Source: Candidatus Eiseniibacteriota bacterium (GTDB lineage Bacteria > Eisenbacteria > RBG-16-71-46). Taken from it: 64,000 nucleotides of DNA. The DNA is taken from contig JADJLL010000007.1 in NCBI GenBank assembly GCA_016710095.1, positions 41,122 through 105,121 of the forward strand, read 5' to 3'. Below the pieces are notes generated by a model, which made no database searches, had not been told where the DNA came from, and saw only the letters and a list, made by a program, of their open reading frames with translations. Of this stretch, positions 1 to 64,000 are shown one piece after another; the first letter of the stretch is position 1; the number at the start of each line of letters is the position of its first letter. The position numbers and the translations under genes were made by a program.

Positions 1-150
1 CCGGTCACGGCCGCCCGGGGCGGGCGGCGGGGGGAGCGGCACCCCCAAGGCCCCCCCCCGCAAAACCCACCCGCAGACACCCGCAACGGCCCCACGGCCG
101 GGCGGGCGGCCGGGCCCCGGGGGCGGGGGGCGCCGAAGGTCCCCGTTGAC
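1..150. repeat. GC-homopolymer-rich low-complexity stretch at window edge (runs of G and C), probably assembly/contig-end artefact
   Basis: Visible runs such as gggggg, ccccccccc, gggcgggcgg. No protein-like ORF, only Pro/Gly/Arg-rich translations. Same character as the 38.1-39.9 kb block. Confidence 0.4.
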
Positions 151-224
151 CCGCCGACGGCCGTGCGCCGCTGGCTTCGACCCGGTCCGCCCCTTCGCCG
201 TGCCAAGCCACCTCACCGCCGGGA

Positions 225-2286
225 ATGCCGTTCATGCGCGAAGAAGACCTCCTCCGATTCCGTTGGGTCGCCGATCCCCAGGTTTCGCCCGGCGGCGCCC
301 GCATCGCGTTCACGCAGGTTCACGTGGACACCGAAGCCGACGAGTACCGCACGAACCTGTGGCTGGCCGAAGTGCCGGCTGCCGGTGCTGCCGAGGACGC
401 TCCCGCACCCGCGCGGCAGTTCACGTGGGCGGGCCGCGACTCGCAGCCGCGCTGGTCGCCCGACGGCGCGACGCTCGCGTTCGTGCGCAAGCCGAACGCG
501 GACGACGCCGCGCAGATCTGCCTGCTGCCCGCGAACGGCGGTGAAGCGCGTGTGCTGACGACGCTCAAGGGTGGCGGGTCCAACCCTTGCTGGTCGCCCG
601 ACGGCACGCGCATCGCGTTCCTGTCCGGGCACAACCCGGCGATCGACACGCCCGAGTAAGAAGCCGAAGCACGAGCCTGCGCGCGTCGTGACGCGCCCGG
701 AGTTCCGTTGGAACGGCGAAGGCTTCACGGATTGGGACCACCTCGACCACGTGTGGGTCGTGGACGTCGCGAGCGGCGAGGCGCGGCAGCTGACGTGCGG
801 CACGCGCTTCAAGGAAGGCGACCTTTCGTGGTCGCCCGACGGCAAGCAGGTGCTGTTCGCGAGCGACCGCCGCGAGCAGCCGTGGTTCGGCGATCCGGCC
901 GAGGACAACGGTCTGTACGCGGTCGCGGCCGATCTCGCCGCGCCGTCCGACGGCGCCGCATTCACGCTCGTCGCGGACATCGAAGGCCCGATCGCCGGTT
1001 TCACGCCGGGGCCCGGGGGCAAGTGGCTCGCATGGGGCGGCGTGCGCCCGAAGCCCATTCGTTCGTACGACCAGAACGACGTGCTGCTGTTCGAGGGCGC
1101 GTGGCCCTTGTCGAAGCCGCGCGTGCTCACGGCGGAAAAGGACCTCGCGGTCGGTGAGACGACGTCGGGCGACATGCATCCGCCGCGCGGCGGTGGCGCG
1201 CTGCCGCTCGCGTTCACGGCGGACGGCGGCATCGTCTTCGGCTACGCGTGGCAGGGTTCGACGCGCGTCGCGCGGCTGGACCTGGGCAGCGGGGAGGTGG
1301 ACGACTTCACGCCGCCCGACTGCGACGTGTACGCGGGCACGCTGTCGGCCAACGGCCGCACGCTCGCGCTCGCGATGGGCTCGACCGGATCGCCGGGCGA
1401 CCTCTGGGTGTTCGACGTGGCGAGCGGCGAGGGCGCGTGCCTGCACACGCCGAACGCCGACCTGCTCGAGGAAGCCGGGCTCGGTGAGGTCGAGGAGATC
1501 TGGTACGACAGCTTCGACGGCAAGCGTATCCAGGGCTGGATCGTGAAGCCTCCGGGCTTCGACTCCGCGCGCAAGTATCCGCTCGTGCTGCAGATTCACG
1601 GCGGTCCGCACGTGCCGTACGGCGTCGCGTTCTTCCACGAGTTCCGCGTGCTCGCCGCGGCGGGCTACATCGTGCTGTACACGAACCCGCGCGGCTCGAC
1701 GTCGTACGGGCAGGAGTTCGGCAACTGCATCCAGTACGCGTACCCGGGCGACGACTACCACGACCTCATGGCGGGCGTGGACTTCGTGCTCGCGCGCGGG
1801 TACGTGGACGAGAAGCGCATGGGCGTCACCGGCGGCAGCGGCGGCGGCCTGCTCACGAACTGGATCGTCACGCGCAACGACCGCTTCGCGGCCGCGATCA
1901 CGCAGCGCTGCGTTTCGGATTGGGCGGGGATGTACTTCTCGTGCGATTTCGCGATGTACAACGACTCGTGGTTCAAGAGCACGCCGTGGCGTGACCGCGC
2001 GCACTACGAGTCGAAGTCGCCCGTGTGGGACCTCGACAAGGTGAACACGCCGCTGATGGTGCTCCACAGCGAAGAGGACTGGCGCACGCCGATCGCGCAG
2101 GGCGAGGCGATGTTCCGCGGCCTGCTCGCGCAGAAGAAGCCCACGGTGATGGTGCGGTTCCCGGGCGAGAGCCACGAGCTGTCGCGGAGTGGGGCGCCGA
2201 GCCGGCGCGTGCAGAACCAGCAGCACATCCGCCGATGGTTCGACCACTGGCTGCAGGGCAAGCCGGCGCCGGAGTACGGGCTCTAG
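225..2286 (+). CDS. S9 family serine peptidase (acylaminoacyl-peptidase/prolyl-oligopeptidase-like; N-terminal TolB-like beta-propeller + alpha/beta-hydrolase), interrupted by an apparent +1 frameshift near nt 657
   Basis: ORFs 225..659 (repeated WSPDG beta-propeller blades) and 571..2286 (WSPDGK blades, GGSGGG nucleophile elbow, C-terminal hydrolase) are one protein in two frames. Removing a single T at ~657 gives ...IDTPEKKPKHEPARVVTRPEFRWNGEGF, which is contiguous and protein-like. The third codon position is strongly G/C in both parts. Confidence 0.8.
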
Positions 2287-2306
2287 GGCGCGGCGCGGAA
2301 AAGCGA

Positions 2307-2346
2307 AACGGCCGGTCGGGAGTCCCGACCGGCCGTTCGACTTTTC
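2307..2346. terminator. bidirectional rho-independent terminator between convergent genes
   Basis: 14-bp perfect stem AACGGCCGGTCGGG-AGT-CCCGACCGGCCGTT followed by CGACTTTTCG on + and an A-run on the 5' side (T-run for the minus-strand gene). Confidence 0.5.
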
Positions 2347-2357
2347 GCGGATGACGC

Positions 2358-3254
2358 TTACTTCGACTTCAGCTTGACCACCGCGGCCATGCAGAGCGTC
2401 GCGCCGTTCGACTTCACGTCGGACAGCTTCAGCTTGACCGTGCCGCCCTTCGTGTACAGCACGAGCGGAATCGCGTCGTTCTCGGTGTCCTTCGCGAGGA
2501 CTTCGCCGTCACCGTCGGTGATGGTGATGTCGATGTCGTTCGCCTGGCTGTCGGCGGCGCCGACGAAGGCGTACGGACGGTCCTCGAGATCGATGCCACC
2601 CTGCGTCAGCGTCTCGCCTTCCTTCATGATCGAGCCGATCACGCAGATCTCGTTGTCGCCGTCGTGGAACGCGGCCCAACCGAGCTTGTCGTTGATCTTC
2701 TCGCACATGCCGAGCAGACGCTCCCACGCGGCCTTCAGGTTCTTGGCCGGGACGTCGTAGCCGCCCTTGCGGAGCAGGGCGTAGGCGACGAACGAGCCGC
2801 GCGCCTTGCCGTCGACGAGCTTCATGACGACCTTGAACTTGCCGTCTTCCTTCGGGGTGAACACGACGACCGGGTTGGAATCCTTGGCGTCGTCCTTGGC
2901 GACGACGTCACCGTCGGCGTCGAGGAGGTACAGGTCCATGTCCTGCACGTCGTCGTCACCGCCGCCGATGAAGGCGTACTCGGTGCCGCCGGTGAGCGGA
3001 ATCGTGGCCGCGCCGACCTGCTTGCCTTCCTCGAGATAGGCGCCGATGAAGCAGGAGCTCTGATCGTCGAGGCCGTACTGGGTCTTGTCCGTGACCTTAC
3101 GGACGCTTTCCATCACGCGGCTCATGGCCTGGTCGAGGTACTTGCCCGGCACCCAATCCTTGGCGGAGGCGGGGGCGGCGGCGACCACGGTGGCGAGAGC
3201 GAGGGCAGCGACGACGAACAGACGGGTGAAATGGGGCTTTGAGCTGTGGAACAC
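2358..3254 (-). CDS. secreted hypothetical protein made of two tandem ~125-aa homologous domains
   Basis: GTG start preceded by AGGAGG (7-nt spacer). Signal peptide MFHSSKPHFTRLFVVAALALATVVAAAPASA. Internal duplication (CFIGAYLEEGKQ...DGDVVAKDD... vs CVIGSIMKEGET...DGEVLAKDT...). High GC3 frame. No recognisable catalytic motif. Confidence 0.6.
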   Translation of the reverse strand: MFHSSKPHFTRLFVVAALALATVVAAAPASAKDWVPGKYLDQAMSRVMESVRKVTDKTQYGLDDQSSCFIGAYLEEGKQVGAATIPLTGGTEYAFIGGGDDDVQDMDLYLLDADGDVVAKDDAKDSNPVVVFTPKEDGKFKVVMKLVDGKARGSFVAYALLRKGGYDVPAKNLKAAWERLLGMCEKINDKLGWAAFHDGDNEICVIGSIMKEGETLTQGGIDLEDRPYAFVGAADSQANDIDITITDGDGEVLAKDTENDAIPLVLYTKGGTVKLKLSDVKSNGATLCMAAVVKLKSK

Positions 3255-3583
3255 GAAGCTTCCTCCTGAGCGGATCGGCGTCCGGATCCATGGCTCGTGG
3301 GGAGCCCTGGCGGCTGGAGACGACGCATGAACGAGTGTCCGGCTGACTTTCCGAGCCCCCGGAGAGCGGAGCAGGGCACGGTGACTGGCCGGTGCACGAG
3401 CGCGGATACGCCCGCAGCGCATCTTTTCTTCCCTGAAACGTCGCCTGCGGCACGACGGTCGGCGGGCAGTGTAGTCAGAAATCGGCAGGGGTCGCACGAG
3501 GATTCATGACGTTTTTCGAACTTTGTGCGGCAAGCCGGCCGGCGCGTGCGCTCGCGAGAGGCCGTCGGCGCTGCGCCATATCA

Positions 3584-3628
3584 CCCGAAAACACGGCGCC
3601 CGCGTCCCGAGTTCCGGGGCGCGGGCGC
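3584..3628 (-). terminator. rho-independent terminator ending the apbE-rnf-kor operon
   Basis: GC-rich hairpin (GCGCCCGCG...CGCGGGCGC). On the minus strand it is followed by CGTGTTTTCGGG, immediately downstream of the korB stop. Confidence 0.5.
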
Positions 3629-3643
3629 GTGTCGAAGGCGTGG

Positions 3644-4477
3644 CTACTCGGTCGGCAGGTCCTGCTTGAGCACGGCGTCCGGCGGCGTCCATTCCTCTTC
3701 GGAAGCCGCACCGGCGGTGGCCGAGACCTCTTCCAGCGGGCGCTTGTAGATGACGCCGAGGGCGAAGCGGCCGTCGCGCACCGCGTTGATCGCGGCGCCG
3801 AGATCGGTCTTGTCGTACTCGACCGGCAGCTCGTAGCTGCGCTGCAGCAGCAGGTCCGAGTAGTTGCGCGGCTGGTACGTCACGCAGCCCGCGAGCACGT
3901 GCACGAACGAGAAGCCGGGATACTCGATCGCCTGCTTCATCATGTCGCGCATGTGCGGCATGTTGCCCGCGTGCGTGCGCGCCACGAAGCCGCAGCCCGC
4001 GCTCAGCACGAGCAGCACGGGATTGAGCGGCTGTTCGTCGCCGCCCGCGAGACCGCGGCTGCGCTTGGACTCGAGTTCGGTCGTGGGCGAAGCCTGGCCC
4101 TTCGTGAGGCCGTAGATGCCGTTGTCCATCACGATGTACGTGATGTTGATGTCGCGGCGGATGGCGTGCGGCAGGTGGCCGAGACCGATCGAGAAGCCGT
4201 CGCCGTCACCGCCGACCACGACGGTCGTCAGTTCGGGGCGCGCGGTCTTGAGCCCGCTGGCGATCGGCAGCGCGCGGCCGTGAATCGTGTTGAACGAGTA
4301 CGCCTTCACGTAGCCGGGCAGGCGGCTCGAGCAGCCGATGCCGGAGATGACCGCGAGCTTCTCGGGCGCGACGTTGAGATCGGAGAGCGCCTGGGTGAGT
4401 CCCTTGAGCACGCCGAAGTCGCCGCACCCCGAGCACCACACGGGCAGGAGTTCGGTCCGCAGATCCTTGGGCTTCAT
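3644..4477 (-). CDS. korB: 2-oxoglutarate:ferredoxin oxidoreductase beta subunit (TPP-binding)
   Basis: KorB/PorB-family TPP-binding hallmarks (CSGCGDFG, GIGCSSR, GGDGDGFSIG). AAAGGAGCGA RBS. Start ATG is adjacent to the korA stop. Confidence 0.9.
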   Translation of the reverse strand: MKPKDLRTELLPVWCSGCGDFGVLKGLTQALSDLNVAPEKLAVISGIGCSSRLPGYVKAYSFNTIHGRALPIASGLKTARPELTTVVVGGDGDGFSIGLGHLPHAIRRDINITYIVMDNGIYGLTKGQASPTTELESKRSRGLAGGDEQPLNPVLLVLSAGCGFVARTHAGNMPHMRDMMKQAIEYPGFSFVHVLAGCVTYQPRNYSDLLLQRSYELPVEYDKTDLGAAINAVRDGRFALGVIYKRPLEEVSATAGAASEEEWTPPDAVLKQDLPTE

Positions 4478-6241
4478 CTATCGCTCCTTTCGGGTCGCGG
4501 AGAGGCCGAGCATCTCGTCCAGCTCGCGCATGGACATCGGCAGGCCGCCGCTGCGCGCGAAGCTGCGCACGCCGTTCATGTCGGTGAGGCTCGAGAGGTA
4601 GCGGTGGAACTGGCCCTGGTAGCTGAGTTCGACCGTGGTGGTCTCGTCCAGGCCCTTGCGCCATTCCGTGAACGCTTCGAGCGGGAACGGATGCAGGATC
4701 TCGGGCATGAACACCCGGTACTCGGGATGCGTCTCGATCCACTCGCTGAGCATGCCGAAGCTGCTGCCCCAGGCGATGATGCCCTTGGCCGCCTTCGGGT
4801 CGCCGAACGTGCGCACCCAGCCGCGCGTGTCGGCCGCGATGGACTCGAGCTTGCGGAAGCGCTTCTCGCTCATGCGCTGGTGCACGCCGGGGTCGGCGCT
4901 CGGATTGCCGTCTTCGGTGTGCTCGATGCCGGCGGCGAGGTACGTGCCGCCCGGCGTGCCGGGCACGCGGAACGCGTTCACGGGCTGGTCCTCGGACAGC
5001 TGGAAGCGGGCCGGGGCGTCCTCGGGCGTCCAGCGCCAGCGCCGCGGCTTGTCGCGCCGGTCGGTGACGCCGTCGCGGATCTGGCGGCGCTGCGCGACGT
5101 ACGCGTCCGACAGCACGAGCACGGGCAGCTGGTAGTTCTCCGCCAGCTCGAACGCGCGGAACATGACGTCACGCGCGTGCACGACGTCGAACACGCCGAG
5201 CACGGCGCGCGGGAAGTCGCCGTGGCCGCCGTAGATCGCGTGGTAGAGGTCGGACTGCTCGGTGCGGCTCGGCATGCCCGTGGCCGGGCCGGCGCGCTGG
5301 CAGTCCACGATGACCGTCGGGATCTCGGCCATGCTGGAGAGGCCCATCATCTCGGTCATGAGCGACAGTCCCGGGCCGCTCGTCGCGGTCATGGACGGCA
5401 CGCCGCCGAAGCTGGCGCCGACGACCATGCCGAGCGCCGAGATCTCGTCCTCGGCCTGGATGACGCGGCCGCCCACGGCGGGCAGTTCGTCGATGAGCGT
5501 CTCCATGACCTCGGACGACGGCGTGATCGGGTAGCCCGCGAAGAACTCGAGCCCGGCCGACATGGCGCCGCGCGCGACGGCTTCGTTGCCCGTCTCGACG
5601 ACGAGCGGCACGCCGTGGCCCTTGAGCTGGAGCAGCTGCGGCACGTTCGGCGCTTCGTACGCCTTGCGGAACGTCGGCATGTTGCGCTCGACGAGCGCGG
5701 GCTTGTGCGAGAAGCGTTCGGCGAGCGCCTGCTGGGCGAGCGACTCGGGCCAGCCGAGCGCGCGGCAGACGAGCGCGAGCGCCATCATGTTCTTCGGCTC
5801 GCCGGCCACTTCGACGTCGCCGTCCCAAGTCGCGAACGGATGACGGAAGGCCGGCTTCTTCATCGTGCCGAGCCAGTCGGGAAGCGCGCCCGGGTCCTTC
5901 TCTTCGAGGATCAGCTGGCTTTCGTCGTGCAGGTGGAGCGAGCCCTTGAAGCGCTTGAGGTCGGAGGCGCGGAAGCACACGAGCACGTCCGTGTCTTCGC
6001 CTTCGTAGCAGATCTCGCGATCGCCGATGCGCAGCACGACGGCGGACTCGCCGCCGCGGATCTGCGGACCGTACGACTGCACGAGGATGCCGTAGAGGCC
6101 CTGGTGCGCGGCCATCTTGAGCAGGAGGTCGCCGATGAGGGCGACGCCGTCACCGCCGCTGCCGGCGATCGCGATGACGAGTGATCGCAGGGGTGTGGCT
6201 GTCGCCGAGGAGGCGGGCATCGCTTCGGTGCGCGTTTCCAT
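4478..6241 (-). CDS. korA: 2-oxoglutarate:ferredoxin oxidoreductase alpha subunit with fused N-terminal gamma domain
   Basis: N-terminal gamma-type domain (IAIAGSGGDGVALIGDLL) fused to a KorA/PorA-type alpha domain (GYPITPSSEV...). Start is 3 nt after the rnfB stop (TGAACCATGG). Confidence 0.9.
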   Translation of the reverse strand: METRTEAMPASSATATPLRSLVIAIAGSGGDGVALIGDLLLKMAAHQGLYGILVQSYGPQIRGGESAVVLRIGDREICYEGEDTDVLVCFRASDLKRFKGSLHLHDESQLILEEKDPGALPDWLGTMKKPAFRHPFATWDGDVEVAGEPKNMMALALVCRALGWPESLAQQALAERFSHKPALVERNMPTFRKAYEAPNVPQLLQLKGHGVPLVVETGNEAVARGAMSAGLEFFAGYPITPSSEVMETLIDELPAVGGRVIQAEDEISALGMVVGASFGGVPSMTATSGPGLSLMTEMMGLSSMAEIPTVIVDCQRAGPATGMPSRTEQSDLYHAIYGGHGDFPRAVLGVFDVVHARDVMFRAFELAENYQLPVLVLSDAYVAQRRQIRDGVTDRRDKPRRWRWTPEDAPARFQLSEDQPVNAFRVPGTPGGTYLAAGIEHTEDGNPSADPGVHQRMSEKRFRKLESIAADTRGWVRTFGDPKAAKGIIAWGSSFGMLSEWIETHPEYRVFMPEILHPFPLEAFTEWRKGLDETTTVELSYQGQFHRYLSSLTDMNGVRSFARSGGLPMSMRELDEMLGLSATRKER

Positions 6242-6244
6242 GGT

Positions 6245-7121
6245 TCAAGCTCCAGTCGGTTCGGCGATTTCGACCAGCTCCGGCTCGGGCGACTGCCCGA
6301 CCTTGTGCATGATCGTACTGGGACAGATGTCGGTGCAGGCCTCGCCGCAAGACGGACCGTAGGCGATGCACACCTCGTGGTCGATGAGGATCGTACGGCC
6401 GTCCCACGTGATGGCGTTGGCCGGGCACTTCGAGACGCACTTGCGGCACGTCGTGCAGCCCACCATGCAGGTGGAGCGCACCACGGACGACTTGTCCACC
6501 GCCTTGCACGAGAGCTCGATGCGCCGGGCCCGCGGGTAGAGGCGGAAGAGGTCCTTCGGGCACACCGCCACGCACACCGCGCAGCCGGTGCACTTGTCGG
6601 TGTTCACCTGCGCGATGCCGCCCGTGCCGATGAACAGCGCGTCGAACGGGCACGCGCGCACGCAGTCGCCGAGTCCGAGACAGCCGTTCTTGCACGCACG
6701 CGGGCCGCCGAAGATGAGCGCGGCCGCGCTGCAGGTCGGAATGCCGGCGTAGAGCGCTTCGTCGCGCGCGAACGCCGAGGTGCCGTGGCAGGTCATCACC
6801 ACGACGCGGTCCTCGACCCAGCCCGCGTCCTTGCCGGCCAGTTCGGCGACGGCGCGCGCGACCGGACTCGCGGCCGGGAATGCACAGGCTGGGGGAGACG
6901 TCGGCGCGTTCGACGACGGCTTCGGCGTACGCCGTGCAGCCGGCGAAGCCGCACGCGCCGCAGTTGGCCGACGGCAGCCGGTCGCGCACGCGGTCCACGA
7001 GCGGGTTGCCCGCGACCTTGAAGCGTTCCGCGGCCGCGCCGAGCGCGATGCCGAAGACGGCGCCGAGGCCGCTGAAGACGCCCAGTCCGTAGAGCGCGGT
7101 GTGCAGGGATTCGGAAGTCAT
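6245..7121 (-). CDS. rnfB: Rnf complex subunit B (Fe-S, polyferredoxin-like), with apparent 1-nt frameshift near 6870-6876
   Basis: The N-terminus (MTSESLHTALYGLGVFSGLGAVFGIALGAAAERFKV...NCGACGFAGCTAYAEAV...CIPG) is in one frame. The ferredoxin part (…ARAVAELAGKDAGWVEDRVVVMTCHGTSA...CLGLGDCVRACPFDA...CTGCAVCVAVCP...) is in the -1 frame. Removing one C in GGCCGC restores a canonical RnfB. Confidence 0.8.
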
Positions 7122-7128
7122 GGGCGCC

Positions 7129-7995
7129 TCACCGGAAGAAGTCGAGGCCGGAGAAGCCCATGAACGCGAGCGCGAACAGTCCGGCGAGCGCGAACGCGAT
7201 GGGCAGGCCTTCGAATGCCTTGGGCACGCGCGCGAGTTCCATCTTCTCGCGGGCGCACGACATCAGGAACAGCGCGAGCGCGAAGCCGAGTCCGGAGCCG
7301 AGCGCGAGCACCAGCGCTTCGATCGCCGAGACCTTGCCCTGCGCGTTCAGGAGCGGCACGGCGAGAATGATGCAGTTCGTCGTGATGAGCATGAGGTACA
7401 CGCCGAAGCTCTTGTGGAGCGCCGGGTGCGTCTTGCGCAGCATCGTGTCGAGGAACTGCACGACCGCGGCGACCGTCCCGATGAACACGAGCACCTGCAG
7501 GAAGCCCAGGTGCAGCGGCTGCAGCGCGAACGTGTCCACGGCCCAGGACGTCATCGCGGTGAAGATCATGACCGCCGTGAACGTGACGCCCATGCCGACC
7601 GCGGCGTCGCGCTTCTTGGAGACGCCGAAGAAGATGCAGAGCCCGAGGTAGCGCGTGAACACGAAGTTGTTGATGAGCGCCGACGACAGGAACAGCGTGA
7701 CGAGCGTCGCCCACGCCGTGGGGAAGACGTCGCGCGAAATCGGCGGGTCCACGACCTCGAGCTTATAGCGCTCGGTCGCGTGCAGCGCCTGCGTCGCGGT
7801 GAGCGTCACCACGCGGCCCTCGGCCTTCACGCCTTCGAGCGCCATGGGCGCGTCGGGCGCGGCGGCTTCGGCGAAGCGGAAGTTGGCGGTCGTCGCGCCC
7901 GCGGGATCGAACGGCCCGCGGAACGTGACGCGCACCTGGTTCGGCGTGCGGATCGTGACGGACTCGATCGTGTTGCCGCCGTCGGCGGCCTGCAC
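7129..7995 (-). CDS. rnfA: Rnf complex subunit A with unusual ~95-aa N-terminal extension (possible true start at 8107 via another frameshift)
   Basis: The canonical RnfA core (…LFLSSALINNFVFTRYLGLCIFFGVSKK...) is preceded in-frame by a protein-like, high-GC3 domain (TIESVTIRTPNQVRVTFRGPFDP...KLEVVDPPI). An ATG at 8107 overlaps the rnfE stop and encodes a signal-anchor-like MAERRFPSVRTALLTALAPLALVAALLLGAAAAW in the +1 frame. Confidence 0.8.
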   Translation of the reverse strand: MQAADGGNTIESVTIRTPNQVRVTFRGPFDPAGATTANFRFAEAAAPDAPMALEGVKAEGRVVTLTATQALHATERYKLEVVDPPISRDVFPTAWATLVTLFLSSALINNFVFTRYLGLCIFFGVSKKRDAAVGMGVTFTAVMIFTAMTSWAVDTFALQPLHLGFLQVLVFIGTVAAVVQFLDTMLRKTHPALHKSFGVYLMLITTNCIILAVPLLNAQGKVSAIEALVLALGSGLGFALALFLMSCAREKMELARVPKAFEGLPIAFALAGLFALAFMGFSGLDFFR

Positions 7996-8099
7996 GGATC
8001 CGGCGCCACGCAGCAGCCGCGCCGAGCAGCAGCGCCGCGACGAGCGCCAGCGGGGCGAGCGCGGTGAGCAGCGCCGTGCGGACGGAAGGGAATCGCCGC

Positions 8100-8750
8100 T
8101 CAGCCATGGTGACCTCCGGCGGCGGGCTTCGCGGTGCCGCCCGTCAGCTTGCGTTCGAGCGCGTTGAAGAACGCCATGAGCAGCGCGATGGAGAAGAAGC
8201 CGCCCGCGGGGAGCGCGAAGAAGAGCAGCGGCTTGGTCTTGAAGAGCACGATCCCGAAGAACGAGCCCGAGCCCAGCACTTCGCGCAACGCGCCGATGAC
8301 CATGAGCGCGATCATGAAGCCGAGGCCCATGCCGACGGCGTCCCAGAACGAGGGCACCAGCGGCTGGCGCGACGCGAACACTTCGAGGCGCGAGATGATG
8401 ATCGCGAACGCCACGATGAGCTTGATGTAGAGCCCGACCTGCGCGTACAGCGACGGCGTGAACGCCGCGAGCGTCATGTCGATCGCGCTCACCCAGACGG
8501 CGATGATGATCGTGTAGACCGGGATGCGCACGCGCGGATGAATGACGCCGCGCGCGATCGCGACGGTCAGGCTGGAGAGCACCTGCACCGCGAGCACGGC
8601 GACGCCGAGGATGAAGCCGTTCGCCACGGTCGTCGTGACCGCGACGGCGGGGCAGAGGCTGAGCGCCAGGCGGAACACGGGGTTCTCGCTGACGATGCCG
8701 TTGAAGAGCAGCTGCAGGGCGCCCGGGGGGCGCTCGGTGGTCTCGCTCAT
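8100..8750 (-). CDS. rnfE: Rnf complex subunit E
   Basis: MSETTERPPGALQLLFNGIVSENPVFRLALSLCPAVAVTT... is an RnfE/NqrD-family membrane protein. Its ATG overlaps the rnfG stop (ATGA). Confidence 0.85.
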   Translation of the reverse strand: MSETTERPPGALQLLFNGIVSENPVFRLALSLCPAVAVTTTVANGFILGVAVLAVQVLSSLTVAIARGVIHPRVRIPVYTIIIAVWVSAIDMTLAAFTPSLYAQVGLYIKLIVAFAIIISRLEVFASRQPLVPSFWDAVGMGLGFMIALMVIGALREVLGSGSFFGIVLFKTKPLLFFALPAGGFFSIALLMAFFNALERKLTGGTAKPAAGGHHG

Positions 8751-9667
8751 CGCGAAGCTCCTTCGCCTTCGAGCTGCGGCGCGAGCAGCGCCCAGCGGCG
8801 GCGGAAGTGATCCACGGTTCCCTTGACGCCGCGCGTCAGCGCGCGGCTCGAGATCGTGGCGCCGGTGACGGCGTAGATGGGCTTCGTGCGTTCGCGGTCC
8901 ATCAGCGTGCGCCATTCGGCCGGCGCTTCGCCGCCCGTGGACGAGGCGAACGCCGACAGCGCCGCGTGCCAGTCTTCCGGCATCGGGTCGCGCGTCACGC
9001 CGAGCGCCGCGATCTCGTCCGGCGTGCGGCCGGAGAACTGCGCGCGGAACACGGGGGTCGCGATCTCGGCGCCGAGGCCGGGATCTTCTTCGTGCTCGAG
9101 CACGCGCACGCCCTTCACCGCGAGCGACGAGTCGAGCGCCACGAAGAAGCGGATGCGGTTCTTGTAGCCGCGCGACTCACCCTCGAGCACGAAGCCCGCG
9201 AGCGCGCCGCCCTGTTTGGCGACGAACAGCCGCCCGAGCTCCTCGAGCCCGGCGGGCTCGGCCGTGTTCGCCGACTCCGCCGACTCCGCGGCGCCGGAGG
9301 CGGAGGCGACGGCCCCCGCCGTGGAAGCATGCAGGCTGCCGTCGAGCCCGAACACGAACTCGCGCGTCGGCGCGGACTCGTTGCCGTACTCCTTCGCGAG
9401 GTAGCGCACCTCGCGCTTCGGCGCGTCGAGGTACTGCCGCACTTCGGTCACCTCGGCGCCTTCGCCGAACGCGAGCATGCCGCTCACCGCGCTACGCTCG
9501 CCCGCGAGCCGGGCTTCGCGCTGGTAGCGCTCCGTGCCGACGTACACGCCGCCGAGCACGATCGCGCTCACCGCGCAGACGAGTACGAGGTTCATGGCGA
9601 TGCCGGCGATGACCTTGGGATCGGCTTTCGGACGCGGGGCGCCGTCGATGTGGACGAGGTCGCTCAT
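8747..9667 (-). CDS. rnfG: Rnf complex subunit G (FMN-binding)
   Basis: N-terminal TM anchor then an FMN-binding domain (…YAVTGATISSRALTRGVKG, the covalent-FMN Thr/Ser motif). ATGA overlap with the rnfD stop. Confidence 0.85.
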   Translation of the reverse strand: MSDLVHIDGAPRPKADPKVIAGIAMNLVLVCAVSAIVLGGVYVGTERYQREARLAGERSAVSGMLAFGEGAEVTEVRQYLDAPKREVRYLAKEYGNESAPTREFVFGLDGSLHASTAGAVASASGAAESAESANTAEPAGLEELGRLFVAKQGGALAGFVLEGESRGYKNRIRFFVALDSSLAVKGVRVLEHEEDPGLGAEIATPVFRAQFSGRTPDEIAALGVTRDPMPEDWHAALSAFASSTGGEAPAEWRTLMDRERTKPIYAVTGATISSRALTRGVKGTVDHFRRRWALLAPQLEGEGASR

Positions 9668-10647
9668 GACGGGCTCCCGGCGATGGCGGTGCGCTTCGGC
9701 CGGAACCACAGGTCGAGCGCGGGCGCCATGGCATTGGCGATCAGGATGGCGTAGCAGATGCCTTCGGGATATCCGCCGTACACGCGGATCATGCCGGTGA
9801 GCAGGCCGATCATCAGTCCGAACGCGATCTGCGCGCGCGTCGTGCTCGGCGAGGTCACGTAGTCGGTCGCCATGTAGAACGCGCCGATCCAGAAACCGCC
9901 GCTCATGAGGTGCAGCATCGGCACGCCGGTGTGCAGCGTCGAGAGTGCGACGCCCGCGAGCACGCTGAGCGGAATCGCGAGCGTGATGATGCGGCGGGCG
10001 AGCAGCGCGGCGCCGCCGATCGCGACGAGCAGGAGCGAGACTTCGCCGATCGAGCCCGGGCGGAAGCCGAGCGCGAGCGCGTTCCACAGCCCGACGGGGC
10101 TGGAGACGAGCTTCACCGCGGCTTCGAAGCCCTGCTCCTTGAGCACGGCGAGCGGCGTGGCGGTCGTGACCGCGTCGAGCGGCACCCCGAACCACGGCCG
10201 CGGCGTCGCCCAGCCCGAAGTCATGTTGAGCGGGAACGTCGCCATGAGGAACGCGCGGCCGAGCAGCGCCGGGTTGAAGAGATTGAAGCCGAGCCCGCCG
10301 AAGATCATCTTGCCGAGCCCGATCGCGAACATGGAGCCGAGGAAGGCCTGCCACGCCGGAAGGTTGGGATTGACGGTCAGCGCGAGCAGCAGCCCCGTGC
10401 ACACCGCGCTGCCGTCCATGAGCGTCGGACGGCGGCCGAGCGCCTTCTGCGAGACGAACTCGGTGAGCACCGCGCCCGCGATGGACGCGAGGATCACGAA
10501 CGCCGCGTTGATGCCGAACACGAACACGCCCCAGAGCGCGGCCGGCGCGAGCGAGCCGTTGACCCACCACATGATCTTCGAGGTGGATTCCTCGGTGTGC
10601 AGGTGCGGGCCGGGCGAGAGGACGAAGGTCGGATGGGTCTCGCTCAT
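9664..10647 (-). CDS. rnfD: Rnf complex subunit D
   Basis: MSETHPTFVLSPGPHLHTEES...GFNLFNPALLGRAFL...ATGATISS-type NqrB/RnfD membrane protein. ATGA overlap with the rnfC stop. Confidence 0.9.
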   Translation of the reverse strand: MSETHPTFVLSPGPHLHTEESTSKIMWWVNGSLAPAALWGVFVFGINAAFVILASIAGAVLTEFVSQKALGRRPTLMDGSAVCTGLLLALTVNPNLPAWQAFLGSMFAIGLGKMIFGGLGFNLFNPALLGRAFLMATFPLNMTSGWATPRPWFGVPLDAVTTATPLAVLKEQGFEAAVKLVSSPVGLWNALALGFRPGSIGEVSLLLVAIGGAALLARRIITLAIPLSVLAGVALSTLHTGVPMLHLMSGGFWIGAFYMATDYVTSPSTTRAQIAFGLMIGLLTGMIRVYGGYPEGICYAILIANAMAPALDLWFRPKRTAIAGSPS

Positions 10648-12003
10648 GACGCGCTCCTCGTGGCGGCGGCGCGCCGAAGCGCCGACTTCGCGACCTGCAT
10701 GAACTGCACGAGCGGGCGCGAGGACGGACAGACGTAGCTGCAGCAGCCGCACTCGTAGCAGTCGAGCGCGCCGTGCGGTTCGCAGTCGAGCGTGCGCCCG
10801 ACTTCGACGCGCACGGAAACCTGGTCGGGTTCGAGTCCGAGCGGGCAGGCGTCGAGGCAGCGGCCGCAACGGATGCATGCTCCGAAACCGTCCTCGAGCG
10901 GACCGCGGCCGGTGAGCATCACGAGCCCGTTCATGCCCTTGATGAGCGGCACGTCGAGGCGCGGGAGCGATCGGCCCATCATCGGACCGCCCGCGACCAT
11001 GCGGTGCGTCTCGGGCTTGATGCCGCCGCAGAACTCGACGATGTCGGCGAGCGAGGCGCCGAGCGGCGCGCGCACGTTGCGCGGCTGCACGATGCCGGGA
11101 CCCGTCACGGTGAGGATGCGGTCGAGCAGCGGCTTGCGATACCGCAGCGCGTCGTACACGGCCTGCGCGGTCGCGACGTTCTGCACGAGCACGCCGACGG
11201 CCGAAGGCAGCTGCCGTGCGGGAACGGTGCGGCCGGAGACCGCGAACACGAGCTGCTTCTCGGCGCCCTGCGGATACCGCGCGACGCACGGCACGACCTC
11301 GACCGGGATCGAACGGTCGGTCAGCGCCGCGGCCGCCTTGCCGATCGCTTCGATCGCGTCGGGCTTGTCCGATTCGACGCCGATGAGCACCTTCTTCGCT
11401 CCGGCGATCTTCGCGATCAGCACCGAGCCTTCGACGATCTCGGTCGGGTACGCGAGCATCACGCGGTAGTCCGACGTGAGGTACGGCTCGCACTCGGCGC
11501 CGTTCATGACGAGCAGGTCGACCTTGGCCGCACGCGCGAACTCGAGCTTGCGCCAGGTGGGGAAGGCCGCGCCGCCCAGCCCGACGATGCCGGCCTCACG
11601 CACGCGCGAGAGCGATTCCTCGAGCGGCAGGTTGCGCCACTCGGGATCCTCGGGGAACTCCAGCTCGGGGCCGGCGTCGACGTTCGCGCCGATTGCGAGC
11701 GACATGGCGATCGCCATGGTCGGGTGCGGGCGCTTGTCCACGGGCTTGATCTTGCCGCTGATGGGAGCGTGCAGCGGCACGCCCGTCTTGCCGCCCTCGG
11801 CGATCTTCTGGCCGCGGCGCACCATCTCGCCCTTCTTCACGCACGGCTCGGCCGGCTCGCCGAGGTGCTGCAGCAGCGGAAGCACCACCTCGGAAGGCGT
11901 GGGGAGATCCTCGATCTCACGGGAGGCGGTGGCCTCCTTGTGCGGACCGGGATGGATCCCGCCTCGCCCGAAGGTGTGCAGGGAACTCGTCGCAGTGGTC
12001 ATC
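10644..12003 (-). CDS. rnfC: Rnf complex subunit C (NADH/flavin-binding, 2x[4Fe-4S])
   Basis: RnfC hallmarks: GGIHP, LVMNGAECEPYLTSD, C-terminal CIRCGRCLDACP...CYECGCCSYVCPS. ATG is 5 nt after the apbE stop. Confidence 0.9.
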
Positions 12004-12007
12004 GCGG

Positions 12008-13033
12008 TCACCCGATGTAGTGGGTGGCCAGGCGATTCGCGATCGCGCCTTCGCCGGCGGGGCCGGTGAGGAAGGCGAGCGAGGAGCCCTCGTCCGAATC
12101 CGTTCCGGTACGCGCCAGCACGCTCGCGCTCAAGCGCGGGTTGGCCGGGCGTCCGAGCTTCGCATCGAGCAGGTGGCCGACGCGCACTCCGTCGAGCGTG
12201 GTCCACTGTTCGTAGTTGCCGCTGGTCGCGACCGCCGAGTCGCGCAGGTGGAACACGTGATCCACCTCGCCGCTCGTCGGATGAAGCACGCCGACCGCCC
12301 AACCGTCGGAGTCGTCCGACGGGCGGCCGATGCCGTACACGTTGCGGCCCACATCGACGAGGCCCGACTCGATGCCCTCGGCGCGCATGGCGGCGACCGC
12401 GCGGTCGAGCGCCCAGCCCTTGCCGATCGCGCCCAGGTCGAGCGCGGCGCCGTGCGTCGTGAGCGCGACCGTGCTCGCGGCCCGGTCGATCTTCAGGTGG
12501 CGGACGCCGGTGAGCGCGAGCGCGTCCTTCAGTTCGCGGTCCGTCGGCAGGTGCGAGCGGCCCGAACGATAGAACCCGTAGAGCCGCATGAGCGGCAGCA
12601 CGGTCGGATCCACGACGCCGTTCGAGGCGATCGCGCCGGCCTGCGCGCGTTCGAGCACTTCGATCAGGTCGTCGCTCACGCGGACGGCGCCTTCACCGGC
12701 GGCCGCGTTCACGCGGGACAGTTCGCTGTCCGCGCGGTGGACACTCATCTGGGCGTCCACGGTCGCGATGGCCGACCAGGCGCGAGCGATGGCGCGGTCC
12801 GCGACGCGGGCGTCGGGATGCTGGGCGACGAGGCGCACCCAGGTGCCGAGCGCGGCGCGGGAGGACTCGATGCGCTCGTTCGAGCGCGAGAACTGGCGGG
12901 ACAGATAAGGAGCAGTCAGGCCCGCGCCGGCCAGGAGGCCGAGGCTCAGGAGGAAACGCCGGCGGCTCAACGTTCCGGTGGGCGTGTCCTTGGGCAGCAG
13001 GGTGAGCGCACGAGCAGTCTTCTTCGCATGCAT
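12008..13033 (-). CDS. apbE: FAD:protein FMN transferase (ApbE family), Tat-signal lipoprotein-like
   Basis: RRRFLLSLGLLAGAG twin-arginine signal. ApbE-family body (…GAIGKGWALDRA…). Typical partner of RnfG/RnfD flavinylation. GGGAGGA RBS. Confidence 0.85.
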   Translation of the reverse strand: MHAKKTARALTLLPKDTPTGTLSRRRFLLSLGLLAGAGLTAPYLSRQFSRSNERIESSRAALGTWVRLVAQHPDARVADRAIARAWSAIATVDAQMSVHRADSELSRVNAAAGEGAVRVSDDLIEVLERAQAGAIASNGVVDPTVLPLMRLYGFYRSGRSHLPTDRELKDALALTGVRHLKIDRAASTVALTTHGAALDLGAIGKGWALDRAVAAMRAEGIESGLVDVGRNVYGIGRPSDDSDGWAVGVLHPTSGEVDHVFHLRDSAVATSGNYEQWTTLDGVRVGHLLDAKLGRPANPRLSASVLARTGTDSDEGSSLAFLTGPAGEGAIANRLATHYIG

Positions 13034-13190
13034 GACGCGATTCGTCCTCCCAACAGTGAACGAGTTCCTGCTTCCGTGAATTGTCTGTCGGAGTAAATCC
13101 CAAGCATAGGTTATGCAAGGGATTCAGGAGTGCCCGGCGATTCCGCCGGTTGGGAGTGGAAAACGCCGACCCTCAAGAGGAGAGAACGCG

Positions 13191-13400
13191 ATGGGCAAGC
13201 TGCCCGAATTCTATGTCGATCAAGACCTTTGCACGGAATGTGGCGACTGCATCAAGGCAGTGCCGCAGGCATTTCGGAAGGTCGAGGATGAGGAAGTCGC
13301 CGAGGTCCACACGTGGGAGCTCGAAGACACTTTCATGCCACGAGTTCAGCAAATCATGACAGATTGTCCGGGACGGGCGATCCTCTGGCGTAAGAAGTAG
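13191..13400 (+). CDS. small single-cluster ferredoxin
   Basis: 69 aa, MGKLPEFYVDQDLCTECGDCIKAVPQAF...TDCPGRAI (CxxCxxC...CP pattern). GAGGAGAG RBS. Heads the por operon and is divergent from the apbE-rnf operon. Confidence 0.65.
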   Translation: MGKLPEFYVDQDLCTECGDCIKAVPQAFRKVEDEEVAEVHTWELEDTFMPRVQQIMTDCPGRAILWRKK

Positions 13401-13407
13401 GCCGGCC

Positions 13408-14388
13408 ATGAGAACTCTCGACCCTCGCCAGATCTTCGAGCAGTCCGCGCTCGAAGTTCGTGGGGATGGGAAGGCGGGCGGTGGTTTGGTTCTGGCTTTC
13501 CAGAGCCTCGCCGCCTTGTTCTCTTCTCTTCCCAACATGCATGTCCAGGAGTGGCCGTTCTTCAGCTCCGCTCGTCGCGGCGCGAACATCCGCTCCTTCC
13601 TGCGCGTCAGCGCCAAGCCGATCGACGTGGGCTGCGAAGTGACGCGCCCCGTGATCTCGCTGCTGATGGACGAAGTGACGGGCAAGACCGTCGACTTCGC
13701 CGGCGGCGTTCCGCACGGTGGCACCTTCGTCCTCAACACGCGCCGTACGCCCGAGGAGTGCGCCAAGCACTTCCATCTGTCGGGACGCGTGATGACCGTG
13801 CCCGGTGACGACATCGGCACCCGCTACCTCAAGCACCCGATCGGCAACGTGTCGGCGTACGTCGCCATGACCGAAGCGATCGGTGGCCTCGAGTTCGAAA
13901 CCGTGGTCGGGACGTTCCTCGGCCAGCTCAAGAAGCGCCGCATTCCCGAGGTGCTGCTCGAGCGCAATCGCGAAGCGCTGCACGCCACCAAGGAGTCCAT
14001 CCAGGTCGGCGTGTTCGACGAAGCGCGGCCCGGCGATCACGCCACGACCGTCTTCACCGGTTACGGCGAGCTGCCGATCGGCGCGCAGACGCGCCTGCGT
14101 CTGTCGCAGACGAACCACACCGCCGCGTTCGCGCGCAGCGGCTTCCGTCTGCTGTTCAACGATCCGAACAAGTCGTGCACGGGCTGCTCGCACTGCATCA
14201 CGAACTGCCCCGAAGGCATCATCCGCTTCCAGCCGGACGAGGAACGCGGTGTGCTGGTGACGGGCGCGGACGTGAGCGCGTTCTGCAAGCTGTGCGGCGA
14301 GTGCATCGCCGTGTGCCCCGAGAAGCTCTTCACCGAGGGCAAGTACGAGGAAGTCTGGGACGAAACCGTGACGGAGGCCCGCTCATGA
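13408..14388 (+). CDS. porG: 2-oxoacid:ferredoxin oxidoreductase fused gamma-delta subunit (PorG + 2x[4Fe-4S] PorD)
   Basis: N-terminal gamma domain (…GDGKAGGGLVLAFQSLA…), C-terminal delta ferredoxin (CTGCSHCITNCP…CKLCGECIAVCP). ATGA overlap with the next gene. Confidence 0.85.
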   Translation: MRTLDPRQIFEQSALEVRGDGKAGGGLVLAFQSLAALFSSLPNMHVQEWPFFSSARRGANIRSFLRVSAKPIDVGCEVTRPVISLLMDEVTGKTVDFAGGVPHGGTFVLNTRRTPEECAKHFHLSGRVMTVPGDDIGTRYLKHPIGNVSAYVAMTEAIGGLEFETVVGTFLGQLKKRRIPEVLLERNREALHATKESIQVGVFDEARPGDHATTVFTGYGELPIGAQTRLRLSQTNHTAAFARSGFRLLFNDPNKSCTGCSHCITNCPEGIIRFQPDEERGVLVTGADVSAFCKLCGECIAVCPEKLFTEGKYEEVWDETVTEARS

Positions 14389-15716
14389 GCACGATCGGCA
14401 TCGAACACGGGCCGACGACGCACGTCGCGACACCGGGCGGGGAGCGGTACGACATCCTCAACCTCGAGCGCGTGAAGCAGGCCCACATCCCGTTTTATCC
14501 GAACCAGGAAGACGTGACGGCCGACGGCAACACCGCGGCGGCCATCGCCACGCTGCAGATGTGGCGCGCCCTCATCTATCCCGGCTTCCCGATCACGCCC
14601 TCGACCAAGTGGATCGAGACCGTGGCGGCGAAGGTCGGAGCCCAGAAGGGCACCAAGAAGCGCGTGAAGCTGCTCGAAGCCGAGCACGCGGTCGCCGACT
14701 ACATGGTCGGCGCCGGCGCGGCCTGCCGGGATCTCATCTTCTCGACGGCCACCAGCTCGGTCGGGCTCGATCACATGACCGAGACGACGCGCTCGCTGGG
14801 CGCTTCGGGCCTCGGAAACGTCATGATCATCAACGTCTACCGCGCGACGGCGAACTTCCCGCTCTGCATCGAGGGCGATCCGTCCGACGCGATGGCGCAC
14901 CGTGACGACGGCTTCATCCAGATCTGCGCGCGCGGCAAGCAGCAGATCTACGACACCGTGATCCAGGCGCCGTGCCTCGGCATGCACCCCGAGGTCATGA
15001 CGCCCACGATGCCGGGCTACTACGGCATCAAGGACAGCCACCGGAACTCGCGCTTCACCGTCGAGTCCGACGGCGCGATCCACGAGTTCCAGGACCGTTG
15101 GCTGCAGCCCTGCCATCTGCCGGGCACGATCAACGGCGACACCGCGATGGGCAACTGCGTCACGTCGCGGCATTTCCAGGGCTTCAAGATCAACCAGAAG
15201 CGCCGCATCGAACGCGTGCTCGACATCCTTCCGCAGATCGGGGCGGACTTCGAGAAGACGTTCGGCCGTCCGGGTCTCCGTTTCTTCGACGAGACCGCGT
15301 GGCCCGAAGCCGGTCCGGTGGACATCGCCGTCGTCGGCATGGGGCCGGATTACGGCACGTTCGAATCCGTGCGCGAGGCGTGGGCGAAGAAGAACAACGT
15401 GAGTGTCTCGGGGCTCGCCCTGCGGCTGCTCAATCCGTTCCCGCGCGACGCGTACCGCGAGAAGCTGCAGCGCGCGAAGGTCGTGCTGGTCGTGAACCAG
15501 GCGCATCACTCCGGCCGCGGTCACCTCACGCTCGACGTCGCCGATGCGCTGGCGGGCATCGAGCCGCAGCCGCGGATCGTCAGCGCGTTCGCCGGTATGG
15601 GCGGTGCGGACGTCTCCGAGGCGACCTGGGAAGCGATGCTGGACGAAGCGAAGGACGCGCTCACGACGGCGCCGCGCCAGCCCTACATGGTCTTCCACGA
15701 AGGAGCGCGGCTATGA
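14385..15716 (+). CDS. porA: 2-oxoacid (pyruvate/2-oxoisovalerate):ferredoxin oxidoreductase alpha subunit
   Basis: …GNTAAAIATLQMWRALIYPGFPITPSTKWIE… is a PorA/VorA family member. ATGA overlap with porB. Confidence 0.85.
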   Translation: MSTIGIEHGPTTHVATPGGERYDILNLERVKQAHIPFYPNQEDVTADGNTAAAIATLQMWRALIYPGFPITPSTKWIETVAAKVGAQKGTKKRVKLLEAEHAVADYMVGAGAACRDLIFSTATSSVGLDHMTETTRSLGASGLGNVMIINVYRATANFPLCIEGDPSDAMAHRDDGFIQICARGKQQIYDTVIQAPCLGMHPEVMTPTMPGYYGIKDSHRNSRFTVESDGAIHEFQDRWLQPCHLPGTINGDTAMGNCVTSRHFQGFKINQKRRIERVLDILPQIGADFEKTFGRPGLRFFDETAWPEAGPVDIAVVGMGPDYGTFESVREAWAKKNNVSVSGLALRLLNPFPRDAYREKLQRAKVVLVVNQAHHSGRGHLTLDVADALAGIEPQPRIVSAFAGMGGADVSEATWEAMLDEAKDALTTAPRQPYMVFHEGARL

Positions 15717-16723
15717 GCAGCTTCAAGGAAATCGCACTCAAGGACAGCTGTTTCCGGGCCGGCTCCACGCTGTGCCCCGGCTGCATGGAGTCGGTCGCGT
15801 TCCAGAACATCGGACGCGTCACCGACAACGGCGTGAAGACGATCTTCACGATCGGCACGTCGTGCGCCGAAGTGTCCACGCTGGCGTTCCCGAACGTCGT
15901 GGCGTGGGGACGTGGCGACGACTCGTCGGACGACTTCGGCAAGAGCTTCTCGATCCTGCACAACGTGTTCGAGTCGGCGCCCACGCTCGCGGAAGCGACG
16001 CGTGACGTGGCCGACGCGCTCATGGACTGCGGCGCTCTCGATCGCAAGGTGCAGATCATCAGCACCGGCGGCGACGGCGGCGCGTTCTCGATCGGCCTGC
16101 GCACGCTGCTGCACACGATTCATCGCCGCGCTCGCGTCACGATCGTCATTCTCGTGAACGAGATCTTCGCGAACACGGGCTTCCAGTACAGCCCGGCCAC
16201 CATGCCGTACGCGGACACGAGCACCACGCCCGCCGAAGGCGCCCCCGGCAACATGAACCCGCCGCTCGACTACATCCATCTCGCCATCGCGGCGGGAGCG
16301 GGCATGGTCGCGCAGCTGTCGCCGGCGCACGGCAAGATGTTCGTGAAGGCCATCGAGCGGTCGCTGGAAGTCGAGGGGACGGCGGTGATCTTCGTGCCGG
16401 CGCCCTGCATCAGCGGCTGGAAGTTCGAAGACGGGCAGACCGTCGAGCTCGCGCTTCTCGGCGCCCGCAGCGGCGTGTTCCCGGCCTTCACGTGGGAGCG
16501 TGGCAAGGGTGGTTCGGTGAAGGATTGCTCGATCGAGGCTTCGGAGCGCCCGGACGTCGTGGACTTCCTCGCGATGCAGCGGCGTTTCGCGCACCTCGTG
16601 CAGCGCGACAAGGTGACCGGCGAAGTGAAGCCGAAGCCGGGCCGCGAGCAGGACATCGAGAACCTGAAGGGCTGGGTGCAGGGCAACGTCGAGCGCATGT
16701 ACTCGCTCGCGAACCTCAAGTAG
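15713..16723 (+). CDS. porB: 2-oxoacid:ferredoxin oxidoreductase beta subunit (TPP-binding)
   Basis: CPGCMESVAFQNIGR…TGGDGGAFSIGLRTLLH (TPP and [4Fe-4S] motifs). GAAGGAG RBS. Confidence 0.85.
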   Translation: MSSFKEIALKDSCFRAGSTLCPGCMESVAFQNIGRVTDNGVKTIFTIGTSCAEVSTLAFPNVVAWGRGDDSSDDFGKSFSILHNVFESAPTLAEATRDVADALMDCGALDRKVQIISTGGDGGAFSIGLRTLLHTIHRRARVTIVILVNEIFANTGFQYSPATMPYADTSTTPAEGAPGNMNPPLDYIHLAIAAGAGMVAQLSPAHGKMFVKAIERSLEVEGTAVIFVPAPCISGWKFEDGQTVELALLGARSGVFPAFTWERGKGGSVKDCSIEASERPDVVDFLAMQRRFAHLVQRDKVTGEVKPKPGREQDIENLKGWVQGNVERMYSLANLK

Positions 16724-16746
16724 CCGCGCTTCAGCGAAGACACGAC

Positions 16747-16790
16747 GGGCGCCGGGGCTTCGAGCTCCGGCGCCCGTTCGCTTTCCTGTT
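16747..16790 (+). terminator. rho-independent terminator after porB
   Basis: GGGCGCCGG-loop-CCGGCGCCC 9-bp stem followed by GTTCGCTTTCCTGTTCG. Confidence 0.5.
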
Positions 16791-16823
16791 CGCGACGGTG
16801 GCGTGCGGCTAGTATCGCGCGCC

Positions 16824-18935
16824 ATGAATCCGTGCACGCGCTTCCACGCTCCGTACCGCACGTTCGCGCTCGCGCTGCTCACCGCGGCGGCGTTCGGGTG
16901 CGGACCCGCGCGCCCGAAGGCGCAGCCCTCCGCGGGAGTCGCGGTGCTGCCCGAGCCGTACGCGCATTCGCTCGCGGCGCTCGGTGTCCCGGGCTTCCGT
17001 CGCGCTTTCCAGGCGGGGCACGGCAGCCAGCTGGGCGCGGGCGACGCGGCATTCGCCTGGGCACTCGACGGCGCCGACGCGGCCACGACCTCGCCCGTCT
17101 ACTTCGAGTCCGACGGCGTGCCGATCGCGCACTGGTGGATCACGACGGCGTCGGACTCCGCGCACTTCGAGGCCGCCGTGAGCCCCGTGCCCGGGGCCAC
17201 CGACACGCTGCTCGTCGCGAGCGTGCGCGTGACGGTCGTCGCGCGAGGCGGTGGGGCGGCGCGCTCCGGCTTGCGCCTGCACGTGCTCAACGAGCTGGCC
17301 GGTCCGCACTACCGGCCGTGGGACGCGATTCCCGCGCCCGGCGCCGCGTGGACCTGGAGCAGTGGCCGCGCGACGCGCGACGGGCTCGTGCTCGGCGGGC
17401 TGGCCGACACGAAGTCGTGGCGCGTAGGCGGGGCGGACGGTGACGCGAGACTCTCCGCGACGGCCGCGGCCGGGGGCGCGGCGCTCGAATGCTGGCTCGT
17501 CGACCGGCCCGTGTCGGAATCCGAAGCCGCACGCATCACGAAGCGCCTGCGCCACGACGAGCACGTCGCGCGCACGCGCGGACTGTGGCGCGACTGGCTC
17601 GCGCGCGGCGCGACGTTCGAGACGCCGGACACGCTCGTCAACCAGGCGTGGCGCGCCGCGCTCGTGACCCTGCTGCAGGGACAGGAGCGATCGGCGGGCG
17701 GCTGGGTGCCGATCGGCAATCCGTTCCAGTACCGCGACACCTGGCTGCGCGACGGCGCGCGTGTCGTGCGCGCGCTCGCGCTCGCCGGGCAGACGCAGCT
17801 CGCGCGGGAAGACGCGCTGTCGTTCGTGCGTTACCAGCTGCCGAGTGGCGCGCTGCTCTCGCAGTCGGGCCAGCTCGACGGCGCGGGCGAGGGACTCTGG
17901 GCGTTCGAGCAGGCGGCGTCGCTGCCCCCGGATGCCGCGTGGTCGAAGCGCTTCCTGCCCGTGGCGCTGCGCACCGGCGAGTGGCTGCGCCGGCAGCGCG
18001 CGCAGTCCTTGGCGCTCGCCGCCAAGATGCGGGTGGACTGGCCGGGACTGTTGCCGTTCGGCGATCCGCGCGATGGCGAACTCGTGTGCGCGCCGCTCGT
18101 GGGCAACGACGCGTGGGCGATCGCGGGGCAGTTCGCGCTCGCCTCGCTCGCGGCGCGCGCCGGTGACGCGGGCGCCGCGGACGCCGCGCGTGCGGAGGGC
18201 GAGTCGCATCGCGCGGCGTTCGCCGCCGCGCTCGCGCGCGAAGCGCACGCCGACGTTCCTCCCTCGTGGGGCGAGGGCGGCCGCGACTGGGGCAACTGCT
18301 ACGTGGGCTTCCCGGCCCGCGTGCTCGAACCGAAGTCCGCGAGGCTCGCCGCGCTCGCACAGCGGCTGTGGGCGCGCTCGGGACTGCACATGGTGTCCTA
18401 CGGTCCCGCCGATTCCCTGCACACGTACCTCGGCACCGACCTCGCGGTCTGGGCGCTGCTCGCCGATCGCCCGGCCGACGCGCGCGCTTCGCTCGCCGAC
18501 CTGCTCGCGCACTCGAACTCGACGCTCGGTCAGGCGGAGATCGTGTCGCGCTCGGGCCGCGGCTTCGGCAACAACCTGCCGCCGCACGGCACCGCGGCCG
18601 CGCAGCTGGTCGAACTGCTGCGCGACATGATCGTGCTCGACGTGCGCGACACGCTCGACGTGGGCGCCTGCGCCGACGCCGCGTGGTGGGCGGGCACGCA
18701 CCTGCGCCGCGCCCCGACGCGTTTCGGGCTGCTCGAACTTTCGCTCACCCGGCCCGCGGCCGACCGCTTCGAGGCGCGCTGGTCGGCGCCCGGCGCGCCC
18801 GTGCGCGTGCGCGTGCCCGACGGCTTCGCGCTCGTGCGCGCCGAGGGCGGCGCCGCCGATCCGGCCGACGCGCGCTGGGTGTCGTGCCCGGCGGCGGCGG
18901 GAAGCGTGACGCTGCACGTGAAGGAGGCGCCGTGA
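16824..18935 (+). CDS. glycoside hydrolase family 15-like / six-hairpin glycosidase-like lipoprotein
   Basis: Signal peptide with lipobox (LLTAAAFGCG). Conserved WLRDGA (GH15/glucoamylase/trehalase-like W-x-R-D motif) and large all-alpha body. Annotation by motif only. Confidence 0.5.
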   Translation: MNPCTRFHAPYRTFALALLTAAAFGCGPARPKAQPSAGVAVLPEPYAHSLAALGVPGFRRAFQAGHGSQLGAGDAAFAWALDGADAATTSPVYFESDGVPIAHWWITTASDSAHFEAAVSPVPGATDTLLVASVRVTVVARGGGAARSGLRLHVLNELAGPHYRPWDAIPAPGAAWTWSSGRATRDGLVLGGLADTKSWRVGGADGDARLSATAAAGGAALECWLVDRPVSESEAARITKRLRHDEHVARTRGLWRDWLARGATFETPDTLVNQAWRAALVTLLQGQERSAGGWVPIGNPFQYRDTWLRDGARVVRALALAGQTQLAREDALSFVRYQLPSGALLSQSGQLDGAGEGLWAFEQAASLPPDAAWSKRFLPVALRTGEWLRRQRAQSLALAAKMRVDWPGLLPFGDPRDGELVCAPLVGNDAWAIAGQFALASLAARAGDAGAADAARAEGESHRAAFAAALAREAHADVPPSWGEGGRDWGNCYVGFPARVLEPKSARLAALAQRLWARSGLHMVSYGPADSLHTYLGTDLAVWALLADRPADARASLADLLAHSNSTLGQAEIVSRSGRGFGNNLPPHGTAAAQLVELLRDMIVLDVRDTLDVGACADAAWWAGTHLRRAPTRFGLLELSLTRPAADRFEARWSAPGAPVRVRVPDGFALVRAEGGAADPADARWVSCPAAAGSVTLHVKEAP

Positions 18936-19609
18936 GCAAGCGGAGAACGCAGGCGCCGCAGGCGCCGAAGAGCGCCGCTTCCGAACGCCGATCGCGCCCG
19001 GCGAACACACCGCTGATCGCGGGAGCCGCCGTGGTGGCGCTCGCGGCGGCGGGACTGTGGTTCGCCTACTTCGGAAAGACACGAGCTTCCGGCACTCCGC
19101 ACGTGAGCGTGCGCGCCGACGGACTGACGACGCAGCAGATGCTCGACAGCGTGCGCACGCATTTCGAGGCGCATCAGTGGGACGCCGCGCTCGCCTGGGC
19201 GCACGCGAGCAACGTGTCCGAGCCGGGCAACGCGCGGCTGCTGCTCAACGAAGCGCTCGCGTGGCACAACTACGCGCAGGACGCGACGCAGCGCTGGCCG
19301 GGGCGCTCGGCGACGCGCACGAGCCTCGATCGCATCGAGCTCGAGAAGCACGCGTTCGCACTGCTCGATTCCGCCGAAGCCGTCGCGGGCTCCGACGAAG
19401 AGTGGGCGAACATCCGGCGCTGGCGCGGCACGCAGTACGAGGTGCTCGGATCGCCGCTCGACGCCGTGCAGGCCTACGAGGAGGCGCTCGCGCGGTTCCC
19501 CGGCCATCGCGCGACCATCGAGCGCTTCGGCTGGTTGCAGCGCCTGATCGTGCGCCCGTCCGATCCGAAGAGCGTCACGGCGGAAGACGCCGCGCCGCGC
19601 CCCCGTTGA
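18932..19609 (+). CDS. membrane-anchored hypothetical protein (single N-terminal TM)
   Basis: GTG start with perfect GAAGGAGG RBS and GTGA overlap with the preceding stop. TM helix LIAGAAVVALAAAGLWFAYF. No recognisable domain. Confidence 0.5.
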   Translation: MSKRRTQAPQAPKSAASERRSRPANTPLIAGAAVVALAAAGLWFAYFGKTRASGTPHVSVRADGLTTQQMLDSVRTHFEAHQWDAALAWAHASNVSEPGNARLLLNEALAWHNYAQDATQRWPGRSATRTSLDRIELEKHAFALLDSAEAVAGSDEEWANIRRWRGTQYEVLGSPLDAVQAYEEALARFPGHRATIERFGWLQRLIVRPSDPKSVTAEDAAPRPR

Positions 19610-22157
19610 AGGAAGCGCGGCGCGAAGCGTACGTCGTGATGCGGGAACGCCAGTCGAGGCGGACCATGCGCTGCGTGCGCGTTCCCATACCGGACGTCAG
19701 CCGCACGAAGTAGAGTCCGGCGCGCGCGCGGGTGCCGTCCGCGAGACGGCCGTCCCAGCGCCACGAATGGCGCCCGGCGGAGAACTCGCCCGAGGTCTGC
19801 GCAATGCGCCGGCCGCTCGCGTCGAGCACCTCGACACGCGCGGATCCGGCCTGCGGCAGCGAGAACGTGAGCAGCGCGGAGCCGCCCGAAGGATTCGGCG
19901 TCGGACGCGCCAGCGCGAACGCGAGCACACCGTCCTCGACGGCGTCCGTGCTCGGGTCGCGCACGGTCACCGCAGTGACGAGCGTGTCGCTCGAGGCGTT
20001 GCCGGCCGCGTCGCGCGCGGTGATGCGCACGAAGCCGTCCTGCGTCGCGGGCGGCTGCACCGTCCACGAGTACGAGCCGGTGTTCGCGAGGCCGTGCGCG
20101 ATGCCGTACCACGGACCGCTCGTGCCGCTCGTCGAGAAGTCGATGTCCACCGAGTCCACGCCCGCGTTGTCCGTCGCGGACCACTGGATCGTGGCGGGCG
20201 AGCCCATGTCCCAGGTCTCGCCACCGGTCGGGAGCAGGAGATCCACCGTCGGCGCGGTGACGTCCACGAAGTGGGCGGCGAACGTACGCGCGCTCACGAG
20301 CGTCAGCGCGAGCGGATTGCCCGCCGTCGTCGTGTCGCCGGTCCAGCCGTCGAAGGCCCAGCCCGGCGAGGGCGTCGCGGTGACCGTGACGGACGCGCCG
20401 TACGCGTACTGCGCGAGATCGGGCGACTTCGAGACGCTGCCCGTGCCCGTGTGCGAAACGGTGAGGGAGAGCAGGTCGGCGGCGAAGCTCGCCGCGATCG
20501 TGTGCGCGGCGACGACGTTGTTGAACGTGTAGCCCGTGACCGCGCCCACGGAAACTCCGTCGACGAGGACGTCGTTCACGTGCGCGCCCGTCTGCGGCGT
20601 GATCGTGAACGCCTGCGAAGAGGCCTGGTTCACGGCGACGGCGCCCGAGGGCGCGATCGTGCCGAGTGCGCCGGCGCTCGCCGTGATCGTCCACGTGATC
20701 GGCGTGAACGACGCCGCGATCGTGTGGTTCGCGTTGATCGCGCTGAAGGTGTAGCTCGTGGGCGTGCCGACCGACACGCCGTCCACGAGCACCGTCGCGA
20801 CCTTGTAGTTCGCGGACGGCGTGATCGTGAACGTGCGGCTCGTGCCCTCGGCCTGCAGCAGCGTGCCGCTCGGCGTGATCGTGCCGTTGGCGCCCGCGCT
20901 GGCGACGATGCTCCAGCGGTCGATCGTGAAGTTCGCGGCGCTGGTGCCCGTGCCGGTGTTGAAGGCGGCGTCGCGCGCGTTCACGCGCATGCGCAGCGTC
21001 GTGCCCGGCGCGTTCGGGATGGCCCAGTTGTACGTGCCCGTGTTCGCGATGCCCGTGGCGATCGTGTTGGTGTAGTTGACGCCGCCGTCGGTCGAATAGG
21101 CGATGTCCACCGACACGACGCCGACGGCGTCGGTCGCGGTCCAAGTGATCGCGTGCGTGGAGCCAGCCTTCCAGACTTCGCCACCGTTGGGCGAGGTGAT
21201 CGTGACGCTCGGCGGCGTGACGTCGCCGGGCACGACGACGCCGCGGCGCGTGGCCCACTGCGCGGCGTTCAGGAAGATCGCACTGTCGGCCTTGGCTCCC
21301 GCGAGTTCGGTCCATCCGGTGTACACCGTGTTGCCCGGCGTCGCCGTACCGTCGTCCACGGGCGAACTGTCGCCCACGTACACGACGCGGCCGTTGCCGT
21401 ACACCGAATGCGCGACCATCGCGTTGCTCGTGCTGCCCTGCGGCATGCCCAGCATCCAGACGTCCGCGGTCACGGTGGGATTGATCGCCGGGTAGAGCGT
21501 GAAGGTGGTGCCGTTGTGGAAGGCGATGCCGGTCGCGTTGCCCCACGGTCCCGTGATGATCGAATCCCCCGGAGCCGTGTTCACGTTCGTGCTGGTCTGC
21601 ACGATGTTGTTGTTCGTTTCACCGAACACCTGCGAACGGATGCCCCAGAGCTTCTGGGCGTCGAGCAGGTTCGTGATCTGCGGGGAGTCGAAACCGTCGT
21701 TGTTCCGGTCGGACTGTCCGTGATCCACGATCAGGATCAGGCCGCCGCCGTCCCGCACGAAGTTGAAGATCGCGATGGACTCCGCGGCCGTGAACTTGAT
21801 GTTCGGCTCGGGCACGACGAACAGGTCGTAGTTCGAAAGGTCGTACTGGTTCGACGCGTTCTGGTAGGTGATCCCGTTCGGCGACGCGAGCGTATGCACC
21901 GTGTAGCCACGCTTCACGAGCGCGACACCGAAGGCCGAGATGCCGCCGGTCCAATAGGACTCGGGAGTCGTGGCGGTGATGCCCGACTGGGCCGGGCTGG
22001 GCACCGGGAACGTGTCGTCGATGATCCAGTCGGCGTTGCCGGCCTGCTCGGCCTTGGTGTTGTCGAACAACGCCTTCTTCTGGGCGGACGCCGGTGCGAC
22101 GAAGAGCGCCAGGGCGAGAAGCGCGAGCGCGAGAGGTTTGAGCATGGTGTCTTTCAT
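19575..22157 (-). CDS. large secreted multi-Ig-domain surface protein with C-terminal T9SS/FlgD-Ig-type sorting domain
   Basis: Signal peptide (MKDTMLKPLALALLALALFVAPASA). Repeated Ig-like modules (VTPPSVTITSPNGGEVW…, VTAPTVDLLLPTGGETW…). C-terminal ~80 aa resembles T9SS type-A CTD (…GLYFVRLTSGMGTRTQRMVRLD). Confidence 0.7.
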   Translation of the reverse strand: MKDTMLKPLALALLALALFVAPASAQKKALFDNTKAEQAGNADWIIDDTFPVPSPAQSGITATTPESYWTGGISAFGVALVKRGYTVHTLASPNGITYQNASNQYDLSNYDLFVVPEPNIKFTAAESIAIFNFVRDGGGLILIVDHGQSDRNNDGFDSPQITNLLDAQKLWGIRSQVFGETNNNIVQTSTNVNTAPGDSIITGPWGNATGIAFHNGTTFTLYPAINPTVTADVWMLGMPQGSTSNAMVAHSVYGNGRVVYVGDSSPVDDGTATPGNTVYTGWTELAGAKADSAIFLNAAQWATRRGVVVPGDVTPPSVTITSPNGGEVWKAGSTHAITWTATDAVGVVSVDIAYSTDGGVNYTNTIATGIANTGTYNWAIPNAPGTTLRMRVNARDAAFNTGTGTSAANFTIDRWSIVASAGANGTITPSGTLLQAEGTSRTFTITPSANYKVATVLVDGVSVGTPTSYTFSAINANHTIAASFTPITWTITASAGALGTIAPSGAVAVNQASSQAFTITPQTGAHVNDVLVDGVSVGAVTGYTFNNVVAAHTIAASFAADLLSLTVSHTGTGSVSKSPDLAQYAYGASVTVTATPSPGWAFDGWTGDTTTAGNPLALTLVSARTFAAHFVDVTAPTVDLLLPTGGETWDMGSPATIQWSATDNAGVDSVDIDFSTSGTSGPWYGIAHGLANTGSYSWTVQPPATQDGFVRITARDAAGNASSDTLVTAVTVRDPSTDAVEDGVLAFALARPTPNPSGGSALLTFSLPQAGSARVEVLDASGRRIAQTSGEFSAGRHSWRWDGRLADGTRARAGLYFVRLTSGMGTRTQRMVRLDWRSRITTYASRRASFNGGAARRLPP

Positions 22158-22295
22158 CGATGGGGCGATGGGCGCTGCGGGGGCAAAGTGTCCCCTCAAT
22201 AGTAGAGGGGCGCGCCTTGCCGAAACAAACGAAACACCGCCGCGACGCCGGGCAATTTGCCCCGGAGGCGCGGCGGCGGTGCGTTCTGCAAAACT

Positions 22296-22778
22296 TCAGT
22301 GCTGGTGTGGCTCCGCGTGGTCGTGCCCGTGAGGCGTCATCCAGGCCAGATGGCCCTCGAGCATGTGCAGCCCGACGACGCGTGCGAGCACGTCCGCGGG
22401 CATGAGCACGACGGGCACCGACCGCTTCTCCACTCGTCCGTCGCGCAGGAACGCGAGTTGGGTTTCGCCGGCGGTCTTCCAGCCGGCCCTGCCGGCGAAC
22501 CAGTCCTCCGGCGTGGTTCCGTCGATCCGGTCGAGGACGTCACCGGGCTTCAGCCCCGCGCGGTCGGCCGCGCCCCCCGGCAGGATGGTGGCGATCGTCA
22601 TCACGCCGGTCGCCGAGTCGCGATCCACTTCCACGCCGAGCCACGGGCGCGTCTTCATGAGTTCGAAGCGGAGCAGGCACTGGTCGACCGGCAGCGGGCA
22701 GCGCGGCTGCTCCGCGCGGGCGGGCGCGGCGAACAGGGTGATGCAGAGCAGCGCGGCGAGCGGGACGAGACGGCGCAT
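22296..22778 (-). CDS. secreted PDZ-domain protein with His-rich C-terminus
   Basis: Signal peptide, PDZ core (LGVEVDRDSATGVMTIATILPGGAADRAGLKPGDVLDRIDG), C-terminal HGHDHAEPHQH. GGAGGAA RBS. Confidence 0.65.
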   Translation of the reverse strand: MRRLVPLAALLCITLFAAPARAEQPRCPLPVDQCLLRFELMKTRPWLGVEVDRDSATGVMTIATILPGGAADRAGLKPGDVLDRIDGTTPEDWFAGRAGWKTAGETQLAFLRDGRVEKRSVPVVLMPADVLARVVGLHMLEGHLAWMTPHGHDHAEPHQH

Positions 22779-22989
22779 GGCATTCCTCCGGGATTCCGAC
22801 GTGCAACGCGTGACGCGGGAAAGTCTCGGATGCGGACGCCGCGGCTGCAGTACGAGGCGACGAACGCGGTGTGCCGTCCTCGCGTGCCGCGCAAGTGCCG
22901 GTAAACGGGTGGGAGGACGTGCCGCGCGGCAAGCACGAGGCCCGCGGGCGTGACGCCCACGGGCCTCGGTGTCGCGAAAGGCGCGGCGG

Positions 22990-24894
22990 TTACTTCTTCT
23001 TCTGCGCCGCCAGGATGCGCTCCATCTCGTCCATCGTCGCGTTCATCTCGGCCATCGCCGCGCGGAACGGAGCCGACGTGGTCATGTCCACGCCCGCGTC
23101 CTTGAGGAGGTCGATCGGGAACTTCGACGAGCCCGACGACAGCATGCGCAGGTAGGCGTCGCGGTGCGGCATGGGCTTGTTCGCGCCCTTCGCCATGTCC
23201 TCGTAGATGCCGTTGGCGATCGCCGACGAAGCGATGATGCTCGTGGCGTACTGGTACACGTAGAAGTTGCGGAAGAAGTGCGGAATGTAGGCCCACTCGA
23301 CTCCGTAGAGGTCGTCGACCTTGCAGACGCCCGCGTCGTGTCCGTAGTACTTGCGCACGAGTCCGAGGTACAGCTCGCTCATCGCGCGGCCGCTCAGCGC
23401 TTCGCCCTTCTCGGCCTTCTCGTGGATCGCGAGCTCGAACTCCGCGAACAGCGTCTGGCGGAACATGGTCGTGCGCAGGCCCTCGAGATGCGTGCTCAGC
23501 AGGAAGAGCCGCGTCTTCGGGTCCTTGGTCGTCGCGAGCATCCGGTGCAGGAGCAGGTTCTCGTTGAGCGTCGAGGCGACTTCGGCCACGAACGTCGCGT
23601 AGTCGTGCGTCGGGTAAGGCTGGGCCTTGTCGGCGAAGTACGTGTGCATCGAGTGGCCGGACTCGTGCGCGACGGTCGAGACCTCGTCGTACATGCCGGT
23701 GAAGTTCTGGAGCTGGTACGGGTGCACGCCGTACACGCCGGTGCTGTAGGCGCCCGAGCGCTTGCCGGGCGTCGGAATCCAGTCGACCCAGCCGTTGCGG
23801 AAGCCGTCGCCGAGCACGGTCACGTATTCCTTGCCGAGCGGCGCGACGGCTTCGAGCACGAGCGCCTGCGCCTGGTCGGGCGTGTAGCGCAGGTCGACTT
23901 CCTCGACGACGGACGCATACAGGTCCTCGTAGCGCAGGTCGCCCAGGCCCATCATGCGCTGGCGCAGCTTGAGGTAGCGGTGCAGCGTCGGCAGGTTGTC
24001 GTTCACATCCTTCACGAGCTGGTGGTAGACCGTCGTGGGGATGTTGTCGCCGAAGAGCGACGCCTCGAGGCACGAGCTGAACTTGTGCACGTCGCGGTTG
24101 AACAGGTGCGTCTGCACGGCCGCGTCGAGCGCGGCGCCGTAGGTGTTCTGCCATTCCTTGTGCGCCGTGAAGAACGCGCGGAACACGAGGTCGCGGTCCT
24201 CGCGCTTGGGCAGCTGGCGATACTGCGTGTAGGCGGCGGCGTCGAGCTTCACTTCCTTGCCGTCGCTCAGCTTCACGGTGGGCCACTTCATCTCGGCGTT
24301 CGCGAACACGCCGCGGATGTTGCCGCCGGCGCCCGCGAGCCGGCCGGCACGCGCGGCGACCGCTTCCTCGGCGGCGCTCAGCGTGTGCGGGGCGTAGCGC
24401 AGCAGGTCTTCGAGTCCGGCCTTGTAAGGAGCGAGCTTCGGTTCGGCGGCGAGGAAGCCCCGCACCTTGTCCGGGCCGACCGCGAGAATCTCGGGGCGCA
24501 TGAACGACGCCGCGGTCGAGAAGTCGACGTACAGGTTCTCGGCGAGCTGGTTCATCTCCTGCGCCTGGCTGTCACGCGTGTCTTCGTCGGAGCGCATGCT
24601 CGAGTAGACGTAGAGCTTCGTCAGCGCGAGATCGAGTTCGCTGCGCAACTGGAGCGCGGCGTAGAAGGTCGCGGCGGATTCGCCGAGGCGTCCCTTGTAG
24701 GCGTCGATCTCGTGCACGCGCTTGCCGAGTGCGGCGTGCTCCGTGTGCCACGCGGCGTCGCTCACGAACAGGTCGGAGGTCTTCCACTTGAGATTCGCGG
24801 GCACTTCCGAGCGTTCGACCGCGTGCGCGGCGGTGACCGTCATGCCGAGCAGCAGGAACGTGAAGAGTGTGTTGAGAAGAATGAAGCGGCTCAT
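22990..24894 (-). CDS. pepF: M3 family oligoendopeptidase F, secreted
   Basis: HESGHSMH zinc-binding HEXXH motif in an M3B-like ~600-aa body. N-terminal signal peptide. Confidence 0.85.
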   Translation of the reverse strand: MSRFILLNTLFTFLLLGMTVTAAHAVERSEVPANLKWKTSDLFVSDAAWHTEHAALGKRVHEIDAYKGRLGESAATFYAALQLRSELDLALTKLYVYSSMRSDEDTRDSQAQEMNQLAENLYVDFSTAASFMRPEILAVGPDKVRGFLAAEPKLAPYKAGLEDLLRYAPHTLSAAEEAVAARAGRLAGAGGNIRGVFANAEMKWPTVKLSDGKEVKLDAAAYTQYRQLPKREDRDLVFRAFFTAHKEWQNTYGAALDAAVQTHLFNRDVHKFSSCLEASLFGDNIPTTVYHQLVKDVNDNLPTLHRYLKLRQRMMGLGDLRYEDLYASVVEEVDLRYTPDQAQALVLEAVAPLGKEYVTVLGDGFRNGWVDWIPTPGKRSGAYSTGVYGVHPYQLQNFTGMYDEVSTVAHESGHSMHTYFADKAQPYPTHDYATFVAEVASTLNENLLLHRMLATTKDPKTRLFLLSTHLEGLRTTMFRQTLFAEFELAIHEKAEKGEALSGRAMSELYLGLVRKYYGHDAGVCKVDDLYGVEWAYIPHFFRNFYVYQYATSIIASSAIANGIYEDMAKGANKPMPHRDAYLRMLSSGSSKFPIDLLKDAGVDMTTSAPFRAAMAEMNATMDEMERILAAQKKK

Positions 24895-25065
24895 GTCGCA
24901 ACCTCGACGAAGAGGAGTGAAGTGAAGTGACGTGCTGCCGGCGCGCGCGTCGCACGAAACGTGTCGCGAGCGCGCGCATGCTAGCAGCGTCGCGCTTCGT
25001 TCGCCGCGCGGAGTGCGGTGCCATGGGTGCTCGCGTGACGAGCGCGGCGTGAAAGGGCGCGAGCG

Positions 25066-25081
25066 TGGAACACCTTATGCT
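25066..25081 (+). promoter_or_regulatory. candidate sigma-54 (-24/-12) promoter upstream of the cytochrome/two-component operon
   Basis: TGGAAC-N5-TTATGCT, with GG and GC spaced as in the TGGCAC-N5-TTGCW consensus. Lies ~45 nt upstream of the cytochrome c start. Sequence-pattern only. Confidence 0.25.
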
Positions 25082-25124
25082 GCACTTGTGGCGACGAAGT
25101 GTGTTGGGAGAAAGGGGGATCTGG

Positions 25125-25841
25125 ATGATCCCGAATGCTTCACGTCACGCCTCACGTGTTCGCCGCACAGGTCACGCTGGACTCCTCATTCTCGTGACCG
25201 CCGTCATGACGATGGCAAGCGCCGCAGGCCGCGCCGAAGGTACGCGCGCGATTCCCCTCAAACTGCCTGCTGGCATCGTTTACGACAAGGTTTCCGGTCC
25301 CGACAGCGCCGTCGTCTTCCGTCACACGACTCATGTGGACTACGAAAACGGCCGCTGCACCGGTTGTCACCCCAAGCTCTATCACCTCCTGAATCCCACG
25401 CGCCGCATCGAGCACGCCGAAATGAACCGCGGCGGATCGTGCGGCGCTTGTCATGACGGAACACACGCCTTTGACGTTCGCTCCAAAGCGTCATGCGGTG
25501 CCTGTCACGTTGGCAGAAAGAGCGAGTCGATCCTGAACGCGGAAAGCGAGGCGATGCGCAGCTCGGCGTCGTTCCGCGGACCCGATCCCTACACATACCC
25601 CGCCGGGCGCACGTCGCCGGGGCCCGTCACGTTCAAGCACACCACGCACACGGGCGCCTCGATGAAGTGCAACACCTGCCACTCGCGGCTCTTCGAGATG
25701 AAGGCCCGCCCTCCGTTCGAGGACGAGTGGATGCACGGCAAGGCGAAGTGCGGCGCATGCCACGACGGCAAGGCGAGCTTCGGAGTCGACGACCAGAAGC
25801 TCTGCGGCAAGTGCCATGCGGAAGGAAGGGCGAAGCCATGA
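25125..25841 (+). CDS. periplasmic hexaheme c-type cytochrome
   Basis: Sec signal peptide. Six CXXCH motifs (CTGCH, CGACH x3, CNTCH, CGKCH) in 238 aa. AAAGGGGGA RBS. Confidence 0.8.
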   Translation: MIPNASRHASRVRRTGHAGLLILVTAVMTMASAAGRAEGTRAIPLKLPAGIVYDKVSGPDSAVVFRHTTHVDYENGRCTGCHPKLYHLLNPTRRIEHAEMNRGGSCGACHDGTHAFDVRSKASCGACHVGRKSESILNAESEAMRSSASFRGPDPYTYPAGRTSPGPVTFKHTTHTGASMKCNTCHSRLFEMKARPPFEDEWMHGKAKCGACHDGKASFGVDDQKLCGKCHAEGRAKP

Positions 25842-26581
25842 GCCACGCGCTGTTGCTCGACACCACGCTGTGCACCGGATGCGGCGCGTGCACGGCGGCC
25901 TGCAAGGAACAGAACGCGCTGCCCGTGGACATCGAGGATCGGAACACCGCCTACACGTGGTGCACGGTCGAGAAGCGCGGGAACACGTTCGTCCGCCGGA
26001 TGTGCATGCACTGCGAGTCGCCGACGTGCGCGTCGGTGTGCCCGGTCGGCGCCATGACGAAGAGTCCCGAAGGCCCGGTGCTGTACGACCCCAAGAAGTG
26101 CATCGGCTGCCGCTACTGCATCCAGGCGTGTCCGTTCGACGTGCCGAAGTACCAGTGGGACCGGAACGTTCCCGTCGTGGCCAAGTGCATCATGTGCCAG
26201 CCACGTCTCGCGAAGGGCGAGCCGACGGCGTGCGCCGCCGTGTGCCCGACCGGCGCGACGAAGTTCGGCCATCGTGACGACCTCGTCCGCGAGGCCAAGG
26301 AACGCATCGCCGCGACGCCGGGCCGGTACGTGGACCACATCTATGGACTGCACGAGGCCGGTGGAACGTCGGTGCTCATGTTGTCCGCGGTGCCGTTCGG
26401 CCAGCTCGGCCTGCGCACGAACCTGCCCGACGAACCGCTCGGCCAGCTCACGTGGCGCGTGCTGAGCCGTGTGCCCGACATCGTCCTGATGGGCGGCACG
26501 CTGCTCTACGGCGTCTACTGGATCACGAAGCGCCGGGATCACGTGCGGCGCATCGAGGGCGGGGAGGGGCACGAGTCATGA
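25838..26581 (+). CDS. NrfC/HybA/PsrB-like 4x[4Fe-4S] ferredoxin subunit with C-terminal membrane anchor
   Basis: Four ferredoxin-type Cys clusters (CTGCGACTAAC, CMHCESPTCASVCP, CIGCRYCIQACP, CIMCQ…CAAVCP). C-terminal TM (IVLMGGTLLYGVYWI). ATGA overlap with the cytochrome stop. No obvious Tat signal. Confidence 0.8.
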   Translation: MSHALLLDTTLCTGCGACTAACKEQNALPVDIEDRNTAYTWCTVEKRGNTFVRRMCMHCESPTCASVCPVGAMTKSPEGPVLYDPKKCIGCRYCIQACPFDVPKYQWDRNVPVVAKCIMCQPRLAKGEPTACAAVCPTGATKFGHRDDLVREAKERIAATPGRYVDHIYGLHEAGGTSVLMLSAVPFGQLGLRTNLPDEPLGQLTWRVLSRVPDIVLMGGTLLYGVYWITKRRDHVRRIEGGEGHES

Positions 26582-27735
26582 CGACGATGGAACTGCCGCG
26601 TCCGCGCGGCGTGCGGTTCGGCGCCTGGACGGCGATCTTCGGATTGCTCGTGATCGCGTTCCTCTACGCGACCGTCATGCGCTTCTACAAAGGTCTCGGC
26701 GCCACGACGAACCTCTCGGACGCGTTCCCGTGGGGCATCTGGATCGGGTTCGACATCCTCTGCGGTGTCGGTCTCGCGGCCGGCGCGTTCACGCTCATGG
26801 CCACCGTGCACCTGTTCCACATCGAGAAGTTCAAGCCGATCGTGCGCCCGACGCTGCTGACGGGCTACCTCGGCTACCTGCTCGTATGCGTGGGACTGAT
26901 GTACGACCTCGGGCAGCCGTGGCGCATCTGGCACGCGATCATCTACTGGAACGAACACAGCGTGATGTTCGAGGTCGCGTGGTGCGTGATGCTCTACACC
27001 ACGGTGCTGACGCTCGAGTTCTCGCACATCGTGTTCGAGCGGCTGAACTGGAAGTGGGCGCTGAACATCATGCATGCGCTCAACACGCCGCTCGTGATCC
27101 TGGGCTGCCTGCTCTCCACGCTGCACCAGTCGTCCCTCGGCACGATGTACCTGATCGTCCCCGAGAAGCTGCACGCCCTCTGGTACACGCCGGCGCTGCC
27201 GCTGCTCTTCTACATCTCGGCGATCGGGGCGGGACTCGGGATGGTCATCCTCGAGTCGCATCTGTCCGGGCGGGCCCTGGGGCACGAACTCGAAATGGAC
27301 CTGCTCGAGCCGCTCGGCCGCGTGATGATCGTGGTGCTCGCGATCTTCGGCGTCCTGCGCCTCGACCTCATGTGGCACTCGGGCGCGCTGAAGATGGTGT
27401 TCCAGCCCATGTACGAGAGCCGGATGTTCCTCGCCGAGTTCGGCATCGGCGTGCTGGCCCCGATCTTCCTGCTGGCGTGGCCGCGCGTGCGGCGTTCGCC
27501 GGTGGGGCTCGTGATCGGCGCGACGTGCGCGGTCCTCGGCTTCATGCTGTACCGGTTGAACGTGAGCATCACGGGCATCGAACGCGCGAGCGGCACGCAC
27601 TACGTGCCGTCGTGGATGGAGATGGCCGTTTCGGTCGGCCTCATGGCGATCGGCGTGGCGCTGTTCGGGCTCGCCGTGCGCTACCTGCCGATCTTCCCGG
27701 CGAGCAAGCACGGCTCGCACGCTCACCGGGCGTGA
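26578..27735 (+). CDS. NrfD/PsrC/HybB-like polytopic membrane quinone-interacting subunit
   Basis: ~8-9 predicted TM helices with NrfD-family topology. ATGA overlap with the upstream FeS gene. Confidence 0.85.
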   Translation: MTTMELPRPRGVRFGAWTAIFGLLVIAFLYATVMRFYKGLGATTNLSDAFPWGIWIGFDILCGVGLAAGAFTLMATVHLFHIEKFKPIVRPTLLTGYLGYLLVCVGLMYDLGQPWRIWHAIIYWNEHSVMFEVAWCVMLYTTVLTLEFSHIVFERLNWKWALNIMHALNTPLVILGCLLSTLHQSSLGTMYLIVPEKLHALWYTPALPLLFYISAIGAGLGMVILESHLSGRALGHELEMDLLEPLGRVMIVVLAIFGVLRLDLMWHSGALKMVFQPMYESRMFLAEFGIGVLAPIFLLAWPRVRRSPVGLVIGATCAVLGFMLYRLNVSITGIERASGTHYVPSWMEMAVSVGLMAIGVALFGLAVRYLPIFPASKHGSHAHRA

Positions 27736-27744
27736 GGTGAAGTG

Positions 27745-29655
27745 ATGAAACTGCGGATCGGCGTCCTGACCGTACTGGGAGTCGCGGCCGTCACGGCCGG
27801 GAGCATCGGCATGATGTCCGGCCTGGTGCTCAAGGCGCATCGTGACGCGCAGATCGCCCAGCTCACTCAGGGCGCCGATCAGCTGAGCGAGACGATCGTG
27901 AGCAGCACGTTCTGGGACATGCTCGAGAACCACCGTCCCGCGCTGCACCGCGAGATGATCACGATCGGGAAGCAGAAGGGCATCGAGAAGGTCCGGCTGT
28001 TCAACCGGACCGGCAAGATCATGTTCTCCTCGAGCGAGGGCGAGATCGGGCACTCGCTCGACAAGAAGTACGAGGCCTGCATCGCGTGTCACGCCGCCGA
28101 CCAGCCGATCACGCGGCCGCCGACGAAGGCGCGCGCGCGCATCTACCGCGCGGCGGACGGGCACCGGGTGCTGGGCATGATCCGCCCGATCCACAACGAG
28201 ACGCGCTGCTGGAACTCGGGCTGCCACGCGCACTCGCGCGAGGAGAACGTGCTCGGCGTGCTCGACGTGAACCTGTCGCTCGCCGAGACCGACGCGCGCA
28301 TCGCAGCCGACCAGCGCCGCATGATCCTGCTCGCCGTGCTCATCATGGCGACGATCAGCACGGTCCTGTTGTGGTTCGGCGAGCGGCTCGTGCTGCGGCC
28401 CGTGCGCGAACTGATCGCCGGTACGCGCCGCGTCGCCGCGGGCGACCTGCACACGATGCTGCCCGCCGCCTCGAGCACCGAACTGGGCGACCTCGCGCGC
28501 GCGTTCAACGAGATGACGAGCAAGCTCTCCGACGCGCAGCGCCAGCTCACGCAGGCGGACAAGCTCGCCTCGGTCGGCCGGCTCGCCGCCGGCGTGGCGC
28601 ACGAGATCAACAACCCGCTCACCGGCGTGCTGACGTACGCCTCGTTCCTGCAGAAGCGTCTCGCCGACCGTCCCGAGGTGAAGGAAGACCTCGAGGTGAT
28701 CGTGCGCGAGACGAAGCGCTGTCGCGACATCGTGCGCGGGCTGCTCGACTTCTCGCGCCAGTCGCCGCCGCAGCACAAGCCGACCGACCTCAACGAGATC
28801 GTGCGCCGCGCCGTGGCCGTCGTGATGAACCAGCTCATGCTGCGCCGCGTCGCGCTCGACTTCCATCTCGCCGACGGGCTCGAAGCCGTGCCGGCGGACG
28901 GCAACCAGATCCAGCAGGTCGTCGTGAATCTCGTGATGAACGCCGCCGACGCGATCGGCGAGGGCGGCGGCACGATCGCCGTGCGCACCGCGGCCGTCGA
29001 ACTGCCCGCGCGTGGGAACTCGATCATCCGCCTGGCGCGCTGCCCGCACGGATGCGACGTCCTCGATCCCACGGTGCGCATCGGCGCGCACCCGGCGATC
29101 AAGGTGATCCGCCGCACGGGCGACCGCGACGACGTCGTGCACATGGATCCCGTGTACGGCCGCGCGAACCACCACGCGAGCGGCCCGCTCGAACGCGACA
29201 AGCTCGCGACGTACGCCTGCCCGCGCTGCCGCGCGAAGCTCGACGGCCCCGCGCGCTGCGGCGACTGCGGCGCGCCGACCTTCGCGGTCGTCTCGCCCGA
29301 GCTCGGCCGCATCGAGTGGTGCACGCGCAAGGGCTGCCACTGGACGCGCTGCGAGACGCTCGACGCGTCGGGCCCGCTACGCATGGTCGAGCTGGAAGTG
29401 CGCGACAGCGGCAAGGGCATCGCGCCGGAGGATCTCGATCACCTGTTCGAGCCGTTCTTCACGACCAAGGGCAACCGCGGTCTGGGGCTGGGGCTCGCGG
29501 TGACCTACGGCATCGTCGAGCGCCACGGCGGCACGATCGTGGTGTCGAGCGAGTTGGGGAACGGCGCGACGTTCCTCGTGCGCCTGCCGCTCCTGCGCGC
29601 GGGGCAGAACGCCGCGATCGTCACGGAGTCCGTCCGGACGGGAGGTGTCTCGTGA
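27745..29655 (+). CDS. sensor histidine kinase with periplasmic c-type-heme sensor domain and a Cys-rich (Zn-ribbon-like) insertion inside the HATPase domain
   Basis: TM1…~160-aa periplasmic domain with CIACH (CXXCH) and CWNSGCH (CX4CH)…TM2, then HAMP and HisKA (H box AHEINNPL). HATPase N-box NLVMNAADA, then a ~140-aa insert containing CPHGC, CPRC, CGDC and CTRKGCHWTRC, then the G1/G2 boxes (DSGKGI…GLGLGLAV). Confidence 0.85.
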   Translation: MKLRIGVLTVLGVAAVTAGSIGMMSGLVLKAHRDAQIAQLTQGADQLSETIVSSTFWDMLENHRPALHREMITIGKQKGIEKVRLFNRTGKIMFSSSEGEIGHSLDKKYEACIACHAADQPITRPPTKARARIYRAADGHRVLGMIRPIHNETRCWNSGCHAHSREENVLGVLDVNLSLAETDARIAADQRRMILLAVLIMATISTVLLWFGERLVLRPVRELIAGTRRVAAGDLHTMLPAASSTELGDLARAFNEMTSKLSDAQRQLTQADKLASVGRLAAGVAHEINNPLTGVLTYASFLQKRLADRPEVKEDLEVIVRETKRCRDIVRGLLDFSRQSPPQHKPTDLNEIVRRAVAVVMNQLMLRRVALDFHLADGLEAVPADGNQIQQVVVNLVMNAADAIGEGGGTIAVRTAAVELPARGNSIIRLARCPHGCDVLDPTVRIGAHPAIKVIRRTGDRDDVVHMDPVYGRANHHASGPLERDKLATYACPRCRAKLDGPARCGDCGAPTFAVVSPELGRIEWCTRKGCHWTRCETLDASGPLRMVELEVRDSGKGIAPEDLDHLFEPFFTTKGNRGLGLGLAVTYGIVERHGGTIVVSSELGNGATFLVRLPLLRAGQNAAIVTESVRTGGVS

Positions 29656-30050
29656 GCCGAGCCTGGGACGTGCTGGTGGTGGACGACGAAGCCGTCGTGC
29701 GCGGCGGCGTGAAGCTCGTGCTCGAGCCCGAAGGACTGGCCGTCGCGCAGGCCGCGACCGTCGCCGAGGCGCTCGCGAGCGACGCCCTGAACGAATGCCG
29801 CTTGCTGCTCTGCGACCTGATGCTGCAGGGCGAGAGCGGACTCGAGGTCGTGAGCGAGGCGCGCCGCCGCCGGCCCGCGCTGCCCATCGTGCTCATGACC
29901 GGCTATGCCACCGACGACAACGCCGCCCTCGGCGCGCAGTCCGGTGCGACCGATTTCCTCGCGAAGCCTTTCGATGATGTCGAGCTGTTGGACCAGGTAC
30001 GGCGTGTCCTCGGGGATGCCCATGCCGACGAGAAGGAGGGATCGTCATGA
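29652..30050 (+). CDS. single-domain CheY-like response regulator
   Basis: GTGA overlap with the kinase stop. VLVVDDE…D-L-M-L receiver with conserved Asp (LLLCDLMLQG) and Lys (FLAKPF). Confidence 0.75.
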   Translation: MSRAWDVLVVDDEAVVRGGVKLVLEPEGLAVAQAATVAEALASDALNECRLLLCDLMLQGESGLEVVSEARRRRPALPIVLMTGYATDDNAALGAQSGATDFLAKPFDDVELLDQVRRVLGDAHADEKEGSS

Positions 30051-30102
30051 CCGCGCTTCTGGTGGTCGTGCTGTGTGTGTTGTTCCTGGGATCGAACTCG
30101 GC

Positions 30103-31194
30103 GTGCGCGCCGTGAACAAGAACCTCGAAGCCGCCCGCGTGCGGCGCGAGCGTGAAGCCGTGCTCAAGGCGCCCGTGAAGCTGGACATCGCGACCGAGAC
30201 GCCCAGCCTGCAGCGCGCCGAAGTGCCGAACGCGAAGGCCCGCATCCTCGCCGTGGACGACGAGGCGATCGTGCTCGACTCGTTCCGCAAGATCCTCGTG
30301 CTCGCCGGCTTCAGCGTGGACACCGTGAACACCGGTCCCGAGGCGCTCGCGCTCGTGCGCCAGCGCGACTACGACTTCCTGTTCACCGATCTCAAGATGC
30401 CGGTCATGGAAGGCACCGAGGTCGTGAAGGCCGTGAAGCACCTGCGTCCGGACGTGGACGTCGCCGTGATCACCGGCTTCGCCACGATCGAGACCGCCGT
30501 CGAAACGATGATGCACGGCGCGGTGGACTACGTGCAGAAGCCGTTCACGGAAGAAGAGCTCGTCGCGTTCGCGAACCGCATGTACGTGCGCCGTCAGGCG
30601 CGCATCGAGTCGCAGTCGAAGCCGGCCGTGCGCGTGGTCGCGCCCGAGCTGGTGGACATCATGGCGTCGCGTGAGTACGTCGTGCCCGGCGGCATGTTCG
30701 TGGCGACCGGCCACACGTGGGCGCGCATCGAGGACACCGGCGAAGTGTGCGTCGGCATCGACGACTTCGCGCGCAAGGCGATCGGCAAGGTCGAGCGCGT
30801 CGAGCTGCCCGCGCCCGGCACGAGCGTGAAGCGCGGCGAGGTGCTGTTCGTGGTGCGCCGCAAGGATGAGCACGTGCGCTTCCGTTCGCCCGTGAGCGGC
30901 ACGGTGACGGCGGTGAACGGCGACGTGAAGAAGGACGCCCGCGCGATGCTGGAGAGCCCGTACGAGCACGGTTGGACGTGCATGCTGCACCCGACCGACC
31001 TGACGCTCGACCTGGCAAACCTGCGCATCGGCAAGACCGTCGTGAGCTGGTACCAGGACGAGGTGACCGCGCTGCGCAAGGCGAACTCGGAAGCGACCGA
31101 CGGCGTGGTCCGCTGGTCGGCGCTCGAGGAGCGCTTCATGGGCGCCGGCGACGCCCCGCGCGAAACCACGACGGAGATCGTCGAAGTCGGGTAG
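30103..31194 (+). CDS. response regulator: receiver domain fused to a glycine-cleavage-system H-protein-like (lipoyl-carrier-fold) domain
   Basis: REC (ARILAVDDE…FLFTDLKMP…VQKPF) followed by a clear GcvH-like region (HTWARIEDTGEVCVGIDDFARKAIGKVERVELPAPGTSVKRGEVLFVV…SPVSGTVTAVNGDV). The lipoyl-Lys of the ESVKA motif is not conserved in register (VVRRKDEH). Start chosen at in-frame GTG 30103; 30112 is also possible. Confidence 0.75.
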   Translation: MRAVNKNLEAARVRREREAVLKAPVKLDIATETPSLQRAEVPNAKARILAVDDEAIVLDSFRKILVLAGFSVDTVNTGPEALALVRQRDYDFLFTDLKMPVMEGTEVVKAVKHLRPDVDVAVITGFATIETAVETMMHGAVDYVQKPFTEEELVAFANRMYVRRQARIESQSKPAVRVVAPELVDIMASREYVVPGGMFVATGHTWARIEDTGEVCVGIDDFARKAIGKVERVELPAPGTSVKRGEVLFVVRRKDEHVRFRSPVSGTVTAVNGDVKKDARAMLESPYEHGWTCMLHPTDLTLDLANLRIGKTVVSWYQDEVTALRKANSEATDGVVRWSALEERFMGAGDAPRETTTEIVEVG

Positions 31195-31228
31195 AGGACG
31201 GGTGGTGGGGAGCTGCACGCAACAAGAC

Positions 31229-31258
31229 GGGCGGCGCGTTCGAAAGAGCGCGCCGCCC
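31229..31258. terminator. bidirectional rho-independent terminator between convergent genes
   Basis: Perfect 10-bp stem GGGCGGCGCG-TTCGAAAGAG-CGCGCCGCCC. Confidence 0.55.
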
Positions 31259-31282
31259 GATGCGTTGTCGTCGAAGTGAGGT

Positions 31283-32229
31283 CTAGCGGTAGCCGGTCTT
31301 CAGTCGTCCCCACGTCGTGGTGCGCGCGGGAACGGGCCGGCCGGGGCCGGGGCCGTAGGCGCCGATCTGTCCGCCGGAGTTGCTGTACTCGTAGAAGATC
31401 GAGGCGGGGGAAAGACGGAAGTCGTTGCCGAAGGCGTCCTGGAAGAACGGGTCGAAGCCGGCGATGTGCGCTCCCATGGTCGAGCAGGTCAGTCCATTCC
31501 CTCCGCTCGACCAGATATCGCAGTAGTCCCAACTCGGGTAGCTCAGGCATCCATACCAGACCCCCACGCTTGCGATGGCGCCGTTTTGCGCAAGTCCCCG
31601 CTGCCGAAACACTCATCGCATTCGTGGCATTCCGAACCATCAGGCGCGCGATCGCATGCGGTCCGCCGCTTGCGGAGAGTCCTTGGTCCGCGTCCGCGAG
31701 TTCGCAGTCCAGAATATTGCCGCCGTGTTGCGAGTCGATACAGATCTGCGACGCGGAGATGCTGGACTCGAGGACGCTGCCGCTTCCCACCAGAACGAGC
31801 CCCTTGCGCGGTCCATGAACTGAGAGCTTCCGCAGGGAGGCGGCCCCGCTGCCTTCCATTCGAATTTGTCCCCATTCGCCGAAGCCAGAAGTCCAGAACC
31901 GAATGCTGTCGGCGACCGATCCGTCGGCGACGAGCGAGCCGAACACACTGAGCTCGGAGAGGTTCGGGAACTCCCCACCATGCAGCGTGTCGTGATCGGC
32001 TTGAAGTAGACCAGCACGCCCGGCTCGATCGTGAGCGTGGCGCCGGGGTTGACCACCACGTCGCCTTGCACGAAGTACATGGGACCGGGGTAGGCGTAGG
32101 TCAGCGTGCGATTGCCGTTGATGAAGCCGTAGAGCTTGTTGCTGTTCGGGTCGACGGCGGCGTTCGCCACGCTCGAACAGAGCACGAACAGGAGCAGTGC
32201 AGCACCGAGTCGGGGTAGCCAGTTCCGCA
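31283..32229 (-). CDS. secreted right-handed beta-helix (pectate-lyase-fold-like) protein ending in TTTWGRLKTGYR, disrupted by at least two frameshifts (~32000 and ~31615)
   Basis: N-terminal signal peptide (MRNWLPRLGAALLLFVLCSSVANA) in one frame. Beta-helix repeats (…GSVLESSISASQICIDSQHGGNILDC…) in a second frame. C-terminal ~110 aa in a third frame ending …ARTTTWGRLKTGYR. Confidence 0.45.
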
Positions 32230-32336
32230 TGGGAATACTCCAAAGGCGAGAGGTGGCGGGGGAAATCACGCGCAGACTATCGATCGCCGTGGCCGTCCGC
32301 ACCGGGCCAGAAGTAGGCCGCGCAGCGCTGAGAAGT

Positions 32337-32425
32337 TGGTGCCGGAGGCGGGGGTCGAACCCGCACACGATTTTGGTCGTACCGGATTTTGAGTCCGGCG
32401 CGTCTGCCAGTTCCGCCACTCCGGC
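32337..32425 (-). tRNA. tRNA-Leu (anticodon CAA)
   Basis: 89-nt cloverleaf GCCGGAGTGGCGGAACTGGCAGACGCGCCGGACTCAAAATCCGG…long variable arm…GGGTTCGACCCCCGCCTCCGGCACCA. Anticodon loop CT-CAA-AA. CCA encoded. Confidence 0.9.
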
Positions 32426-32683
32426 ACAAAGGAGGGGCGACAAGCTATCGCGGCGCGGGAGCGGGCGTCAAAATCCGGGATCTCGCCGAAACCGCACCGC
32501 GATGAGCTCGCACCCAAACTCCGATTGCCACCACCAAACACGCGCGAGCCCGGCCCCCGAACTTCCCGTGTGTGTCCGAACACTTTCCCTTTCGCGGAGT
32601 GACCCGACGGTGCTAGGTTCCCGCCGAGCGAATCCGTCTCAACGTTTTTCAGAGGCACCGCACACCGCCGGAGGAGACCCATC

Positions 32684-33388
32684 ATGAAGCGTTCGGCTAC
32701 CCGTCTTCACGCGCTGCTCGCCACGTTCGTGGTGACCATCGCGATCGCGAGCTCCGCCCACGCGGCGCTTCGCGCGCCTCAGGTGTCCATTCTCGGCGGT
32801 GGCCTTCAGGGCTACCTCAACTCCGCCGACGGCGGCATCAACGTCGGCACCGATCAGGATGCCACGACTTCCTGGACGCACACGTCGTCCAACACCACCG
32901 GCTACACGATCCTGCTCGAGTCCTCTGGCGGCGCGAACAACAACGCGCTGGCGATCTACAACAGCACGGCTGGCGTGCCGACGATGAACATTCTCATCTC
33001 GGGCCCGATCGGCGAGTACGGCTTCTCGACCGCGACGTTCAAGCCGGGGAACCAGCTCACGGTGAACCGCTACGACGAGAACGGCGCCTTCCTGAGCACG
33101 TCGACGTTCAACGGCGTCGACCCGAATGGCTTCAGCTTCGCGCTCCTCACCGCGAGCGGTAACTTCTACACGCAGGACGCGCGCAATCCGGGCGGCAAGG
33201 CCCAGGCGGTCTCGTTCAAGGGCACTGGCGGCAACACGGGCGTCTGGTTCCTCTGCTTCGAGGACTCGCAGGTTCAGGGCGGTGGCTCGGACGAGGACTT
33301 CGACGACGCCGTCATTGCGATGGAGTCGGTCAACACGACGCCCGTCAGCACGACGACGTGGGGCCAGCTCAAGACCCGCATGCGGTAA
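32684..33388 (+). CDS. secreted protein with DUF4114-like C-terminal region, ending in TTTWGQLKTRMR
   Basis: Signal peptide. C-terminal WFLCFEDSQVQGGGSDEDFDDAVI resembles the conserved DUF4114 core. Terminal …STTTWGQLKTRMR matches the C-terminus of the divergent beta-helix gene. Confidence 0.65.
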   Translation: MKRSATRLHALLATFVVTIAIASSAHAALRAPQVSILGGGLQGYLNSADGGINVGTDQDATTSWTHTSSNTTGYTILLESSGGANNNALAIYNSTAGVPTMNILISGPIGEYGFSTATFKPGNQLTVNRYDENGAFLSTSTFNGVDPNGFSFALLTASGNFYTQDARNPGGKAQAVSFKGTGGNTGVWFLCFEDSQVQGGGSDEDFDDAVIAMESVNTTPVSTTTWGQLKTRMR

Positions 33389-33693
33389 CTGCGCAGATCA
33401 GCAGAACGCAGTTTCGAGGGGCGGCGCTCACGCGAGTGTCGCCCCTCTTCTTTGTTGCCGCGGTTCATGGCGTCCAGCCGGCGTCGACGCTTGCGGGCAC
33501 CGGCGCCCGGTGTGTCGTGCGGGCGGAGCATGCCCGGTCCCGTACACGCCATCCGGGCGCTCCTGTCCCGGGCCGTACATTCCGCTGGCGCTCGAGTGTG
33601 GTTTTCCACCATCTTGCGCGCGGCACAGGGAGTGCACGGGGAAGCTCTCGAGTTCCCCCGTTCCGACAAGTCCCCACCCTGGAGGTCGCACCG

Positions 33694-34269
33694 ATGAAGA
33701 AGTTCCTCTCGGTTCTCTTGCTGATGCTCGTCTCGTTCGGAATCCTCGCGCCGTCGCTCGCCGACGCCGCCCGCGTGAAGGTCGTGCGCAAGGGCCGCCA
33801 CCACCGCACGGTCGTGGTCGTGCACCGCGGGCACCCGATCCGCCGCGCGATGCACCCGGTTGTCTTCCGCCGCCCCAGCGTCGTCGTCCGCGTCGCGCCT
33901 GTGCGCTTCCTGCCGCTCGTCGTGTGGGCGCCCGTCGTGATCGCCACGCGTCCCGCGGGCGACGCCATGGTCTGGCAGGACGCCGAGACGCTCTTCGAGG
34001 AAGAAGAGTGGGCCGAGACCGTCTTCAACTCCGACCAGCGCGGCACGAAGCTCTACCTCGAAGTCGTGAAGGGGAAGGTCCAGTTCGACTTCGCCGAGGT
34101 CGTCTTCGAGAACGGTGACTGCCAGGTCGTGGACTTCGCCGAGAAGCCGCACGGCGAGGGTTTCTACTCGCTGCTCGACTTCGCCGACGGCCGCAAGGTG
34201 GACCACGTGCGCCTCATCGCTCGCTCGAAGGCCGAGGAGTCGCGCGTCGCGCTGATCCTGCAGAAGTAG
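33694..34269 (+). CDS. secreted hypothetical protein (DUF2541-like architecture, low confidence)
   Basis: GGAGG RBS at -8. Signal peptide MKKFLSVLLLMLVSFGILAPSLADA. No recognisable motif. Confidence 0.55.
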   Translation: MKKFLSVLLLMLVSFGILAPSLADAARVKVVRKGRHHRTVVVVHRGHPIRRAMHPVVFRRPSVVVRVAPVRFLPLVVWAPVVIATRPAGDAMVWQDAETLFEEEEWAETVFNSDQRGTKLYLEVVKGKVQFDFAEVVFENGDCQVVDFAEKPHGEGFYSLLDFADGRKVDHVRLIARSKAEESRVALILQK

Positions 34270-34344
34270 CCCGGACGAAACGCGAATCGGCGGCGCCGCG
34301 CACGAAGCGCGACGCCGCCGTTCGACTTCCGGGCGGACGCCCGG

Positions 34345-34905
34345 TCACTTGCGCGCGGCGATCACCACGGCGTCGAGTTCGGTGATGCGAAGCCGGCCGC
34401 TGAGCGAATCCCCGCTCGCGGGACCGTGCAGCGACGTCGTCACGCACATGCGCATGGCCTTGTCCGTGAAGAGCGCGGCGACGCGCGGATCGCTGCCGAG
34501 CGTCGACTGCACGGTGTCCGACTGCCCGGCGGTGAACTGCAGCACCTGCACGAGCACCGGCGTGGTCGTGCGCGGATCGGTCGCCGAATCGCTGAGGTAG
34601 ACGCGCAGCGTGTCCACTCCGCTGCCGCGCGACGCGTCGGCGATCGTCGTGAGCGTCAGCTCGACGTTCTCGACCTCGACGACGTCGTTCATGCTCGAGA
34701 GCATGTTGACGGTCTTGTCCGCGACGAGCGGCTGCTCGCCGGTCTGGATGCCGCCAGGAATCACCGGCACCGGGCCGAACGAGATGTCCGTCGTCGCCGG
34801 ATCGAGATAGCTGGCGATATCCACGCTCAGCATGAGCGAGCGGTCGCCGCAGCCGGCGAGTGCGATCGCGAGGAGCGCCAGGAAGAAGAGTCTGCGGGAC
34901 GTCAT
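34345..34905 (-). CDS. hypothetical lipoprotein
   Basis: AGGAG RBS. Lipobox LAGC (MTSRRLFFLALLAIALAGC). Start lies 11 nt downstream of the OMP stop (same strand). Confidence 0.65.
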   Translation of the reverse strand: MTSRRLFFLALLAIALAGCGDRSLMLSVDIASYLDPATTDISFGPVPVIPGGIQTGEQPLVADKTVNMLSSMNDVVEVENVELTLTTIADASRGSGVDTLRVYLSDSATDPRTTTPVLVQVLQFTAGQSDTVQSTLGSDPRVAALFTDKAMRMCVTTSLHGPASGDSLSGRLRITELDAVVIAARK

Positions 34906-34915
34906 CGGACGGCTC

Positions 34916-36256
34916 CTAGTGGTAGAGCGCGAACCCGGCGCCGAGTTCGGTGGCGCGTTCGTGCGTGAGGTTGCGGGAGTGGGTGGCGACCGCGGCGTCG
35001 AGGCCGAAGCGGCCGAGGCGCAGGCCGATGCCACCGGAAGTCTGGGTCTGGTTCTGCAGGTCGCGCGCGACGCCCGCCCGCAGCGCGAGGTGGCCCAGCC
35101 AGCGCTCGACACCCGCGCAGCTCGTCGTGCGTCCGAGCGCATCGCGCGTGGCGGCCCCGGCGAAGAGGAAGCCGGCGAGGCGCGTCGTCACGGTGATCTG
35201 TCCGGTCGCGGGGATCGTGCTCGTGAAGGGCACACCGTCGGCGACCGTGGTCTCGACGAGATCGCCCGTGAGCGTGTCCCGCGCGACGATCCGCTCGCGC
35301 ACCTTCCACCGCAGTTGCGTCGCGAGGTCGTTGGCGGCGAGACCGATCTCGGTGCGGCCGGCGACGATCACGAGTCCGGCGTCCAGTCCGTGCCCGAAGC
35401 CGCCCTGCTGCGGCGTGGCCGTGCGCAGGCGCGCGCGGTAGTCCACGTCCACGGCGTCGTCGCCGAACAGCGTGTCGGCGGTCGTGAAGCCGGCGGCGCT
35501 CTGCGCGTCGGCGTAGGCCAGGCCACGAATGAGCCGCGCGCGCACGCCGGCGTAGAGACCGGTGCGCGACTGGCGCGGATCGGGAGAGGAGCGCCACAGC
35601 GGCTGCGACCAACCGAGCAGGCCCTGCGCGGCGACCTGGCCGATCGCGTCGTCCGTCACTTCGTAGCGCGTCGTCGGCTGGAACGGCTCGGCGTCGATGA
35701 GCGCGCTCTGCAGCGGCGAGTTGAGCGCGAGCGAGTTCTCCGCGTGCACGAGCGGGCTCACGCCGACGAACATCCGGCGGTAGCCGATCGCGAGCACGGG
35801 CAGGCGGGCGACGACGGCGTACTCGTCCGCGTCGCGCGGCAGGACCTTGCCGACGTCGCCGAGATTGACGGCGAGCGAGTTGCGGCCGATCGAAACGCCG
35901 ATGTCGCCGGACGGCGCGGTCGGCGCGTCGAGCGACCAGTTCCACGGCACGTTCATGAGCAGGTTCGCCAGCTCGAACGCGTTGAAGTCGGGATCCTCGG
36001 GATCGAGCACCGGCGGATCCTGGAGCACGGGAATGACGCCGATCGGCAGCGAGATCGCGCGGCAGCCGTGCGCGGGGCGGGGCACGGAGTGGTACGCGAC
36101 GTTGACGCCGTCGGCGCCGGGGCCGCAGCCGGGAACGGGCGCGCCGCCCATGCCCAGCCGGCGTGCGCTCATGACCTGGGCGTGCGCGGGCGCGAACGAG
36201 GCCGCACACGTCGAGAGCAGTGCTGCGAGGAAGATCGCCTTCGGAAGCCGCTTCAT
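34916..36256 (-). CDS. putative outer-membrane beta-barrel protein (hypothetical)
   Basis: Signal peptide MKRLPKAIFLAALLSTCAASFAPAHA. Alternating amphipathic beta-strand composition. Terminal …GAGFALYH. Confidence 0.55.
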   Translation of the reverse strand: MKRLPKAIFLAALLSTCAASFAPAHAQVMSARRLGMGGAPVPGCGPGADGVNVAYHSVPRPAHGCRAISLPIGVIPVLQDPPVLDPEDPDFNAFELANLLMNVPWNWSLDAPTAPSGDIGVSIGRNSLAVNLGDVGKVLPRDADEYAVVARLPVLAIGYRRMFVGVSPLVHAENSLALNSPLQSALIDAEPFQPTTRYEVTDDAIGQVAAQGLLGWSQPLWRSSPDPRQSRTGLYAGVRARLIRGLAYADAQSAAGFTTADTLFGDDAVDVDYRARLRTATPQQGGFGHGLDAGLVIVAGRTEIGLAANDLATQLRWKVRERIVARDTLTGDLVETTVADGVPFTSTIPATGQITVTTRLAGFLFAGAATRDALGRTTSCAGVERWLGHLALRAGVARDLQNQTQTSGGIGLRLGRFGLDAAVATHSRNLTHERATELGAGFALYH

Positions 36257-36539
36257 GTGCCACCCCTCGGTGAGCGGAGTGCGCCGCGGCGATGATCCCG
36301 TGGCGATCCGCTCCGCCCGTGACGGGGGAGCGCCTCCGCGCGCCGTTCGTCTCGCAAGGTCGGAGCCAGCGGGGCGCGTTTCGGCCGTTCGTCCGCGCTT
36401 CGCGGGCGCCGTACCCCGCGTGCGGCGCGAAGGCGGGCGCGGGCATGCCAACCGGGGGCGCAGGGCGCTTTCGCAACCCTCGAACTCGCTCGCATTTCGT
36501 GTAGCATGCCCGCGGTTCGAACCGACCCTTGGAGGCGTC

Positions 36540-38129
36540 ATGGATTCGCGAATCATCGAGGCGGCGCGCACCGCCTTCCGCTCGAATGGCTCCACGCTCA
36601 CCCTCGGCGCGCTCGTGCATGCCGGAGAATGCAATGCCGAGCCGCTCGCCGCATTGCCGCTCGCCATGGCGAACCGCCACGGGCTGATCGCCGGCGCGAC
36701 CGGAACGGGCAAGACCAAGACGCTCCAGCTGCTCGCCGAGCAGTTCTCCGCGGCGGGCGTCCCGGTCTTCCTCGCCGACCTGAAGGGCGACCTCTCGGGG
36801 CTCTCCATGCCCGGCGAGGCGAGCGAGCGCGTGAACCAGCGCGCGAAGGACACGGGCTACTCGTGGAAGGCGGGCGGCTGCCCGGTCGAGTACCTGAGCC
36901 TCACCGGCAAAGGCGGCGCCCAGCTGCGCGCGACGGTGTCGTCGTTCGGTCCGCTGCTGCTCTCGCGCGTGCTCGGGCTCAACGACACGCAGACGAGCGT
37001 GCTCTCGATGGTGTTCAAGTACGCCGACGACCAGAAGCTCGCGCTGCTCGACCTGGCGGACCTGCGCGCGGTGCTTCAGTACCTGAGCGGTGACGGCGCC
37101 GAGGAACTCGCGAACTACGGCGGCATGAGCAAGGCGAGCGTCGGCGTGCTGCTGCGCGAGATGGTCGAGCTGGAACAGCAGGGCGCGGGCGCGTTCTTCG
37201 GCAATCCCGAGTTCGACCTCGACGACCTGCTCGCGGTGAAGGACGGCAAGGGGCTCGTGAGCGTGCTCCAGCTGCGCGACGTGCAGGACAAGCCCGGGCT
37301 CTTCTCGACGTTCATGATGTGGATGCTCGCGCGGCTCTACCACGAACTGCCCGAAGTCGGCGATGTGGACAAGCCCAAGCTCGTCTTCTTCTTCGACGAA
37401 GCGCACCTGCTGTTCGACGACGCGAGCAAGGAGTTCCTCGACCAGGTCGAGCAGGTCGTGCGGCTCATTCGCTCGAAGGGCGTCGGCGTGTGGTTCGTCA
37501 CGCAGAGCCCGAAGGACGTGCCGGCCGACATCCTCGGCCAGCTCGGCAACCGCGTGCAGCACGCGCTGCGCGCGTTCACGCCGGACGACGAGAAGGCGCT
37601 GCGCGCCGCCGCGCGTACGTTCCCGAAGACCGACTTCTACGACGTCGAGGAGATCCTCACCACGCTCGGCATCGGCGAGGCGTTCGTCACGGTGCTCGCG
37701 CCCAACGGCGCGCCGACCCCGCCGTTCGCCGTGCGCATGATTCCGCCGGCGTCTCGCATGGGTCCGCTCAGCGAAGGTGAGCTGGTGAGCGCGCTCGCTG
37801 CATCCGAGCAGGTGCGCGAGTACGCGGTGGCCGAGGATCGCGACAGCGCTCGCGAAGCGCTCGCGCGGCGCATGGCCGGTGACTCGGCGGCCGCGGCCCC
37901 GGTGGCACCTGCCGCTCCCGTGCAGCCGTCCGGAGTGCCGCCCGTGGCCGAACAGCAGCCCGATCCGGGCGCGCGCGCGGCCGAAACGGTGGCGGGCGCG
38001 GCAGCCATGGTCGGCGCGGCGCTCAACTCGCCCGTCGGCCGTCAGGTGGCGCGCACACTCGTAAGCACAGTGACGCGCGGTCTGCTCGGAGCGCTTCTGG
38101 GTTCACCGCCACGGCGCCGACGCCGATAG
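36540..38129 (+). CDS. DUF853-family P-loop NTPase (YjgR/HerA-FtsK-clade helicase-like ATPase) with Pro/Ala-rich C-terminal tail
   Basis: Walker A GATGTGKT, Walker B VFFFDEAH, overall YjgR-like organisation. GGAGG RBS. ~110-aa low-complexity tail (…AAAPVAPAAPVQPSGVPPVAEQQPDP…) ending just before the poly-G block. Confidence 0.8.
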   Translation: MDSRIIEAARTAFRSNGSTLTLGALVHAGECNAEPLAALPLAMANRHGLIAGATGTGKTKTLQLLAEQFSAAGVPVFLADLKGDLSGLSMPGEASERVNQRAKDTGYSWKAGGCPVEYLSLTGKGGAQLRATVSSFGPLLLSRVLGLNDTQTSVLSMVFKYADDQKLALLDLADLRAVLQYLSGDGAEELANYGGMSKASVGVLLREMVELEQQGAGAFFGNPEFDLDDLLAVKDGKGLVSVLQLRDVQDKPGLFSTFMMWMLARLYHELPEVGDVDKPKLVFFFDEAHLLFDDASKEFLDQVEQVVRLIRSKGVGVWFVTQSPKDVPADILGQLGNRVQHALRAFTPDDEKALRAAARTFPKTDFYDVEEILTTLGIGEAFVTVLAPNGAPTPPFAVRMIPPASRMGPLSEGELVSALAASEQVREYAVAEDRDSAREALARRMAGDSAAAAPVAPAAPVQPSGVPPVAEQQPDPGARAAETVAGAAAMVGAALNSPVGRQVARTLVSTVTRGLLGALLGSPPRRRRR

Positions 38130-38139
38130 AAGAGAGCAC

Positions 38140-39950
38140 GAGCGGTGTGGGGCGGTCGGGGCGCCCGCGCCCGGGGCGCACCCGGGGCGGGGGCACGCGC
38201 CGCCCCCGCCGACGACGGCCGCCCGCGGCGACGCGGACCAAAGCCACGCGCGGCGCCCCCCGGGGGCCGGCCCGCCGGCAACCCGCGCGCGGCCGCCCGG
38301 GGGGGGGGAGGGGGGGGGTTCGGCGCCCGACGTCCCGGGGGGGGCCCGCCCGACTTCCGGCCGGGGGGAACCCGCGCCGTTCGGGTCGCGGGGCCAGACA
38401 CGGCCGCGACCGCGCACCGGGGGGGGGGGCCGGGGCGGGCAGGGGGGCCGGGCCGTTCCCCGGGCCTCAAGCAAGGGGATGTTGTTGTTCAGCGAGCGGG
38501 GTTGGGGACACCCGCCCGCACCCGCCTCGCGCCCGCGGGGGGCAGGTTTCCGGGGCTTCCGGAGGGCGGGGGGCTGGGCGCGGGGGGTTGCCCCGCCCCG
38601 CGCCAGCCCGCGGGGGAGACGGGGGGCCTTCGGCGCCGCCCGGGCCGCCGGCGCCGGGGCGCACGCGCACGGGGGGGGCCGGGCGGGGGGGGGGTTGGCG
38701 AAGTCTGGGGGGGGCCCGGGCCCCGGGGGTTCACCGTCGGGGGGGGGGGTTCGCACAGACGTTGGGGCTAGCCCCGGGGGGGCGGGCACTGCCACCCACA
38801 CCGCCGCGAAGAAAAAGCGTTCGCCCGCACGCCCACCGGATTCGAAACGGGAGGGGAGGGGACGTTGCTCGGGGGGGCGCCCGGGGAAGCCTTCAGGCCT
38901 TCGGGGGGGCGCCCTACGACCCCCGCGTTGCCCGGGCGCACCGAGTCGCCGGGGCGCCACGACGCCGGATCGGGGGGGCGCCCGGGCCCGGCCCCGGGGG
39001 GGGCTCGGCGGGGGGCCGCCCGGCAGGGGGCGGGGCGACCTGAGCGCGTACTACCCCCGTTCGCGCTGGGTGGGAAACGCGGCGACCGCGCCCCGGGGGG
39101 GGGGGGGGGGCCAGGGGGGCCCCCCGGGGGGGGGGGAAGGGGTGGTCGGCGGGGCGCCCCGCAGCCTGGGCTGGGGGGGAGGGGGGGACGGGGAGCGATT
39201 TCGGGGAGGAGCCCGACGCGGGGAGGGATTTCGCCCGCACGCCGCAACTGTCGCCACCGGCGGAGGGGGCTGGGGCGGGGGCCCCCGCCCGGGGAGCAGA
39301 AGCGCAACCACCCCACGCCCGCACCCGAACACGACGCCCCCCCGGGCGGGCCGCCCCCCAGGGCCCTTCCAGGCTGACGACGGCCCGCTTCAAAAGCGCC
39401 GCGGACGGGGACAACACGAGCCCGCCGGGGGCGTACTACCCCGCCGACAAGACGGTCGATCGGGAGCGGGGGGGGGGCGTCCCGGACCCCGGGCCGGGGC
39501 GGGGGACCAACCCCCCGAGGAAAAAGACTGACCAGCCGAAGACGGCCTTCGAACGTCACCGCGAAGTCGATGGCGGGGCGAAGACGGCACGGGGGGGGGG
39601 ATTTGGGGGCCTGACGCCAGCGCGGGGGGGGGATGATCACGCGCCGGGGGGTTGTTGGTTGAACAGCTGGGGGGGGGGCGGGGGGGGGGGGGACCAGGGG
39701 CGGGGGGGGGAGAAGCTCCGGGGGAAGCCCGGGTACTGGGGGCAACGGGGAGGGGGAGGACGCTGGGGGGGGGGGCAGGGGAGGGGGAACGGGAAGGGAA
39801 ACTGGGGACGCCTCGGGGCCCGAGGGGGAGGGGGGGGCCGGGGACGCGCCCGACCCGGGGGGGGAGGGGGGGGCGCCGGGCCGGAAATCCGCTTCCGCCG
39901 AGTCTCTTCGGCCGGCGCGAGTTGACGATGCCGCCGTTGCTGGTGTAGAA
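38140..39950. repeat. 1.8-kb G-homopolymer-rich low-complexity block (G runs of 7-15 nt, strong G-over-C skew on + strand), most likely assembly/base-calling artefact
   Basis: Dozens of runs like gggggggggg interspersed with short normal-looking fragments. All six frames give only G/P/R-rich translations. No counterpart elsewhere except nt 1-150. Confidence 0.6.
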
Positions 39951-39975
39951 ACACCCGGCCCGAAACGACTTCGGT

Positions 39976-40051
39976 GGGGCTGTAGCTCAGCTGGGAGAGC
40001 GCTTGACTGGCAGTCAAGAGGTCGACGGTTCGATCCCGTTCAGCTCCACCA
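39976..40051 (+). tRNA. tRNA-Ala (anticodon GGC)
   Basis: GGGGCTGTAGCTCAGCTGGGAGAGCGCTTGACTGGCAGTCAAGAGGTCGACGGTTCGATCCCGTTCAGCTCCACCA. G3:U70 alanine identity pair. Anticodon loop CT-GGC-AG. Confidence 0.9.
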
Positions 40052-40170
40052 TTTGAAATACCGCGCGCCCCGGGACCTCGTGTCCCGGGTTTCGCGCACC
40101 GGCCGGAACCCCGGGAGTCCATCCCACCAGGGGCGGGGATCCCCGCACCGGCCCGACAGGAGGTCTCGCC

Positions 40171-40680
40171 ATGATGGTCGTCGTGCTGATCCTGCTGGCC
40201 GTCGCTTCGCGCCTCTTGCCGCACGCCCCGAACTTCGCGCCGGTGGCCGCGCTCGGCCTCTTCGCCGGCTCGGTGTACTCGCGCCGCGCGGGCTGGCTGG
40301 TTCCCTTCGCCGCCCTTCTGCTGAGCGATCTCGTGCTCGGGTTCTACCACCCGATGAGCATGTTCTGGAACTACCTCGGCTTCGCCGCCTGCCTGCTGCT
40401 CGGCAGCGGCATGATCGGCTCGCGCCGCACGGTCGTCCGCCTCGGCGGCGCCACGCTCGCCAGCTCGGTCGCCTTCTTCACGCTGTCGAACTTCGGCATG
40501 TGGGCGAGCGGCTACTACCCGCGCACGCTCGCCGGCCTGGCCGAGTGCTACGCGGCCGCGCTGCCGTTCTTCCGCAACACCTTCGCGAGCGACGTGGTCT
40601 ACACGGTCGCGCTGTTCGGCGGCTACGCGCTCCTGTCGCGGCTCGCGCCGCGCCGCGAAGGCGCCTCGGCCCGCGCGTAA
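40171..40680 (+). CDS. small polytopic membrane protein (DUF6580/ECF-S-component-like, hypothetical)
   Basis: GGAGG RBS. 4-5 predicted TM helices. Confidence 0.5.
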   Translation: MMVVVLILLAVASRLLPHAPNFAPVAALGLFAGSVYSRRAGWLVPFAALLLSDLVLGFYHPMSMFWNYLGFAACLLLGSGMIGSRRTVVRLGGATLASSVAFFTLSNFGMWASGYYPRTLAGLAECYAAALPFFRNTFASDVVYTVALFGGYALLSRLAPRREGASARA

Positions 40681-40759
40681 CGCGACGCCCGACGTACGAA
40701 CGCCCGCTTCCGGTTTTCCGGAAGCGGGCGTTTTCTTTGCAGGCAGGGCCGCCGGAGCG

Positions 40760-41377
40760 TCAAAGCACCGTGCGGTTCGAGCTCTTCACGACCGGCTCGG
40801 ACGGCTCCGGTTCCGGCGCGGGCTCGGCGCACAACGAGTCGATCGCCGCGCGCGTCGCGCTCGAGAGCCACTCGATCTCGCCCGCCTGCTTCGCCGCCAC
40901 GCGGCCCGAGCGATCGATCACGTAGGTGTACGGGATGCTCGGGCAGGGCAGACCCGCCGCGAGGTCCTTGCGCAGGTCGAGCAGCACCGGCAGCCGGAGC
41001 CGCATGCGCCCCACGTAACGCGAGACGCTCGGGAACGGATCGAAGCACACGAGCGCGACCTCGACCGCTCCGGGCGGCAGCGACCGTCGCAGCGAGTCGA
41101 GCGTCGTCGCCTGCGGGCCGGAGTGCCGCATCCACGGCGCCCAGTATTCGACGATCAGCACGCGCTGCCCCGGGACGAGCCGGCGCACGCCGACGGGCAC
41201 CATCGGCAGGGAAGCGTCGAAGGCCGCCGCCGGGCGATCCGCGGCGGGGGTGAGCGCGAGCGGTGTGGGTGTGGCGCCGGTGCGCTGCACGGTGAACAGC
41301 TCCGCCTTCCAGACGAGCGTGCCGAGCACTGCGAGCGCGGCGAGTCCGAGCAGGAGCGTGCGGACGCGCGGGGTCAT
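40760..41377 (-). CDS. TlpA/redoxin-like thioredoxin-fold protein lacking the CXXC motif, translationally coupled to cstA
   Basis: Signal-anchor MTPRVRTLLLGLAALAVLGTLVW. Thioredoxin-fold region with WAPWMRHS at the position of the redoxin WCxxC. GGGAG RBS. ATGA overlap with the cstA stop. Confidence 0.55.
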   Translation of the reverse strand: MTPRVRTLLLGLAALAVLGTLVWKAELFTVQRTGATPTPLALTPAADRPAAAFDASLPMVPVGVRRLVPGQRVLIVEYWAPWMRHSGPQATTLDSLRRSLPPGAVEVALVCFDPFPSVSRYVGRMRLRLPVLLDLRKDLAAGLPCPSIPYTYVIDRSGRVAAKQAGEIEWLSSATRAAIDSLCAEPAPEPEPSEPVVKSSNRTVL

Positions 41378-43223
41378 CGTGCGGCTCCCGCGTCGAGCGC
41401 GCCGGAAGGCTGCGCCTCGCCACGGACGTGCGACCACCAGTGCCGCGCGCAGTCGCCGACGATCACGACCATGAGCGCCATCACGACGAGCGTGACGACG
41501 CACTGGATGCGCGCGGGCGTGGGCGCGGCGGCGAACGCCGACCACAGGTCCGGCGCGCCGGCGGCGAGCGGGCCGCGCAGGTAGTTGAGCGACAGGTTGA
41601 GCCAGCCCGCGACGAGAGTGTTCGCGCACATGAACGCGAGCGGCACGAGCGTCGCCCATGTGTAGCGCGCGCGACCGTGGTTCACCATCCACGACGTCGC
41701 GATCGCGAGCGCGATGGCCGCGAGCAGCTGGTTCGCCACGCCGAGCAGCGGCCACACGGTGGTCACCGTGCCCGTCCACACGAAGTAGCCCCACGCGCAC
41801 ACCGACAGCGCGCTGAACACCGCCGCGGGCGCGAAGCCCGTCCAACCGCGAAGCTTCGGGAACGCCATGCTGCCGACCTCCTGGAACATGTAGCGCGTGA
41901 CTCGCGTGCCCGTGTCGATCAGCGTCATGACGAACATGGCTTCGAACATGATGACGAAGTGGTACCAGAAGCTCATGAGCCCGCCCAGCGCGGGCAGCTT
42001 CGAGAAGATCTGCGCCATGCCGACCGCGAGCGACACGGCGCCGCCGGGCCGTCCGGTGATGTTCTCGCCGACCTGCGCCGAGAGCGCCTGCAGGTGCACG
42101 GGCGTCAGGCCGAGCTTGGCGAACACTTCGGGCTTCGTGTTGATCGCGAAATAGTCGGCGGGCTCGAGCGAGCACGCGGCGACGAGCGCGATGATGCCGA
42201 CGAAGCCCTCGAGCAGCATGGCGCCGTACGCGACCGGGAGCATGTCGCGCTCGCGTTCGACCATCTTGGGCGTCGTGCCGGATGCGATGAGGGAGTGGAA
42301 GCCGGAGATCGCGCCGCACATGATCGTGATGAAGACGAACGGGAACATCGGTCCGGGAATCACGGGGCCGCCGCCGTGCACGAACGGCGTGAACGCCGGC
42401 ATGCGCAGCTAGGGTTCACGAGCAGCACGCCGGCGGCGAGCACGAGCATCGCGCCGATCTTGAGGAAGCTCGACAGGTAGTCGCGCGGGCAGAGCAGCAG
42501 CCACACGGGTAGCACCGACGCGATGAAGCCGTACGCCATGAGCGCGATCGTGAGCTGGCGGTCGGAGAACATGAGGAACGGCCGCAGCGCCGAGTCGTGC
42601 ACCCACGCGCCGCCCGCGACGGCGAGCACGAGCGCCACGACGCCGAACGTCGTCGCGGTCTTCACCGCGCCGGGCCGGATGCGGTACGTGAAGAGTCCCA
42701 TCACGAGCGCGATCGGTATCGTGCAGCCGATCGAGAACACGCCCCACGCGCTGTCGCGCAGCGAACTCACGACCACGAGCGCCATCGCGGCGAGCGCGAC
42801 CACCATCACGAACACGATCGCGATACTCGTCGCCGCGCCGGTGAGCGGGCTCACCTGCTCGCGCGCGATGTTCGCGAGCGAGCGCCCGCCGCTGCGCACG
42901 CTCGCCGTGAGGATGACGAAGTCGTGCACGCCGCCCGCGATCACCGAACCGAGCAGCAGCCACAGGAAGCCGGGCGCCCATCCGAACTGCGCGGCGAGCA
43001 CGGGGCCGAGCAGCGGACCGGCGCCGGAGATCGCGGCGAAGTGATGGCCGAAGAGCACCCAGCGTTTCGTGGGCACGTAGTCGTGGCCGTCGCGCGAGGT
43101 GTGCGCGGGCGTCGCGCGCAGGTCGTCGAGCGTGGCGACGCGGGCGGCGAGGAACACGCCGTAGGTGCGATAGGCGATGACCGCGATGAGCGCGGCGCAC
43201 GCGACCAGGTAGAGCGCGGGCAA
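41374..43223 (-). CDS. cstA: carbon starvation protein A (peptide/pyruvate transporter family), with apparent 1-nt deletion frameshift near 42411-42416
   Basis: N-terminal ORF (…GHHFAAISGAGPLLGPVLAAQFGWAPGFLWL…) and C-terminal ORF (MPAFTPFVHGGGPVIPGPMFPFVFITIMCGAISGFHSLIASGTTPKM…) are contiguous CstA sequence in two frames. Inserting one base after CCT restores …VNP-x-LRMPAF…. TTG start. Confidence 0.8.
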
Positions 43224-43302
43224 GGGATGGATCCTCCGGCGTCCGTGAGGTGCGAGGCGAGCGGCCGGAGTCTACGCAGGCGGACCTGTGCGCGCCATGA
43301 AA

Positions 43303-43334
43303 GAAGCGCCGGGCTCGTGGGAGCCCGGCGCTTC
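43303..43334 (-). terminator. candidate rho-independent terminator after the gspE-like gene
   Basis: 14-bp stem GAAGCGCCGGGCTC-GTGG-GAGCCCGGCGCTTC, followed on the minus strand by TTTCATGG (weak T tract). Confidence 0.4.
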
Positions 43335-43351
43335 GGTGCGCGTTCGGGGAA

Positions 43352-45307
43352 TCAGGACGCCTTGCGGACGTTCGGTGGCACCGGCATGAGCTTGGAATCG
43401 GACTTCCGCGCCGGTGGCTGGTGCGCGAGGTGATCCGCGCCGCAGGCCGGGCAGTGCTTCCACTCGGGCCGCATCCGCTTCTGGCACTTCTCGCAGTGCT
43501 CGCCGATGAAGCTGCCGCACGCGGTGCAGTACTCGAAGTCCTGCGACACGACGTGCGTGCAATGCGGGCAAACCTTCACGTGCTGCTCGGCGAGGTACAC
43601 GACGCGCGTGATCTCGTCGACGGTGGTCTGTCCCGTGAACGCCTTGTCGAGGCCGTCCTGGCCGATCGGGGTCATGCCTTCCTCGATCGCGACGCGACGG
43701 ATCTCGCTGTCGGACGCGTTGCTCGTGATGAGGCGGCGGACGTTGTCGCTCACCTCGAGCAGTTCGAAGATGCCCGTACGCCCGGCGTAGCCCGAGCCGT
43801 CGCACGAGGGGCAGCCCGCGCCGCGCCACAGCTCGATCGGCTCGTCGTCGGCCGGCGCCGATGCGCTGAGCCGGGCGATGGCCGCGGAGTCGCCGGCGTA
43901 GGACTCCTTGCACTTGGGGCAGAGCGTGCGCACGAGCCGCATGCTCACGACGCCGACGAGCGAGGTCGCGACCATGAACGGTTCGAGGCCGAGGTCGATG
44001 AGGCGCGTGACGGCGCCGGCGGCGTCGTTCGTGTGCACCGTGCTCAGCACGAGATGTCCGGTGACGGACGCGCGGAACGCGATCTGCGCCGTCTCCTTGT
44101 CGCGGATCTCACCGATCATGATGATGTCGGGATCCTGGCGAAGGATGGCGCGCAGCGCGCCGGCGAACGTCTTCTTCGCCTTCTCGTCCACGTGCACCTG
44201 GTTGATGCCCGGGATCTGGTACTCGACCGGGTCCTCGACCGTGGTGATGTTGCGCGTCACGTGCTGCAGGTGGCGCAGCGCCGCGTAGAGCAGGGTGGAC
44301 TTGCCCGAGCCGGTCGGACCGGTCACGAGGATGATGCCCTGCGGGCGCGACAGGAACTTCTTGAGCCGCTTGAGATCGCGCTCCGTGAAGCCGATCGAGT
44401 CGAGTTCGACGCGTGCGCGCGACTGGTCCACGACGCGCATGACGACCTTCTCGCCGTTCGTGATGGGCAGCGTCGAGACGCGCATGTCCACGCGACGTCC
44501 GCCGATCTCGGCGACGAGCCGTCCGTCCTGCGGCTGGCGCTTCTCGGCGATGTCGAGGTTCGCGAGCACCTTGATGCGCGAGACGATCGCGCCCTGCGTC
44601 CACTTCGGCAGGCGCTGCTCTTCGCGCAGCAGGCCGTCCACGCGCAGGCGCACGATGAGATCGTTGTTCTGCGGCTCGATGTGGATGTCGCTCGCGCGTG
44701 CTTCGACGGCGCGGTGCAGCAGCCAGTTCGTGAGGCGCACGATGGGGCGGCCTTCGGCCTCCTTCATCAGCTCGTCGATCGCCTGGCGTTCCTCGGTGTC
44801 GTCGACGGCGCTCACGACGATGTCGTCTTCGTTCGAGATGATGCTCTGGATCACCTCGTTCACCGACGTGTCGATGTGGTAGTAGCGCTCGATCGCTTCG
44901 AGGATCTGCGACTGCGCCGCGAGCACCGGCTTGATGAACATGCCGGTGTGGAAGCGCAGGTCCTCGATGCCGTTCACGTTGAGCGGGTCGGCCATGGCCA
45001 CGACCAGCGTGCGCTTGGACTCGATGTCCACCGGGATCGCGAGGTACTTCCGCGCCTGCTCTTCCTTGATGAGCTGGAGCGCGCGCTCGTCCGGGGCGGT
45101 CTCGTCGAAGTTCACGACCGGCAGCCCGAGCTGGCGGTGCAGCCAGTTCACGAGCACGTGCTCGTCCAGCAGTCCGAGGCGCACGAGCGTCGCGCCGAGC
45201 AGCTGACCGGTGCGCTTCTGCTCGGAGACGGCGCGTTCGAGGTCTTCCGGAGAGACGAGCTTGTTCTCGACGAGGAGGTCGCCGAGACGACGGTGCGTGG
45301 TGGCCAT
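43352..45307 (-). CDS. GspE/PilB/MshE-family secretion ATPase with N-terminal MshEN-like c-di-GMP-binding domain and C-terminal Cys-rich zinc-ribbon extension; orphan (no cognate T2SS/T4P genes nearby)
   Basis: Tandem MshEN-like motifs (RLGDLLVENKLVSPEDLERAVSEQ / LLGATLVRLGLLDEHVLVNWLHRQ). Walker A GPTGSGKST. Asp box and His box of T2SS-E ATPases. Tetracysteine CPKC…CPSC. Extra C-terminal CPHCTHV…CTACG…CEKC…CPACG. Confidence 0.85.
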   Translation of the reverse strand: MATTHRRLGDLLVENKLVSPEDLERAVSEQKRTGQLLGATLVRLGLLDEHVLVNWLHRQLGLPVVNFDETAPDERALQLIKEEQARKYLAIPVDIESKRTLVVAMADPLNVNGIEDLRFHTGMFIKPVLAAQSQILEAIERYYHIDTSVNEVIQSIISNEDDIVVSAVDDTEERQAIDELMKEAEGRPIVRLTNWLLHRAVEARASDIHIEPQNNDLIVRLRVDGLLREEQRLPKWTQGAIVSRIKVLANLDIAEKRQPQDGRLVAEIGGRRVDMRVSTLPITNGEKVVMRVVDQSRARVELDSIGFTERDLKRLKKFLSRPQGIILVTGPTGSGKSTLLYAALRHLQHVTRNITTVEDPVEYQIPGINQVHVDEKAKKTFAGALRAILRQDPDIIMIGEIRDKETAQIAFRASVTGHLVLSTVHTNDAAGAVTRLIDLGLEPFMVATSLVGVVSMRLVRTLCPKCKESYAGDSAAIARLSASAPADDEPIELWRGAGCPSCDGSGYAGRTGIFELLEVSDNVRRLITSNASDSEIRRVAIEEGMTPIGQDGLDKAFTGQTTVDEITRVVYLAEQHVKVCPHCTHVVSQDFEYCTACGSFIGEHCEKCQKRMRPEWKHCPACGADHLAHQPPARKSDSKLMPVPPNVRKAS

Positions 45308-45387
45308 CCTTGGTTCTCCACAATGGGGGGAAGGAGTCCTGCGCCCGTTATCGGCCCGGCCTCCGGGGCCATTGAGCGTTGATTGCC

Positions 45388-47373
45388 ATGGGAATGGCTT
45401 CGCATGGCGTCGTGGCGCGCGCGCGTGCTAGCGTGCCCGCCGTGACTTCCGACACTTCTCCCGGCGCCCCGACGGGGCCGCGCCCCTCGACCGAACATTC
45501 ACTGCCTCGCATCTCCGCCCAGTCGCTGCTCGGCCCGGAGGGCGTGAGCGGGACCGCTCATTTCCACGACCTGCTGCGCTCGGCGACCCGCCAGTGCCGC
45601 AAGCTCGTGGACTGCGAGCAGGTCCGTCTCTGGGTTGCCCGCCGTGGCGGCCGCCGGCTCGTGGCGCGCGACTTTCCCGAGGAAAATCCGGGAGCGCAGC
45701 CCCAGGAGCACCGCCTGCCCCGTGGCGAAGGTGTCGCGGGATGGGTGATGACGCACCAGCGCACGCTGCGTCTCGGCGCGGGCGACGTCCTGCCGGACGA
45801 CGTGAAGGGCGCGCGCACGCCGTTCCGCAGCGCGCTCGTGATTCCGCTGCTGCGCCGCGGCGAGCCGTTCGGCGCGATCGAGTGCCTCGACAAGCGCGGC
45901 GGTGATTTCACCGACGCCGATTTCGACCGGCTCGAAGTGGCCGCCGAGAGCGTCGCGTTCGCGCTCGACTACGCGCTGCTGTACCAGGAGATCGAACGGC
46001 GCGCGCTCGAGAAGGAAGTGCTGCTCGACATCACGCGCGCGCTCGCGTCGCCCTTCGATCTCGAGGAAGTGATCGAGGAGATCTTCAAGTCGCTGCGCCA
46101 GGTCGTGGACTACGACGCGGCCGCGATCTACCTCGTGCAGCGCGGCACCGGCGTGCTCGAGATGGTGAGCGAGCACGGCTACCCGACGGGCTCGGAGCAC
46201 GCGTTCGAGCTGCAGATGGGGCAGGGCATCGTCGGCTGGGTCGCGAAGACGGGCGAGAGCGTGATCGTGCCCGACGTGAGCACGGACAAGCGCTACGTCG
46301 CCGCGCGGCCGCAGACGCGCAGCGAGATCGCGACGCCGCTCATGCTGCAGGGCCGCGTGTTCGGCGTGTTCAACCTCGAGAGCGAGCACGTGGACGCGTA
46401 CCACGAAGGCCACCTCGAGATGCTCGCCGCGTTCGCGGCGCAGGCCGCCGTCGCGGTCGAGCGCGCGCGTTCGGCGCGTGACCTCATGGAGCGCCGCCGG
46501 CTCGAGAAGGAACTCGCCATCGCGCGCGAGATCCAGAAGTCGTTCCTGCCCGCGGGCGCGCCGATCATTCCCGGCTTCGACCTCGCCGGCACGTCCATCA
46601 CGCACGACGAGGTGGGCGGCGACTACTTCGACTTCATTCCCGTGTCCGAAACGCGGCTCGGTCTCGCCGTGGCGGACGTGTCGGGCAAGGGCATTCCCGC
46701 GGCGCTGCTCATGGCCGGTTTCCGCATGAGCCTGCTCGCCGAGATCCGCAACGAGTTCGCGATCCGCGCCGTCATGCGCAAGGCGAACAGCCTGCTGCAC
46801 GAGAGCACCGAGCGGGACAAGTTCGTCACCGCCTTCTACGGCGTGCTCGACTGGCGGAACAGCATCCTCATCTTCAGCAACGCGGGGCACAATCCGCCGC
46901 TGGTCATGCACCGCGACGGCACCACCGAGCACCTGCTCGACGGTGGCCTCGCGCTCGGCGTGCTGCCGGATTCGAGCTACGAGGAGCGCCCGATCGCGCT
47001 GCGCGAGGGCGACGTGCTCGTGTTCTACACGGACGGCGTCTCCGAGGCCGAGAACGAGCACGGCGAGCAGTTCGGGGAGGAGCGCCTCGAGCAGGTCGCG
47101 CGCGAGAACGCCGACCGGCCCGCCGCCGACCTCCTGGCCGCCATCGTGGACGCCGTGGTCGTGTGGACGGGGGAGCGCGGTCCGAGCGACGACCTCACCC
47201 TGATCGTCGTCCGGAAGACCGGCCCGACCCCTGAGGGCGGCCGGCTGGCGGCATGCCCCCGGCCCGGTGACGCCGTCGCGGCACCGCACTCCGCGCGGCA
47301 TCGGAACTCCAACTCGAAGTTCAAGCATTACTTGAAGCGCGTCATTCTTGACCGCTCCAAACGCGTTCGATAG
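45388..47373 (+). CDS. GAF-GAF-PP2C (SpoIIE/RsbU-type) serine/threonine phosphatase
   Basis: Two GAF-like regions (…GVAGWVMTHQRTLRL…, …GIVGWVAKTGESVIVPDVSTD…), then a PP2C domain (…GGDYFDFIP…ADVSGKGIPAALLM…FYTDGVSEA…). Start ambiguous (TTG 45379, ATG 45388 or 45394). Confidence 0.8.
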   Translation: MGMASHGVVARARASVPAVTSDTSPGAPTGPRPSTEHSLPRISAQSLLGPEGVSGTAHFHDLLRSATRQCRKLVDCEQVRLWVARRGGRRLVARDFPEENPGAQPQEHRLPRGEGVAGWVMTHQRTLRLGAGDVLPDDVKGARTPFRSALVIPLLRRGEPFGAIECLDKRGGDFTDADFDRLEVAAESVAFALDYALLYQEIERRALEKEVLLDITRALASPFDLEEVIEEIFKSLRQVVDYDAAAIYLVQRGTGVLEMVSEHGYPTGSEHAFELQMGQGIVGWVAKTGESVIVPDVSTDKRYVAARPQTRSEIATPLMLQGRVFGVFNLESEHVDAYHEGHLEMLAAFAAQAAVAVERARSARDLMERRRLEKELAIAREIQKSFLPAGAPIIPGFDLAGTSITHDEVGGDYFDFIPVSETRLGLAVADVSGKGIPAALLMAGFRMSLLAEIRNEFAIRAVMRKANSLLHESTERDKFVTAFYGVLDWRNSILIFSNAGHNPPLVMHRDGTTEHLLDGGLALGVLPDSSYEERPIALREGDVLVFYTDGVSEAENEHGEQFGEERLEQVARENADRPAADLLAAIVDAVVVWTGERGPSDDLTLIVVRKTGPTPEGGRLAACPRPGDAVAAPHSARHRNSNSKFKHYLKRVILDRSKRVR

Positions 47374-47512
47374 TCTGCGGCCCGTCTTTTCAGCCGCTTC
47401 GGCCGCCCCGGTGTGTTCCGCCGGCCCCTCCTCGAGGGCCCGCGAGTGCTCGTTCGTCCCGGTCCCGGCCGCCGCATTCCAGTCCCGTTGCCGCAAGTTC
47501 GGAGGCCTGTCC

Positions 47513-48568
47513 ATGAGCGCTGTCCCCAAGGTCGGACGCATCCTGTCCGGCATGCGTCCCACCGGTCGCCTCCACCTGGGCAACTACGTGGGCGCGCTCG
47601 AGAACTGGGTGCGGCTCCAGGACGAGGGCTGGACGAACTATCACATGGTCGCCGACTGGCACATGCTGACGACCGGCTACGAGCACACGAAGGATCTCCA
47701 GCAGCACACCTGGGACATGGTGCTCGACTGGCTGGCCGCGGGACTCGACCCGGCCAAGAGCGTGATCTTCGTGCAGTCCGCGGTGAAGGAGCACGCCGAG
47801 CTGCACCTGCTCTTCAGCATGCTGGTGAACAAGGGCCGCCTCGAGCGCATCCCGACGCTCAAGGAGCAGATCCGCGACCTCGGCATGGACGAGCAGACGA
47901 TCTCGTACGGCCACCTCGGCTACTCCGTGCTGCAGGCCGCCGACATCCTGCTCTACCGCCCGACGCACGTGCCGGTCGGTGACGACCAGGTGCCGCACGT
48001 CGAGATCACGCGCGAGATCGCGCGCCGGTTCAACTTCCTTTACTGCCCGGAAGACGCGCCCGTGTTCCCCGAGCCCGAGGCCGCGGTCACCGCGTTCGGG
48101 CGCCTGCGCGGCCTCGACGGCAAGCGCATGAGCAAGTCGGTCGGCAACACGATCATGCTCGCGGAGGATCCGGCGGAGATCGAGCAGAAGGTGCGGCAGG
48201 CGTACACGGATCCCAAGAAGATGCGCAAGGACGATCCGGGCCGCCCCGAAGCCGACGAAAGCGATGGACACCCGGGCTGCGTCGTGTGGGAGTATCACCG
48301 CAAGTTCAACGCCTCCGAGGCGGACGCCATCGCGGTCGAATGCCGCGCGGGCCGGCTCGGATGCGTCGCCGACAAGAAGCGCCTCTCCGCGGTCATGGCC
48401 GAAGTGCTGGGGCCGATCCGCGAGCGCCGCGAAAAGTGGGCCGCCGATCCCGACGCGGTGCGCGACGTGCTGTCCGACGGCACGAAGCGCGCGCGCGAAA
48501 CGGCGCGCGAAACCATGGACCTGGTCCGGAGTGCGATGGGCGTGAAGTCCATCGTGGAGCCCGAGTGA
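47513..48568 (+). CDS. trpS: tryptophan--tRNA ligase
   Basis: Class I motifs HLGNY and KMSKS. GGAGG RBS. Confidence 0.9.
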   Translation: MSAVPKVGRILSGMRPTGRLHLGNYVGALENWVRLQDEGWTNYHMVADWHMLTTGYEHTKDLQQHTWDMVLDWLAAGLDPAKSVIFVQSAVKEHAELHLLFSMLVNKGRLERIPTLKEQIRDLGMDEQTISYGHLGYSVLQAADILLYRPTHVPVGDDQVPHVEITREIARRFNFLYCPEDAPVFPEPEAAVTAFGRLRGLDGKRMSKSVGNTIMLAEDPAEIEQKVRQAYTDPKKMRKDDPGRPEADESDGHPGCVVWEYHRKFNASEADAIAVECRAGRLGCVADKKRLSAVMAEVLGPIRERREKWAADPDAVRDVLSDGTKRARETARETMDLVRSAMGVKSIVEPE

Positions 48569-49557
48569 GCGACACGCACGACGAACTCGACGCGGCCGGC
48601 GTGATCGGCACCGAACCCGAGTCGGCTTACGAGCCGACGGACGGGGAGGGCGTCGTCGTGGCCGAGGCCGAAGCACCGGGGTCCGTGGAGCGGCGAGCCG
48701 CGAGATTGCCGGACGCCGCAGGCGCCGGAGCCGCCGGCGGACGCGCGTCGAGCCCCGCCGCGCGTCAGCGCGAAGGCGACGCGCTCGTGCGCGCGCCGCG
48801 CGCCAGCGTGAACATCAAGCTCGAGCGCTTCGAAGGCCCGCTCGACCTGTTGCTTCACCTGATCAAGCGCGACGAAGTCGACATCCACGACATCCCGATT
48901 GCGCACATCACTCAGCAGTACCTCGAGTACATCGAGCTCATGCGCCAGCTCGACCTCGACGTGGCCGGCGAGTTCATCGTCATGGCCGCGACGCTGATGC
49001 GCATCAAGGCAAAGATGCTGCTCCCCGTCCCGAAGGTGGACGAGGAAGAGGACGAAGGCGATCCGCGCGACGAGCTCGTCCAGCGCCTGATCGAATACCG
49101 TCTCTACAAGGAAGCGTCCGAAACGCTGAAGTCGCAGGAAGCGGTGCGCCGGTCCATCTTCGAGCGCGGCATGGTGCCGACCGAGGACGACGCGGGCCCG
49201 CTGCCGCTGGCGCCGGCGACGCTCTTCGACCTCATCGACGCGCTCAACCGCGTCATGGCGCGCAAGCCGGAGCGCGTCGTCTACGAAGTGCGGACCGAGC
49301 TGTTCGACATCGAGGACAAGATGTCGCTCATCTACCGGACCGTCTGCGAAGGCGGCCGCCTGCACTTCTCGTCGATCATGAGCCAGGCACGAGCCCGCAT
49401 GGAAGTCGTGGTCTCGTTCATGGCGCTCCTCGAACTCGTGAAGCTCGGCCAGGTGATCGTCATCCAGGACGAGAACTTCGCCGACATCCTCATCATGCCG
49501 AAGCAGCCGGAAGGGAACGACACCGATGCCTCCGTCGAACCTGCGATCGGCGGTTGA
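48565..49557 (+). CDS. scpA: segregation and condensation protein A (kleisin), possibly with ~80-aa low-complexity N-terminal extension
   Basis: Conserved ScpA N-terminus …VNIKLERFEGPLDLLLHLIKRDEVDIHDIPIAHI…. GTG at 48565 has a GGAG RBS and GTGA overlap with trpS. Alternative internal GTG at 48808 would give a canonical-length protein. Confidence 0.8.
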   Translation: MSDTHDELDAAGVIGTEPESAYEPTDGEGVVVAEAEAPGSVERRAARLPDAAGAGAAGGRASSPAARQREGDALVRAPRASVNIKLERFEGPLDLLLHLIKRDEVDIHDIPIAHITQQYLEYIELMRQLDLDVAGEFIVMAATLMRIKAKMLLPVPKVDEEEDEGDPRDELVQRLIEYRLYKEASETLKSQEAVRRSIFERGMVPTEDDAGPLPLAPATLFDLIDALNRVMARKPERVVYEVRTELFDIEDKMSLIYRTVCEGGRLHFSSIMSQARARMEVVVSFMALLELVKLGQVIVIQDENFADILIMPKQPEGNDTDASVEPAIGG

Positions 49558-50686
49558 AGCGCTGCTGTTCTCGTCGGACCAGCCGGTGACGCTGGTCCTC
49601 CTGAGTGACGCGCTCGAATCGCCCGCCGAAGATGTGACCGCCGCCCTGCAGTCGCTGGGCGAGGAATATTCGTCGCGCTCCGCGGGAGTCGAGCTGCGCG
49701 AGATGGCCGGCGGCTGGGTGTTCACGACGGCGCCCGAGCAGAACGAGTGGGTCACGCGCATGCTGCGCGGCAAGCGCAAGATGCGCCTCTCGCGCGCCGC
49801 GCTCGAGACCATGGCGATCATCGCGTACAAGCAGCCGGTCACGAAGAGCGAGGTCGAGGCGATCCGTGGCGTCGACGCGAGCGGTGTGCTCGCGACGCTG
49901 CTCGAGCGCAACCTCGTCACGATCAAGGGCCGCTCGACCGTCGTCGGCCGCCCGCTGCTCTACGGCACCACCGACGAGTTCCTGAACTACTTCGGCCTGC
50001 GTGACCTGTCCGAGCTGCCGCGTCCGGAGGAACTCCGTGCGCTGGTCGCCGCGCGCGAGCCCGAGCAGATGGAAATGATGGAGCTCGATCCCACGAGCGG
50101 CATGCCGCTCGCGCTGCCCGAAGGCGCCGAAGGCGTCGCTGCCGCGGCCGTCGCTGGCGAGCCCGACGCGCAGGCGCTGCTGGACGCGCCGGCCGAGGGC
50201 GCCGAGGCCTCCGCGGAAGAAGACGTCGAGGAGCTCGAGGCCGCGTCGGAAGACGAGGACGAGTTCGAAGACGACGATGACGACGACGAGTACGACGACG
50301 ACGAAGACGGCGACGACGACGAGGAAGAAGAGGAAGAAGAAGCACAGCTCTCGGACGAAGAGGCCGACGAGCGCTTCTCCATCGAAGACGCCGACGCCGC
50401 CATCGCCGCGGCCAACGCCGCGCGCGGCGAAGCCGTGCTCGCGATGGCGACGGACATGGACTCGGCTCGCGCCGACTTCGCCGGTCCCGGCGACGACGAA
50501 GACGACGACGACGAGGACTCGGACGACGACGAACTCGAAGATGACGACGAGTTCGAAGGCGACGACGACGACGACGAGTTCGACGATTCGTACGACGATG
50601 ACGACGACGAAGAAGACGACGACGAGGATGAGGACGAAGACGACGATCGTCCCCACGCCTCGCTGACCGATCCCGAGGGCGTTTGA
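49526..50686 (+). CDS. scpB: segregation and condensation protein B with ~200-aa poly-Asp/Glu C-terminal tail
   Basis: ScpB winged-helix N-terminus (MPPSNLRSAVEALLFSSDQPVTL…), then a D/E-rich low-complexity tail (…DDDDDDEYDDDEDGDDDEEEEEEE…). Overlaps the scpA 3' end by 32 nt. Confidence 0.8.
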   Translation: MPPSNLRSAVEALLFSSDQPVTLVLLSDALESPAEDVTAALQSLGEEYSSRSAGVELREMAGGWVFTTAPEQNEWVTRMLRGKRKMRLSRAALETMAIIAYKQPVTKSEVEAIRGVDASGVLATLLERNLVTIKGRSTVVGRPLLYGTTDEFLNYFGLRDLSELPRPEELRALVAAREPEQMEMMELDPTSGMPLALPEGAEGVAAAAVAGEPDAQALLDAPAEGAEASAEEDVEELEAASEDEDEFEDDDDDDEYDDDEDGDDDEEEEEEEAQLSDEEADERFSIEDADAAIAAANAARGEAVLAMATDMDSARADFAGPGDDEDDDDEDSDDDELEDDDEFEGDDDDDEFDDSYDDDDDEEDDDEDEDEDDDRPHASLTDPEGV

Positions 50687-50711
50687 GCGGCAGCACGCCG
50701 CTCGCCGCCGC

Positions 50712-51221
50712 GTGACGCGCATGACCCGGACAGCGGATCACTGGATCCGCACGCTGGCCTTGCAGCCGCATCCCGAAGGGGGATGCTTCCGCGAGACGTG
50801 GCGCAGCCCCGAGCGCGCGGAAGCGGTGGGGCTGCCGGAGCGTTTCGCCGGACCGCGCTCGCTCGGCACGTCCATCTTCTACCTGCTGCGTTCGGGCGAG
50901 CGTTCGCGCCTGCACCGGCTGCTCGCCGACGAGGTGTGGCACTTCCACGACGGCGGCGGGCTGCGCCTGCACGTCCTGGCGCCCGGCGACGTCTACAGCG
51001 AGCTGAAGCTCGGGCTGGACGTCGAGGCGGGGGAGCTGCCGCAGGTGGTGGTGCCGAACGGCTGCTGGTTCGCGGCCGAGACGGCGCCGGGCGTCGAGTA
51101 CGCGCTGGTGGGATGCGCGGTCGCGCCGGGTTTCGAGTACGGTGATTTCGAATTGGGCGACCGCGAGATGCTGCTCGCCGCCCATCCGCGGCACCAGGAA
51201 TTGGTGCTGCGCTTCACGTGA
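50712..51221 (+). CDS. cupin-fold protein (DUF985-like)
   Basis: Small cupin barrel with conserved HPEGG…H pattern. Annotation by motif only. Confidence 0.55.
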   Translation: MTRMTRTADHWIRTLALQPHPEGGCFRETWRSPERAEAVGLPERFAGPRSLGTSIFYLLRSGERSRLHRLLADEVWHFHDGGGLRLHVLAPGDVYSELKLGLDVEAGELPQVVVPNGCWFAAETAPGVEYALVGCAVAPGFEYGDFELGDREMLLAAHPRHQELVLRFT

Positions 51222-51235
51222 GGCGGGAGAGCGAC

Positions 51236-53467
51236 ATGTCCATCCGTTTGAACAAGCTCATGGCGAATCGCGGTGTCGGTGCGCGACGCAAGTGTGACCT
51301 CCTGATCCAGGAAGGACACGTGCGCGTGAACGGCCGCTTGGTGACCGAGCCCGGCACCACGGTCGAGGAACAGCGCGACCGCGTCGAAGTCAACGGACGG
51401 CCGCTCCCCGGCAAGCAGAAGCTTGGTTACTGGGTGATCAACAAGCCCGTCGGCGTGATCACCACGCTCGACGATCCGCATGGCCGGCCGACCATCGTGT
51501 CGTTCCTGCCGCGTGGCGTGCGGCTGTTCCCGGTCGGGCGTCTCGACGCCGACACGAGCGGCCTGCTGCTGCTCACGAACGACGGCGATCTCGCGCACAA
51601 GCTCATGCATCCGCGCTACGGCGTGAAGAAGTTCTATCGCGTGCGGCTCGATCGCGAGCCCACGAAGGGCCAGCTCGCGAAGCTCGAGCACGGTGTCGAG
51701 TTCGAGCCCGGTGTGGTGAGCGCGCCCGCGCGAGCGAGCCGCATCGATCCCGGTTTCGACGCGATCATGATCGAGGTCGTCATTCACGAAGGCCGCTTCC
51801 GGCAGGTGCGCCGCATGTGCGAAGCCGTCGGGATGCGCGTGATCGGCCTGCACCGCACGGGCTACGGTCCGATCCGTCTCGGGCCCCTTTCGCGCGGCAT
51901 GTTCCGCGAACTGTCCGAGGAAGAAGTCGAGCGCCTGAAGAAGGCGTGCTCGCGTCCGGCGAACCGCGCGGGGTTCGGAGGTGGTGTCGCCGCCGAAGGT
52001 GGCAAGCCCGGCCGCGGCAAGACCGCGGCGTTCGGCGCGCCGCCGGCGAAGCCTCGTCCGCAGGAGGCGCGTCGCGAGATGGCGCCCAGCGAGCCCGAGG
52101 ACGACGACGAGGAGGAGTTCGAGGAAACCTGGATCGCCGGCGGGGGATTCAATCCCGCCGAGGACGACGGGCCGGACGAGGGTGACGCGGCGGAAGCCGT
52201 GTGGCCCGCGCGTGCGGGTGGCCGTCGTGGCGATGCCGGTTTCGCGGCCGACGACGCCCCGAAGAGCGCGAAGGGCGCGAAGGCGCCGAAGGCGCCGAAG
52301 GCGACCAAGTTGCCTTCGCGTGCGGTCGCACCGTCGCGCGCCGTGACGGCGCCGATGAAGCCGCGCGATCGCTCGACCCGTGCCGACGGCGCCATGCCGT
52401 GGCACTCCGACGAGTACCGCCGTGGGCCTGCGGCCCCGTCGAGGGGCGCGGCCGCGGCCGAGCCTGCCGGCGCGGGCAAGGGCCGTCGCGCGCAGAAGCG
52501 CGAGGCCGAGCAGCGCCGCGTGGATCGCGAAGCGGCTCCGCCGGAGTCGCGCGATCGTGCGCGCGCGCTCGAGCGCGTGCGCCTGAAGGGCCAGCGCAAG
52601 TTCGATCGCAAGGAAGGCCGCGAGCGTTCGACGCCGGTCGACGGACCGATCCGTCGCTTCGGCGATCGTCCGGTGCCGGGCCGGTTCAAGCCGCGCGGAG
52701 AAGATCGTCCGGCGCGCACGGGCGGCAGCAACCGTCCCGCGCGCCCGACGGGCGCCGATCGTCCGGTGCGCGCTTCGGTCGGCCGTCCCACGGGACCGCG
52801 CGCGAGCGCGTTCGGTACGCGTGGGGGCGAGGGCCGCGATTTCGGCCAGCGCCGTCCCGAGACTCCGCCGCGTCGCGGGTTCCCGCCGCGTGGTGGTGAC
52901 GATGCGCCGCGCCGTGGCGGCTTCGCGCCGCGCGCCGGCGGTGACGCTCCTCCGCGCCGTGGCGGTTTCGCGCCGCGCGCCGGCGGTGACGCTCCTCCGC
53001 GCCGTGGCGGCTTCGCGCCGCGCGCCGGCGGTGACGCTCCTCCGCGCCGTGGCGGCTTCGCGCCGCGCGCCGGCGGTGACGCTCCTCCGCGCCGTGGCGG
53101 CTTCGCGCCGCGTGGGGACGACGGTCCGCCGCGTCGTGGCGGGACCGTCGGTCGTCCGGCCGGGCGCCCGGCGGCCGGTCGTCCGGCCGGTCCGCGTGGC
53201 ACCACGTCCGCTCCGCGTGGCCGCTTCGGCGCCGTACCCGCACGCCGGGAGGGACCGCCCTCGCGCGGTCCTCGTGCCGGTGGGGACAGCCCGCGTCGTG
53301 GCTCGTTCGGCGCTCCCGATCGTGCCGATCGTGGCGCTGCACCGCGGGGCAAATCCCCCCGTGGCGGCCGTCCGGTTGGGGGCCGTGACGCAGGCAGGCC
53401 CGCGCGTGACGCGGGACCGCGCCCGCGCGCCGGTCGCGACAGCGGTCCGGGGCGTCGTCGCAACTGA
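51236..53467 (+). CDS. rluB: 23S rRNA pseudouridine synthase (RluB/RsuA family: S4 + PseudoU_synth) with ~500-aa disordered Arg/Gly/Pro-rich C-terminal tail containing 15-aa tandem repeats
   Basis: S4 domain (IRLNKLMANRGVGARRKCDLLIQEGHVRVNG). Catalytic GRLDADTSGLLLLTNDG. Tail with PPRRGGFAPRAGGDA x4-5. Confidence 0.8.
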   Translation: MSIRLNKLMANRGVGARRKCDLLIQEGHVRVNGRLVTEPGTTVEEQRDRVEVNGRPLPGKQKLGYWVINKPVGVITTLDDPHGRPTIVSFLPRGVRLFPVGRLDADTSGLLLLTNDGDLAHKLMHPRYGVKKFYRVRLDREPTKGQLAKLEHGVEFEPGVVSAPARASRIDPGFDAIMIEVVIHEGRFRQVRRMCEAVGMRVIGLHRTGYGPIRLGPLSRGMFRELSEEEVERLKKACSRPANRAGFGGGVAAEGGKPGRGKTAAFGAPPAKPRPQEARREMAPSEPEDDDEEEFEETWIAGGGFNPAEDDGPDEGDAAEAVWPARAGGRRGDAGFAADDAPKSAKGAKAPKAPKATKLPSRAVAPSRAVTAPMKPRDRSTRADGAMPWHSDEYRRGPAAPSRGAAAAEPAGAGKGRRAQKREAEQRRVDREAAPPESRDRARALERVRLKGQRKFDRKEGRERSTPVDGPIRRFGDRPVPGRFKPRGEDRPARTGGSNRPARPTGADRPVRASVGRPTGPRASAFGTRGGEGRDFGQRRPETPPRRGFPPRGGDDAPRRGGFAPRAGGDAPPRRGGFAPRAGGDAPPRRGGFAPRAGGDAPPRRGGFAPRAGGDAPPRRGGFAPRGDDGPPRRGGTVGRPAGRPAAGRPAGPRGTTSAPRGRFGAVPARREGPPSRGPRAGGDSPRRGSFGAPDRADRGAAPRGKSPRGGRPVGGRDAGRPARDAGPRPRAGRDSGPGRRRN
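52906..53110 (+). repeat. 45-bp in-frame tandem repeat (~4.4 copies) inside rluB tail
   Basis: ccgcgccgtggcggcttcgcgccgcgcgccggcggtgacgctcct repeated head-to-tail. Encodes PRRGGFAPRAGGDAP. Confidence 0.7.
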
Positions 53468-53743
53468 AACAATGATTGAGGTTGTGGGTTCTCCCGCAAC
53501 CATCGCGCGAACTCCGCGGCGGGCTTCGGCCCGCCGCCCATTCGCGGAACGATTCGTGCGGTAGATCTCATTCGAGTGATACCCACCGGCGGTGCGCACG
53601 ACGTGCCCGTCCTTGATTCCCCTCGCAGGCCTTCCGAGCTCGGACGCTCCCGGCCCATTGCGAGACCCGTGCGCCTCGACCTGTTGAAGAACGCGGAGAA
53701 ACCGGGAACGGCACCGCCCCCTGTCGGGGTAGTGACATCCGTC

Positions 53744-54238
53744 ATGTACGTCCCCGGTGAAGCGAGGGTGGTGCCCTCACCGCGCCGGGCGGGAAACTCC
53801 TGGCGACGCGCGGTGCTGGTGCTGCTGGCCGCGTGCTCGCTGCTCGGGCAGGGCGAACGCTTCCGGGTGGATCCTCGTTTCCGTAGTCCCAGCGCGACGT
53901 TGCTCGCGTACTGGGAGGCGCTGCGTCAGGGCGACGGAGACGGCGCCTACGAGTGTTTCGTCGAAGGCCGCCACGAGCTGCCGATGCCCGGAGCGCTGTG
54001 GTTCCTCCCGCCGACGGACGACCTGTGGCTGGCCGGATTCCGGTCGCTGCCGGTCACCTCGGGCCGTGTCATGGTGACGTACGAGGTGCATTACCGGCCC
54101 AGGGGCTCCGGCGAGGAGCGGATGTTCAAGACGGGTAGCGAGCTCGTTCGCTCGCACGGCGAGTGGCGGATTTCGCAGCCGCTCGGCGAGGTCAGCATGC
54201 CCGAGTGGAAAGGCGTCCCCGGACCGATTGACACGTGA
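53744..54238 (+). CDS. secreted hypothetical protein (NTF2/SnoaL-like fold suspected); start uncertain
   Basis: Signal peptide-like WRRAVLVLLAACSLLGQG. ORF extends upstream to 53576 with no clear RBS. Confidence 0.4.
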   Translation: MYVPGEARVVPSPRRAGNSWRRAVLVLLAACSLLGQGERFRVDPRFRSPSATLLAYWEALRQGDGDGAYECFVEGRHELPMPGALWFLPPTDDLWLAGFRSLPVTSGRVMVTYEVHYRPRGSGEERMFKTGSELVRSHGEWRISQPLGEVSMPEWKGVPGPIDT

Positions 54239-54336
54239 CGAGCCGCACTCCTAACCTGCCGCGCACGAAATCCAAGCCTGCGCGGCAAGCGGGACGGCAT
54301 TTCGATCACACATCCGGAGCCCACACGAGGAACTGC

Positions 54337-55458
54337 ATGACGCGCTTGTTCGCCCGTGTTTTCGCGGTCGCCGCTGTCGCCGCCGTGCTCGCGTCACCCG
54401 CGAGCGCCACCAAGTACGCCGGCGAGTTCATGAAGATCCCGGTCGGCGCGCGCGCCGTGGGCATGGGCAGCGCGTTCACCGCGGTCGCCGACGACGCCAC
54501 CTCGCCGTACTGGAACCCCGCGGGCATGGTGTACCTGCCGTATCGCGAGGCGTTCCTCCAGCACGCCGAGCAGTTCGGCTCGCTCGTCAATCACGACTTC
54601 GGCGGCGTCGTCATGCCGCTCAAGACCACCGAGGATCACCGCGCCGCGATCGGCGTCGCGCTCACCTGGGTGGGCGTCACCGACATTCCGATCACGCCGC
54701 GGCCGGGTGGTCTCGCGCCGGGGCAGTGGCTCGACTACGGCACGGACAACGATCCGAGCACGCCCGACGCGGACGGCACGCAGGGCAACGGCAAGTGGGA
54801 CCGCGGCGAGCGCCTGCTGCTGAGCGCCGAGGACCTCTACATGGCGAGCAGCACCGACCTCGCGCTGCAGGTCTCGTACGCCCAGCAGCGCGGACGGCAC
54901 TGGGCGTTCGGCGGCACGGTGAAGTTCGTCCGCCAGAGCATTCCCGACTCGGTGTTCGCCGAGCACGCGACCAGTTTCGGCGCGGGCCTCGACGCCGGCG
55001 CGATCTACATGGTCAACGATGCCGTCACGCTCTCGGCCGTCATGCACGACCTCACGACCACGTACATCAGCTGGAACAGCGGCGTGCGCGAGTTCGTCGC
55101 GCCGACGATGGTGACCGGCTCGAGCTTCAACTTCTCGCCCGCGCCCAACCAGGCGCTGACGTGGGCGGTGGATCTCGGCTGGAACTTCGAAGGGCGGAAG
55201 TTCGACAGCCAGGTCAAGATGGGCCCGGTCACCGCGGACCTGCACACCGGTCTCGAGTACTGGTATCGCAGCACGCTCGCGCTGCGCAGCGGGCTTTCCG
55301 GCAAGGACCTCACGTTCGGCGCCGGCGTGCGCTACCGCCATTTCGGCGTGGACTACGCTGCGTCGCTCAACCGGTTCTTCGCGGCGGACGACCCGAACTT
55401 CCCGGACGACAAGAACCTCGACGCGACCCATCTCGCATCGGCGTCGTTCAGCTGGTGA
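54337..55458 (+). CDS. FadL/PorV-like outer-membrane beta-barrel protein
   Basis: Signal peptide, then KIPVGARAVGMGSAFTAVADDATSPYWNPAGM (the N-terminal signature of FadL/PorV/UPF0164-type barrels). C-terminal aromatic residue (…SFSW). GAGGAA RBS. Confidence 0.6.
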   Translation: MTRLFARVFAVAAVAAVLASPASATKYAGEFMKIPVGARAVGMGSAFTAVADDATSPYWNPAGMVYLPYREAFLQHAEQFGSLVNHDFGGVVMPLKTTEDHRAAIGVALTWVGVTDIPITPRPGGLAPGQWLDYGTDNDPSTPDADGTQGNGKWDRGERLLLSAEDLYMASSTDLALQVSYAQQRGRHWAFGGTVKFVRQSIPDSVFAEHATSFGAGLDAGAIYMVNDAVTLSAVMHDLTTTYISWNSGVREFVAPTMVTGSSFNFSPAPNQALTWAVDLGWNFEGRKFDSQVKMGPVTADLHTGLEYWYRSTLALRSGLSGKDLTFGAGVRYRHFGVDYAASLNRFFAADDPNFPDDKNLDATHLASASFSW

Positions 55459-55608
55459 GTTGACCGCTTACTCGACGCGCCCGCGAGCCACCCGCTCGCG
55501 GGCGTTCTCGTTTCGGGGCTTCGCCTTGACCGCGCTTCGCGCCAGTCATTAGTGTGCGAGCGCGTGTTTCAGCGGCTTTCCGAACGATCTCAGGGAGAGT
55601 GGTTCGCG

Positions 55609-56865
55609 ATGCGAAACGTGATGGCGTTGATCCTGTCCGGCGGCGGAGGAGAGCGCCTCGGCGTACTCTCGGCCGAGCGCGCGGTGAGTGCCTTGCCGTT
55701 CGGCGGCAAGTATCGCGTCATCGATTTCTCGCTGAGCAACTGCTGCCATTCGGGCATCGGCCAGGTCGGCGTGCTCGCGCAGCATGCGCCGGCTTCGCTC
55801 AACGATCACATCGGCGCGGGACGCCCGTGGGACCTCGACCGCCGCCAGGGCGGCGTCGTCATCCTGCAGCCGTACCAGACGCGCTCTCACGCGGGCTGGT
55901 ACCGCGGAACGGCCGACGCGATCACGCAGAACTGGAGCTACCTCGAGGAGCGCCGTCCCGAGCGAGTGCTCGTGCTGTCGGGCGATCACGTCTATCGCAT
56001 GGACTATCGCGCGCTGTTCCTGGCGCACGAGCAGCGCGGCGCGGCGGTGACGCTCGCCGTGCACGCGGGTGCCGTCCGACCAGACGCGGCGCTTCGGCAT
56101 GGTGACCATGGACCGCGGCGGCCGCGTGCGCACGCTCGAGGAGAAGCCCGAGCGCAGCGCCGCCACGCACGCCTCGATGGGCATCTACGTGTTCGAGTTC
56201 GAAGTGCTCGGCGAAATGCTGCGCACGCGCCCGGTGGATCTCGTGCTCGACGTGCTGCGTCCGCTCGTGGACGCGGGCGAGCGCGTGTACGCGCACGAGT
56301 TCAACGGCTTCTGGGAAGACGTCGGCACCGTGGCGTCGTACTACCGCGCGAGCATGGAACTCGTGCAGCCCGAGCCGCGCTTCCAGCTGCACGACGTTCG
56401 CTGGCCGATCCTCACGCGCGACGAAGAGCGTCCCGCGGCGATCGTCTCGGGCAACGCGCAGATCGAGGACAGCCTGATCGCGAACGGCTGCCGTATCGAT
56501 GGGCAAGTGCAGCGCTCGATCCTGTTCCCGGGCGTCTCGGTCGGACGCGGCGCCACGATCACCGACGCCGTCGTCATGGCGGACACCGTGATCGAGCCGG
56601 ACGCGCGCATCGACCGCGCGCTGCTCGACAAGTACGTGCGTGTGGGAGAGGGCGCGATCGTCGGCGACGGCGAGGAGCGCGGCCCGAGCGAACTGTCGTG
56701 GCTCTCGAACCTCGTGCTCGTGGGCAAGGACGCGTGGATCCCGCCGGGCGGCCGCGTGATGCGCCCCGCGCAACTGGGCGTCGGCGGACGTTACGAAGAC
56801 TTCGTGGACGGTGTCGTGCCTTCGGGCACGCTGGTCGGGAACCGCCGTTGGTTCGAGGAGCTGCG

Positions 56866-56869
<4 letters not shown>
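55609..56869 (+). CDS. glgC: glucose-1-phosphate adenylyltransferase paralog 1, with apparent 1-nt insertion frameshift in a G-run near 56065-56069
   Basis: N-terminal ORF (ALILSGGGGERLGVLSAERAVSALPFGGKYRVIDF…) and ORF 56069..56869 (…RRFGMVTMDRGGRVRTLEEKP…left-handed beta-helix C-terminus) are one GlgC in two frames. Removing one G from GCGGGT gives …TLAVHAVPSDQTRRFG…. Confidence 0.75.
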
Positions 56870-58143
<1,274 letters not shown>

Positions 58144-58219
58144 CGTCCGCACCTCGCCGCAAACGAATCGGCCGGCGCTCCTGAAGGGGAGCGCCGGCCG
58201 AAGTGCTTTCGGTCGAACG

Positions 58220-59908
58220 TCAGACGGGCAGCTTGAGCCGCTGGCCCGAGCGCACGTTGTTCGAGCGCAGGCCATTCGCACGCTTGAGCGCGCTCACCGT
58301 GATGCCGTGCTGCGCCGCGATCTCGGAGAGCGTCTCGCCCTTGCGCACGGTGTGCGTGGTGCGAGCCTTCGAGCCGCGGGAGACGGTGGAGCTGCTCTGC
58401 TTGGTGCGTTCGGCGACCGTCGACTTCTTCATGCCGGGCGCGCGCATCGTGGCGATCTGCGCGCTGTCGGCCGCCGCGGTTTCCGCGTCGAGCCGGCGGA
58501 CCGAGAGACGCTGGCCGGGCTTGAGCACGTCGGACTCGAGCGAGTTCTGCGCGCGCACGTCGTCGGGCGACAGGCCGTAGGTCTGCGAGATGCTCAGCAC
58601 CGTGTCGCCGGGCTTCACGACGTGGCTGATCGCCACCTGCGAGCTGTTGCCCTGGATCTTCGCGGGCAGGCCGATGCGGCGCGACGGCACGTAGTCGGTC
58701 GAGGCGCGAGGATCGGTGCCCGGCTGCACGAGTTCGGGTGTCGAAACGCTCGCGCGCGCAGCGGGGATCGTGACGAGCATGCCGCGCTTGAGCGGCTTCT
58801 TCTTCGTGATGCCGTTGACGCGCGCGAGTTCCTTCGCGTTCACGCCGTACTCCTTGGCGATCGTGCGGAGCGTCTCGTTGCGGCGCACACGGTGGCGCAC
58901 GGTGACGTCGGCCTGCGGCAGCTGCTGGCCGGACTGCATCGCCGCCATGATGATCTCGGACTTGCCCTCGGGCACGCGCAGCGTGGTCACGCCGTCGTTC
59001 CCGCGCACGGCCAGGTTGCGCACGGCGGGGTTGAGCTGCTTCAGCTCTTCCACGGTGCAGCCCGCGAGACGCGCGATCGCGCGCAGGTCCACGGAACCCT
59101 TGAGCGCGATTTCGTCGAAGCGCAGCGGGTCGTCGAGCTCGATCTCGGAGAAGCCGTAGCGCACCGGGTCGCGCGTGATGGCGAGCGCGGCCATGAACTG
59201 CGGCACGTAGTCCTCGGTCTGCTGCGGCAGCTTGAGGTCCCAGTAGTTCGTCGTGCCCTGCTTCTTGATCGCGCGCAGCACGGTGCCTTCGCCGGCGTTG
59301 TAGGACGCCAGCGCGAGCGGCCAGTCGCCGAAGATGCCGTAGAGGTGCTTGAGGTAGCGCGCGGCGGCGACGGTCGCCTTCTCGGGATCCTTGCGCTCGT
59401 CCACCCACTGATTGACGTTGAGGCCGAAGAGCTTGGAGGTGGCCTTCATGAACTGCCACGGGCCCACGGCGGACGCGTACGACTGCGCGTTCACGTTGAA
59501 GCCGCTCTCCACGAACACGAGGTGCACGAGGTCGGGCGGAAGCCCTTCCTTCTGCAGCACGGTGCGGAACAGCTCCATGTACTTGCCCGAGCGCTTCAGC
59601 CAGCGCTCGAAGGTGCTGCGGCCGGCGCCCGTGAAGAACTCGATGTAACGGAGCACGTCCGAGTTCATCTGGAGCGGGATGTCGTCGATCGCGGCCTGGT
59701 TGAGGAGCGCGGCGTCCGCGGAGGTCTCGGCGACTTCCTCGGCGGGCTCGACTTCGGGCACCAGCGTTTCACGCGCGGCGACGGAGTCGCGCGCGGAGGC
59801 ATTCGGCGAAAGGGGGGAGACGTCGGCAGCCCAGAGGCTTCCCGGCAGGCAACCCGCTACGATCACGGCGAGCGTGAAAAATCGCCGGAGGGTCTTGCGG
59901 TCGGTCAT
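58220..59908 (-). CDS. mltD: membrane-bound lytic murein transglycosylase D-like (SLT domain + multiple LysM repeats) lipoprotein
   Basis: Lipobox VAGC. SLT catalytic region (…VESGFNVNAQSYASAVGPWQFM…). At least three LysM repeats (…HRVRRNETLRTIAKEYGV…, …HVVKPGDTVLSISQTYGL…, …HTVRKGETLSEIAAQHGI…). Confidence 0.85.
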   Translation of the reverse strand: MTDRKTLRRFFTLAVIVAGCLPGSLWAADVSPLSPNASARDSVAARETLVPEVEPAEEVAETSADAALLNQAAIDDIPLQMNSDVLRYIEFFTGAGRSTFERWLKRSGKYMELFRTVLQKEGLPPDLVHLVFVESGFNVNAQSYASAVGPWQFMKATSKLFGLNVNQWVDERKDPEKATVAAARYLKHLYGIFGDWPLALASYNAGEGTVLRAIKKQGTTNYWDLKLPQQTEDYVPQFMAALAITRDPVRYGFSEIELDDPLRFDEIALKGSVDLRAIARLAGCTVEELKQLNPAVRNLAVRGNDGVTTLRVPEGKSEIIMAAMQSGQQLPQADVTVRHRVRRNETLRTIAKEYGVNAKELARVNGITKKKPLKRGMLVTIPAARASVSTPELVQPGTDPRASTDYVPSRRIGLPAKIQGNSSQVAISHVVKPGDTVLSISQTYGLSPDDVRAQNSLESDVLKPGQRLSVRRLDAETAAADSAQIATMRAPGMKKSTVAERTKQSSSTVSRGSKARTTHTVRKGETLSEIAAQHGITVSALKRANGLRSNNVRSGQRLKLPV

Positions 59909-60106
59909 GGTCGGGTCTCCGTAGGCAGATCCATCCGCGTCACGGTGGAAGAAAGCTGATGCAAGCTAGCCCGGTCGGCATGCAACTCGCAATGCAGGCT
60001 TTCGTCAACTTGCAACGCGGCGAACGTCTCTTTCGAGTGCCCGCAACGACATCCGGCGGAGACAGGCAAGTCATCGGCAAGGCACATGCCACAACTGAAG
60101 CCTCCG

Positions 60107-60135
60107 TTGACACTTGCGAAGGGCTTGGATAGCTT
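60107..60135 (+). promoter_or_regulatory. candidate sigma-70 promoter for the PEGA-domain gene
   Basis: TTGACA - 17 nt - TAGCTT, ~60 nt upstream of the ATG at 60199. Embedded in a region with repeated CTTGCRA half-sites. Confidence 0.3.
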
Positions 60136-60198
60136 GCGACCTCATCTCGCGAACCATGGCCAGCTTCTGTCGGCCAATGATGGGGAGGGAGCCCCTCG

Positions 60199-63100
60199 AT
60201 GACCCCGGTGAACCTCGTCGCCCCCAGGTGGGCGGTTTCCGGCCGTACCCACGGCGAAGTCCTGACCGCTGGCGTCTCCACGTCCGGTCTGGAGATCGTT
60301 CTTCTGGGTGTGCCGCAGGGCTTCACCCCGGCGGAGGTCGAGGGTTGGCTGCACGATCTTTCCGGTGTGGCGGTCGAAACGTCCCGGACGGACACCCGCG
60401 AGCGACCCATTCCCGCGGTGCTCCACCACGCCCTGACCGGCCTGCTGTTCTCGCAGGCGGAACTCTGGGGCCGCGCTGCCGCGAGCCCGTGCTCGGCCGC
60501 CTTCGTGGACGGCCCCGAAGGCGTCGCGTTCGGCTGGGTGGGAGATGGCGTCGTCACCGTCCTCGTCGAGGGTATTCCGACCGAGCCCCGCTGGGTGCTC
60601 GTGCGCGACGAGAACGGCAACGAGGCTCACGCGACCGTGTTCGCACCCGGGCAGCACGTGGTGGTGACGCTGGACTACTGGCCGCACGGTGAAGACGGCT
60701 CGCAGGCGCCGGCCTCGATCGAGGCGGTGTGCGCGCCCGAGGCCGTGGCCGGCGAATCGTACGTGCCCGCGCTCGACGCCGCCGTCGAAGCCGAGCAGGC
60801 CGCCGCACTCGCGGCGTTCACGGAAGTCGAGCCCGAGGCGATCCTGCCTCCGGTCGTCGAAGCCGCCGCGCCCGAAGTGCCGTCGCCGGTGCAGCAGCCC
60901 GTCGCCGAACTGCCCGTGCATCTCGTGCAGCAGGACCGGCCGGGTCTTCGCGCACCGATCGAATCCCAGGAAGTCACCGAGACGCTCACGCACGACGAAG
61001 TGCTCGAGGCCGCCGCGATGCAGGTGATGGCCGAAGCCGAGCATGCGAGCACGATCGAAACGCCCGTCGTCGCCGAGGCGCCGCACGCGCTCGAGAGCAC
61101 GCCGGCTTCGACCGACGCGACGGAAGAGACGTCCGCGCCGATCGTCGCGCAGGAGCCGCAGGTCGAAGAGGCCGCCGAGCCCGAGGCTCCGCGCGGCGCG
61201 CATCCCGTCGGACGCTGGCTTTCGCGCATGCTCGGATTCGGCCGGACCGCCGCGCCCTCGCATCGCGCGCCCGCGGCCGAGGATTCCGAGGCGACGCCGC
61301 TCTCGACGTACGACTCGATCCTCTCGGACGCCGTGCCCGCCTTGGAAGAGCCGGAGCAGACCCACCTCGAGCTTTCGCACGACGTCGTCGAACTGCCGTC
61401 CGTCGCGCACCTGCCGCTCGTCGATCCGTCGACGCTCCAGGGCTCGAGCGAGACCTACGGCTACGACGCCGGCGACGAAGCGCTGCAGCACTTCGAAGCG
61501 CATGCGCCGCAGGCTGAGCCATCGGTCGCGACGCCGCAGCCGTCGCAGGCGCCGCAGGCGCTCCTCTCCGAAGTCCACGTGATCGAGTACACCGAAGCCG
61601 AGCCGGTCGCGTTCGTCGCGCCGGTCGAAGACGTGCAGCCCGCGCCCGTGGAAGTGGCGCCGGAAATCGCCGTCGCTCCGTCCGTCGAACCCGCCGCGCC
61701 CGTGTCGCCGACGTCGTTCGGGCTCGCGCCCGCGGGGCTCGCCGACGTGCTCGGCGCCGCGTTCGCCCTGCCCGCGCCGGAGCCGGAGCCCGAACCCGAG
61801 CCGCTCGAGCCGACGTTCACGAACGACGACCTGCTGCGCGCGCTGTCCGAGTCGCCGCTCGCTTCGCGCATCACGCGCGCGGAAGTGCGCGAGGACGCGC
61901 CTGCGGAGCCGTCCGCCGAACTCGCGATCGATCGCGAGCCCGTCGGCGCCGCGCCGGACTTCGCGATCGCGCCGCTGCCCGGCACGACGCCGCATGTCGT
62001 CACGCCGACGCCGCTGCCGAGTGCGCCGCCCGTGATGCACGTCGAGCTGAAGCCGTACACGCCTTCGACGGAAGAGGCCGCCGAACTGCCGCAGCCGCCG
62101 ATGCTGCGCACGCCCGAGGCGCCGCCCGTGCTGCACGTGCACGTGCCCGCCGCGGCCGCGCCGCCGATGTTGCAGCTGTCGCGCCCCGGCGATGCGCCGA
62201 CCGCGCCGCCCGTGCTGCGCGTCGAGCCGCAGCCGGTCCCGCCTTCGGTCATCGTTCCCACGCCTCCGGTTTCGCCCGTCGCACCGGCCGCCGCGTACGC
62301 GCCCGTCGCGAACGCGGAGCCCGCCGCGCCTGTGGCCGAGGCGTCCGAGACGCTCGAAGCGCCCGCGGCGCCGCCGCGCATCCAGTGGCCGCAGTTCGAA
62401 GACCGCGCGCTCGAGTCGCGCCCGTGGTATCGCCGCCGCCCCGTGCTCGCCGCCATCGTCGTCGCGCTGTTCGGCGCGGGCTGGCTGCTCGGCACGCTCG
62501 CCACGCCGCACGGCGACGAACCCGGTCCGTTCTCGCGTGCGCTGCGCGCGGTCGGCCTCGGTGGAGCGCGCTTCGACGTGAGCGTCGACAGCTCGCCTCC
62601 CGGCGCGTGGATCGCGGTGGACGGCAAGGACGTCGCCAAGCGTACGCCGGCGAAGCTCGAACTCAAGCCCGGCAAGCACGAGCTCACGCTCACGCTGCCC
62701 GATCTCGGCTCGGCGAAGTTCCCGGTGCAGGGTGAGAACGGCGCGAAGGTGACGCTTTCGCCGACGCTCGCCGGCGCGCTCGAAGTCGTGCCCGCCGATC
62801 CCAACGTGCCGATCACCGTCGGCCTCGACGGCCGCTCGCAGGGCTACGCGCCGATCACGATCGAGAAGCTCGCGCCGGGGCTGCACGAGGTGCAGTTCAG
62901 CGGACCGGGCATGGCGCCGTGGGCGCAGAACATCCAGGTCGGCGTCGGCAAGACCGTGCAGCTGGTCGCGCGGCCGATGAGCGCGCCGGGCACCGGCGTG
63001 CTGCAGGTCCAGGCGACGATCAACGACGACGAGGGCGCTTCGCCGCTTTCCGGCGCGCAGGTGTTCGTGGACGGCGCTTCGCGTGGCGTGACGCCGGTGT

Positions 63101-63582
63101 CGCTCGAACTGCCGCGCGGACCGCACAGCGTGAAGGTCGTCTATCGCAACGAGATCGCCGCGATCCAGGTGATCGACCTGCCGGGCGGCAACCAGCGCTT
63201 CGCGTCGTTCGACTTCGGCCTCGCGACGCCGGCGCCGCAGGTGAGCATCGTCGGCACGTCGCGCGTGATGTCGGCGACGCAGACGAACATGGTCTCGGCC
63301 GCGTTCTCGGGGCTCGGCTCGCGCGACCTGCGCGAGGCGTGGCTGCACGTGCGCTCCGCCGAAGGGCTGTGGCGGCGCTACCCGATGACGCCGGTGACGA
63401 GCCCGGGCGTGACGATGATGGCCGCCGTGTTCCCGCAGGGTGTGTACGACGCGACCGGCCGCACGATCTGGTACGTGAGCGCGACCGCGGTGCAGGGTGA
63501 CGAGTACTTCTCGGAGATGCAGCCCGCGTGGCAGCAGGGCGCGAAGGGCGCTCCGGCCGGCGCGACGCGCGCGACGCCTTAG
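60199..63582 (+). CDS. 1127-aa bitopic protein: N-terminal cytoplasmic domain + ~550-aa Pro/Ala/Glu-rich linker + TM + three C-terminal PEGA domains
   Basis: GGGAGGGAG RBS. TM WYRRRPVLAAIVVALFGAGWLLGTLA at ~aa 745. PEGA-type repeats (…PPGAWIAVDGKDVAKRTPAKLELKPGKHELTLT…, …VPITVGLDGRSQGYAPITIEKLAPGLHEVQFS…, …AQVFVDGASRGVTPVSLELPRGPHSVKVV…). Confidence 0.75.
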   Translation: MTPVNLVAPRWAVSGRTHGEVLTAGVSTSGLEIVLLGVPQGFTPAEVEGWLHDLSGVAVETSRTDTRERPIPAVLHHALTGLLFSQAELWGRAAASPCSAAFVDGPEGVAFGWVGDGVVTVLVEGIPTEPRWVLVRDENGNEAHATVFAPGQHVVVTLDYWPHGEDGSQAPASIEAVCAPEAVAGESYVPALDAAVEAEQAAALAAFTEVEPEAILPPVVEAAAPEVPSPVQQPVAELPVHLVQQDRPGLRAPIESQEVTETLTHDEVLEAAAMQVMAEAEHASTIETPVVAEAPHALESTPASTDATEETSAPIVAQEPQVEEAAEPEAPRGAHPVGRWLSRMLGFGRTAAPSHRAPAAEDSEATPLSTYDSILSDAVPALEEPEQTHLELSHDVVELPSVAHLPLVDPSTLQGSSETYGYDAGDEALQHFEAHAPQAEPSVATPQPSQAPQALLSEVHVIEYTEAEPVAFVAPVEDVQPAPVEVAPEIAVAPSVEPAAPVSPTSFGLAPAGLADVLGAAFALPAPEPEPEPEPLEPTFTNDDLLRALSESPLASRITRAEVREDAPAEPSAELAIDREPVGAAPDFAIAPLPGTTPHVVTPTPLPSAPPVMHVELKPYTPSTEEAAELPQPPMLRTPEAPPVLHVHVPAAAAPPMLQLSRPGDAPTAPPVLRVEPQPVPPSVIVPTPPVSPVAPAAAYAPVANAEPAAPVAEASETLEAPAAPPRIQWPQFEDRALESRPWYRRRPVLAAIVVALFGAGWLLGTLATPHGDEPGPFSRALRAVGLGGARFDVSVDSSPPGAWIAVDGKDVAKRTPAKLELKPGKHELTLTLPDLGSAKFPVQGENGAKVTLSPTLAGALEVVPADPNVPITVGLDGRSQGYAPITIEKLAPGLHEVQFSGPGMAPWAQNIQVGVGKTVQLVARPMSAPGTGVLQVQATINDDEGASPLSGAQVFVDGASRGVTPVSLELPRGPHSVKVVYRNEIAAIQVIDLPGGNQRFASFDFGLATPAPQVSIVGTSRVMSATQTNMVSAAFSGLGSRDLREAWLHVRSAEGLWRRYPMTPVTSPGVTMMAAVFPQGVYDATGRTIWYVSATAVQGDEYFSEMQPAWQQGAKGAPAGATRATP

Positions 63583-63601
63583 CGAGGCGCATACGAAGTG
63601 T

Positions 63602-63641
63602 GCGGCCCCGTCCATTCCGTGGACGGGGCCGCTTCGTTTCG
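63602..63641 (+). terminator. rho-independent terminator after the PEGA-domain gene
   Basis: 12-bp stem GCGGCCCCGTCC-ATTCCGT-GGACGGGGCCGC followed by TTCGTTTCG. Confidence 0.5.
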
Positions 63642-63708
63642 CGCGGCGCAAGTCGCGTGCATGCCGCGCGGCGGGCGTGGCACGCGCGCTGCGTGAGCGG
63701 CGTGCATG

Positions 63709-64000
63709 AGCGCAAGACACGCGGTCGCATTCCTCGTGGCGTTCGCACTCGGGCTCGCGATCGGCGCGCACGGCGCCGGGGCGCGCACGGCGCGGATGGG
63801 GCACACGGCGCGCACGGGGCACACGGCGCCGGAGGCGCCGTCCTGTGGATATTGTCGTGCGCGTGCGTCACGGGCGTGCTCGCGGCGTTCGCGCGGCCGC
63901 GCACCGGAGCGGCGCTCGCGCTGCTGTGCGCGTGCGCGGTGGGCGCGGCACGCGGTGGCGCGCACGCGGCGCGCTTCGCCACGACGGTCGCCGCCACGCC
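63709..64000 (+). CDS. 5' fragment of a polytopic membrane protein (ComEC-N-terminal-like?), runs off window; possibly frameshifted
   Basis: MSARHAVAFLVAFALGLAIGAHGAG… then hydrophobic helices in the +1 frame (…ILSCACVTGVLAAFA…, …AALALLCACAVGAA…). Too short to classify. Confidence 0.25.

Follow-up and report, generated by a model that had tools for sequence, protein, structure and literature searches.

The question raised by this locus is whether a cysteine-rich stretch in the middle of the ATP-binding domain of a sensor histidine kinase is a genuine domain, and what it could contribute to signalling from there. The kinase gene lies in the window, the 64,000-nucleotide stretch of DNA that was analysed as a whole, and its host is an uncultured soil or sediment bacterium. 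We searched the literature and found no description of the insert, of the domain with eight cysteines (Cys8 domain) that it represents, or of the gene cassette in which the kinase is encoded.

An intact histidine kinase with a split ATP-binding domain

Judged by its matches and motifs, the open reading frame at 27742..29655 is an intact, ZraS/AtoS/NtrB-like transmembrane class-I histidine kinase with predicted catalytic activity (Table 1). The protein comprises 637 residues with the GTG start at 27742, or 636 residues with the ATG at 27745 that had been chosen by the earlier reader. By sequence, it is best matched by ZraS (E-value 5e-38) and by the AtoS/ZraS model of NCBIfam, and by fold at an E-value of 1e-16 in Foldseek; it has more than 120 clusters of full-length homologues. 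In Pfam, HisKA (PF00512) is matched with 60.5 bits (cut-off 26.9) and HATPase_c (PF02518) with 79.4 bits (cut-off 26.4); the latter match is broken into two stretches, the second of which (residues 547-617) begins at profile position 36 of 111. The phospho-acceptor H287 of HEINNPL is present without exception in 104 homologue sequences, and N396/N400, D555xGxG, FEPFF, and GxGLGL are all invariant in the homologue alignment, indicating that the H, N, G1, F, and G2 motifs are kept.

Table 1. Positions in the window of the kinase gene, its domains and motifs, and the neighbouring cassette genes
Feature	Positions	Strand	Evidence or remark
Hexaheme cytochrome c, two c7-type modules, six CxxCH; first cassette gene	25065..25841	+	Synteny
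4Fe-4S dicluster protein (NrfC/HybA-like), C-terminal hydrophobic helix	25850..26581	+	
NrfD-family integral membrane (quinone-interacting) subunit	26575..27735	+	
Sensor histidine kinase gene	27742..29655	+	ORF list, Pfam, homologue clusters
Periplasmic sensor domain (aa 31-190), with a hydrophobic helix on either side	27832..28311	+	AF2 secondary structure, PF21563, 3B47
CIACH, invariant CxxCH motif for attachment of the first c-type heme	28078-28092	+	Translation, alignment
CWNSGCH, invariant Cx4CH motif for attachment of the second heme	28207-28227	+	Translation, alignment
HAMP domain (aa 215-263)	28384..28530	+	Pfam
HisKA/DHp (aa 279-340), phospho-acceptor His287 in HEINNPL	28576..28761	+	Pfam, alignment
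HATPase_c, N-terminal part: N box and first hairpin strand	28894..29001	+	Pfam, ZraS alignment, AF2
N box NLVMNAADA	28927-28953	+	
Inserted all-beta Cys8 domain (aa 421-546, about 126 aa)	29002..29379	+	Replaces hairpin loop
Knuckle 1, CPHGC (C434, C438)	29041-29055	+	Translation, invariant
Knuckles 2 and 3, CPRC-x9-CGDC (C493, C496, C506, C509)	29218-29268	+	Translation, invariant
Knuckle 4, CTRKGC (C527, C532)	29320-29337	+	Translation, invariant
HATPase_c, C-terminal part (aa 547-617): G1, F box FEPFFTTK, G2 GLGLGL	29380..29592	+	Pfam, alignments
G1 box DSGKGI	29404-29421	+	
Single-domain response regulator	29652..30050	+	GTG start overlaps kinase stop (GTGA)
Response regulator fused to GcvH-like domain	30220..31194	+	Start approximate

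The two stretches of the profile match delimit the insert, which occupies the β-hairpin loop of HATPase_c that lies between its N and G1 boxes. In the alignment with the crystal structure of ZraS (PDB 9jfj), residues 266-414 of the query correspond to residues 12-159 of ZraS and residues 548-617 to residues 167-235; these borders leave about 133 query residues standing for about 7 in ZraS. The spacing between the N box (residue 396) and the G1 box (residue 555) is 159 residues. The split match and the ZraS alignment therefore bear out an earlier note on this DNA, which had placed a large insertion between the two boxes, although its size of about 140 residues was a slight overestimate, as the ZraS alignment and the box spacing give about 126-133. 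No solved DHp-CA structure found with Foldseek spans the insert, the chains of about 232 residues aligning across about 353 columns. Eight cysteines of the insert (434, 438, 493, 496, 506, 509, 527, and 532) are invariant among the 104 homologues, which share 57-92% identity. The four cysteine pairs within the motifs listed in that note (CPHGC, CPRC-x9-CGDC, and CTRKGCHWTRC) are thus conserved, whereas the final cysteine, C538, is variable and most homologues have a tryptophan there.

Conservation of the insert

The insert could in principle result from a frameshift, a chimeric assembly, or a recent mobile-element insertion in the contig, in which the earlier note had pointed to other indels, and frameshifts are visible in some public gene calls of homologues. 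However, the reading frame of the kinase is unbroken and the GC3 of the whole ORF is 0.94. A genome scan with a 6-sequence alignment as the query, which reaches the insert-bearing kinases but not the stand-alone family described below, identified the insert in frame and collinear in 26 species-representative MAG genomes from Candidatus Eisenbacteria and Acidobacteriota, and the same architecture recurs in more than 100 protein clusters. The dN/dS ratios are well below 1, with 0.16-0.33 for the insert, which resembles the periplasmic sensor (0.17-0.22) and exceeds the catalytic core (0.04-0.15). The AF2 model of the kinase is confident and continuous across both insert junctions. In-frame conservation in independent genomes together with purifying selection excludes the frameshift or assembly error that the earlier note had considered fatal to its claim, and we attach practically no probability to an artefact of any of these kinds. 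Three homologues (P0139, P0157, and P0181) were considered as genuine half-insert or truncated variants and rejected as frameshifted gene calls on GC-rich metagenome contigs.

In sister kinases that share both the di-heme sensor and the cassette, the insert is absent and the N-box-to-G1-box spacing is 36-53 residues; at the insert site, P0325 has the hairpin loop SSDGKE and P0313 a longer hairpin. From the comparison with these sequences, we conclude that the insertion is lineage-specific. A separate copy of the Cys8 domain was found neither beside the insert-less sister kinase (L035) nor elsewhere in the window, and a Rosetta-stone argument for a partnership therefore finds no support. The sister kinases constitute a natural control for the insert within the same cassette.

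Predicted structure of the insert

The isolated insert is predicted by AF2 as an all-β structure with a pLDDT of 93.8 and a pTM of 0.87; according to this model, it is an autonomously folding domain. A predicted strand precedes each CxxC knuckle of CPRC-x9-CGDC, which would place the two knuckles on consecutive β-hairpins. The earlier description as two zinc-ribbon or rubredoxin-like knuckles captured the type of the knuckles, but the model contains a whole autonomous domain of about 110-126 residues.

The insert has no significant match in Pfam, NCBIfam, or the PDB (sequence and PDB fold libraries), where only sub-threshold zinc-ribbon matches were obtained. These matches lie on the CxxC motifs and include the double zinc ribbon, TFIIS, the TopoI ribbon, YfgJ, and the zinc knuckles of MetRS. 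The insert in the window does not reach the threshold of the zinc-ribbon profiles, with 11 bits against 27.3 for DZR and 13.6 against 25 for Zn_ribbon_6, the latter being matched at E < 0.1 by 27 of 35 stand-alone relatives (best E-value 1.3e-5). The profiles of the rubredoxin family also matched below threshold only, with an E-value of 0.6 for the rubredoxin domain of rubrerythrin, and one stand-alone relative scored 12.6-14.3 bits with the rubredoxin-like models of NCBIfam, whose cut-offs are 32-45. These matches are no better than those to zinc ribbons (eL40, L37Ae, RPB12, YfgJ, and TopoI). The similarity to the MetRS zinc knuckles, which we followed up, is too weak to argue for homology.

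A wider family of Cys8 domains

A profile of the insert searched against 1.84 billion representatives gave 267 matches, 150 of which were listed. Most of the listed matches are stand-alone proteins of 130-150 residues that keep the cysteine positions, and tandem forms and fusions also occur among them. By these profile matches, the kinase insert is one copy of an undescribed, widespread family of domains of about 110 residues that is also found outside kinases; its members are annotated solely as "hypothetical protein". The fusion partners are NuoE-like [2Fe-2S], CBS, adenylate-cyclase, and Mur-ligase-like modules. The NuoE fusion genes are followed by NuoF-like genes, and CBS occurs both in fused forms and as one neighbouring gene. 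Further copies of the domain are located near hydrogenase genes, and one stand-alone copy belongs to a hyp cluster that has Rex and NuoEF close by. One stand-alone member, however, is encoded between ProRS and Era, a housekeeping-like context, and the contexts of some others are uninformative; the redox association of the Cys8 domain is therefore a tendency and not a rule.

The periplasmic sensor and the gene cassette

The sensor domain is predicted to adopt an α/β, PAS/Cache-like fold. As for the two c-type heme motifs noticed earlier in the periplasmic loop, both are conserved: C113/C116/H117 of the CxxCH motif and C156/C161/H162 of the Cx4CH motif, together with H164, are invariant among the 104 homologues. 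With PF21563, the profile of the heme-c sensor from Geobacter chemoreceptors, the match stays below threshold (24.6 bits against 27, E-value 3.2e-5) and spans profile positions 71-111 only; some homologues bear a precomputed PF21563 assignment. The region of the second heme motif aligns to PDB 3B47, where Cx4CH lines up with the CxxCH of GSU0935-type sensors.

The kinase gene is part of a cassette with the conserved order hexaheme cytochrome c, FeS protein, NrfD, histidine kinase, response regulator, and response regulator fused to a GcvH-like domain. Neither of the two receiver-domain genes directly 3' of the kinase encodes a DNA-binding domain. The cassette represents an uncharacterised, conserved signalling/respiratory unit in Eisenbacteria and Acidobacteriota.

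Proposed function of the insert

The pattern of conserved cysteines suggests that the insert most likely binds two metal ions via nested Cys4 sites, with Zn favoured and Fe possible. The inner site, of the zinc-ribbon type, would be formed by CPxC-x9-CxxC (C493, C496, C506, and C509), and the outer site by CPxGC together with CxRxGC (C434 and C438 paired with C527 and C532), each with a single bound metal ion, for which structural Zn is the most probable choice. By joining both ends of the insert, the outer site would provide what is needed for a domain placed in a loop. In the GHKL fold, the hairpin loop is located at the edge of the sheet and away from the ATP pocket, so the insert is expected to leave catalysis unblocked and to project as an extra surface.

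Most likely, the catalytic domain receives through the insert a second input from the cytoplasm, regulatory or for the docking of partners, and the insert may respond to the thiol or metal state. The kinase could then merge the periplasmic heme signal with a cytoplasmic one and transmit the result to the two response regulators, which lack DNA-binding domains and whose genes accompany those of the cytochrome c/FeS/NrfD membrane complex. A kinase with a di-heme-motif sensor and an inserted, metal-binding Cys8 domain acting as a cytoplasmic regulatory or docking module is the best explanation overall, and we give it about an even chance of being correct. The suggestion of the earlier note that redox or metal might be sensed on both sides of the membrane is a plausible hypothesis. 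A more far-reaching proposal would make the Cys8 module a new, widespread class of cytoplasmic metal/thiol sensors that plugs into nucleotide-using or redox proteins (HATPase_c, CBS, cyclase, and NuoE/F); in the present kinase, it would directly gate the ATP-binding domain. The kinase would accordingly be a two-sided coincidence detector of the periplasmic di-heme redox state and the cytoplasmic redox or metal state, and would control the cytochrome c/FeS/NrfD respiratory module by way of response regulators that act non-transcriptionally, one of which has a GcvH-like output. We hold this proposal only tentatively.

If the Cys4 sites held Fe as in rubredoxins, the insert might instead be a redox centre that exchanges electrons with cytoplasmic carriers (ferredoxin, NuoEF-type modules, or the FeS subunit of the adjacent complex) and whose oxidation state switches the kinase. 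CPxC/CxxCG knuckles are common to rubredoxins, and the weak matches to the rubredoxin-like models of NCBIfam and to rubrerythrin in its rubredoxin domain point in the same direction, as do the repeated fusion to NuoE-like [2Fe-2S] proteins in NuoF-containing operons, the copies near hydrogenase, Rex, and hyp genes, and the position of the kinase within an electron-transport cassette of an anaerobe-type lineage. Yet these profile matches are far under threshold and do not surpass those of plain zinc ribbons, the CBS, cyclase, and Mur-ligase-like fusions as well as the housekeeping contexts need no electron transfer, and the sequence does not separate Zn from Fe. We therefore regard such an electron-exchanging centre as unlikely.

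The insert may also be a zinc-stabilised decoration devoid of signalling input, which rigidifies the catalytic domain or aids oligomerisation or localisation, and which is tolerated because the hairpin loop is permissive. This possibility would account for the variable insertion loop in the sister kinases, including the longer hairpin in P0313, and for the absence of the insert from sisters in the same cassette; the zinc-knuckle inserts of MetRS, weakly similar to the insert, likewise serve structurally. However, purifying selection acts in two phyla on the entire domain, beyond its cysteines, with a strength like that on the sensor domain, and other signalling and redox proteins have acquired the domain time and again, a pattern typical of functional modules. 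A purely structural role thus seems rather improbable to us, and we prefer the regulatory or docking input described above.

Comparison with known systems

The kinase shares with ZraS/AtoS/NtrB-type kinases (PDB 9jfj and 1r62) the DHp domain with the HEINNPL H box, the CA motifs, and the TM-periplasmic-TM-HAMP topology. In contrast to the protein in the window, the hairpin between their N and G1 boxes holds no domain, their sensor differs from the di-heme-motif sensor, and the cognate regulators in the window lack DNA-binding domains. The sensor itself can be compared with GSU0582 and GSU0935 (PF21563; PDB 3B42 and 3B47), which are likewise periplasmic between two TM helices and have the heme motif in an equal β-strand context, where "DG.RVL..I.P..NE..C..(..)CH" aligns. 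The differences are the Cx4CH instead of the CxxCH motif, the additional upstream CxxCH (giving two predicted hemes), and the output, a kinase rather than a chemoreceptor; the window protein also scores under the Pfam cut-off.

For the insert, zinc ribbons and MetRS knuckles give the best matches in sequence and structure, but these are weak. TFIIS, the C-terminal ribbons of TopoI, YfgJ (PF07191), and DZR (PF12773) have in common with it the CPxC-x9-CxxC spacing, the knuckles predicted on β-hairpins, and the predicted all-β structure. As in the connective-peptide module of MetRS (part of PF09334), in which an inner pair of knuckles is accompanied by an outer one, a Cys-knuckle domain resides inside a nucleotide-binding catalytic domain. 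In uncultured anaerobes, the small Cys8 family defined here is repeatedly found alongside NuoE-type genes, CBS genes, and genes related to hydrogenases.

To our knowledge, the input domains of histidine kinases are nearly always located N-terminal to DHp. Functional analogies can be drawn to PknG, SrrB, and NtrB, in which regulation is applied straight to the ATP-binding domain and not via an N-terminal sensor, although we know of no Cys8 domain in any of the three. PknG is a Ser/Thr kinase whose rubredoxin domain is N-terminal and not inserted, and SrrB (PDB 6paj) has a disulfide in the catalytic domain between two cysteines of the CA fold itself; in both, control is exerted through redox-sensitive cysteines. 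The CA domain of NtrB is bound by a separate protein, PII. By comparison, the kinase described here suggests a second signal input from the cell interior beside the predicted external two-heme sensor. If true, a conserved, self-folding metal-binding domain within the ATP-binding domain would represent a different route for signals into a two-component system.

An insertion in the ATP-binding domain of a histidine kinase

The kinase gene appears in the ORF list as a single uninterrupted ORF on the forward strand (27742–29655), with a GC content of 0.94 at third codon positions throughout. It encodes 637 residues from the GTG codon at 27742, from which we count residues, or 636 residues from the ATG codon at 27745 chosen in the earlier note. 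By sequence, the protein carries every defining feature of the ZraS/AtoS/NtrB-like class-I kinases, and its conserved motifs indicate a catalytically intact enzyme. Pfam breaks the HATPase_c domain into two stretches, the second of which covers residues 547–617 and starts from profile position 36 of 111. The best-scoring stretches of the top NCBIfam models (AtoS, ZraS, and VirA-like) stop at about residues 416–423. In the alignment with the ZraS crystal structure 9jfj, residues 266–414 correspond to ZraS 12–159 and residues 548–617 to ZraS 167–235; from these breakpoints, approximately 7 ZraS residues are replaced by approximately 133 kinase residues. The split HATPase_c match and the 9jfj alignment confirm the insertion proposed in the earlier note, which sits in the hairpin loop between the N and G1 boxes, and all the motifs it quoted are present. 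In a Foldseek search with the full-length kinase model, solved DHp-CA structures of about 232 residues align across about 353 columns, and no solved kinase structure spans the insert.

Features of the kinase and of the surrounding gene cassette (nucleotide positions unless residues are stated)
Feature	Position	Strand	Source or remark
Six-gene cassette, whole	25065–31194	+	Window
Hexaheme cytochrome c, six CxxCH	Cassette gene 1	+	Window ORFs
4Fe-4S dicluster protein	25850–26581	+	Start MSHALLLD...; C-terminal hydrophobic helix
NrfD-family membrane protein	Directly before the kinase	+	
CIACH	28078–28092	+	Translation
CWNSGCH	28207–28227	+	Translation
HAMP	Residues 215–263	+	Pfam
HisKA	Residues 279–340	+	Pfam
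CPHGC	29041–29055	+	Translation
CPRC-x9-CGDC	29218–29268	+	Translation
CTRKGC	29320–29337	+	Translation
Single-domain response regulator	Right after the kinase	+	GTG start overlaps the kinase stop codon
Response regulator fused to GcvH-like domain	30220–31194	+	PF01597, E = 1e-16

The insert belongs to an autonomous domain family

The AlphaFold2 (AF2) model of the full-length kinase has a mean pLDDT of 84.4 (104 sequences), with block means of 91–98 in the insert, which is entered and left by long strands (residues 410–421 and 546–555). Modeled alone, residues 421–546 are predicted by AF2 to form an all-β fold with one short C-terminal helix (pLDDT 93.8, pTM 0.87). Searching 1.84 billion representative proteins with a profile built from the insert returned 267 matches at E ≤ 1e-3, including 88 at E ≤ 1e-10. 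The majority of the 150 matches listed are stand-alone proteins of about 130–150 residues made of this eight-cysteine (Cys8) domain alone. Tandem two-copy proteins of about 280 residues also occur among them. In others, the domain lies C-terminal to a fusion partner: a NuoE-like thioredoxin-like [2Fe-2S] domain in eight representatives, a CBS pair in three, and also an adenylate cyclase/AAA_16 protein and a Mur-ligase-like protein. Across 101 aligned domain copies, the cysteines of knuckles 2, 3, and 4 (CPRC-x9-CGDC and CTRKGC) are kept in 100–101; the first cysteine of knuckle 1 (CPHGC) is kept in 91, and its second ligand position is Cys or His. Besides the cysteines, the copies share the motifs L-x-D, P-S-I, YG, and R-x-GC. 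In their source records, these proteins are annotated as "hypothetical protein" or carry unspecific zinc-ribbon names.

From the stand-alone fold and these relatives, we conclude that the insert represents one copy of a so far undescribed family of autonomous domains and is not a loop expansion. The earlier interpretation, an insertion resembling zinc-ribbon or rubredoxin-like knuckles, is borne out in part. No account of the insert, of its domain family, or of the cassette turned up in the literature searched. Elsewhere in the window, a long ORF (43355–45427, − strand) carries weak zinc-ribbon-like repeats near its C-terminus (broad domain profile match, E = 0.007), a ribbon probably unrelated to the Cys8 domain.

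Outside kinases, the genomic contexts of Cys8 genes are mixed. A NuoE::Cys8 gene (L006, 6985–8118) is followed by NuoF/GltD-like, ferredoxin-like, and glutamate-synthase-like genes. A tandem copy (L007, 7001–7861) adjoins a CBS protein, alongside Rex-like, sensory [FeFe]-hydrogenase, and HydABC-like genes, and another copy (L040/L041, 5001–5411) lies within a hyp hydrogenase-maturation cluster with Rex and NuoEF nearby. These three settings are redox-related. One stand-alone copy sits between ProRS and Era, and others lie on short, uninformative contigs. Elsewhere, the domain is recruited together with redox and nucleotide-binding modules.

Conservation of the insert and kinases without it

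Searching 5.8 billion proteins with the kinase as query, we found more than 120 clusters matching at 58–100% identity. The matches cover about 97% of the query, and almost all of the proteins are 620–690 residues long. In the alignment of 104 homologs, all catalytic boxes, the heme motifs (C113/C116/H117, C156/C161/H162, and H164), and eight insert cysteines (C434, C438, C493, C496, C506, C509, C527, and C532) are invariant. The third cysteine of the CTRKGCHWTRC motif (C538), which the earlier note had counted among the cysteine motifs, is Trp in most homologs. When one genome was scanned for each species, the insert was detected in 26 genomes, all of them MAGs and none cultured (Candidatus Eisenbacteria, Acidobacteriota/Polarisedimenticolia, and some unclassified); in all 26, the N-terminal part, insert, and C-terminal part are collinear in a single frame. 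Against the four closest genomes, dN/dS is 0.16–0.33 for the insert, 0.17–0.22 for the periplasmic sensor, and 0.04–0.15 for the catalytic core, so purifying selection acts on the insert about as strongly as on the sensor domain. The in-frame conservation and these dN/dS values speak against a frameshift or assembly error, raised earlier as a possible origin of the insert, and make such an artefact exceedingly improbable. Three homologous gene calls from GC-rich metagenome contigs (P0139, P0157, and P0181) show clear frameshifts, reading out of frame through long stretches rich in Arg, Ala, and Pro, and were ruled out as truncated insert variants.

The di-heme sensor is common to proteins at 46–53% identity, some of them kinases with an N-box-to-G1 spacing of 36–53 residues; the spacing in the window kinase is 159 residues. 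At the insertion point, the insert-less sister kinase P0325 reads TISLVTSVVSSDGKEYVQIKITDTGCGI, and the window protein has the domain instead of the SSDGKE turn. The neighbors of P0325 are the same partners in another order: HK, RR::GcvH, RR::GcvH, cytochrome c7, FeS, and NrfD. The same sensor and cassette partners without the insert were seen for L035 (the locus of P0325), P0307, P0313, P0315, P0329, and P0335. An insert-bearing kinase within a similar cassette also occurs in a low-GC organism. The insertion is lineage-specific, and the sister kinases provide a natural control for its function.

The periplasmic sensor and the gene cassette

The periplasmic domain (residues 31–190) is predicted to be α/β in the AF2 model. 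Its C-terminal half scores 24.6 bits against PF21563 (heme-c PAS-like sensor of Geobacter chemoreceptors), narrowly missing the cut-off of 27. In an alignment with 3B47, the CxxCH region of that protein pairs with the Cx4CH region of the kinase sensor. The CxxCH upstream of Cx4CH is an extra site, and the sensor is therefore expected to bind two hemes.

The GTGA overlap at 29652–29655 suggests translational coupling of the kinase and the single-domain response regulator. Neither cassette response regulator has a DNA-binding domain. The cassette couples a two-component system lacking DNA-binding output to what may be a quinone-interacting electron-transfer module. By eye, the GcvH-like domain of the fused regulator apparently has no Lys in register at the lipoyl-lysine position of true H proteins. 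The 4Fe-4S protein lacks a twin-arginine signal; the membrane side of this subunit bears on its possible contact with the cytoplasmic insert. Gene order is kept in essentially every related locus that extends far enough to reveal it. The cassette occurs in the window, L001, L002, and L009–L034; some loci, such as L001, have an extra stand-alone GcvH-like gene upstream. In the window, the opposite strand upstream of the cassette encodes a large secreted-type protein bearing Ig-like, FlgD-Ig, and Big_7 repeats, together with an M3-family oligopeptidase (19575–22199 and 22990–24894); the Ig-repeat protein adjoins the cassette in L001 as well.

Possible role of the insert and comparison with known systems

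The eight cysteines probably make up two mononuclear Cys4 sites. The inner one would be a CPxC-x9-CxxC ribbon; in the outer one, knuckles 1 and 4 would clamp the ends of the inserted domain. Zn is the likelier metal and Fe a possible one; a rubredoxin-like Fe redox centre, which such Cys4 sites might accommodate, seems unlikely to us. In the GHKL fold, the N/G1 hairpin turn lies at the sheet edge, far from the ATP pocket, so the insert should leave catalysis unblocked and offer a new surface. Given this placement, this surface, and the conserved Cys8 domain, we favor, with moderate confidence, a cytoplasmic input to the catalytic domain, either regulatory or for docking, that may respond to thiol or metal state. 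That the domain is purely structural decoration is doubtful.

The insert resembles zinc ribbons and, more loosely, the nested zinc knuckles that interrupt the catalytic domain of MetRS. PF09334 is weakly matched by 12 of 35 stand-alone relatives; one relative exceeds its cut-off, and PDB MetRS chains match the Cys8 domain at E-values of 0.12–1.4. The weak likeness to the MetRS connective-peptide zinc-knuckle region (PF09334 ~100–230) recurs in P0198, P0373, and other stand-alone relatives, and one NCBI record names such a relative "class I tRNA ligase family protein". The insert itself clears no family threshold, including those of zinc ribbons and MetRS knuckles, and is for this reason assigned to neither. 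Kinases are regulated at the catalytic domain by the rubredoxin domain of PknG, by a catalytic-domain disulfide in SrrB, and by PII binding to NtrB; as analogies only, these would be the nearest functional precedents for a kinase with such an insert.

What the first reader, a model, noticed from the sequence alone, without database searches (positions are those of the whole stretch)
30103..31194. Response regulator whose output domain is a glycine-cleavage H-protein-like (lipoyl-carrier fold) domain lacking the canonical lipoyl-lysine
The C-terminal ~90 aa aligns residue-for-residue with GcvH. TWARIEDTGEVCVGIDDFARKAIGKVERVELPAPGTSVKRGEVLFVV…SPVSGTVTAVN corresponds to [68 protein letters not shown]. 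However, the ESVKA lipoyl-lysine is displaced (VVRRKDEH). A receiver fused to a probably non-lipoylated GcvH-like module is an unusual output. It could be a protein-interaction or swinging-arm-mimic domain, not a DNA-binding or enzymatic one.
Basis: partly seen in the sequence, partly recalled or inferred. Interest (0 to 1): 0.7.

Follow-up and report, generated by a model that had tools for sequence, protein, structure and literature searches.

The report
Membrane-tethered response regulator with lipoyl-less GcvH domain
This gene encodes a membrane-anchored two-component response regulator whose output is a glycine-cleavage-H-type domain that has lost its lipoyl-lysine. It belongs to a widespread, unstudied protein family that always sits beside a haem-containing sensor kinase and a cytochrome c / iron-sulphur / NrfD quinone module, which suggests a non-transcriptional redox signalling output.

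Summary

- The real gene starts at 30047 with a conserved N-terminal transmembrane helix. This window carries a 1-nt deletion there.
- A family-specific helical tail of about 65 aa follows the GcvH core.
- The gene ends a tightly packed six-gene operon: hexahaem cytochrome c, HybA/HmcB-like FeS protein, NrfD/HmcC-like membrane subunit, a sensor kinase with a periplasmic CxxCH plus Cx4CH domain, a stand-alone receiver, and this gene.

The GcvH-like module occurs fused to REC, with a TM anchor only, or fused to a periplasmic binding domain. In 48 of 52 well-flanked loci from Eisenbacteria, Acidobacteriota, Ignavibacteriota, Betaproteobacteria and Binatia, and in single KSB1 and Bacteroidales loci looked up separately, it lies beside FeS, NrfD and this kinase.

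The most likely function is a phosphorylation-switched, membrane-tethered docking module. The partner was not identified. I found no literature on it. I rate it a new variant of a known kind, of moderate to good interest.

The parts
30047..31194 (+). Full TM-REC-GcvH-like response regulator gene. It would encode 382 aa if the 1-nt deletion near 30089-30093 were repaired.
   Evidence: Homologues P0001-P0120 are about 382 aa and start MTALLVV.... ATG 30047 has an AAGGAGG SD and an ATGA overlap. The DNA alignment with L007, L008 and L016 shows the missing base.
30047..30109 (+). Conserved N-terminal transmembrane helix, interrupted by the frameshift. Predicted topology is N-out with the C-terminus in the cytoplasm.
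   Evidence: Kyte-Doolittle window above 1.8 at residue 1 in most family members. Position-specific conservation of F13, D17, V20 and R/Q21 in 132 REC-fused and 176 short forms. AF2 models a helix over residues 2-41.
30244..30567 (+). Receiver (REC) domain with an intact phospho-acceptor set: DD, D of FTDLKMP, T of VITG, K of QKP.
   Evidence: Pfam PF00072 E 2.4e-26. These residues are invariant in 110 homologues: D71 D72 D115 T143 K165.
30709..31005 (+). GcvH-fold (GCV_H) domain core.
30856..30870 (+). Hairpin tip RRKDE, which replaces the ESVKA lipoylation motif. Asp occupies the lipoyl-Lys column.
   Evidence: Alignment with E. coli and T. thermophilus GcvH. Family consensus is [RK]-[QR]-G-x-[RK]. 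Lys at the lipoyl column in 6/102 and 7/149.
30994..31191 (+). Family-specific C-terminal extension: LRIG, a WYQxE helix, and a W...F tail.
   Evidence: AF2 helices at C-terminal residues 137-156 and 164-171. W142 and E146 are conserved in 125/149 diverse representatives and absent from canonical GcvH.
29652..30050 (+). Stand-alone receiver protein. Its start overlaps the kinase stop and its stop overlaps the target's start.
   Evidence: Pfam Response_reg E 2.5e-23. Called as a separate 132-aa REC gene between the kinase and the target in two Eisenbacteria-type loci. A separate REC hit lies between the kinase and the fused REC in many other loci but is absent from Holophagaceae clusters.
27742..29655 (+). 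Sensor histidine kinase: TM, periplasmic domain with CxxCH (28078-28092) and Cx4CH (28207-28227), TM, HAMP, HisKA, and HATPase_c with a Cys-rich insert (29041-29352).
   Evidence: Pfam. Both haem motifs are present in 67/68 orthologues, with TM helices at about 1 and about 190.
26575..27735 (+). NrfD / HybB / HmcC-like integral membrane quinone-interacting subunit.
   Evidence: Pfam NrfD E 5.7e-24. NCBIfam HmcC 301 bits and HybB 294 bits, both below the equivalog cut-offs.
25838..26581 (+). HybA/HmcB-like 4Fe-4S protein with a C-terminal TM tail. It has no signal peptide in this lineage.
   Evidence: Pfam Fer4_11 E 5.6e-22. N-termini compared across loci.
25125..25841 (+). Periplasmic multihaem cytochrome c with six CxxCH motifs, cytochrome c7/c3-like.
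   Evidence: ORF translation. The orthologous genes carry Pfam Cytochrome_C7.

Best explanation
The gene encodes a membrane-tethered response regulator: TM helix, receiver domain, GcvH-fold domain, helical tail. Its output is not DNA binding, not enzymatic, and not lipoyl/aminomethyl carrier chemistry.

It is the terminal gene of a tightly packed operon that also encodes three other parts:
- a periplasm-facing cytochrome c / FeS / NrfD quinone module;
- a sensor kinase whose periplasmic domain carries two c-type haem motifs;
- a stand-alone receiver.

Most likely mechanism:
1. The kinase reads periplasmic or quinone-pool redox state through its haems, probably in electron contact with the co-encoded cytochrome c / FeS / NrfD module.
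2. It phosphorylates the receiver domain.
3. Phosphorylation changes how the tethered GcvH-fold domain docks onto a membrane partner encoded in the same cluster. The docking surface would be the conserved basic [RK]-[QR]-G hairpin and the W/E-containing tail.
4. The partner is either the kinase itself or the FeS-NrfD complex. Docking on the kinase would parallel how lipoyl domains dock on GHKL-type pyruvate dehydrogenase kinases. Docking on FeS-NrfD would parallel the barrel-sandwich domains of NqrA and RnfC.
5. The result is a post-translational output.

Shown: domain identities, loss of the lipoyl-Lys, the TM tether, an intact phospho-acceptor site, strict synteny, and purifying selection. 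Inferred: haem binding by the kinase, phosphotransfer, docking, and the identity of the partner.
For: - Architecture and fold.
- No conserved Lys. The lipoyl column reads E26 D20 A14 G11 N8 S6 K6 Q5 in 102 relatives. Lys occurs in 7/149 diverse representatives, and the hairpin is conserved as [RK]-[QR]-G-x-[RK].
- The REC catalytic residues are invariant in 110 homologues.
- The TM helix is conserved position by position in both REC-fused and short forms.
- Synteny: 48 of 52 loci with enough flank carry FeS, NrfD and HK on the same strand next to the GcvH-like gene. The other 4 are partial.
- The same neighbourhood holds for TM-only forms in Acidobacteriota, triple REC-GcvHL clusters in KSB1 and Ignavibacteria, and periplasmic-binding-domain/TM/GcvHL forms in Bacteroidales.
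- In Holophagaceae clusters the TM-REC-GcvHL is the only receiver next to the kinase.
- The kinase's CxxCH and Cx4CH motifs are present in 67/68 orthologues.
- Genes overlap or abut: ATGA and GTGA overlaps, gaps of at most 7 nt.
- dN/dS for GcvHL plus tail is 0.09-0.30.
Against: - No direct evidence of any protein-protein contact. No complex prediction could be run.
- The partner is unresolved (kinase or FeS-NrfD complex).
- The PDK-L2 precedent depends on the lipoyl group, which is absent here.
- In lineages with short forms, the GcvH-like protein has no receiver and a separate NtrC-type regulator is present. The module's role may therefore be structural rather than signalling.
- In this window the gene is frameshifted, so it may be inactive in this organism.
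- The FeS protein lacks a signal peptide in this lineage, so the topology of the redox module is itself uncertain.
Confidence: 0.5

Rival explanations
1. The GcvH-like domain is still a carrier ('swinging arm') domain. It would bear a prosthetic or transient group on another residue (a shifted Lys, a Cys persulfide, or an unknown modification) and shuttle reducing equivalents or sulphur to the FeS/NrfD or an Hdr-like partner. REC phosphorylation would gate access.
For: - GcvH-like domains of this family are fused to FAD-oxidase, 4Fe-4S and CCG (HdrD/LdhH-like) modules in P0127.
- Lipoate-binding GcvH-like proteins serve Hdr-like complexes in sulphur oxidisers (own knowledge, not tested here).
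- A Cys after the GW motif is nearly invariant in the REC-fused subfamily.
- This window's copy has a Lys at position -1.
Against: - Lys is at the lipoyl column in only 6/102 and 7/149 sequences. At -1 it is 3/102 and 9/149, where Gly dominates.
- The subfamily Cys is present in only 61/149 diverse members.
- No lipoate ligase or synthase, or other modification gene, appears in the genes called or detected in the clusters examined.
Confidence: 0.1
2. The GcvH-like proteins are structural or assembly subunits of the cytochrome c / FeS / NrfD complex, held there by the conserved TM helix. The inserted REC merely tunes complex activity or stability. The kinase's main output lies elsewhere: the stand-alone REC, or NtrC-type regulators in other phyla.
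For: - Short forms without REC occur in the same clusters alongside separate NtrC-type regulators.
- The TM helix sequence is unusually conserved for a simple anchor.
- NqrA and RnfC carry analogous barrel-sandwich N-domains in membrane redox complexes.
Against: - The cytochrome c / FeS / HybB-like three-gene modules described in the literature are not reported with such a subunit or with conserved flanking genes (bioRxiv 10.1101/2023.11.02.564894).
- The GcvH-like gene tracks the kinase as tightly as it tracks FeS-NrfD.
- In Holophagaceae clusters it is the only receiver next to the kinase.
- This rival overlaps with one branch of the best explanation and is hard to separate from it computationally.
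Confidence: 0.2
3. In this organism the gene is a pseudogene. The 1-nt deletion removes the membrane anchor or abolishes translation, so the feature is a decaying relic.
For: The frameshift relative to three close relatives and to P0001.
Against: - The rest of the ORF is intact and about 99% identical to the intact P0001.
- dN/dS is 0.09 against the nearest relative.
- The deletion lies in a short GGGAA homopolymer context.
- The window contains a 1.8-kb stretch full of poly-G runs, which suggests homopolymer-prone sequencing or assembly.
- An in-frame GTG at 30103 could still yield a soluble REC-GcvHL.
Confidence: 0.15

Closest known systems
Glycine cleavage system H protein (GcvH; Pfam PF01597, TIGR00527)
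   Different: - No lipoyl-Lys; the hairpin is [RK]-[QR]-G instead of E-S-V-K.
- Scores 53-65 bits against equivalog cut-offs of 116-117.
- Tethered to the membrane and fused to REC.
- Carries a conserved C-terminal tail of about 65 aa.
- No gcvT or gcvP was seen in the operon or its annotated flanks.
Other atypical GcvH-like proteins: GcvH-L of Streptococcus pyogenes (PDB 5a35), NCBIfam NF045810 'GcvH-related protein' (Desulfovibrio type), TIGR03077 'not_gcvH', and LbpA of sHdr systems (last item from own knowledge)
   Different: - GcvH-L and LbpA keep the lipoyl-Lys and are lipoylated (own knowledge).
- Relatives of this family score far below the NF045810 and TIGR03077 cut-offs (25-42 and 26-52 bits against 150 and 144).
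- None of these is described as TM-anchored, REC-fused, or linked to a kinase/NrfD cluster.
Response regulators with protein-interaction outputs (CheY, CpdR, RssB) (own knowledge)
   Same: A canonical receiver whose phosphorylation is expected to control binding to a protein partner rather than to DNA.
   Different: These are soluble, and either have no output domain or have a PP2C-like one. Here the output is a GcvH fold and the protein is membrane-anchored by an N-terminal helix.
Hmc / HybAB-type cytochrome c / FeS / NrfD modules with downstream receiver genes (hmc operon rrf1 of D. vulgaris)
   Same: The same three-part periplasm-facing module: multihaem cytochrome c, tail-anchored FeS protein, HybB/HmcC-like subunit. 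A receiver protein is encoded at the operon end.
   Different: - Rrf1 was aligned and compared there with single-domain CheY-like receivers, and neither 'glycine cleavage' nor 'GcvH' occurs in that text. It therefore appears to be a plain receiver without a GcvH-like domain.
- Hmc has HmcDEF and no kinase.
- Here a (di)haem sensor kinase and GcvH-like protein(s) are integral to the cluster.
Lipoyl domain L2 docking on pyruvate dehydrogenase kinases (PDB 1y8n, 3crk)
   Different: That interaction uses the lipoyl-lysine arm, which is absent here. The similarity is at the level of the general fold only. This is a mechanistic analogy, not homology of the system.

Membership tests
GcvH (glycine cleavage system H protein, functional equivalog) | GCV_H fold / Pfam PF01597 above the gathering threshold | tested here: met
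GcvH (glycine cleavage system H protein, functional equivalog) | Lipoyl-lysine at the hairpin tip (E-S-V-K-A/S) | tested here: not met
   Asp at that column in the window. Lys in 6/102 relatives and 7/149 diverse representatives.
GcvH (glycine cleavage system H protein, functional equivalog) | Score above the NCBIfam equivalog/subfamily cut-offs (TIGR00527 115.85; NF002270 117) | tested here: not met
   53.5 and 65.5 bits.
GcvH (glycine cleavage system H protein, functional equivalog) | Soluble protein of about 130 aa working with GcvP/GcvT/L-protein | tested here: not met
   A 382-aa TM-REC fusion. The neighbours are cytochrome c, FeS, NrfD, HK and REC. No gcvT or gcvP was seen among the annotated neighbours.
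Two-component response regulator (REC superfamily) | Receiver fold with acidic pocket (DD), phospho-acceptor Asp, and conserved Thr and Lys | tested here: met
   Pfam E 2.4e-26. D71, D72, D115, T143 and K165 are invariant in 110 homologues. The same residues can be read in the window translation.
Two-component response regulator (REC superfamily) | Cognate histidine kinase and phosphotransfer | not testable with these tools
   The kinase is adjacent in the window and detected in 50/52 well-flanked loci. Phosphotransfer itself needs biochemistry.
Biotinyl/lipoyl attachment domains; NqrA_N / RnfC_N barrel-sandwich hybrids | Profile or fold match better than to GcvH | tested here: not met
NCBIfam NF045810 'GcvH-related protein' / TIGR03077 'glycine cleavage protein H-like' | Score above the curated cut-off (150 / 144) | tested here: not met
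   Single-domain family members score 25-42 and 26-52 bits. Neither model is among the 25 best of 107 hits listed for the window protein.

The most novel reading that the evidence does not exclude
Lipoyl-less, membrane-anchored GcvH-fold proteins would be a previously unrecognised signal-transduction domain family. The family would be dedicated to a widespread redox-sensing membrane module: a dihaem sensor kinase wired to its own cytochrome c / FeS / NrfD electron conduit to the quinone pool. The REC-fused form in this window would then be a response regulator that acts post-translationally at the membrane. It would gate either the kinase or electron flow through the NrfD complex, rather than controlling transcription.
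Probability: 0.3. Interest if true: 0.75.

Novelty: new variant of a known kind. Interest (0 to 1): 0.6.

Why it matters
- Response regulators with non-DNA-binding outputs are the least understood part of two-component signalling. This one adds a new output fold, an H-protein that has lost its cofactor site, and a rare membrane tether.
- Its invariable association with a haem-bearing kinase and a quinone-interacting FeS/NrfD module spans soil, groundwater and sediment phyla: Eisenbacteria, Acidobacteriota including Holophaga/Geothrix relatives, Ignavibacteriota, KSB1, Bacteroidales and Betaproteobacteria. This points to a common, unstudied way of sensing or controlling respiratory electron flow.
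- The short forms are routinely annotated as 'glycine cleavage system protein H', which inflates apparent glycine-cleavage capacity in metagenome-based metabolic reconstructions.

Tried and rejected
1. Rrf1 lead. From memory I suspected that Rrf1 of the D. vulgaris hmc operon might be a REC-GcvH fusion. A 2026 preprint aligns and compares Rrf1 (DVU_0530) with single-domain CheY-like receivers, and 'glycine cleavage' and 'GcvH' do not occur in its text. The lead is not supported.
2. Literature. Ten full-text searches found nothing on this architecture. Terms included REC/GcvH, GcvH-like, Pfam names, NrfD plus GcvH, and CxxCH kinase plus NrfD. Galperin's 2006 census (PMC1482966) is not held.
The narrower A3 worked.
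5. A conserved Cys as a catalytic or carrier residue: nearly invariant in the REC-fused subfamily but present in only 61/149 of the broad family, so I rejected it as a family-defining site.
6. The promoter/terminator scan of the operon found nothing.
7. Model coordinates are not exposed, so I could not inspect inter-domain contacts, the surface position of the hairpin, or the Cys.

Full report
**What is in the sequence**

Pfam places a receiver domain at residues 48-155 (E 2.4e-26). It places a GCV_H domain at residues 203-301 (E 1e-16; 61.4 bits against a gathering score of 22.2). NCBIfam's GcvH models also match, but far below their equivalog cut-offs (65.5 and 53.5 bits against 117 and 115.85).

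**The lipoyl-lysine**

In the HMMER alignment to 1onl and in a MAFFT alignment that includes E. coli GcvH, the ESVKA lysine column is Asp in the window (RRKDE). The window's only nearby Lys sits at position -1.

| Alignment | Lipoyl column | Position -1 |
|---|---|---|
| 102 relatives | E26 D20 A14 G11 N8 S6 K6 Q5 | Gly in 79 |
| 149 sequences: the window query plus 148 representatives from 50%-identity clusters | Lys in 7 | Lys in 9 |

The hairpin is nevertheless conserved, as a basic glycine turn, [RK]-[QR]-G-x-[RK]. The family as a whole cannot be lipoylated at the canonical site, yet it keeps a constrained hairpin tip. That is what I would expect of a binding surface rather than a cofactor site.

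**Corrections to the gene model**

Homologues are almost all 380-383 aa and begin MTALLVVVLCVLFLGIELAVRAV.... In the window this N-terminus is encoded from ATG 30047. It is preceded by AAGGAGG, and the ATG overlaps the stop of the upstream gene (ATGA).

After 15 codons the frame slips. A DNA alignment with three close relatives shows CTGGGAATC in them and CTGGGATC in the window, a 1-nt deletion.

The rest of the ORF is about 99% identical to the intact P0001. dN/dS of the GcvH-like part against L007, L008 and L016 is 0.09-0.30. The lesion is therefore either very recent or an assembly error. The window also contains a 1.8-kb stretch riddled with poly-G runs, which favours homopolymer error.

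The N-terminal segment is a strongly hydrophobic helix (AF2 helix 2-41). It has no positive N-region and has basic residues after it, which implies an N-out, C-in anchor. Its sequence is conserved position by position: F13, D17, V20 and R/Q21 at 42-98% in 132 REC-fused and 176 short forms.

After the GcvH core comes an extension of about 65 aa with two helices. W142 and E146 in this extension are conserved in 125/149 diverse members and have no counterpart in H-protein.

**The operon**

The gene is the last of six tightly packed genes, with overlaps or gaps of at most 7 nt.

| Gene | Coordinates | Evidence |
|---|---|---|
| Cytochrome c with six CxxCH motifs | 25125-25841 | |
| HybA/HmcB-like 4Fe-4S protein with C-terminal TM tail | 25838-26581 | |
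| NrfD/HybB/HmcC-like membrane protein | 26575-27735 | |
| Histidine kinase | 27742-29655 | |
| Stand-alone receiver | 29652-30050 | |
| TM-REC-GcvHL | 30047-31194 | |

The cytochrome c / tail-anchored FeS / HybB-like trio is a known kind of periplasm-facing quinone module. It has been described without conserved neighbours (bioRxiv 10.1101/2023.11.02.564894).

The kinase has TM helices at about 1 and about 190, flanking a periplasmic domain with CxxCH and Cx4CH motifs. Both motifs are present in 67 of 68 full-length orthologues across phyla. This indicates a (di)haem c sensor domain.

**The family and its context**

A search of 5.8 billion proteins gives more than 120 clusters (at 90% identity) of REC plus GCV_H proteins, all with 59-99% identity to this one. 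A full HMMER scan of 1.84 billion cluster representatives with the C-terminal 189 aa gives 1305 representatives below E 1e-10.

Most top hits are proteins of 220-240 aa, with the same conserved TM helix at residue 1 followed directly by the GcvH-like domain and tail. Other architectures occur:
- a periplasmic PBP-like domain, then TM, then GcvHL (about 560 aa, Bacteroidales);
- an N-terminal Cys-rich motif, then GcvHL;
- tandem GcvHL;
- three GcvHL domains fused to FAD-oxidase, 4Fe-4S and CCG domains.

A genome scan returned 80 loci. By record title they come from Candidatus Eisenbacteria (the window is 95% identical to two Eisenbacteria MAGs), Holophagaceae and other Acidobacteriota, Binatia, Ignavibacteria and Melioribacteraceae, and Betaproteobacteria. 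One Deltaproteobacteria contig and one Bacillota contig were also returned.

I ran tblastn with the window's operon proteins against these loci plus five looked up earlier. Of 52 loci with at least 5 kb upstream and 3 kb downstream, 48 carry FeS, NrfD and the kinase on the same strand next to the GcvH-like gene. The other four have part of the set.

The same neighbourhood holds in other lineages:
- TM-only forms in Blastocatellia-type Acidobacteriota: Cys-GcvHL, TM-GcvHL, FeS, NrfD::cytochrome c7, HK, NtrC-type regulator.
- KSB1 and Ignavibacteria clusters with three GcvHL paralogues.
- Bacteroidales: PBP-TM-GcvHL, FeS, NrfD, a second GcvHL gene, HK, NtrC-type regulator (the second GcvHL was called in one of the two loci).

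In Holophagaceae clusters the TM-REC-GcvHL is the only receiver adjacent to the kinase.

**Interpretation**

The following points are shown:
- a functional-looking receiver, with DD, phospho-acceptor D, T and K invariant in 110 homologues;
- a membrane tether;
- a GcvH fold without the lipoyl site;
- a conserved hairpin and tail;
- purifying selection;
- near-obligate synteny with a haem-motif kinase and an FeS/NrfD module.

From these I infer that the GcvH-fold domain is a protein-docking output whose engagement is switched by phosphorylation. I also infer that its partner is encoded in the cluster.

The GcvH-like module also occurs behind a periplasmic ligand-binding domain (Bacteroidales) and behind a Cys-rich motif. 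This fits a generic transmitter or adaptor role with interchangeable inputs.

**Rivals**

- Carrier function with a non-canonical modification. This is weakened by the absence of any conserved Lys or Cys across the broad family.
- A purely structural subunit role. This overlaps with one branch of the main model.
- Pseudogenisation in this strain. This is possible but disfavoured.

**Comparison with the known**

The protein is a member of the REC superfamily and of the Pfam GCV_H domain family. It fails the defining functional features of GcvH: the lysine, the equivalog score and the genomic context. It also fails the curated cut-offs of the two NCBIfam 'GcvH-like' models.

I suspected from memory that Rrf1 of the Desulfovibrio hmc operon might share this architecture. 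A 2026 preprint aligns and compares Rrf1 with single-domain CheY-like receivers, and neither 'glycine cleavage' nor 'GcvH' occurs in its text, so this lead is not supported.

Ten full-text literature searches found nothing on a receiver-GcvH fusion or on GcvH-like proteins linked to NrfD modules. Public annotation pipelines already label the two domains. The architecture is therefore visible in databases but uncharacterised.

**Verdict**

This is a new variant of a known kind: a response regulator with a novel, cofactor-less H-protein output. It belongs to a large uncharacterised family with a strikingly conserved redox-module context. I score interest at 0.6. The mechanism remains inferred.

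Noticed in passing
window 30085-30095: A 1-nt deletion (CTGGGATC against CTGGGAATC in L007, L008 and L016) frameshifts the TM-helix-coding start of the target gene. This is probably an assembly or homopolymer error, but it could be a real lesion.
   Followed up: yes
window 28078-28092 and 28207-28227 (HK 27742-29655): The periplasmic domain of the sensor kinase carries CxxCH and Cx4CH motifs, conserved in 67/68 orthologues across phyla. This implies a (di)haem c sensor kinase. Pfam gives only a weak match to Mcp40H-20_sensor.
   Followed up: partly
window 29041-29352: A Cys-rich insertion of about 105 aa (CPHGC, CPRC, CGDC and C-x4-C-x4-C motifs, looking like zinc ribbons) lies inside the HATPase_c domain of the kinase. 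Forty of 68 orthologues are the long form (600 aa or more, median 10 Cys beyond aa 250). The other 28 are about 510 aa (median 2 Cys).
   Followed up: partly
window 25838-25900; L005, L074, L075, L081, L086: The HybA-like FeS protein has no Tat or Sec signal in Eisenbacteria and Acidobacteriota and starts directly at the ferredoxin fold. Orthologues in KSB1, Ignavibacteria, Betaproteobacteria and Bacteroidales have a twin-arginine signal (RRxFLK-type, e.g. MDRRDFLK or VDRRFFLK). The topology or export route (hitch-hiking?) is unclear.
   Followed up: partly
window 38150-39900: A 1.8-kb apparently non-coding stretch of about 80% GC with strong G skew and dozens of poly-G runs (8-17 G). It ends just before tRNA-Ala(ggc) at 39976-40051. 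It may be a sequencing artefact or a genuine G-quadruplex-rich region.
   Followed up: no
window 32337-32425 (-): tRNA-Leu(caa) lies about 1.1 kb downstream of the operon on the opposite strand. The interval 31200-32300 has no convincing gene by GC3.
   Followed up: no
protein P0127 (from the representative search): A 1391-aa protein with three GcvH-like domains fused to FAD-oxidase, 4Fe-4S and two CCG (HdrD/LdhH-like) domains. This is another recruitment of GcvH-like domains into redox enzymes.
   Followed up: no
L003, L004, L086, L087: In the Acidobacteriota and Bacteroidales versions of the cluster, a Peptidase_M54 (archaemetzincin-like) gene consistently follows the NtrC-type regulator. 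In Acidobacteriota a C_GCAxxG_C_C protein is encoded divergently upstream.
   Followed up: no
L003 6981-7997; proteins P0165, P0161, P0180, P0258: Soluble GcvH-like paralogues carry one or two N-terminal Cys motifs (e.g. KCxWMxAGxVxYKLCDxxxxCxxCxxD, or a shorter CPxxxxCxxCxxD). This may be a metal or Fe-S binding input module.
   Followed up: no
window 35784-38129 (+) and 34916-36856 (-): A HerA-like ATPase ORF (Pfam HerA_C E 2e-185) overlaps a long opposite-strand ORF that also has high GC3. Only one of the two is likely to be real.
   Followed up: no

Follow-up and report, generated by a model that had tools for sequence, protein, structure and literature searches.

A short, strictly C-terminal tail on unrelated exported proteins of Eisenbacteria and related phyla, probably a sorting or anchoring tag

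C-terminal sorting signals have repeatedly led to envelope machines, among them sortase, exosortase, rhombosortase, T9SS, and myxosortase. Other short C-terminal sequences of bacterial proteins are also known. For example, the Braun lipoprotein (Lpp) of E. coli is attached to peptidoglycan through its C-terminal ...YRK by L,D-transpeptidases, and MinD, FtsA, and PBP5 (the first two being cytoplasmic proteins) carry C-terminal amphipathic membrane-targeting sequences of about 10 residues. The free C-terminus is, in addition, what PDZ-domain proteases typically recognize. Within the T9SS, whose processing enzymes are PorU and PorV, the type A signal (TIGR04183 Por_Secre_tail/PF13860) is a folded Ig-like domain of about 70–100 residues. 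Finally, the tripartite signals comprise LPXTG, PEP-CTERM, GlyGly-CTERM, and MYXO-CTERM, which are paired with sortase, exosortase, rhombosortase, and myxosortase, respectively, and for which a set of seven recognition criteria has been published (bioRxiv 10.1101/2023.06.07.544157).

The locus described here lies in a 64-kb stretch of DNA (the window) from a Candidatus Eisenbacteria MAG of 69.7% GC, and it contains two genes whose products end in the same kind of tail (Table 1). In a six-frame scan of the 64 kb, WG.[LIVM]K was found in two places only, each of them four residues ahead of a stop codon, and the DNA pattern for TTTWGxLKT gave two matches in the window vs. none in 100 dinucleotide-preserving shuffles. 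One tail (...VSTTTWGQLKTRMR, then stop) closes the lectin-like ORF, and the other (...ARTTTWGRLKTGYR, then stop) closes a minus-strand ORF fragment (31283..31612) of the beta-helix gene. The tails are identical at 21 of 26 DNA positions; upstream of the tail no similarity was found between the two genes, and AF2 models the lectin-like protein as a beta-sandwich and P0121, a relative of the beta-helix gene product, as a beta-helix. These data bear out an earlier note on this DNA, according to which two secreted proteins of otherwise unrelated folds, flanking a tRNA-Leu, share a motif at their extreme C-termini. Another Eisenbacteria MAG (L119) preserves the synteny of the tRNA with the lectin-like gene downstream of it.

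Table 1. Features of the window discussed in the text (positions are those of the 64-kb window).
Feature	Position	Strand	Basis or remark
874-aa protein with T9SS type A sorting domain (FlgD-Ig-like)	19578..22199	-	Pfam FlgD_ig, E 1e-8
Disrupted gene for a secreted right-handed beta-helix protein	31283..32230	-	tblastn with P0121; stop codon 31285-31283
C-terminal tag TTTWGRLKTGYR of the beta-helix gene, then TAG stop	31286..31321	-	
tRNA-Leu(CAA)	32337-32425	-	Between the two tagged genes; context, outside the tag
234-aa exported lectin-like beta-sandwich protein, tail carrier	32684..33388	+	ORF; 100% identity to P0001
Signal peptide, residues 1-27, MKRSATRLHALLATFVVTIAIASSAHA, followed by AL	32684..32764	+	Cleavage site inferred by eye
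Thr/Pro linker N-T-T-P-V-S, residues 217-222, ahead of the tail	33332..33349	+	Frequencies from 146 tagged proteins
C-terminal tag TTTWGQLKTRMR, residues 223-234, then TAA stop (33386-33388)	33350..33385	+	
Terminator-like hairpin and T-run, 28 nt past the stop	33416..33447	+	

The lectin-like protein has 120 full-length orthologues among the matches listed, all with the tail at the extreme C-terminus. A common MKR...A-x-A pattern is found at the N-terminus of the orthologues, where the AF2 model shows a helix (residues 2–21) followed by a stretch of low pLDDT (22–27). The model as a whole (pLDDT 82) has a beta-sandwich at residues 64–218, for which Foldseek returned a weak match to the LecB/PA-IIL lectin. 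The label "DUF4114-like," given to this protein earlier, is a weak one: it agrees with the NCBI name of an identical protein (DUF4114 domain-containing) and a precomputed PF13448 match exists in one distant orthologue (P0119), but PF13448 (DUF4114) scores 21.7 bits over residues 159–214 of the window protein (E 4e-4), under the gathering cut-off of 27. The linker ahead of the tail corresponds to the P-[TV]-P-[VT]-E-x stretch that is conserved in the extended tag, and residues 219–224 have no regular secondary structure in the AF2 model; beyond them the tail appears as a detached short helix (residues 225–233, pLDDT 54–59). Across 61 orthologues W226 and K230 do not vary, G227 and R232 hardly do, and the conservation of W, K, and G extends to orthologues found without the pattern. 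The terminator-like hairpin downstream indicates that the gene truly ends at the tail.

The beta-helix gene of the window is disrupted. When its 420-aa relative P0121 was used in tblastn, residues 1–77 mapped to 32230-32000, residues 77–214 to 32003-31590 in a different frame, and residues 318–420 to 31594-31286, in the first frame again; the window copy therefore contains two frame changes and lacks about 103 middle residues. Either the gene has decayed into a pseudogene, or the copy is a shorter one that carries assembly errors; further genes of the window are also split. An error in the C-terminal frame, which had been foreseen as something that could undo the observation, can be set aside, because P0121 ends in 26 residues (GAYGPGPGRPVPARTTTWGRLKTGYR) identical to those of the window copy. 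Relatives of the gene match the Pfam Beta_helix family, and 11–12 of them keep the tail at the extreme C-terminus. AF2 models P0121 as a beta-helix (pLDDT 83) from which the tail stands off as a detached low-confidence helix (residues 411–419), so that in both of these unrelated folds the tail is a detached, low-confidence segment past a disordered linker.

Position-specific frequencies computed from 146 tagged proteins give the consensus P-[TV]-P-[VT]-E-x-T-[TS]-W-G-x-[IVL]-K-x-[LM]-[YF]-R-COOH. In this tail of 12–17 residues, the W, the G, the K, and the final R hardly vary (98% of tagged proteins end in Arg), T-[TS] stands ahead of W and [YF] ahead of R, and eight residues follow the Trp before the stop codon. 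Flanking positions −8 to −4, which were left unconstrained, are conserved across families, as is a Cys at −9 to −12; the latter, present 9–12 residues before the Trp in about half of the carriers only, is a faint echo of the Cys-containing sorting signals. The position of the motif is strict. In loci fetched with the pattern, a six-frame scan found 48 further occurrences of WG.[LIVM]K, 42 of which lie 3–6 residues before a stop (31 at exactly four). Some of the tail counts are non-independent, since tandem paralogues are among the seeds and the pattern used to choose them contained the stop codon. In Eisenbacteria DNA chosen without the pattern (the window, L119, and L120), all five occurrences are at ORF ends, four of them canonical and one degenerate, and in an HMM search blind to position 82 of 90 matches end no more than four residues from the C-terminus. 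No hydrophobic stretch that could span a membrane as a helix is present in the tail, the eight residues after the Trp being all that precedes the stop, as the earlier note had remarked. A transmembrane segment hidden behind a recoded or read-through stop was also considered and rejected: all three stop codons are used after the tail, and a hydrophobic read-through sequence was found in 9 of 151 cases only. There is likewise no cluster of two to five terminal basic residues, but one Lys and one terminal Arg, to which a further Arg or Lys is occasionally added at variable positions.

The tail is widespread. With a degenerate DNA probe, at least 122 further cases came to light in 118 loci among the matches listed, with a chance expectation of about 10 (an estimate over 1.2e12 positions). 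All carriers come from MAGs, and those named among the matches listed include 50 Eisenbacteria, 6 Krumholzibacteria, 6 Gemmatimonadota, 4 Poribacteria, 3 Latescibacteria, and 3 Fibrobacteraceae, besides others. No Bacteroidota appear among the 118 probe loci listed, the CGN-Arg and other codon choices of the probe being unfavorable to low-GC genomes. Without their tails, 143 tagged proteins fall into 75 BLAST clusters, and the tagged proteins match 24 diverse, extracytoplasmic Pfam families, with domains such as LTD, NHL, Beta_helix, PD40, CHRD, DUF642, MAM, cupredoxin, pectate lyase, and LamG; some carriers are lipoproteins. A signal-peptide-like N-terminus, scored with our own heuristic, is present in 85 of 110 tagged proteins (77%) vs. 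90 of 334 untagged proteins of the same loci (27%; Fisher p 1e-20). As many as seven copies were counted in a single 8-kb locus (L017), with four in L014 and three in L071 and L108, and several MAGs were matched by the probe on two or three contigs. From the two copies per 64 kb of the window, a rough extrapolation gives tens of tagged proteins per genome. The idea, put forward in the earlier note, of a proteome-wide tag concentrated on signal-peptide proteins is therefore supported: the motif is not confined to two proteins, it stands strictly at the C-terminus of many unrelated families, and it occurs in several copies per genome. The note knew of no sorting or processing tag that it matches. 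No Pfam or NCBIfam model covers the tail in the two window proteins or in 72 tagged representatives, and no description of it was found in the literature searched (sorting in Eisenbacteria, T9SS in FCB phyla, and the motif itself).

The tail is found where other lineages have known sorting domains. The NCBIfam families of its carriers include choice-of-anchor V, C, and J, NxxGxxAF, ScyF (PEP-CTERM), ExeM (GlyGly-CTERM), the rhombosortase- and myxosortase-dependent M36 proteins, and the MXAN_6652 MYXO-CTERM family; many carrier families bear PEP-CTERM, GlyGly-CTERM, MYXO-CTERM, or T9SS domains elsewhere. An example is the beta-helix family, whose bodies align as far as IGAYGPG and then continue into either the tail (11–12 members) or a T9SS type A domain of about 90 residues (two members). 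Such a domain also closes the beta-helix gene found in synteny in L119, and the untagged paralogue P0127 passes the cut-off of the type A model with 26.2 bits. The 874-aa protein of the window also matches TIGR04183 (37.6 bits, cut-off 23), so that both kinds of C-terminal module are in use in this genome. The possibility that the tail is a truncated T9SS domain was rejected, as the alignment shows no real counterpart of the tail in the domain, and the type A models (TIGR04183/PF18962/PF13860) gave no match in the 72 tagged representatives or in either window protein.

Compared with the published criteria for small C-terminal sorting signals (10.1101/2023.06.07.544157), the tail shows five of the seven features: C-terminal position, several copies per genome, conserved residues, signal peptides on the carriers (by our own heuristic), and non-homologous carriers. 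The two that it lacks are a hydrophobic segment of transmembrane length and a terminal cluster of 2–5 basic residues, mostly Arg. Like the tripartite signals, it lies near the C-terminus of unrelated signal-peptide proteins, several per genome, and some carrier families are common to both (choice-of-anchor, ExeM, M36, and ScyF). Unlike the tail, however, the tripartite signals have a transmembrane segment and an Arg cluster within reach of intramembrane sorting enzymes. No known sortase-like mechanism is hence applicable to the tail, and its mode of recognition should differ from that of all tripartite signals.

The tag is modular, strictly C-terminal, present in several copies per genome on signal-peptide proteins, and interchangeable with known sorting domains. 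We read it as a probable sorting or anchoring tag that is self-contained, stands at the C-terminus, is restricted to Eisenbacteria and their relatives among the FCB-group phyla, and is joined by a short Pro/Thr linker to a wide range of unrelated proteins exported by Sec. Once such a protein has been exported, an envelope factor acting in trans, with its gene at another place in the genome, would recognize the invariant W-G, K, and [YF]-R by their constant spacing from the carboxyl terminus, and would either direct the protein to the outer membrane or cell surface or hold it there. The tag would then perform the job that T9SS type A, PEP-CTERM, GlyGly-CTERM, or MYXO-CTERM perform in homologues. 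No linked protease, sortase, or receptor was found near tagged genes, either in BLAST clusters of 665 ORFs or by Pfam in 128 immediate neighbors; the latter are unrelated housekeeping genes, with 173 Pfam families in the 128 and none of them in more than three. It is conceivable, with somewhat less than even confidence, that the tail belongs to a previously undescribed sorting system of FCB-group candidate phyla, with new machinery that reads a signal of 12–17 residues via the free C-terminus and without a membrane segment. The phyla concerned would be Eisenbacteria, Krumholzibacteriota, Latescibacterota, Poribacteria, Gemmatimonadota, and Fibrobacterota. Were this the case, cargo would be moved across or onto the outer membrane, or covalently attached via the invariant Lys, and the system would form a mechanistic class apart from sortase-, exosortase-, rhombosortase-like, and T9SS sorting. 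The sharp definition of the tag makes the question of sorting directly testable. The tag also marks an apparently sizeable set of surface or secreted proteins in abundant uncultured phyla of soil and sediment (lectin-like, beta-helix, NHL, cupredoxin, protease, and nuclease families), and it accounts for the recurrent conserved ending of many "hypothetical proteins" in annotation.

Other explanations have to be weighed against a sorting or anchoring tag in general, and one of them is a specific version of it, namely that the tail is a minimal T9SS signal read by a PorV/PorQ-family outer-membrane protein, a third type beside the A and B domains. The tail and the type A domain do resemble each other in standing at the extreme C-terminus of unrelated Sec-exported proteins, in the same genomes and loci of FCB-group phyla, and in swapping at the same position after the body in the beta-helix family. 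Proteins with the type A domain adjoin tagged genes in 37 of 118 loci, among the matches listed, besides the one in the window, but such proteins are simply common in these genomes. PorV/PorQ-family genes (NF033709, 115–127 bits) lie less than 8 kb from tagged genes in Poribacteria loci L033, L095, and L118, and a fragmentary ORF of L099 clusters with them, its membership being by BLAST only; this circumstantial linkage amounts to about two independent loci. On the other hand, 12–17 residues cannot adopt the Ig-like fold of T9SS signals, the tail has no detectable similarity to these domains or to their ends, and Bacteroidota are missing from the 118 loci listed, with the reservation that the probe disfavors low-GC genomes. 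We consider a T9SS signal unlikely. Less likely still is that the tail is a covalent anchor, in which a transpeptidase cross-links the invariant Lys to peptidoglycan or another envelope polymer. As in the Braun lipoprotein, the end is short, basic, of the aromatic-Arg type, and devoid of a transmembrane segment; the Lys, essential in Lpp, is invariant here at a fixed distance from the free end, and the aromatic-Arg pair is nearly so. The linked Lys of Lpp is, however, the last residue of a single family, whereas that of the tail is internal, five residues from the end, and found in dozens of families, which elsewhere are surface or extracellular proteins rather than periplasmic tethers. No L,D-transpeptidase gene was linked to the tail among the 128 immediate neighbors searched with Pfam.

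A comparably low probability is given to a machinery-free cationic amphipathic helix that binds non-covalently to a membrane leaflet or to LPS. AF2 predicts a nine-residue helix in both families, and W, [IVL], [LM], and [YF] alternate with K and R; the terminal sequences of MinD, FtsA, and PBP5 are of similar length and also combine aromatic or aliphatic with basic residues. However, those sequences are conserved in character, while in the tail individual residues are invariant and the hydrophobic moment does not stand out (0.42, vs. 0.33 in order-shuffled tails, and reached by 28% of the shuffles), its pLDDT is low (48–59), and nine residues are very few for a stable anchor. The near-invariant W-G, K, R, and T-T, together with the exact distance to the carboxyl end, argue for recognition by a protein and not by lipid. 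The tail might also be read by a periplasmic protease or quality-control system, and would then mark its carriers for degradation or maturation rather than localization. The exact placement of the motif relative to a free C-terminus, the typical target of PDZ proteases, fits this proposal, but a degradation tag would hardly be expected in place of the surface-sorting domains of choice-of-anchor families, or kept through 75 families of secreted proteins that seem to be functional, and the proposal is very improbable. Finally, a coincidence or local duplication in two neighboring genes, or a tail that is an integral part of each fold, has next to no probability left. The genes are adjacent and their tails much alike in DNA, but the lack of similarity upstream, the conservation in the 120 orthologues and the 11–12 beta-helix relatives, and the sharing of the tail by about 75 unrelated clusters from many MAGs led to the rejection of a duplication, and the detachment of the tail in both AF2 models speaks against a structural part. 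Another comparison concerns the beta-signal of outer-membrane proteins, read by BAM, which is likewise short, very C-terminal on exported proteins, and contains Gly and aromatic residues. This signal ends in Phe/Trp/Tyr and forms the last strand of a barrel, whereas the tail ends in Arg, follows a flexible linker after soluble domains, and lacks the beta-signal hallmark, the carriers modeled being a soluble beta-sandwich or beta-helix.

The two genes on either side of tRNA-Leu(CAA), coding for a lectin-like and a beta-helix protein, end in a shared motif at the extreme C-terminus, as the earlier note had claimed. The 234-aa lectin-like protein, 100% identical to P0001 (an NCBI protein from a Candidatus Eisenbacteria MAG), finishes in ...ESVNTTPVSTTTWGQLKTRMR and the minus-strand beta-helix frame, on the opposite side of the tRNA, in ...GPGPGRPVPARTTTWGRLKTGYR, each followed directly by the stop. 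In these 64 kb (69.7% G+C), a six-frame scan finds the core WG.[LIVM]K at two sites only, both of them the tails and each four residues before the stop, and the TTTWGxLKT DNA pattern matches twice in the window versus 0 in 100 shuffles. The rest of the two proteins is indeed unrelated: AF2 models (pLDDT 82 for the 234-aa protein and 83 for P0121, a 420-aa relative of the beta-helix protein) show a beta-sandwich body, which Foldseek weakly matches to the LecB lectin, and a right-handed beta-helix, respectively.

Features and their coordinates (window positions unless a locus is named)
Feature	Position	Strand	Remarks
Further split gene	225-656 / 571-2283	+	apparently split into overlapping ORFs
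Multi-Ig protein, 874 aa	19578-22199	-	T9SS type A domain, TIGR04183 37.6 bits, residues 768-846
Histidine kinase	27742-29652	+	HAMP/HisKA
Receiver fusion protein	29905-31191	+	behind the kinase gene
Beta-helix piece 3	31594-31286	-	tblastn against P0121, first frame again
Beta-helix piece 2	32003-31590	-	tblastn against P0121, other frame
Beta-helix piece 1	32230-32000	-	tblastn against P0121, first frame
tRNA-Leu(CAA)	32337-32425	-	between the two tail-bearing genes
Lectin-like gene	32684..33388	+	234-aa ORF
Terminator-like hairpin	28 nt past stop of 32684..33388 gene	+	3' end of lectin-like gene
CstA-like halves	41377-42402 / 42363-43223	-	overlapping ORFs
L017 array	1649-6972	+	seven paralogous tagged proteins: six ~225 aa, one 419 aa
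L119 secreted protein, 205 aa	8916-9533	-	adjoins tRNA-Leu
L122 tail	214-249	-	IMG/VR contig; TTWGSIKAFYR-stop
L123 tail	12449-12484	-	IMG/VR contig; TTWGRIKTMYR-stop

The concern that the beta-helix C-terminal frame might prove wrong after frameshift correction is dispelled by P0121, one of 17 relatives found with the corrected translation: the last 26 residues are identical, so the tail frame is correct, and the first 77 share 95% identity. The window gene, spanning 31283-32230 on the minus strand, shifts frame near 32000-32003 and back again near 31590-31594, ~103 residues of the P0121 middle have no counterpart in it by tblastn, and its ends share 95% and 67% identity with P0121 versus 51% for its middle; the number of helix turns varies naturally in this family. 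Either the copy is mosaic or decaying, or the assembly is in error here. Assembly indels are as likely as true decay, because other genes of the window are also split, among them two CstA-like halves whose counterpart in L119 (an Eisenbacteria locus not chosen with the probe described below) is a single 620-aa gene. These splits suggest an indel-prone, perhaps long-read, assembly.

The motif is not confined to these two proteins. With a degenerate DNA probe (T-[TS]-W-G-x-[LIVM]-K-x-x-[FY]-R-stop; ~36 bits; by our own estimate, ~10 chance matches over 1.2e12 positions at uniform composition), at least 122 matches in at least 118 loci were retrieved from one genome per GTDB species, all records of the 118 loci listed being MAGs. 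By record title, the matches listed comprise 50 loci of Eisenbacteria, six each of Krumholzibacteria and Gemmatimonadota, four of Poribacteria, three each of Latescibacteria and Fibrobacteraceae, one each of Neomarinimicrobiota and Effluviviaceae, 36 of unclassified "bacterium", and eight of other phyla, mostly short contigs that are possibly mis-binned. On 2.9 million viral contigs the probe gives two matches (L122 and L123), both apparently genuine tagged ORFs on contigs of 66-68% GC. These contigs are bacterial DNA that was misclassified, or else mobile elements with tagged genes. Because the probe itself contains a stop codon, the position test was drawn from the remaining fetched DNA: among 48 further WG.[LIVM]K cores in six frames, a stop comes 3-6 residues after 42, and exactly four residues after 31 of these. 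All five cores in Eisenbacteria DNA not chosen with the probe (window, L119 and L120; 105 kb) are at ORF ends. An HMM of 32-residue C-termini, run with position unconstrained against 1.84 billion cluster representatives (E <= 0.001), yields 90 matches, 82 of which end at most four residues from the protein end, several exceptions being visibly frameshifted fragments. By probe and HMM alike, the tail is strictly C-terminal and found on many carriers.

The 143 tagged proteins, compared without their last 22 residues, form 75 BLAST clusters across many MAGs, and a local duplication is thereby refuted. The median length of tagged proteins is 231 aa. A crude signal-peptide test, identical for both sets, is positive for 77% of tagged versus 27% of untagged ORFs of the same loci (p 1e-20), in line with the suspected enrichment, and some carriers have lipoprotein boxes. 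Most carriers have no match in a Pfam scan; the domains found are lamin-tail, NHL, beta-helix, PD40, CHRD, DUF642, MAM, cupredoxin, pectate-lyase and LamG. Several carriers belong to NCBIfam families whose definition or name refers to an alternative C-terminal anchor (choice-of-anchor V, C and J; NxxGxxAF repeat; ScyF, PEP-CTERM; ExeM, GlyGly-CTERM; rhombosortase- and myxosortase-dependent M36 peptidases; MXAN_6652 MYXO-CTERM family). The tag is modular and export-associated.

All 120 listed lectin-like orthologues end in [ST]-W-G-x-[LVI]-K-x-R-[FLM]-[RHNKQ] behind an ESVNPTPV linker, with W-S in place of W-G in two; an alignment of 61 sequences shows no variation at W226 and K230. Among the beta-helix relatives, twelve end in T[TS]WG[RKSA][LIV]K...R; two others, P0127 and P0133, carry a ~90-residue domain instead of the tail at the same point past IGAYGP, which scores 26.2 and 16.8 bits, respectively, with TIGR04183 (T9SS type A sorting domain; curated cut-off 23, exceeded by P0127 only). 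From this substitution we infer that the tag directs localisation, and in function it would equal the domains that it replaces. Positions not constrained by the probe are conserved as well; numbered relative to Trp, the preferred residues are P/A at -8, T/V/S at -7, P (50%) at -6, V/T at -5 and E (39%) at -4. The nearest upstream Cys lies 9-12 residues before Trp in 77 of 146 tagged proteins (L001-L118, unrelated families), and may be part of the tag, as a disulfide or modification site, rather than of the bodies. In the same loci, TAG is the stop of 56% of tagged versus 39% of untagged ORFs (chi-square p 0.004); part of this excess may stem from the mix of taxa or from spurious ORFs in the control set. 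Some proteins have the motif twice: P0187 (238 aa) directly behind the signal peptide (VEQSSWGSIKLLFR) and at the C-terminus, and P0191 (106 aa) in tandem. Gene fusion, a wrong gene call or a true internal copy could account for them.

Seven criteria for small C-terminal sorting signals have been published (10.1101/2023.06.07.544157), and five describe the tail, which has the expected position, an invariant signature and several copies in a genome, on carriers that are unrelated and have signal peptides. Such signals also have a transmembrane segment and an Arg cluster, whereas the tail has neither; the earlier note was right on the missing TM helix. It had matched the tail to no known sorting tag, and no Pfam or NCBIfam model fits it. 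The reading with the best support is that of a modular tag for sorting or anchoring, with invariant residues that stand at a constant spacing from the free carboxyl terminus and would be read by a trans-acting factor. It would be a C-terminal sorting tag absent from domain models and from the literature searched, which comprised papers open without subscription. It may have been overlooked so far because all carriers come from uncultured organisms, and the machinery behind it stands a substantial chance of being new.

A rival explanation links the tail to a T9SS-like apparatus. One neighbour alone recurs widely, a protein with a terminal T9SS type A domain (37 of the 118 loci listed), represented in the window by the multi-Ig protein. 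Three orthologous Poribacteria loci (L033, L095 and L118) have PorV/PorQ-family genes in the vicinity of tagged genes, and an Eisenbacteria fragment in L099 BLAST-clusters with these PorV/PorQ-family genes. These three loci conserve two tagged ~220-aa genes, nadA, the PorV/PorQ-family outer-membrane protein and a giant adhesin-like protein (>1350 aa) with a T9SS-type C-terminal domain. Across the 128 immediate neighbours, 173 Pfam families are represented, each in at most three. Alternatively, the Lys of the tail might be cross-linked, the YRK of Lpp being a point of resemblance, or the tail might be a protease tag. It might also be a lipid-binding mini-helix. In both AF2 models the tail follows a confident body and a disordered linker as a 9-residue helix, detached and modelled with low confidence. 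The hydrophobic moment of the tail is not distinctive.

Tandem arrays of tagged genes are frequent (seven in L017, four in L014, three each in L071 and L108), and outside them tagged genes are scattered amid unrelated genes. Most members of the L017 array have an N-terminal Cys-containing lipoprotein-like signal (G-C-G/S), and the array is reminiscent of variable surface-protein families. L119 is syntenic, with tRNA-Leu(CAA) and tRNA-Ala(GGC) kept along with the lectin-like gene; the slot upstream of tRNA-Leu differs and holds a beta-helix protein with a FlgD-Ig-like C-terminus (no NCBIfam match) and the 205-aa protein. The latter ends in ...SSQRTWGQVKLAPTATNR before its stop, a WGxVK core followed by nine unrelated residues, which gives it the look of a tail that has decayed or undergone a frameshift. 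In the window, the multi-Ig ORF continues for ~28 residues of odd sequence past its T9SS domain, where another terminal frameshift may lie. Finally, in the histidine kinase a Cys-rich zinc-ribbon-like stretch (CPHGC...CPRCRAKLDGPARCGDCG...) is inserted ahead of the ATPase domain and the sensor part contains a CIACH motif, and the next gene fuses a response-regulator receiver to a glycine-cleavage-H-like (lipoyl/biotinyl-type) domain; this arrangement is kept in L119, adjoining cytochrome c7, 4Fe-4S and NrfD genes.

Follow-up and report, generated by a model that had tools for sequence, protein, structure and literature searches.

A stand-alone PilB-like ATPase gene with tandem c-di-GMP-type motifs and a C-terminal double zinc ribbon in Eisenbacteria

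The window, meaning the whole stretch of DNA that was analysed, comprises 64,000 nt of contig JADJLL010000007.1 (assembly GCA_016710095.1, positions 41,122-105,121, forward strand), and all coordinates given here are window positions. At its centre of interest lies a gene for a PilB-like ATPase, which is divergent from a phosphatase gene and is followed downstream by cstA and a TlpA-like gene (Table 1).

Table 1. Features of the ATPase locus and the evidence on which each is called
Feature	Position	Strand	Evidence
PilB-like ATPase gene, 651 aa (MshEN, ATPase core, double zinc ribbon)	43352..45307	-	ORF/translation; Pfam and NCBIfam domains
Tandem 24-residue c-di-GMP motifs with 5-residue spacer, predicted four-helix bundle (residues 7-59)	45131..45289	-	NF053729
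C-terminal subdomain of MshEN/GSPII (residues 60-147)	44867..45130	-	Pfam PF05157, 2.2e-23
N2 and C-terminal ATPase domains (residues 184-568)	43604..44758	-	Pfam T2SSE, 451.6 bits, 2e-135
Double zinc ribbon, CxxC-x10-CxxC-x7-CxxC-x10-CxxC (residues 580-623)	43439..43570	-	Pfam DZR (PF12773), 36.7 bits vs gathering cutoff 27.3
Terminator-like hairpin just 3' of the ATPase stop, then UUCUUUCAU	43304..43333	-	-39.1 kcal/mol, z = -5.9 vs shuffles
Divergent intergenic region with three blocks: GTTATCGGCC (45347-45356), ATTGAGCG (45371-45378), GTGCTAGCGTGCCCG (45425-45439)	45308..45441	.	Alignment of five Eisenbacteria-type loci
GAF-GAF-PP2C (SpoIIE-family) phosphatase	45442..47373	+	Pfam SpoIIE (PF07228), 7e-51, 173 bits; GAF 6e-36, 2 stretches
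Phosphatase GAF2; PP2C	about 46057-46458; about 46648-47214	+	
cstA (carbon starvation / pyruvate-peptide transporter family), two ORFs from a 1-nt deletion near 42405	41374..43223	-	Pfam CstA; alignment to intact L001 and L092 genes
Exported putative thioredoxin-fold (AhpC/TlpA-like) protein without CXXC	40760..41377	-	ATG overlaps cstA TGA as ATGA

The ATPase reading frame is intact, with a GC3 of 0.92 that is typical of coding genes in the window. The core carries the Walker A motif (GPTGSGKST), the Asp box, the Walker B motif (DPDIIMIGEIRD) and the His box together with the canonical tetracysteine (C463/C466/C499/C502), all of which are invariant among 79 aligned homologues. The catalytic, zinc-binding and c-di-GMP-motif residues are also invariant in more than 120 full-length orthologues of 65-95% identity. 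Over residues 6-570 the protein is 42-46% identical to canonical PilBs (41-46% across PilBs of many phyla), and the nearest solved structures are Thermus PilF (6f8l, 523 bits), M. xanthus PilB (3jc8, 490 bits) and Geobacter PilB (5tsg, 476 bits). The PilB profile TIGR02538 aligns over positions 2-562 of its 564 and scores 590.7 bits, below its equivalog cutoff of 675.65. A GspE identity was rejected, as TIGR02533 gives 597.4 bits against an equivalog cutoff of 630.25, GspE structures match worse and without an N-terminal match, and the window contains no gsp genes. By structure matches and identity the ATPase is PilB-like and not GspE-like. The AF2 model is confident for both MshEN and the ATPase core.

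Control of pilus motors by c-di-GMP through MshEN is established. The published 24-5-24 layout of this module (PMC5013675) recurs in the ATPase, where motif 1 occupies residues 7-30, the spacer reads KRTGQ and motif 2 occupies residues 36-59, and where the consensus RLGxx(L/V/I)(L/V/I)xxG(L/V/I)(L/V/I)xxxxLxxxLxxQ is found twice across the 5-residue spacer. The NCBIfam profile NF053729 ('c-di-GMP_motif') matches residues 7-59 with 61 bits against a curated cutoff of 38 and all 53 profile positions covered, so that the tandem motifs described in the earlier note survive the profile test, whose failure had been named beforehand as a possible refutation. K16 replaces the turn Gly of motif 1, and L36 takes the place of the Arg that opens motif 2 in the consensus, Met or Leu being found there family-wide. 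The same Arg substitution is present in the GSPII-B domain of Thermus PilF (L196), which binds c-di-GMP at 6 nM (PMC11731258). Residues R7, G9, Q30, L37, G38 and Q59 are near-invariant across 121 sequences, and the AF2 model places helices at residues 8-14, 20-33, 37-43 and 49-60 with a pLDDT of about 90. In one relative the stop codon of the ATPase gene falls within an overlapping HD-GYP-type gene. Judged from its motifs, the MshEN domain of the ATPase is predicted to bind c-di-GMP.

The extra C-terminal extension with four Cys pairs that was noted earlier is borne out by the DZR match and by the invariance of its eight cysteines (C580/583, C594/597, C605/608 and C619/622), which along with W616 are conserved in all 79 homologues. 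The ribbon is followed by a disordered basic tail up to residue 651; the AF2 model has a pLDDT of about 50-66 over residues 573-625 and disorder over 626-651. Among the best 150 cluster representatives at 50% identity, 48 carry the same zinc-ribbon pattern, and the named members include Nitrospirota, Binatia and Thermodesulfobacteriota. In a quick neighbour-joining tree, which is approximate and has no support values, 56 of the 59 pattern sequences (57 of the 59 are among the leaves) fall within one 82-leaf clade, which also holds Planctomycete PilBs with pilC nearby. Zinc-ribbon PilBs make up a subfamily that spans several phyla and whose genes mostly lie apart from other pilus genes. No paper joining PilB with a conserved C-terminal double zinc ribbon turned up in the literature searched.

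The Pfam domains confirm the divergent gene as GAF-GAF-PP2C, with intact metal-binding Asp motifs (GGDYFDF, ADVSGKG, YTDG and SDD) and NCBIfam equivalog scores that are all far below their cutoffs. Its start at GTG 45442 is conserved in relatives and was the one called for L001, and the spacer to the ATPase is therefore 134 bp and not the 80 bp first given; alternative upstream starts exist at TTG 45379 and ATG 45388. Upstream of trpS, a conserved stretch that resembles a promoter coincides with the final ~50 codons of the phosphatase gene, and DNA conservation in this tail extends past the L001 stop. No match to the sigma-70 consensus was found in the intergenic region. Neither a STAS protein nor a stand-alone HATPase_c or anti-sigma kinase was found among about 55 window ORFs of at least about 80 aa or in the gene lists of L001-L005, so the 'partner-switching-type' label attached earlier to the phosphatase rests on its PP2C fold only.

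On the other side of the ATPase, cstA is adjacent as had been stated, but the gene is not intact, the Pfam CstA profile being divided between its two ORFs (positions 2-274 and 275-560). The TlpA-like ORF, which follows the ATPase on its strand in the six gene orders that include this flank, reads WMRHS at the CXXC position. The missing CXXC and the ATGA overlap with cstA stand, while the thioredoxin fold is weakly supported, with AhpC-TSA at 21 bits against a cutoff of 26 here and at 26.6 bits in the L002 orthologue.

The absence of neighbouring secretin, pilin, GspF/PilC and prepilin peptidase genes is upheld over the full 64 kb. Pfam scans of about 55 ORFs returned no T2SSF, secretin, N_methyl, Peptidase_A24 or second T2SSE, tblastn of the window with PilC and with the ATPase gave no further match, no prepilin motif occurs in the six frames, and no gene for PilC, PilT or pilin is present. 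Nor is any pilus or secretion gene found within about 22 kb in three relatives (L001, L002 and L004). Among 50 canonical PilB loci that span 15 kb or more, 46 include a PilC-like gene, vs none of four Eisenbacteria loci. A single scan of genome contigs gave mostly generic PilB loci. The stand-alone position of the ATPase gene is unusual compared with canonical PilB loci. Zinc-ribbon PilB loci of other phyla are beside prepilin or GspH genes in two of five cases and 4 kb from pilC in one of five: in L088 a prepilin gene (N_methyl, 37 bits) lies 800 bp downstream, in L170 the gene adjoins a GspH and minor-pilin-like cluster, with GspH, two weakly matching N_methyl ORFs and a 419-aa ORF immediately upstream, and in L086 a T2SSF gene lies at 4 kb.

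Taken together, the data moderately favour an intact c-di-GMP-gated PilB-type motor of type IV filaments that carries an extra docking or regulatory tail. A catalytically intact hexameric ATPase would power filament assembly, most likely of a type IVa-like pilus. The MshEN four-helix bundle would bind one c-di-GMP, as its counterparts in V. cholerae MshE and Thermus PilF do, and filament assembly would therefore be gated by the second messenger. The double zinc ribbon, whose position is taken by a receiver domain in related proteins, would be a subfamily-specific addition that probably has a docking or regulatory role on the ATPase. The gene would be a stand-alone monocistronic unit with its own upstream region and the terminator-like hairpin, which a simple consensus terminator scan does not call, and the genes for the machinery driven by the ATPase would lie in other parts of the genome.

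A second, specialised motor is a somewhat unlikely alternative, in which the zinc-ribbon ATPases work for a type IV filament or T2SS-like apparatus of their own, comparable to MshE vs PilB in Vibrio, and a canonical PilB elsewhere serves the main pilus. The separation of the zinc-ribbon types from most operon-encoded PilBs in their own clade, the rarity of pilC beside them vs canonical loci, the score below the PilB equivalog cutoff and the GspH-like pseudopilins next to the L170 gene are consistent with such a role. However, no second PilB-like gene is present in the Eisenbacteria sequence examined (about 64 kb plus flanks), and the Planctomycete PilBs with pilC nearby belong to the same clade.

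Departure from filament assembly altogether, with the protein acting as a c-di-GMP-controlled signalling ATPase in a partner-switching-like circuit with the GAF-GAF-PP2C phosphatase, is decidedly unlikely. The divergent pair is kept in seven of nine informative metagenome contigs and in four of four distinct genome loci, with phosphatase identities of 61-88%, and it persists in L004 though both outer flanks have changed. The zinc-ribbon PilB of L088 is divergent from a CHASE2-Ser/Thr kinase, which hints at Ser/Thr phospho-control, and in M. xanthus a signalling function of PilB in the control of EPS is documented (PMC5544727). The phosphatase is nevertheless a phylum-level syntenic neighbour: the surrounding genes, trpS-scpA-scpB-cupin-rluB as well as the other flank, are as syntenic as the pair, and adjacency is therefore not specific evidence for functional pairing. 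Conservation of the pair holds within Eisenbacteria and fails beyond, as tblastn found it at none of five other zinc-ribbon loci and none of 79 canonical PilB loci. Of the phosphatase homologues of at most 53% identity with enough upstream sequence, none has such an ATPase gene divergent beside it; a single ATPase-like match in this group lies about 2.5 kb downstream. In the other two of the nine informative Eisenbacteria-type contigs (L092 and L099), cstA is directly beside the phosphatase and the ATPase is missing, so the ATPase may be dispensable. With the catalytic motifs complete, 42-46% identity to PilBs, pilin and other pilus genes beside relatives, no STAS or RsbW-like partner in the window and a pair confined to Eisenbacteria, the earlier reading of signalling rather than secretion is not sustained, and a regulatory link between ATPase and phosphatase via Ser/Thr phosphorylation is possible. 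That the gene is a leftover of a lost pilus system, in decay or dispensable, to which the two contigs without the ATPase and the frameshifted adjoining cstA might point, is highly improbable given the intact frame, its GC3 and the many full-length orthologues with invariant key residues.

On a broader and quite unlikely reading, the motor with its added tail would belong to a separate class of type IV filament motors spread over several phyla, namely PilB-like ATPases with C-terminal additions (double or single ribbon, receiver, or ribbon plus receiver) that are encoded apart from their machines and integrate N-terminal c-di-GMP with a C-terminal protein-borne signal, which would be Ser/Thr phosphorylation set by the phosphatase in Eisenbacteria and by the CHASE2-Hanks kinase in the L088 lineage. 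A tail that served as a second regulatory port would represent a new control point of pilus assembly in poorly studied phyla (Eisenbacteria, Nitrospirota, Binatia and Thermodesulfobacteriota) and would help explain motors encoded away from machines; with a purely structural tail, this would be a common PilB gene at an uncommon location.

Among known systems, GspE/EpsE (4PHT and 1P9R) shares the ATPase core and zinc tetracysteine at 420-427 bits and 597 bits with TIGR02533, but the latter is below the 630.25 cutoff, the structure matches begin only at residue 68-172, and there are no T2SS genes nearby. The phosphatase resembles RsbU/SpoIIE/SiaA-type PP2C phosphatases with sensory N-termini in its PP2C (SpoIIE) domain and metal-binding Asp motifs and differs from them in its GAF pair as input and in the lack of a STAS or anti-sigma kinase partner gene. 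Thermus thermophilus pilF is likewise encoded apart from other pilus genes. Its product (6F8L; GSPII-B 8PKZ/8PQU) is the best solved match at 523 bits and also has a hydrophobic residue (L196) for Arg at the motif 2 start, whereas it contains three GSPII domains and lacks a C-terminal zinc ribbon, and the ATPase here has one MshEN. Vibrio cholerae MshE (PMC5013675) has the same 24-5-24 c-di-GMP module followed by a GspE/PilB-type ATPase, the module here scoring above the curated motif cutoff; unlike this gene, mshE lies inside the MSHA pilus operon, and the ATPase here differs in the Lys at the motif 1 turn-Gly and in Leu or Met, not Arg, as the first residue of motif 2. Compared with type IVa PilB (M. 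xanthus 3JC8; Geobacter 5TSG/5ZFR), the ATPase is longer by 80 C-terminal residues, which comprise the double zinc ribbon and the basic tail, its gene is not accompanied by pilT or pilC, and its score is below the TIGR02538 cutoff, whereas residues 6-570 align at 476-490 bits and share the MshEN-type N-terminus, N2, C-terminal ATPase domain and tetracysteine.

The ATPase is most likely, judged from its sequence, a c-di-GMP-gated PilB-type motor of type IV filaments from a multi-phylum subfamily. This subfamily, which is without description in the literature searched, has a C-terminal double zinc ribbon as its mark, and its genes usually lie apart from those of its machine. The domains, tail and neighbours described for the locus in the earlier note are confirmed (Table), including the lack of neighbouring secretin, pilin, platform and prepilin peptidase genes. 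None of the ~55 ORFs covering the window is found to encode T2SSF, PilT, a secretin, a pilin or a prepilin peptidase, tblastn of the window with PilC and with the ATPase itself gives nothing further, and a six-frame scan of the window contains no prepilin motif. Three relatives (86%, 70% and 69% identity) are likewise without pilus or secretion genes within ±10 kb, and no PilC is detected by tblastn in 80 phosphatase-centred metagenome contigs. The stand-alone position of the gene is a real peculiarity because, in a control set of canonical PilB loci, 46 of the 50 that span at least 15 kb have a PilC-like gene. This set comes from a scan whose patterns included generic PilB-wide peptides, e.g., QDPDIIMI, and whose listed matches comprise 79 canonical PilB loci and a single Eisenbacteria locus. 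A literature search on Eisenbacteria pili or motility was without usable result.

Table. Coordinates of the ATPase, its domains and motifs, and other features of the window.
Feature	Position	Strand	Details
ATPase ORF	43352-45307	(-)	651 aa
c-di-GMP motif NF053729	residues 7-59 of ATPase, end to end		NCBIfam, 61 bits vs cutoff 38
c-di-GMP motif 1	residues 7-30 of ATPase		RLGDLLVENKLVSPEDLERAVSEQ
Spacer between motifs 1 and 2			KRTGQ
c-di-GMP motif 2	residues 36-59 of ATPase		LLGATLVRLGLLDEHVLVNWLHRQ
MshEN	residues 60-147 of ATPase		Pfam
T2SSE	residues 184-568 of ATPase		Pfam, 2e-135
Double zinc ribbon	residues 580-623 of ATPase		Pfam, 36.7 bits vs cutoff 27.3
GAF-GAF-PP2C gene	45442-47373	(+)	catalytic motifs intact
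cstA	41374-43223	(-)	split into two ORFs
TlpA-like ORF	40760-41377		start overlaps cstA stop codon as ATGA
tRNA-Ala (GGC)	39976-40051		
HerA/DUF87-like ATPase	35847-38129	(+)	
PorV/DUF5723 ORF	54232-55458	(+)	weak matches
Protein with FlgD_ig-type domain	19575-22295		C-terminal domain

The zinc ribbon follows directly after the ATPase in 48 of the best 150 cluster representatives inspected for the tail from an exhaustive HMMER search over 1.84 billion, with the pattern CxxC, ~10 residues, CPxC, ~7 residues, CxxC, 6 residues, W, 2 residues, CP[YF]C. The named zinc-ribbon members derive from Nitrospirota, Binatia and Thermodesulfobacteriota, and the closest protein relatives of the ATPase (up to 95% identity) are labelled Candidatus Eisenbacteria; the G+C content of the window is ~70%. 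A neighbour-joining tree built on the ATPase core, approximate and without support values, has one 82-leaf clade that takes in 56 of the 59 pattern-bearing sequences, 57 of which are leaves, together with single-ribbon relatives, C-terminal-receiver relatives, relatives with ribbon and receiver, and some Planctomycete PilBs. An apparent tail alignment (query up to residues 618-623) in four canonical PilB loci is tblastn read-through of stop codons, and the zinc ribbon is absent in all four. A literature search for PilB joined with a double zinc ribbon gave no paper. Putative C-terminal CheY-like receiver domains, assigned by eye from D-D-x motifs, are present in ten homologues of the same clade (P0159, P0168, P0181, P0186, P0203, P0212, P0232, P0259, P0262 and P0263), and in some clade members the receiver follows the zinc ribbon.

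At three loci outside Eisenbacteria the zinc-ribbon PilBs have a physical link to filament genes. In L088 a prepilin gene (N_methyl, 37 bits) lies 800 bp downstream, in L170 GspH (29.7 bits) lies directly upstream along with a 419-aa ORF and two ORFs that match N_methyl weakly, and in L086 a T2SSF gene is located 4 kb away. No filament genes are found at the zinc-ribbon PilB locus in L087 or L169.

The earlier note had proposed that the ATPase, paired with the divergent phosphatase, may act in signalling rather than secretion, a reading that is not supported by anything found at the loci covered. Each of the four distinct genome loci of Eisenbacteria type has the pair, as do seven of nine metagenome contigs with a phosphatase of at least 60% identity and sufficient upstream sequence. 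This conservation does not extend beyond Eisenbacteria: no PP2C neighbour occurs at the five zinc-ribbon PilB loci of other phyla, and no phosphatase homologue of at most 53% identity with enough upstream sequence has such an ATPase as its divergent neighbour. A partial ATPase-like match lies ~2.5 kb downstream in one contig of that set (L130). The pairing is at most suggestive and represents lineage-specific synteny, since the pair is restricted to Eisenbacteria, its flanks are themselves syntenic (trpS-scpA-scpB-cupin-rluB on one side and TlpA-like, DUF6580 and HerA-like genes on the other), no partner of the STAS or anti-sigma kinase type is found in the window, and two contigs, L092 (1433-5094) and L099 (2-2215), lack the ATPase gene, without a detected remnant, and have cstA immediately 5′ of the GAF-GAF-PP2C gene. 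The zinc-ribbon PilB of L088 (7180-13167) is flanked by a divergent CHASE2-Ser/Thr protein kinase on one side and the downstream prepilin gene on the other, a possible parallel to the Eisenbacteria PP2C neighbour. In one Eisenbacteria-type lineage (L004/L005, 12001-12963), the zinc-ribbon ATPase gene has its stop codon overlapped by a gene for a membrane-anchored HD-GYP-type phosphodiesterase (HD_5, 126 bits; HHERWDGRGY), an arrangement that in L004 fits a c-di-GMP connection.

The divergent layout of the two genes holds, but the 80 bp given in the earlier note for their promoter region does not, as the conserved phosphatase start, GTG 45442, leaves 134 bp between the genes, in which three blocks are conserved. 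A strong hairpin 3′ of the ATPase stop codon (-39 kcal/mol, z = -5.9), spotted by eye and then folded, suggests that the ATPase gene is monocistronic. A consensus promoter and terminator scan of 43100-45600 made no call, and neither Rfam nor tRNA scans gave a match near the locus. The adjacent cstA is split relative to the intact genes of L001 and L092 by a 1-nt deletion near 42405; the gene is a pseudogene, or else the indel arose in assembly. The TlpA-like ORF overlaps the end of cstA with its start and has WMRHS at the position expected for CXXC, but its assignment to the thioredoxin fold is weak (AhpC-TSA, 21 bits vs a cutoff of 26; 26.6 bits for the L002 orthologue). It lies on the same strand downstream of the ATPase in all six gene orders with the flank recovered, separated by cstA, the HD-GYP gene or nothing. 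A 20-aa 'conserved' phosphatase tail was rejected as protein conservation and represents conserved DNA upstream of trpS: the segment 47325-47512 is kept in L001 past the end of that relative's phosphatase and resembles a promoter or leader sequence (TTGACC, 17 nt, TAGTCT) inside the 3′ end of the window phosphatase ORF. The true trpS start is probably ATG 47513 rather than TTG 47348.

Elsewhere in the window, several rnf and pyruvate:ferredoxin oxidoreductase ORFs at 7000-11000 and 13300-15800 overlap across frames or have mixed codon-position G+C (e.g., 13360-14388 vs 13809-15716; 8747-10918), which points to further breaks in frame and perhaps to an assembly rich in indels. The HerA/DUF87-like ATPase, which has no relation to pilus ATPases, is syntenic in L001/L002/L004 a few kb from the locus and is followed by a gene for a large uncharacterised protein. 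The segment 38000-40000 has 80% G+C, strong G and A skew and long ORFs in several frames with no Pfam match; at the equivalent position, relatives encode a 687-724-aa protein (faint TPR) after the HerA-like ATPase. The PorV (type IX secretion)/DUF5723 ORF and the FlgD_ig-type protein are a hint of T9SS-style export in the organism.

In the ATPase itself, the canonical Cys of the C-domain (C463, C466, C499, C502), the Walker, Asp and His box residues, and all eight Cys and W616 of the tail, the four-Cys-pair extension of the earlier note, are invariant in a 79-sequence alignment. AlphaFold predicts the MshEN domain (four helices within residues 8-60) and the ATPase core with confidence; in the model the metal-free ribbon is weak and residues 626-651 are disordered. 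Among solved structures, the top matches are extension ATPases of pili, which align over residues 6 to ~570, namely Thermus PilF (523 bits), M. xanthus PilB (490 bits) and Geobacter PilB (476 bits), whereas GspE structures score 420-427 bits and begin to match only at residue 68 or 172. Together with 41-46% full-length identity to canonical PilBs of many phyla and scores just under the NCBI equivalog cutoffs of the PilB and GspE models, these matches place the ATPase, by sequence, as PilB-like rather than GspE-like, yet a member of a separate subfamily. The tandem c-di-GMP motifs, whose profile significance is borne out, share the 24-5-24 arrangement defined in V. cholerae MshE (PMC5013675). 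Among 121 family members, R7, G9, Q30, L37, G38 and Q59 are essentially invariant, and the first residue of motif 2 is Met or Leu in every case and never Arg. This substitution is not evidence against c-di-GMP binding, since the GSPII-B domain of Thermus PilF has Leu at the same position and binds c-di-GMP at 6 nM (PMC11731258).
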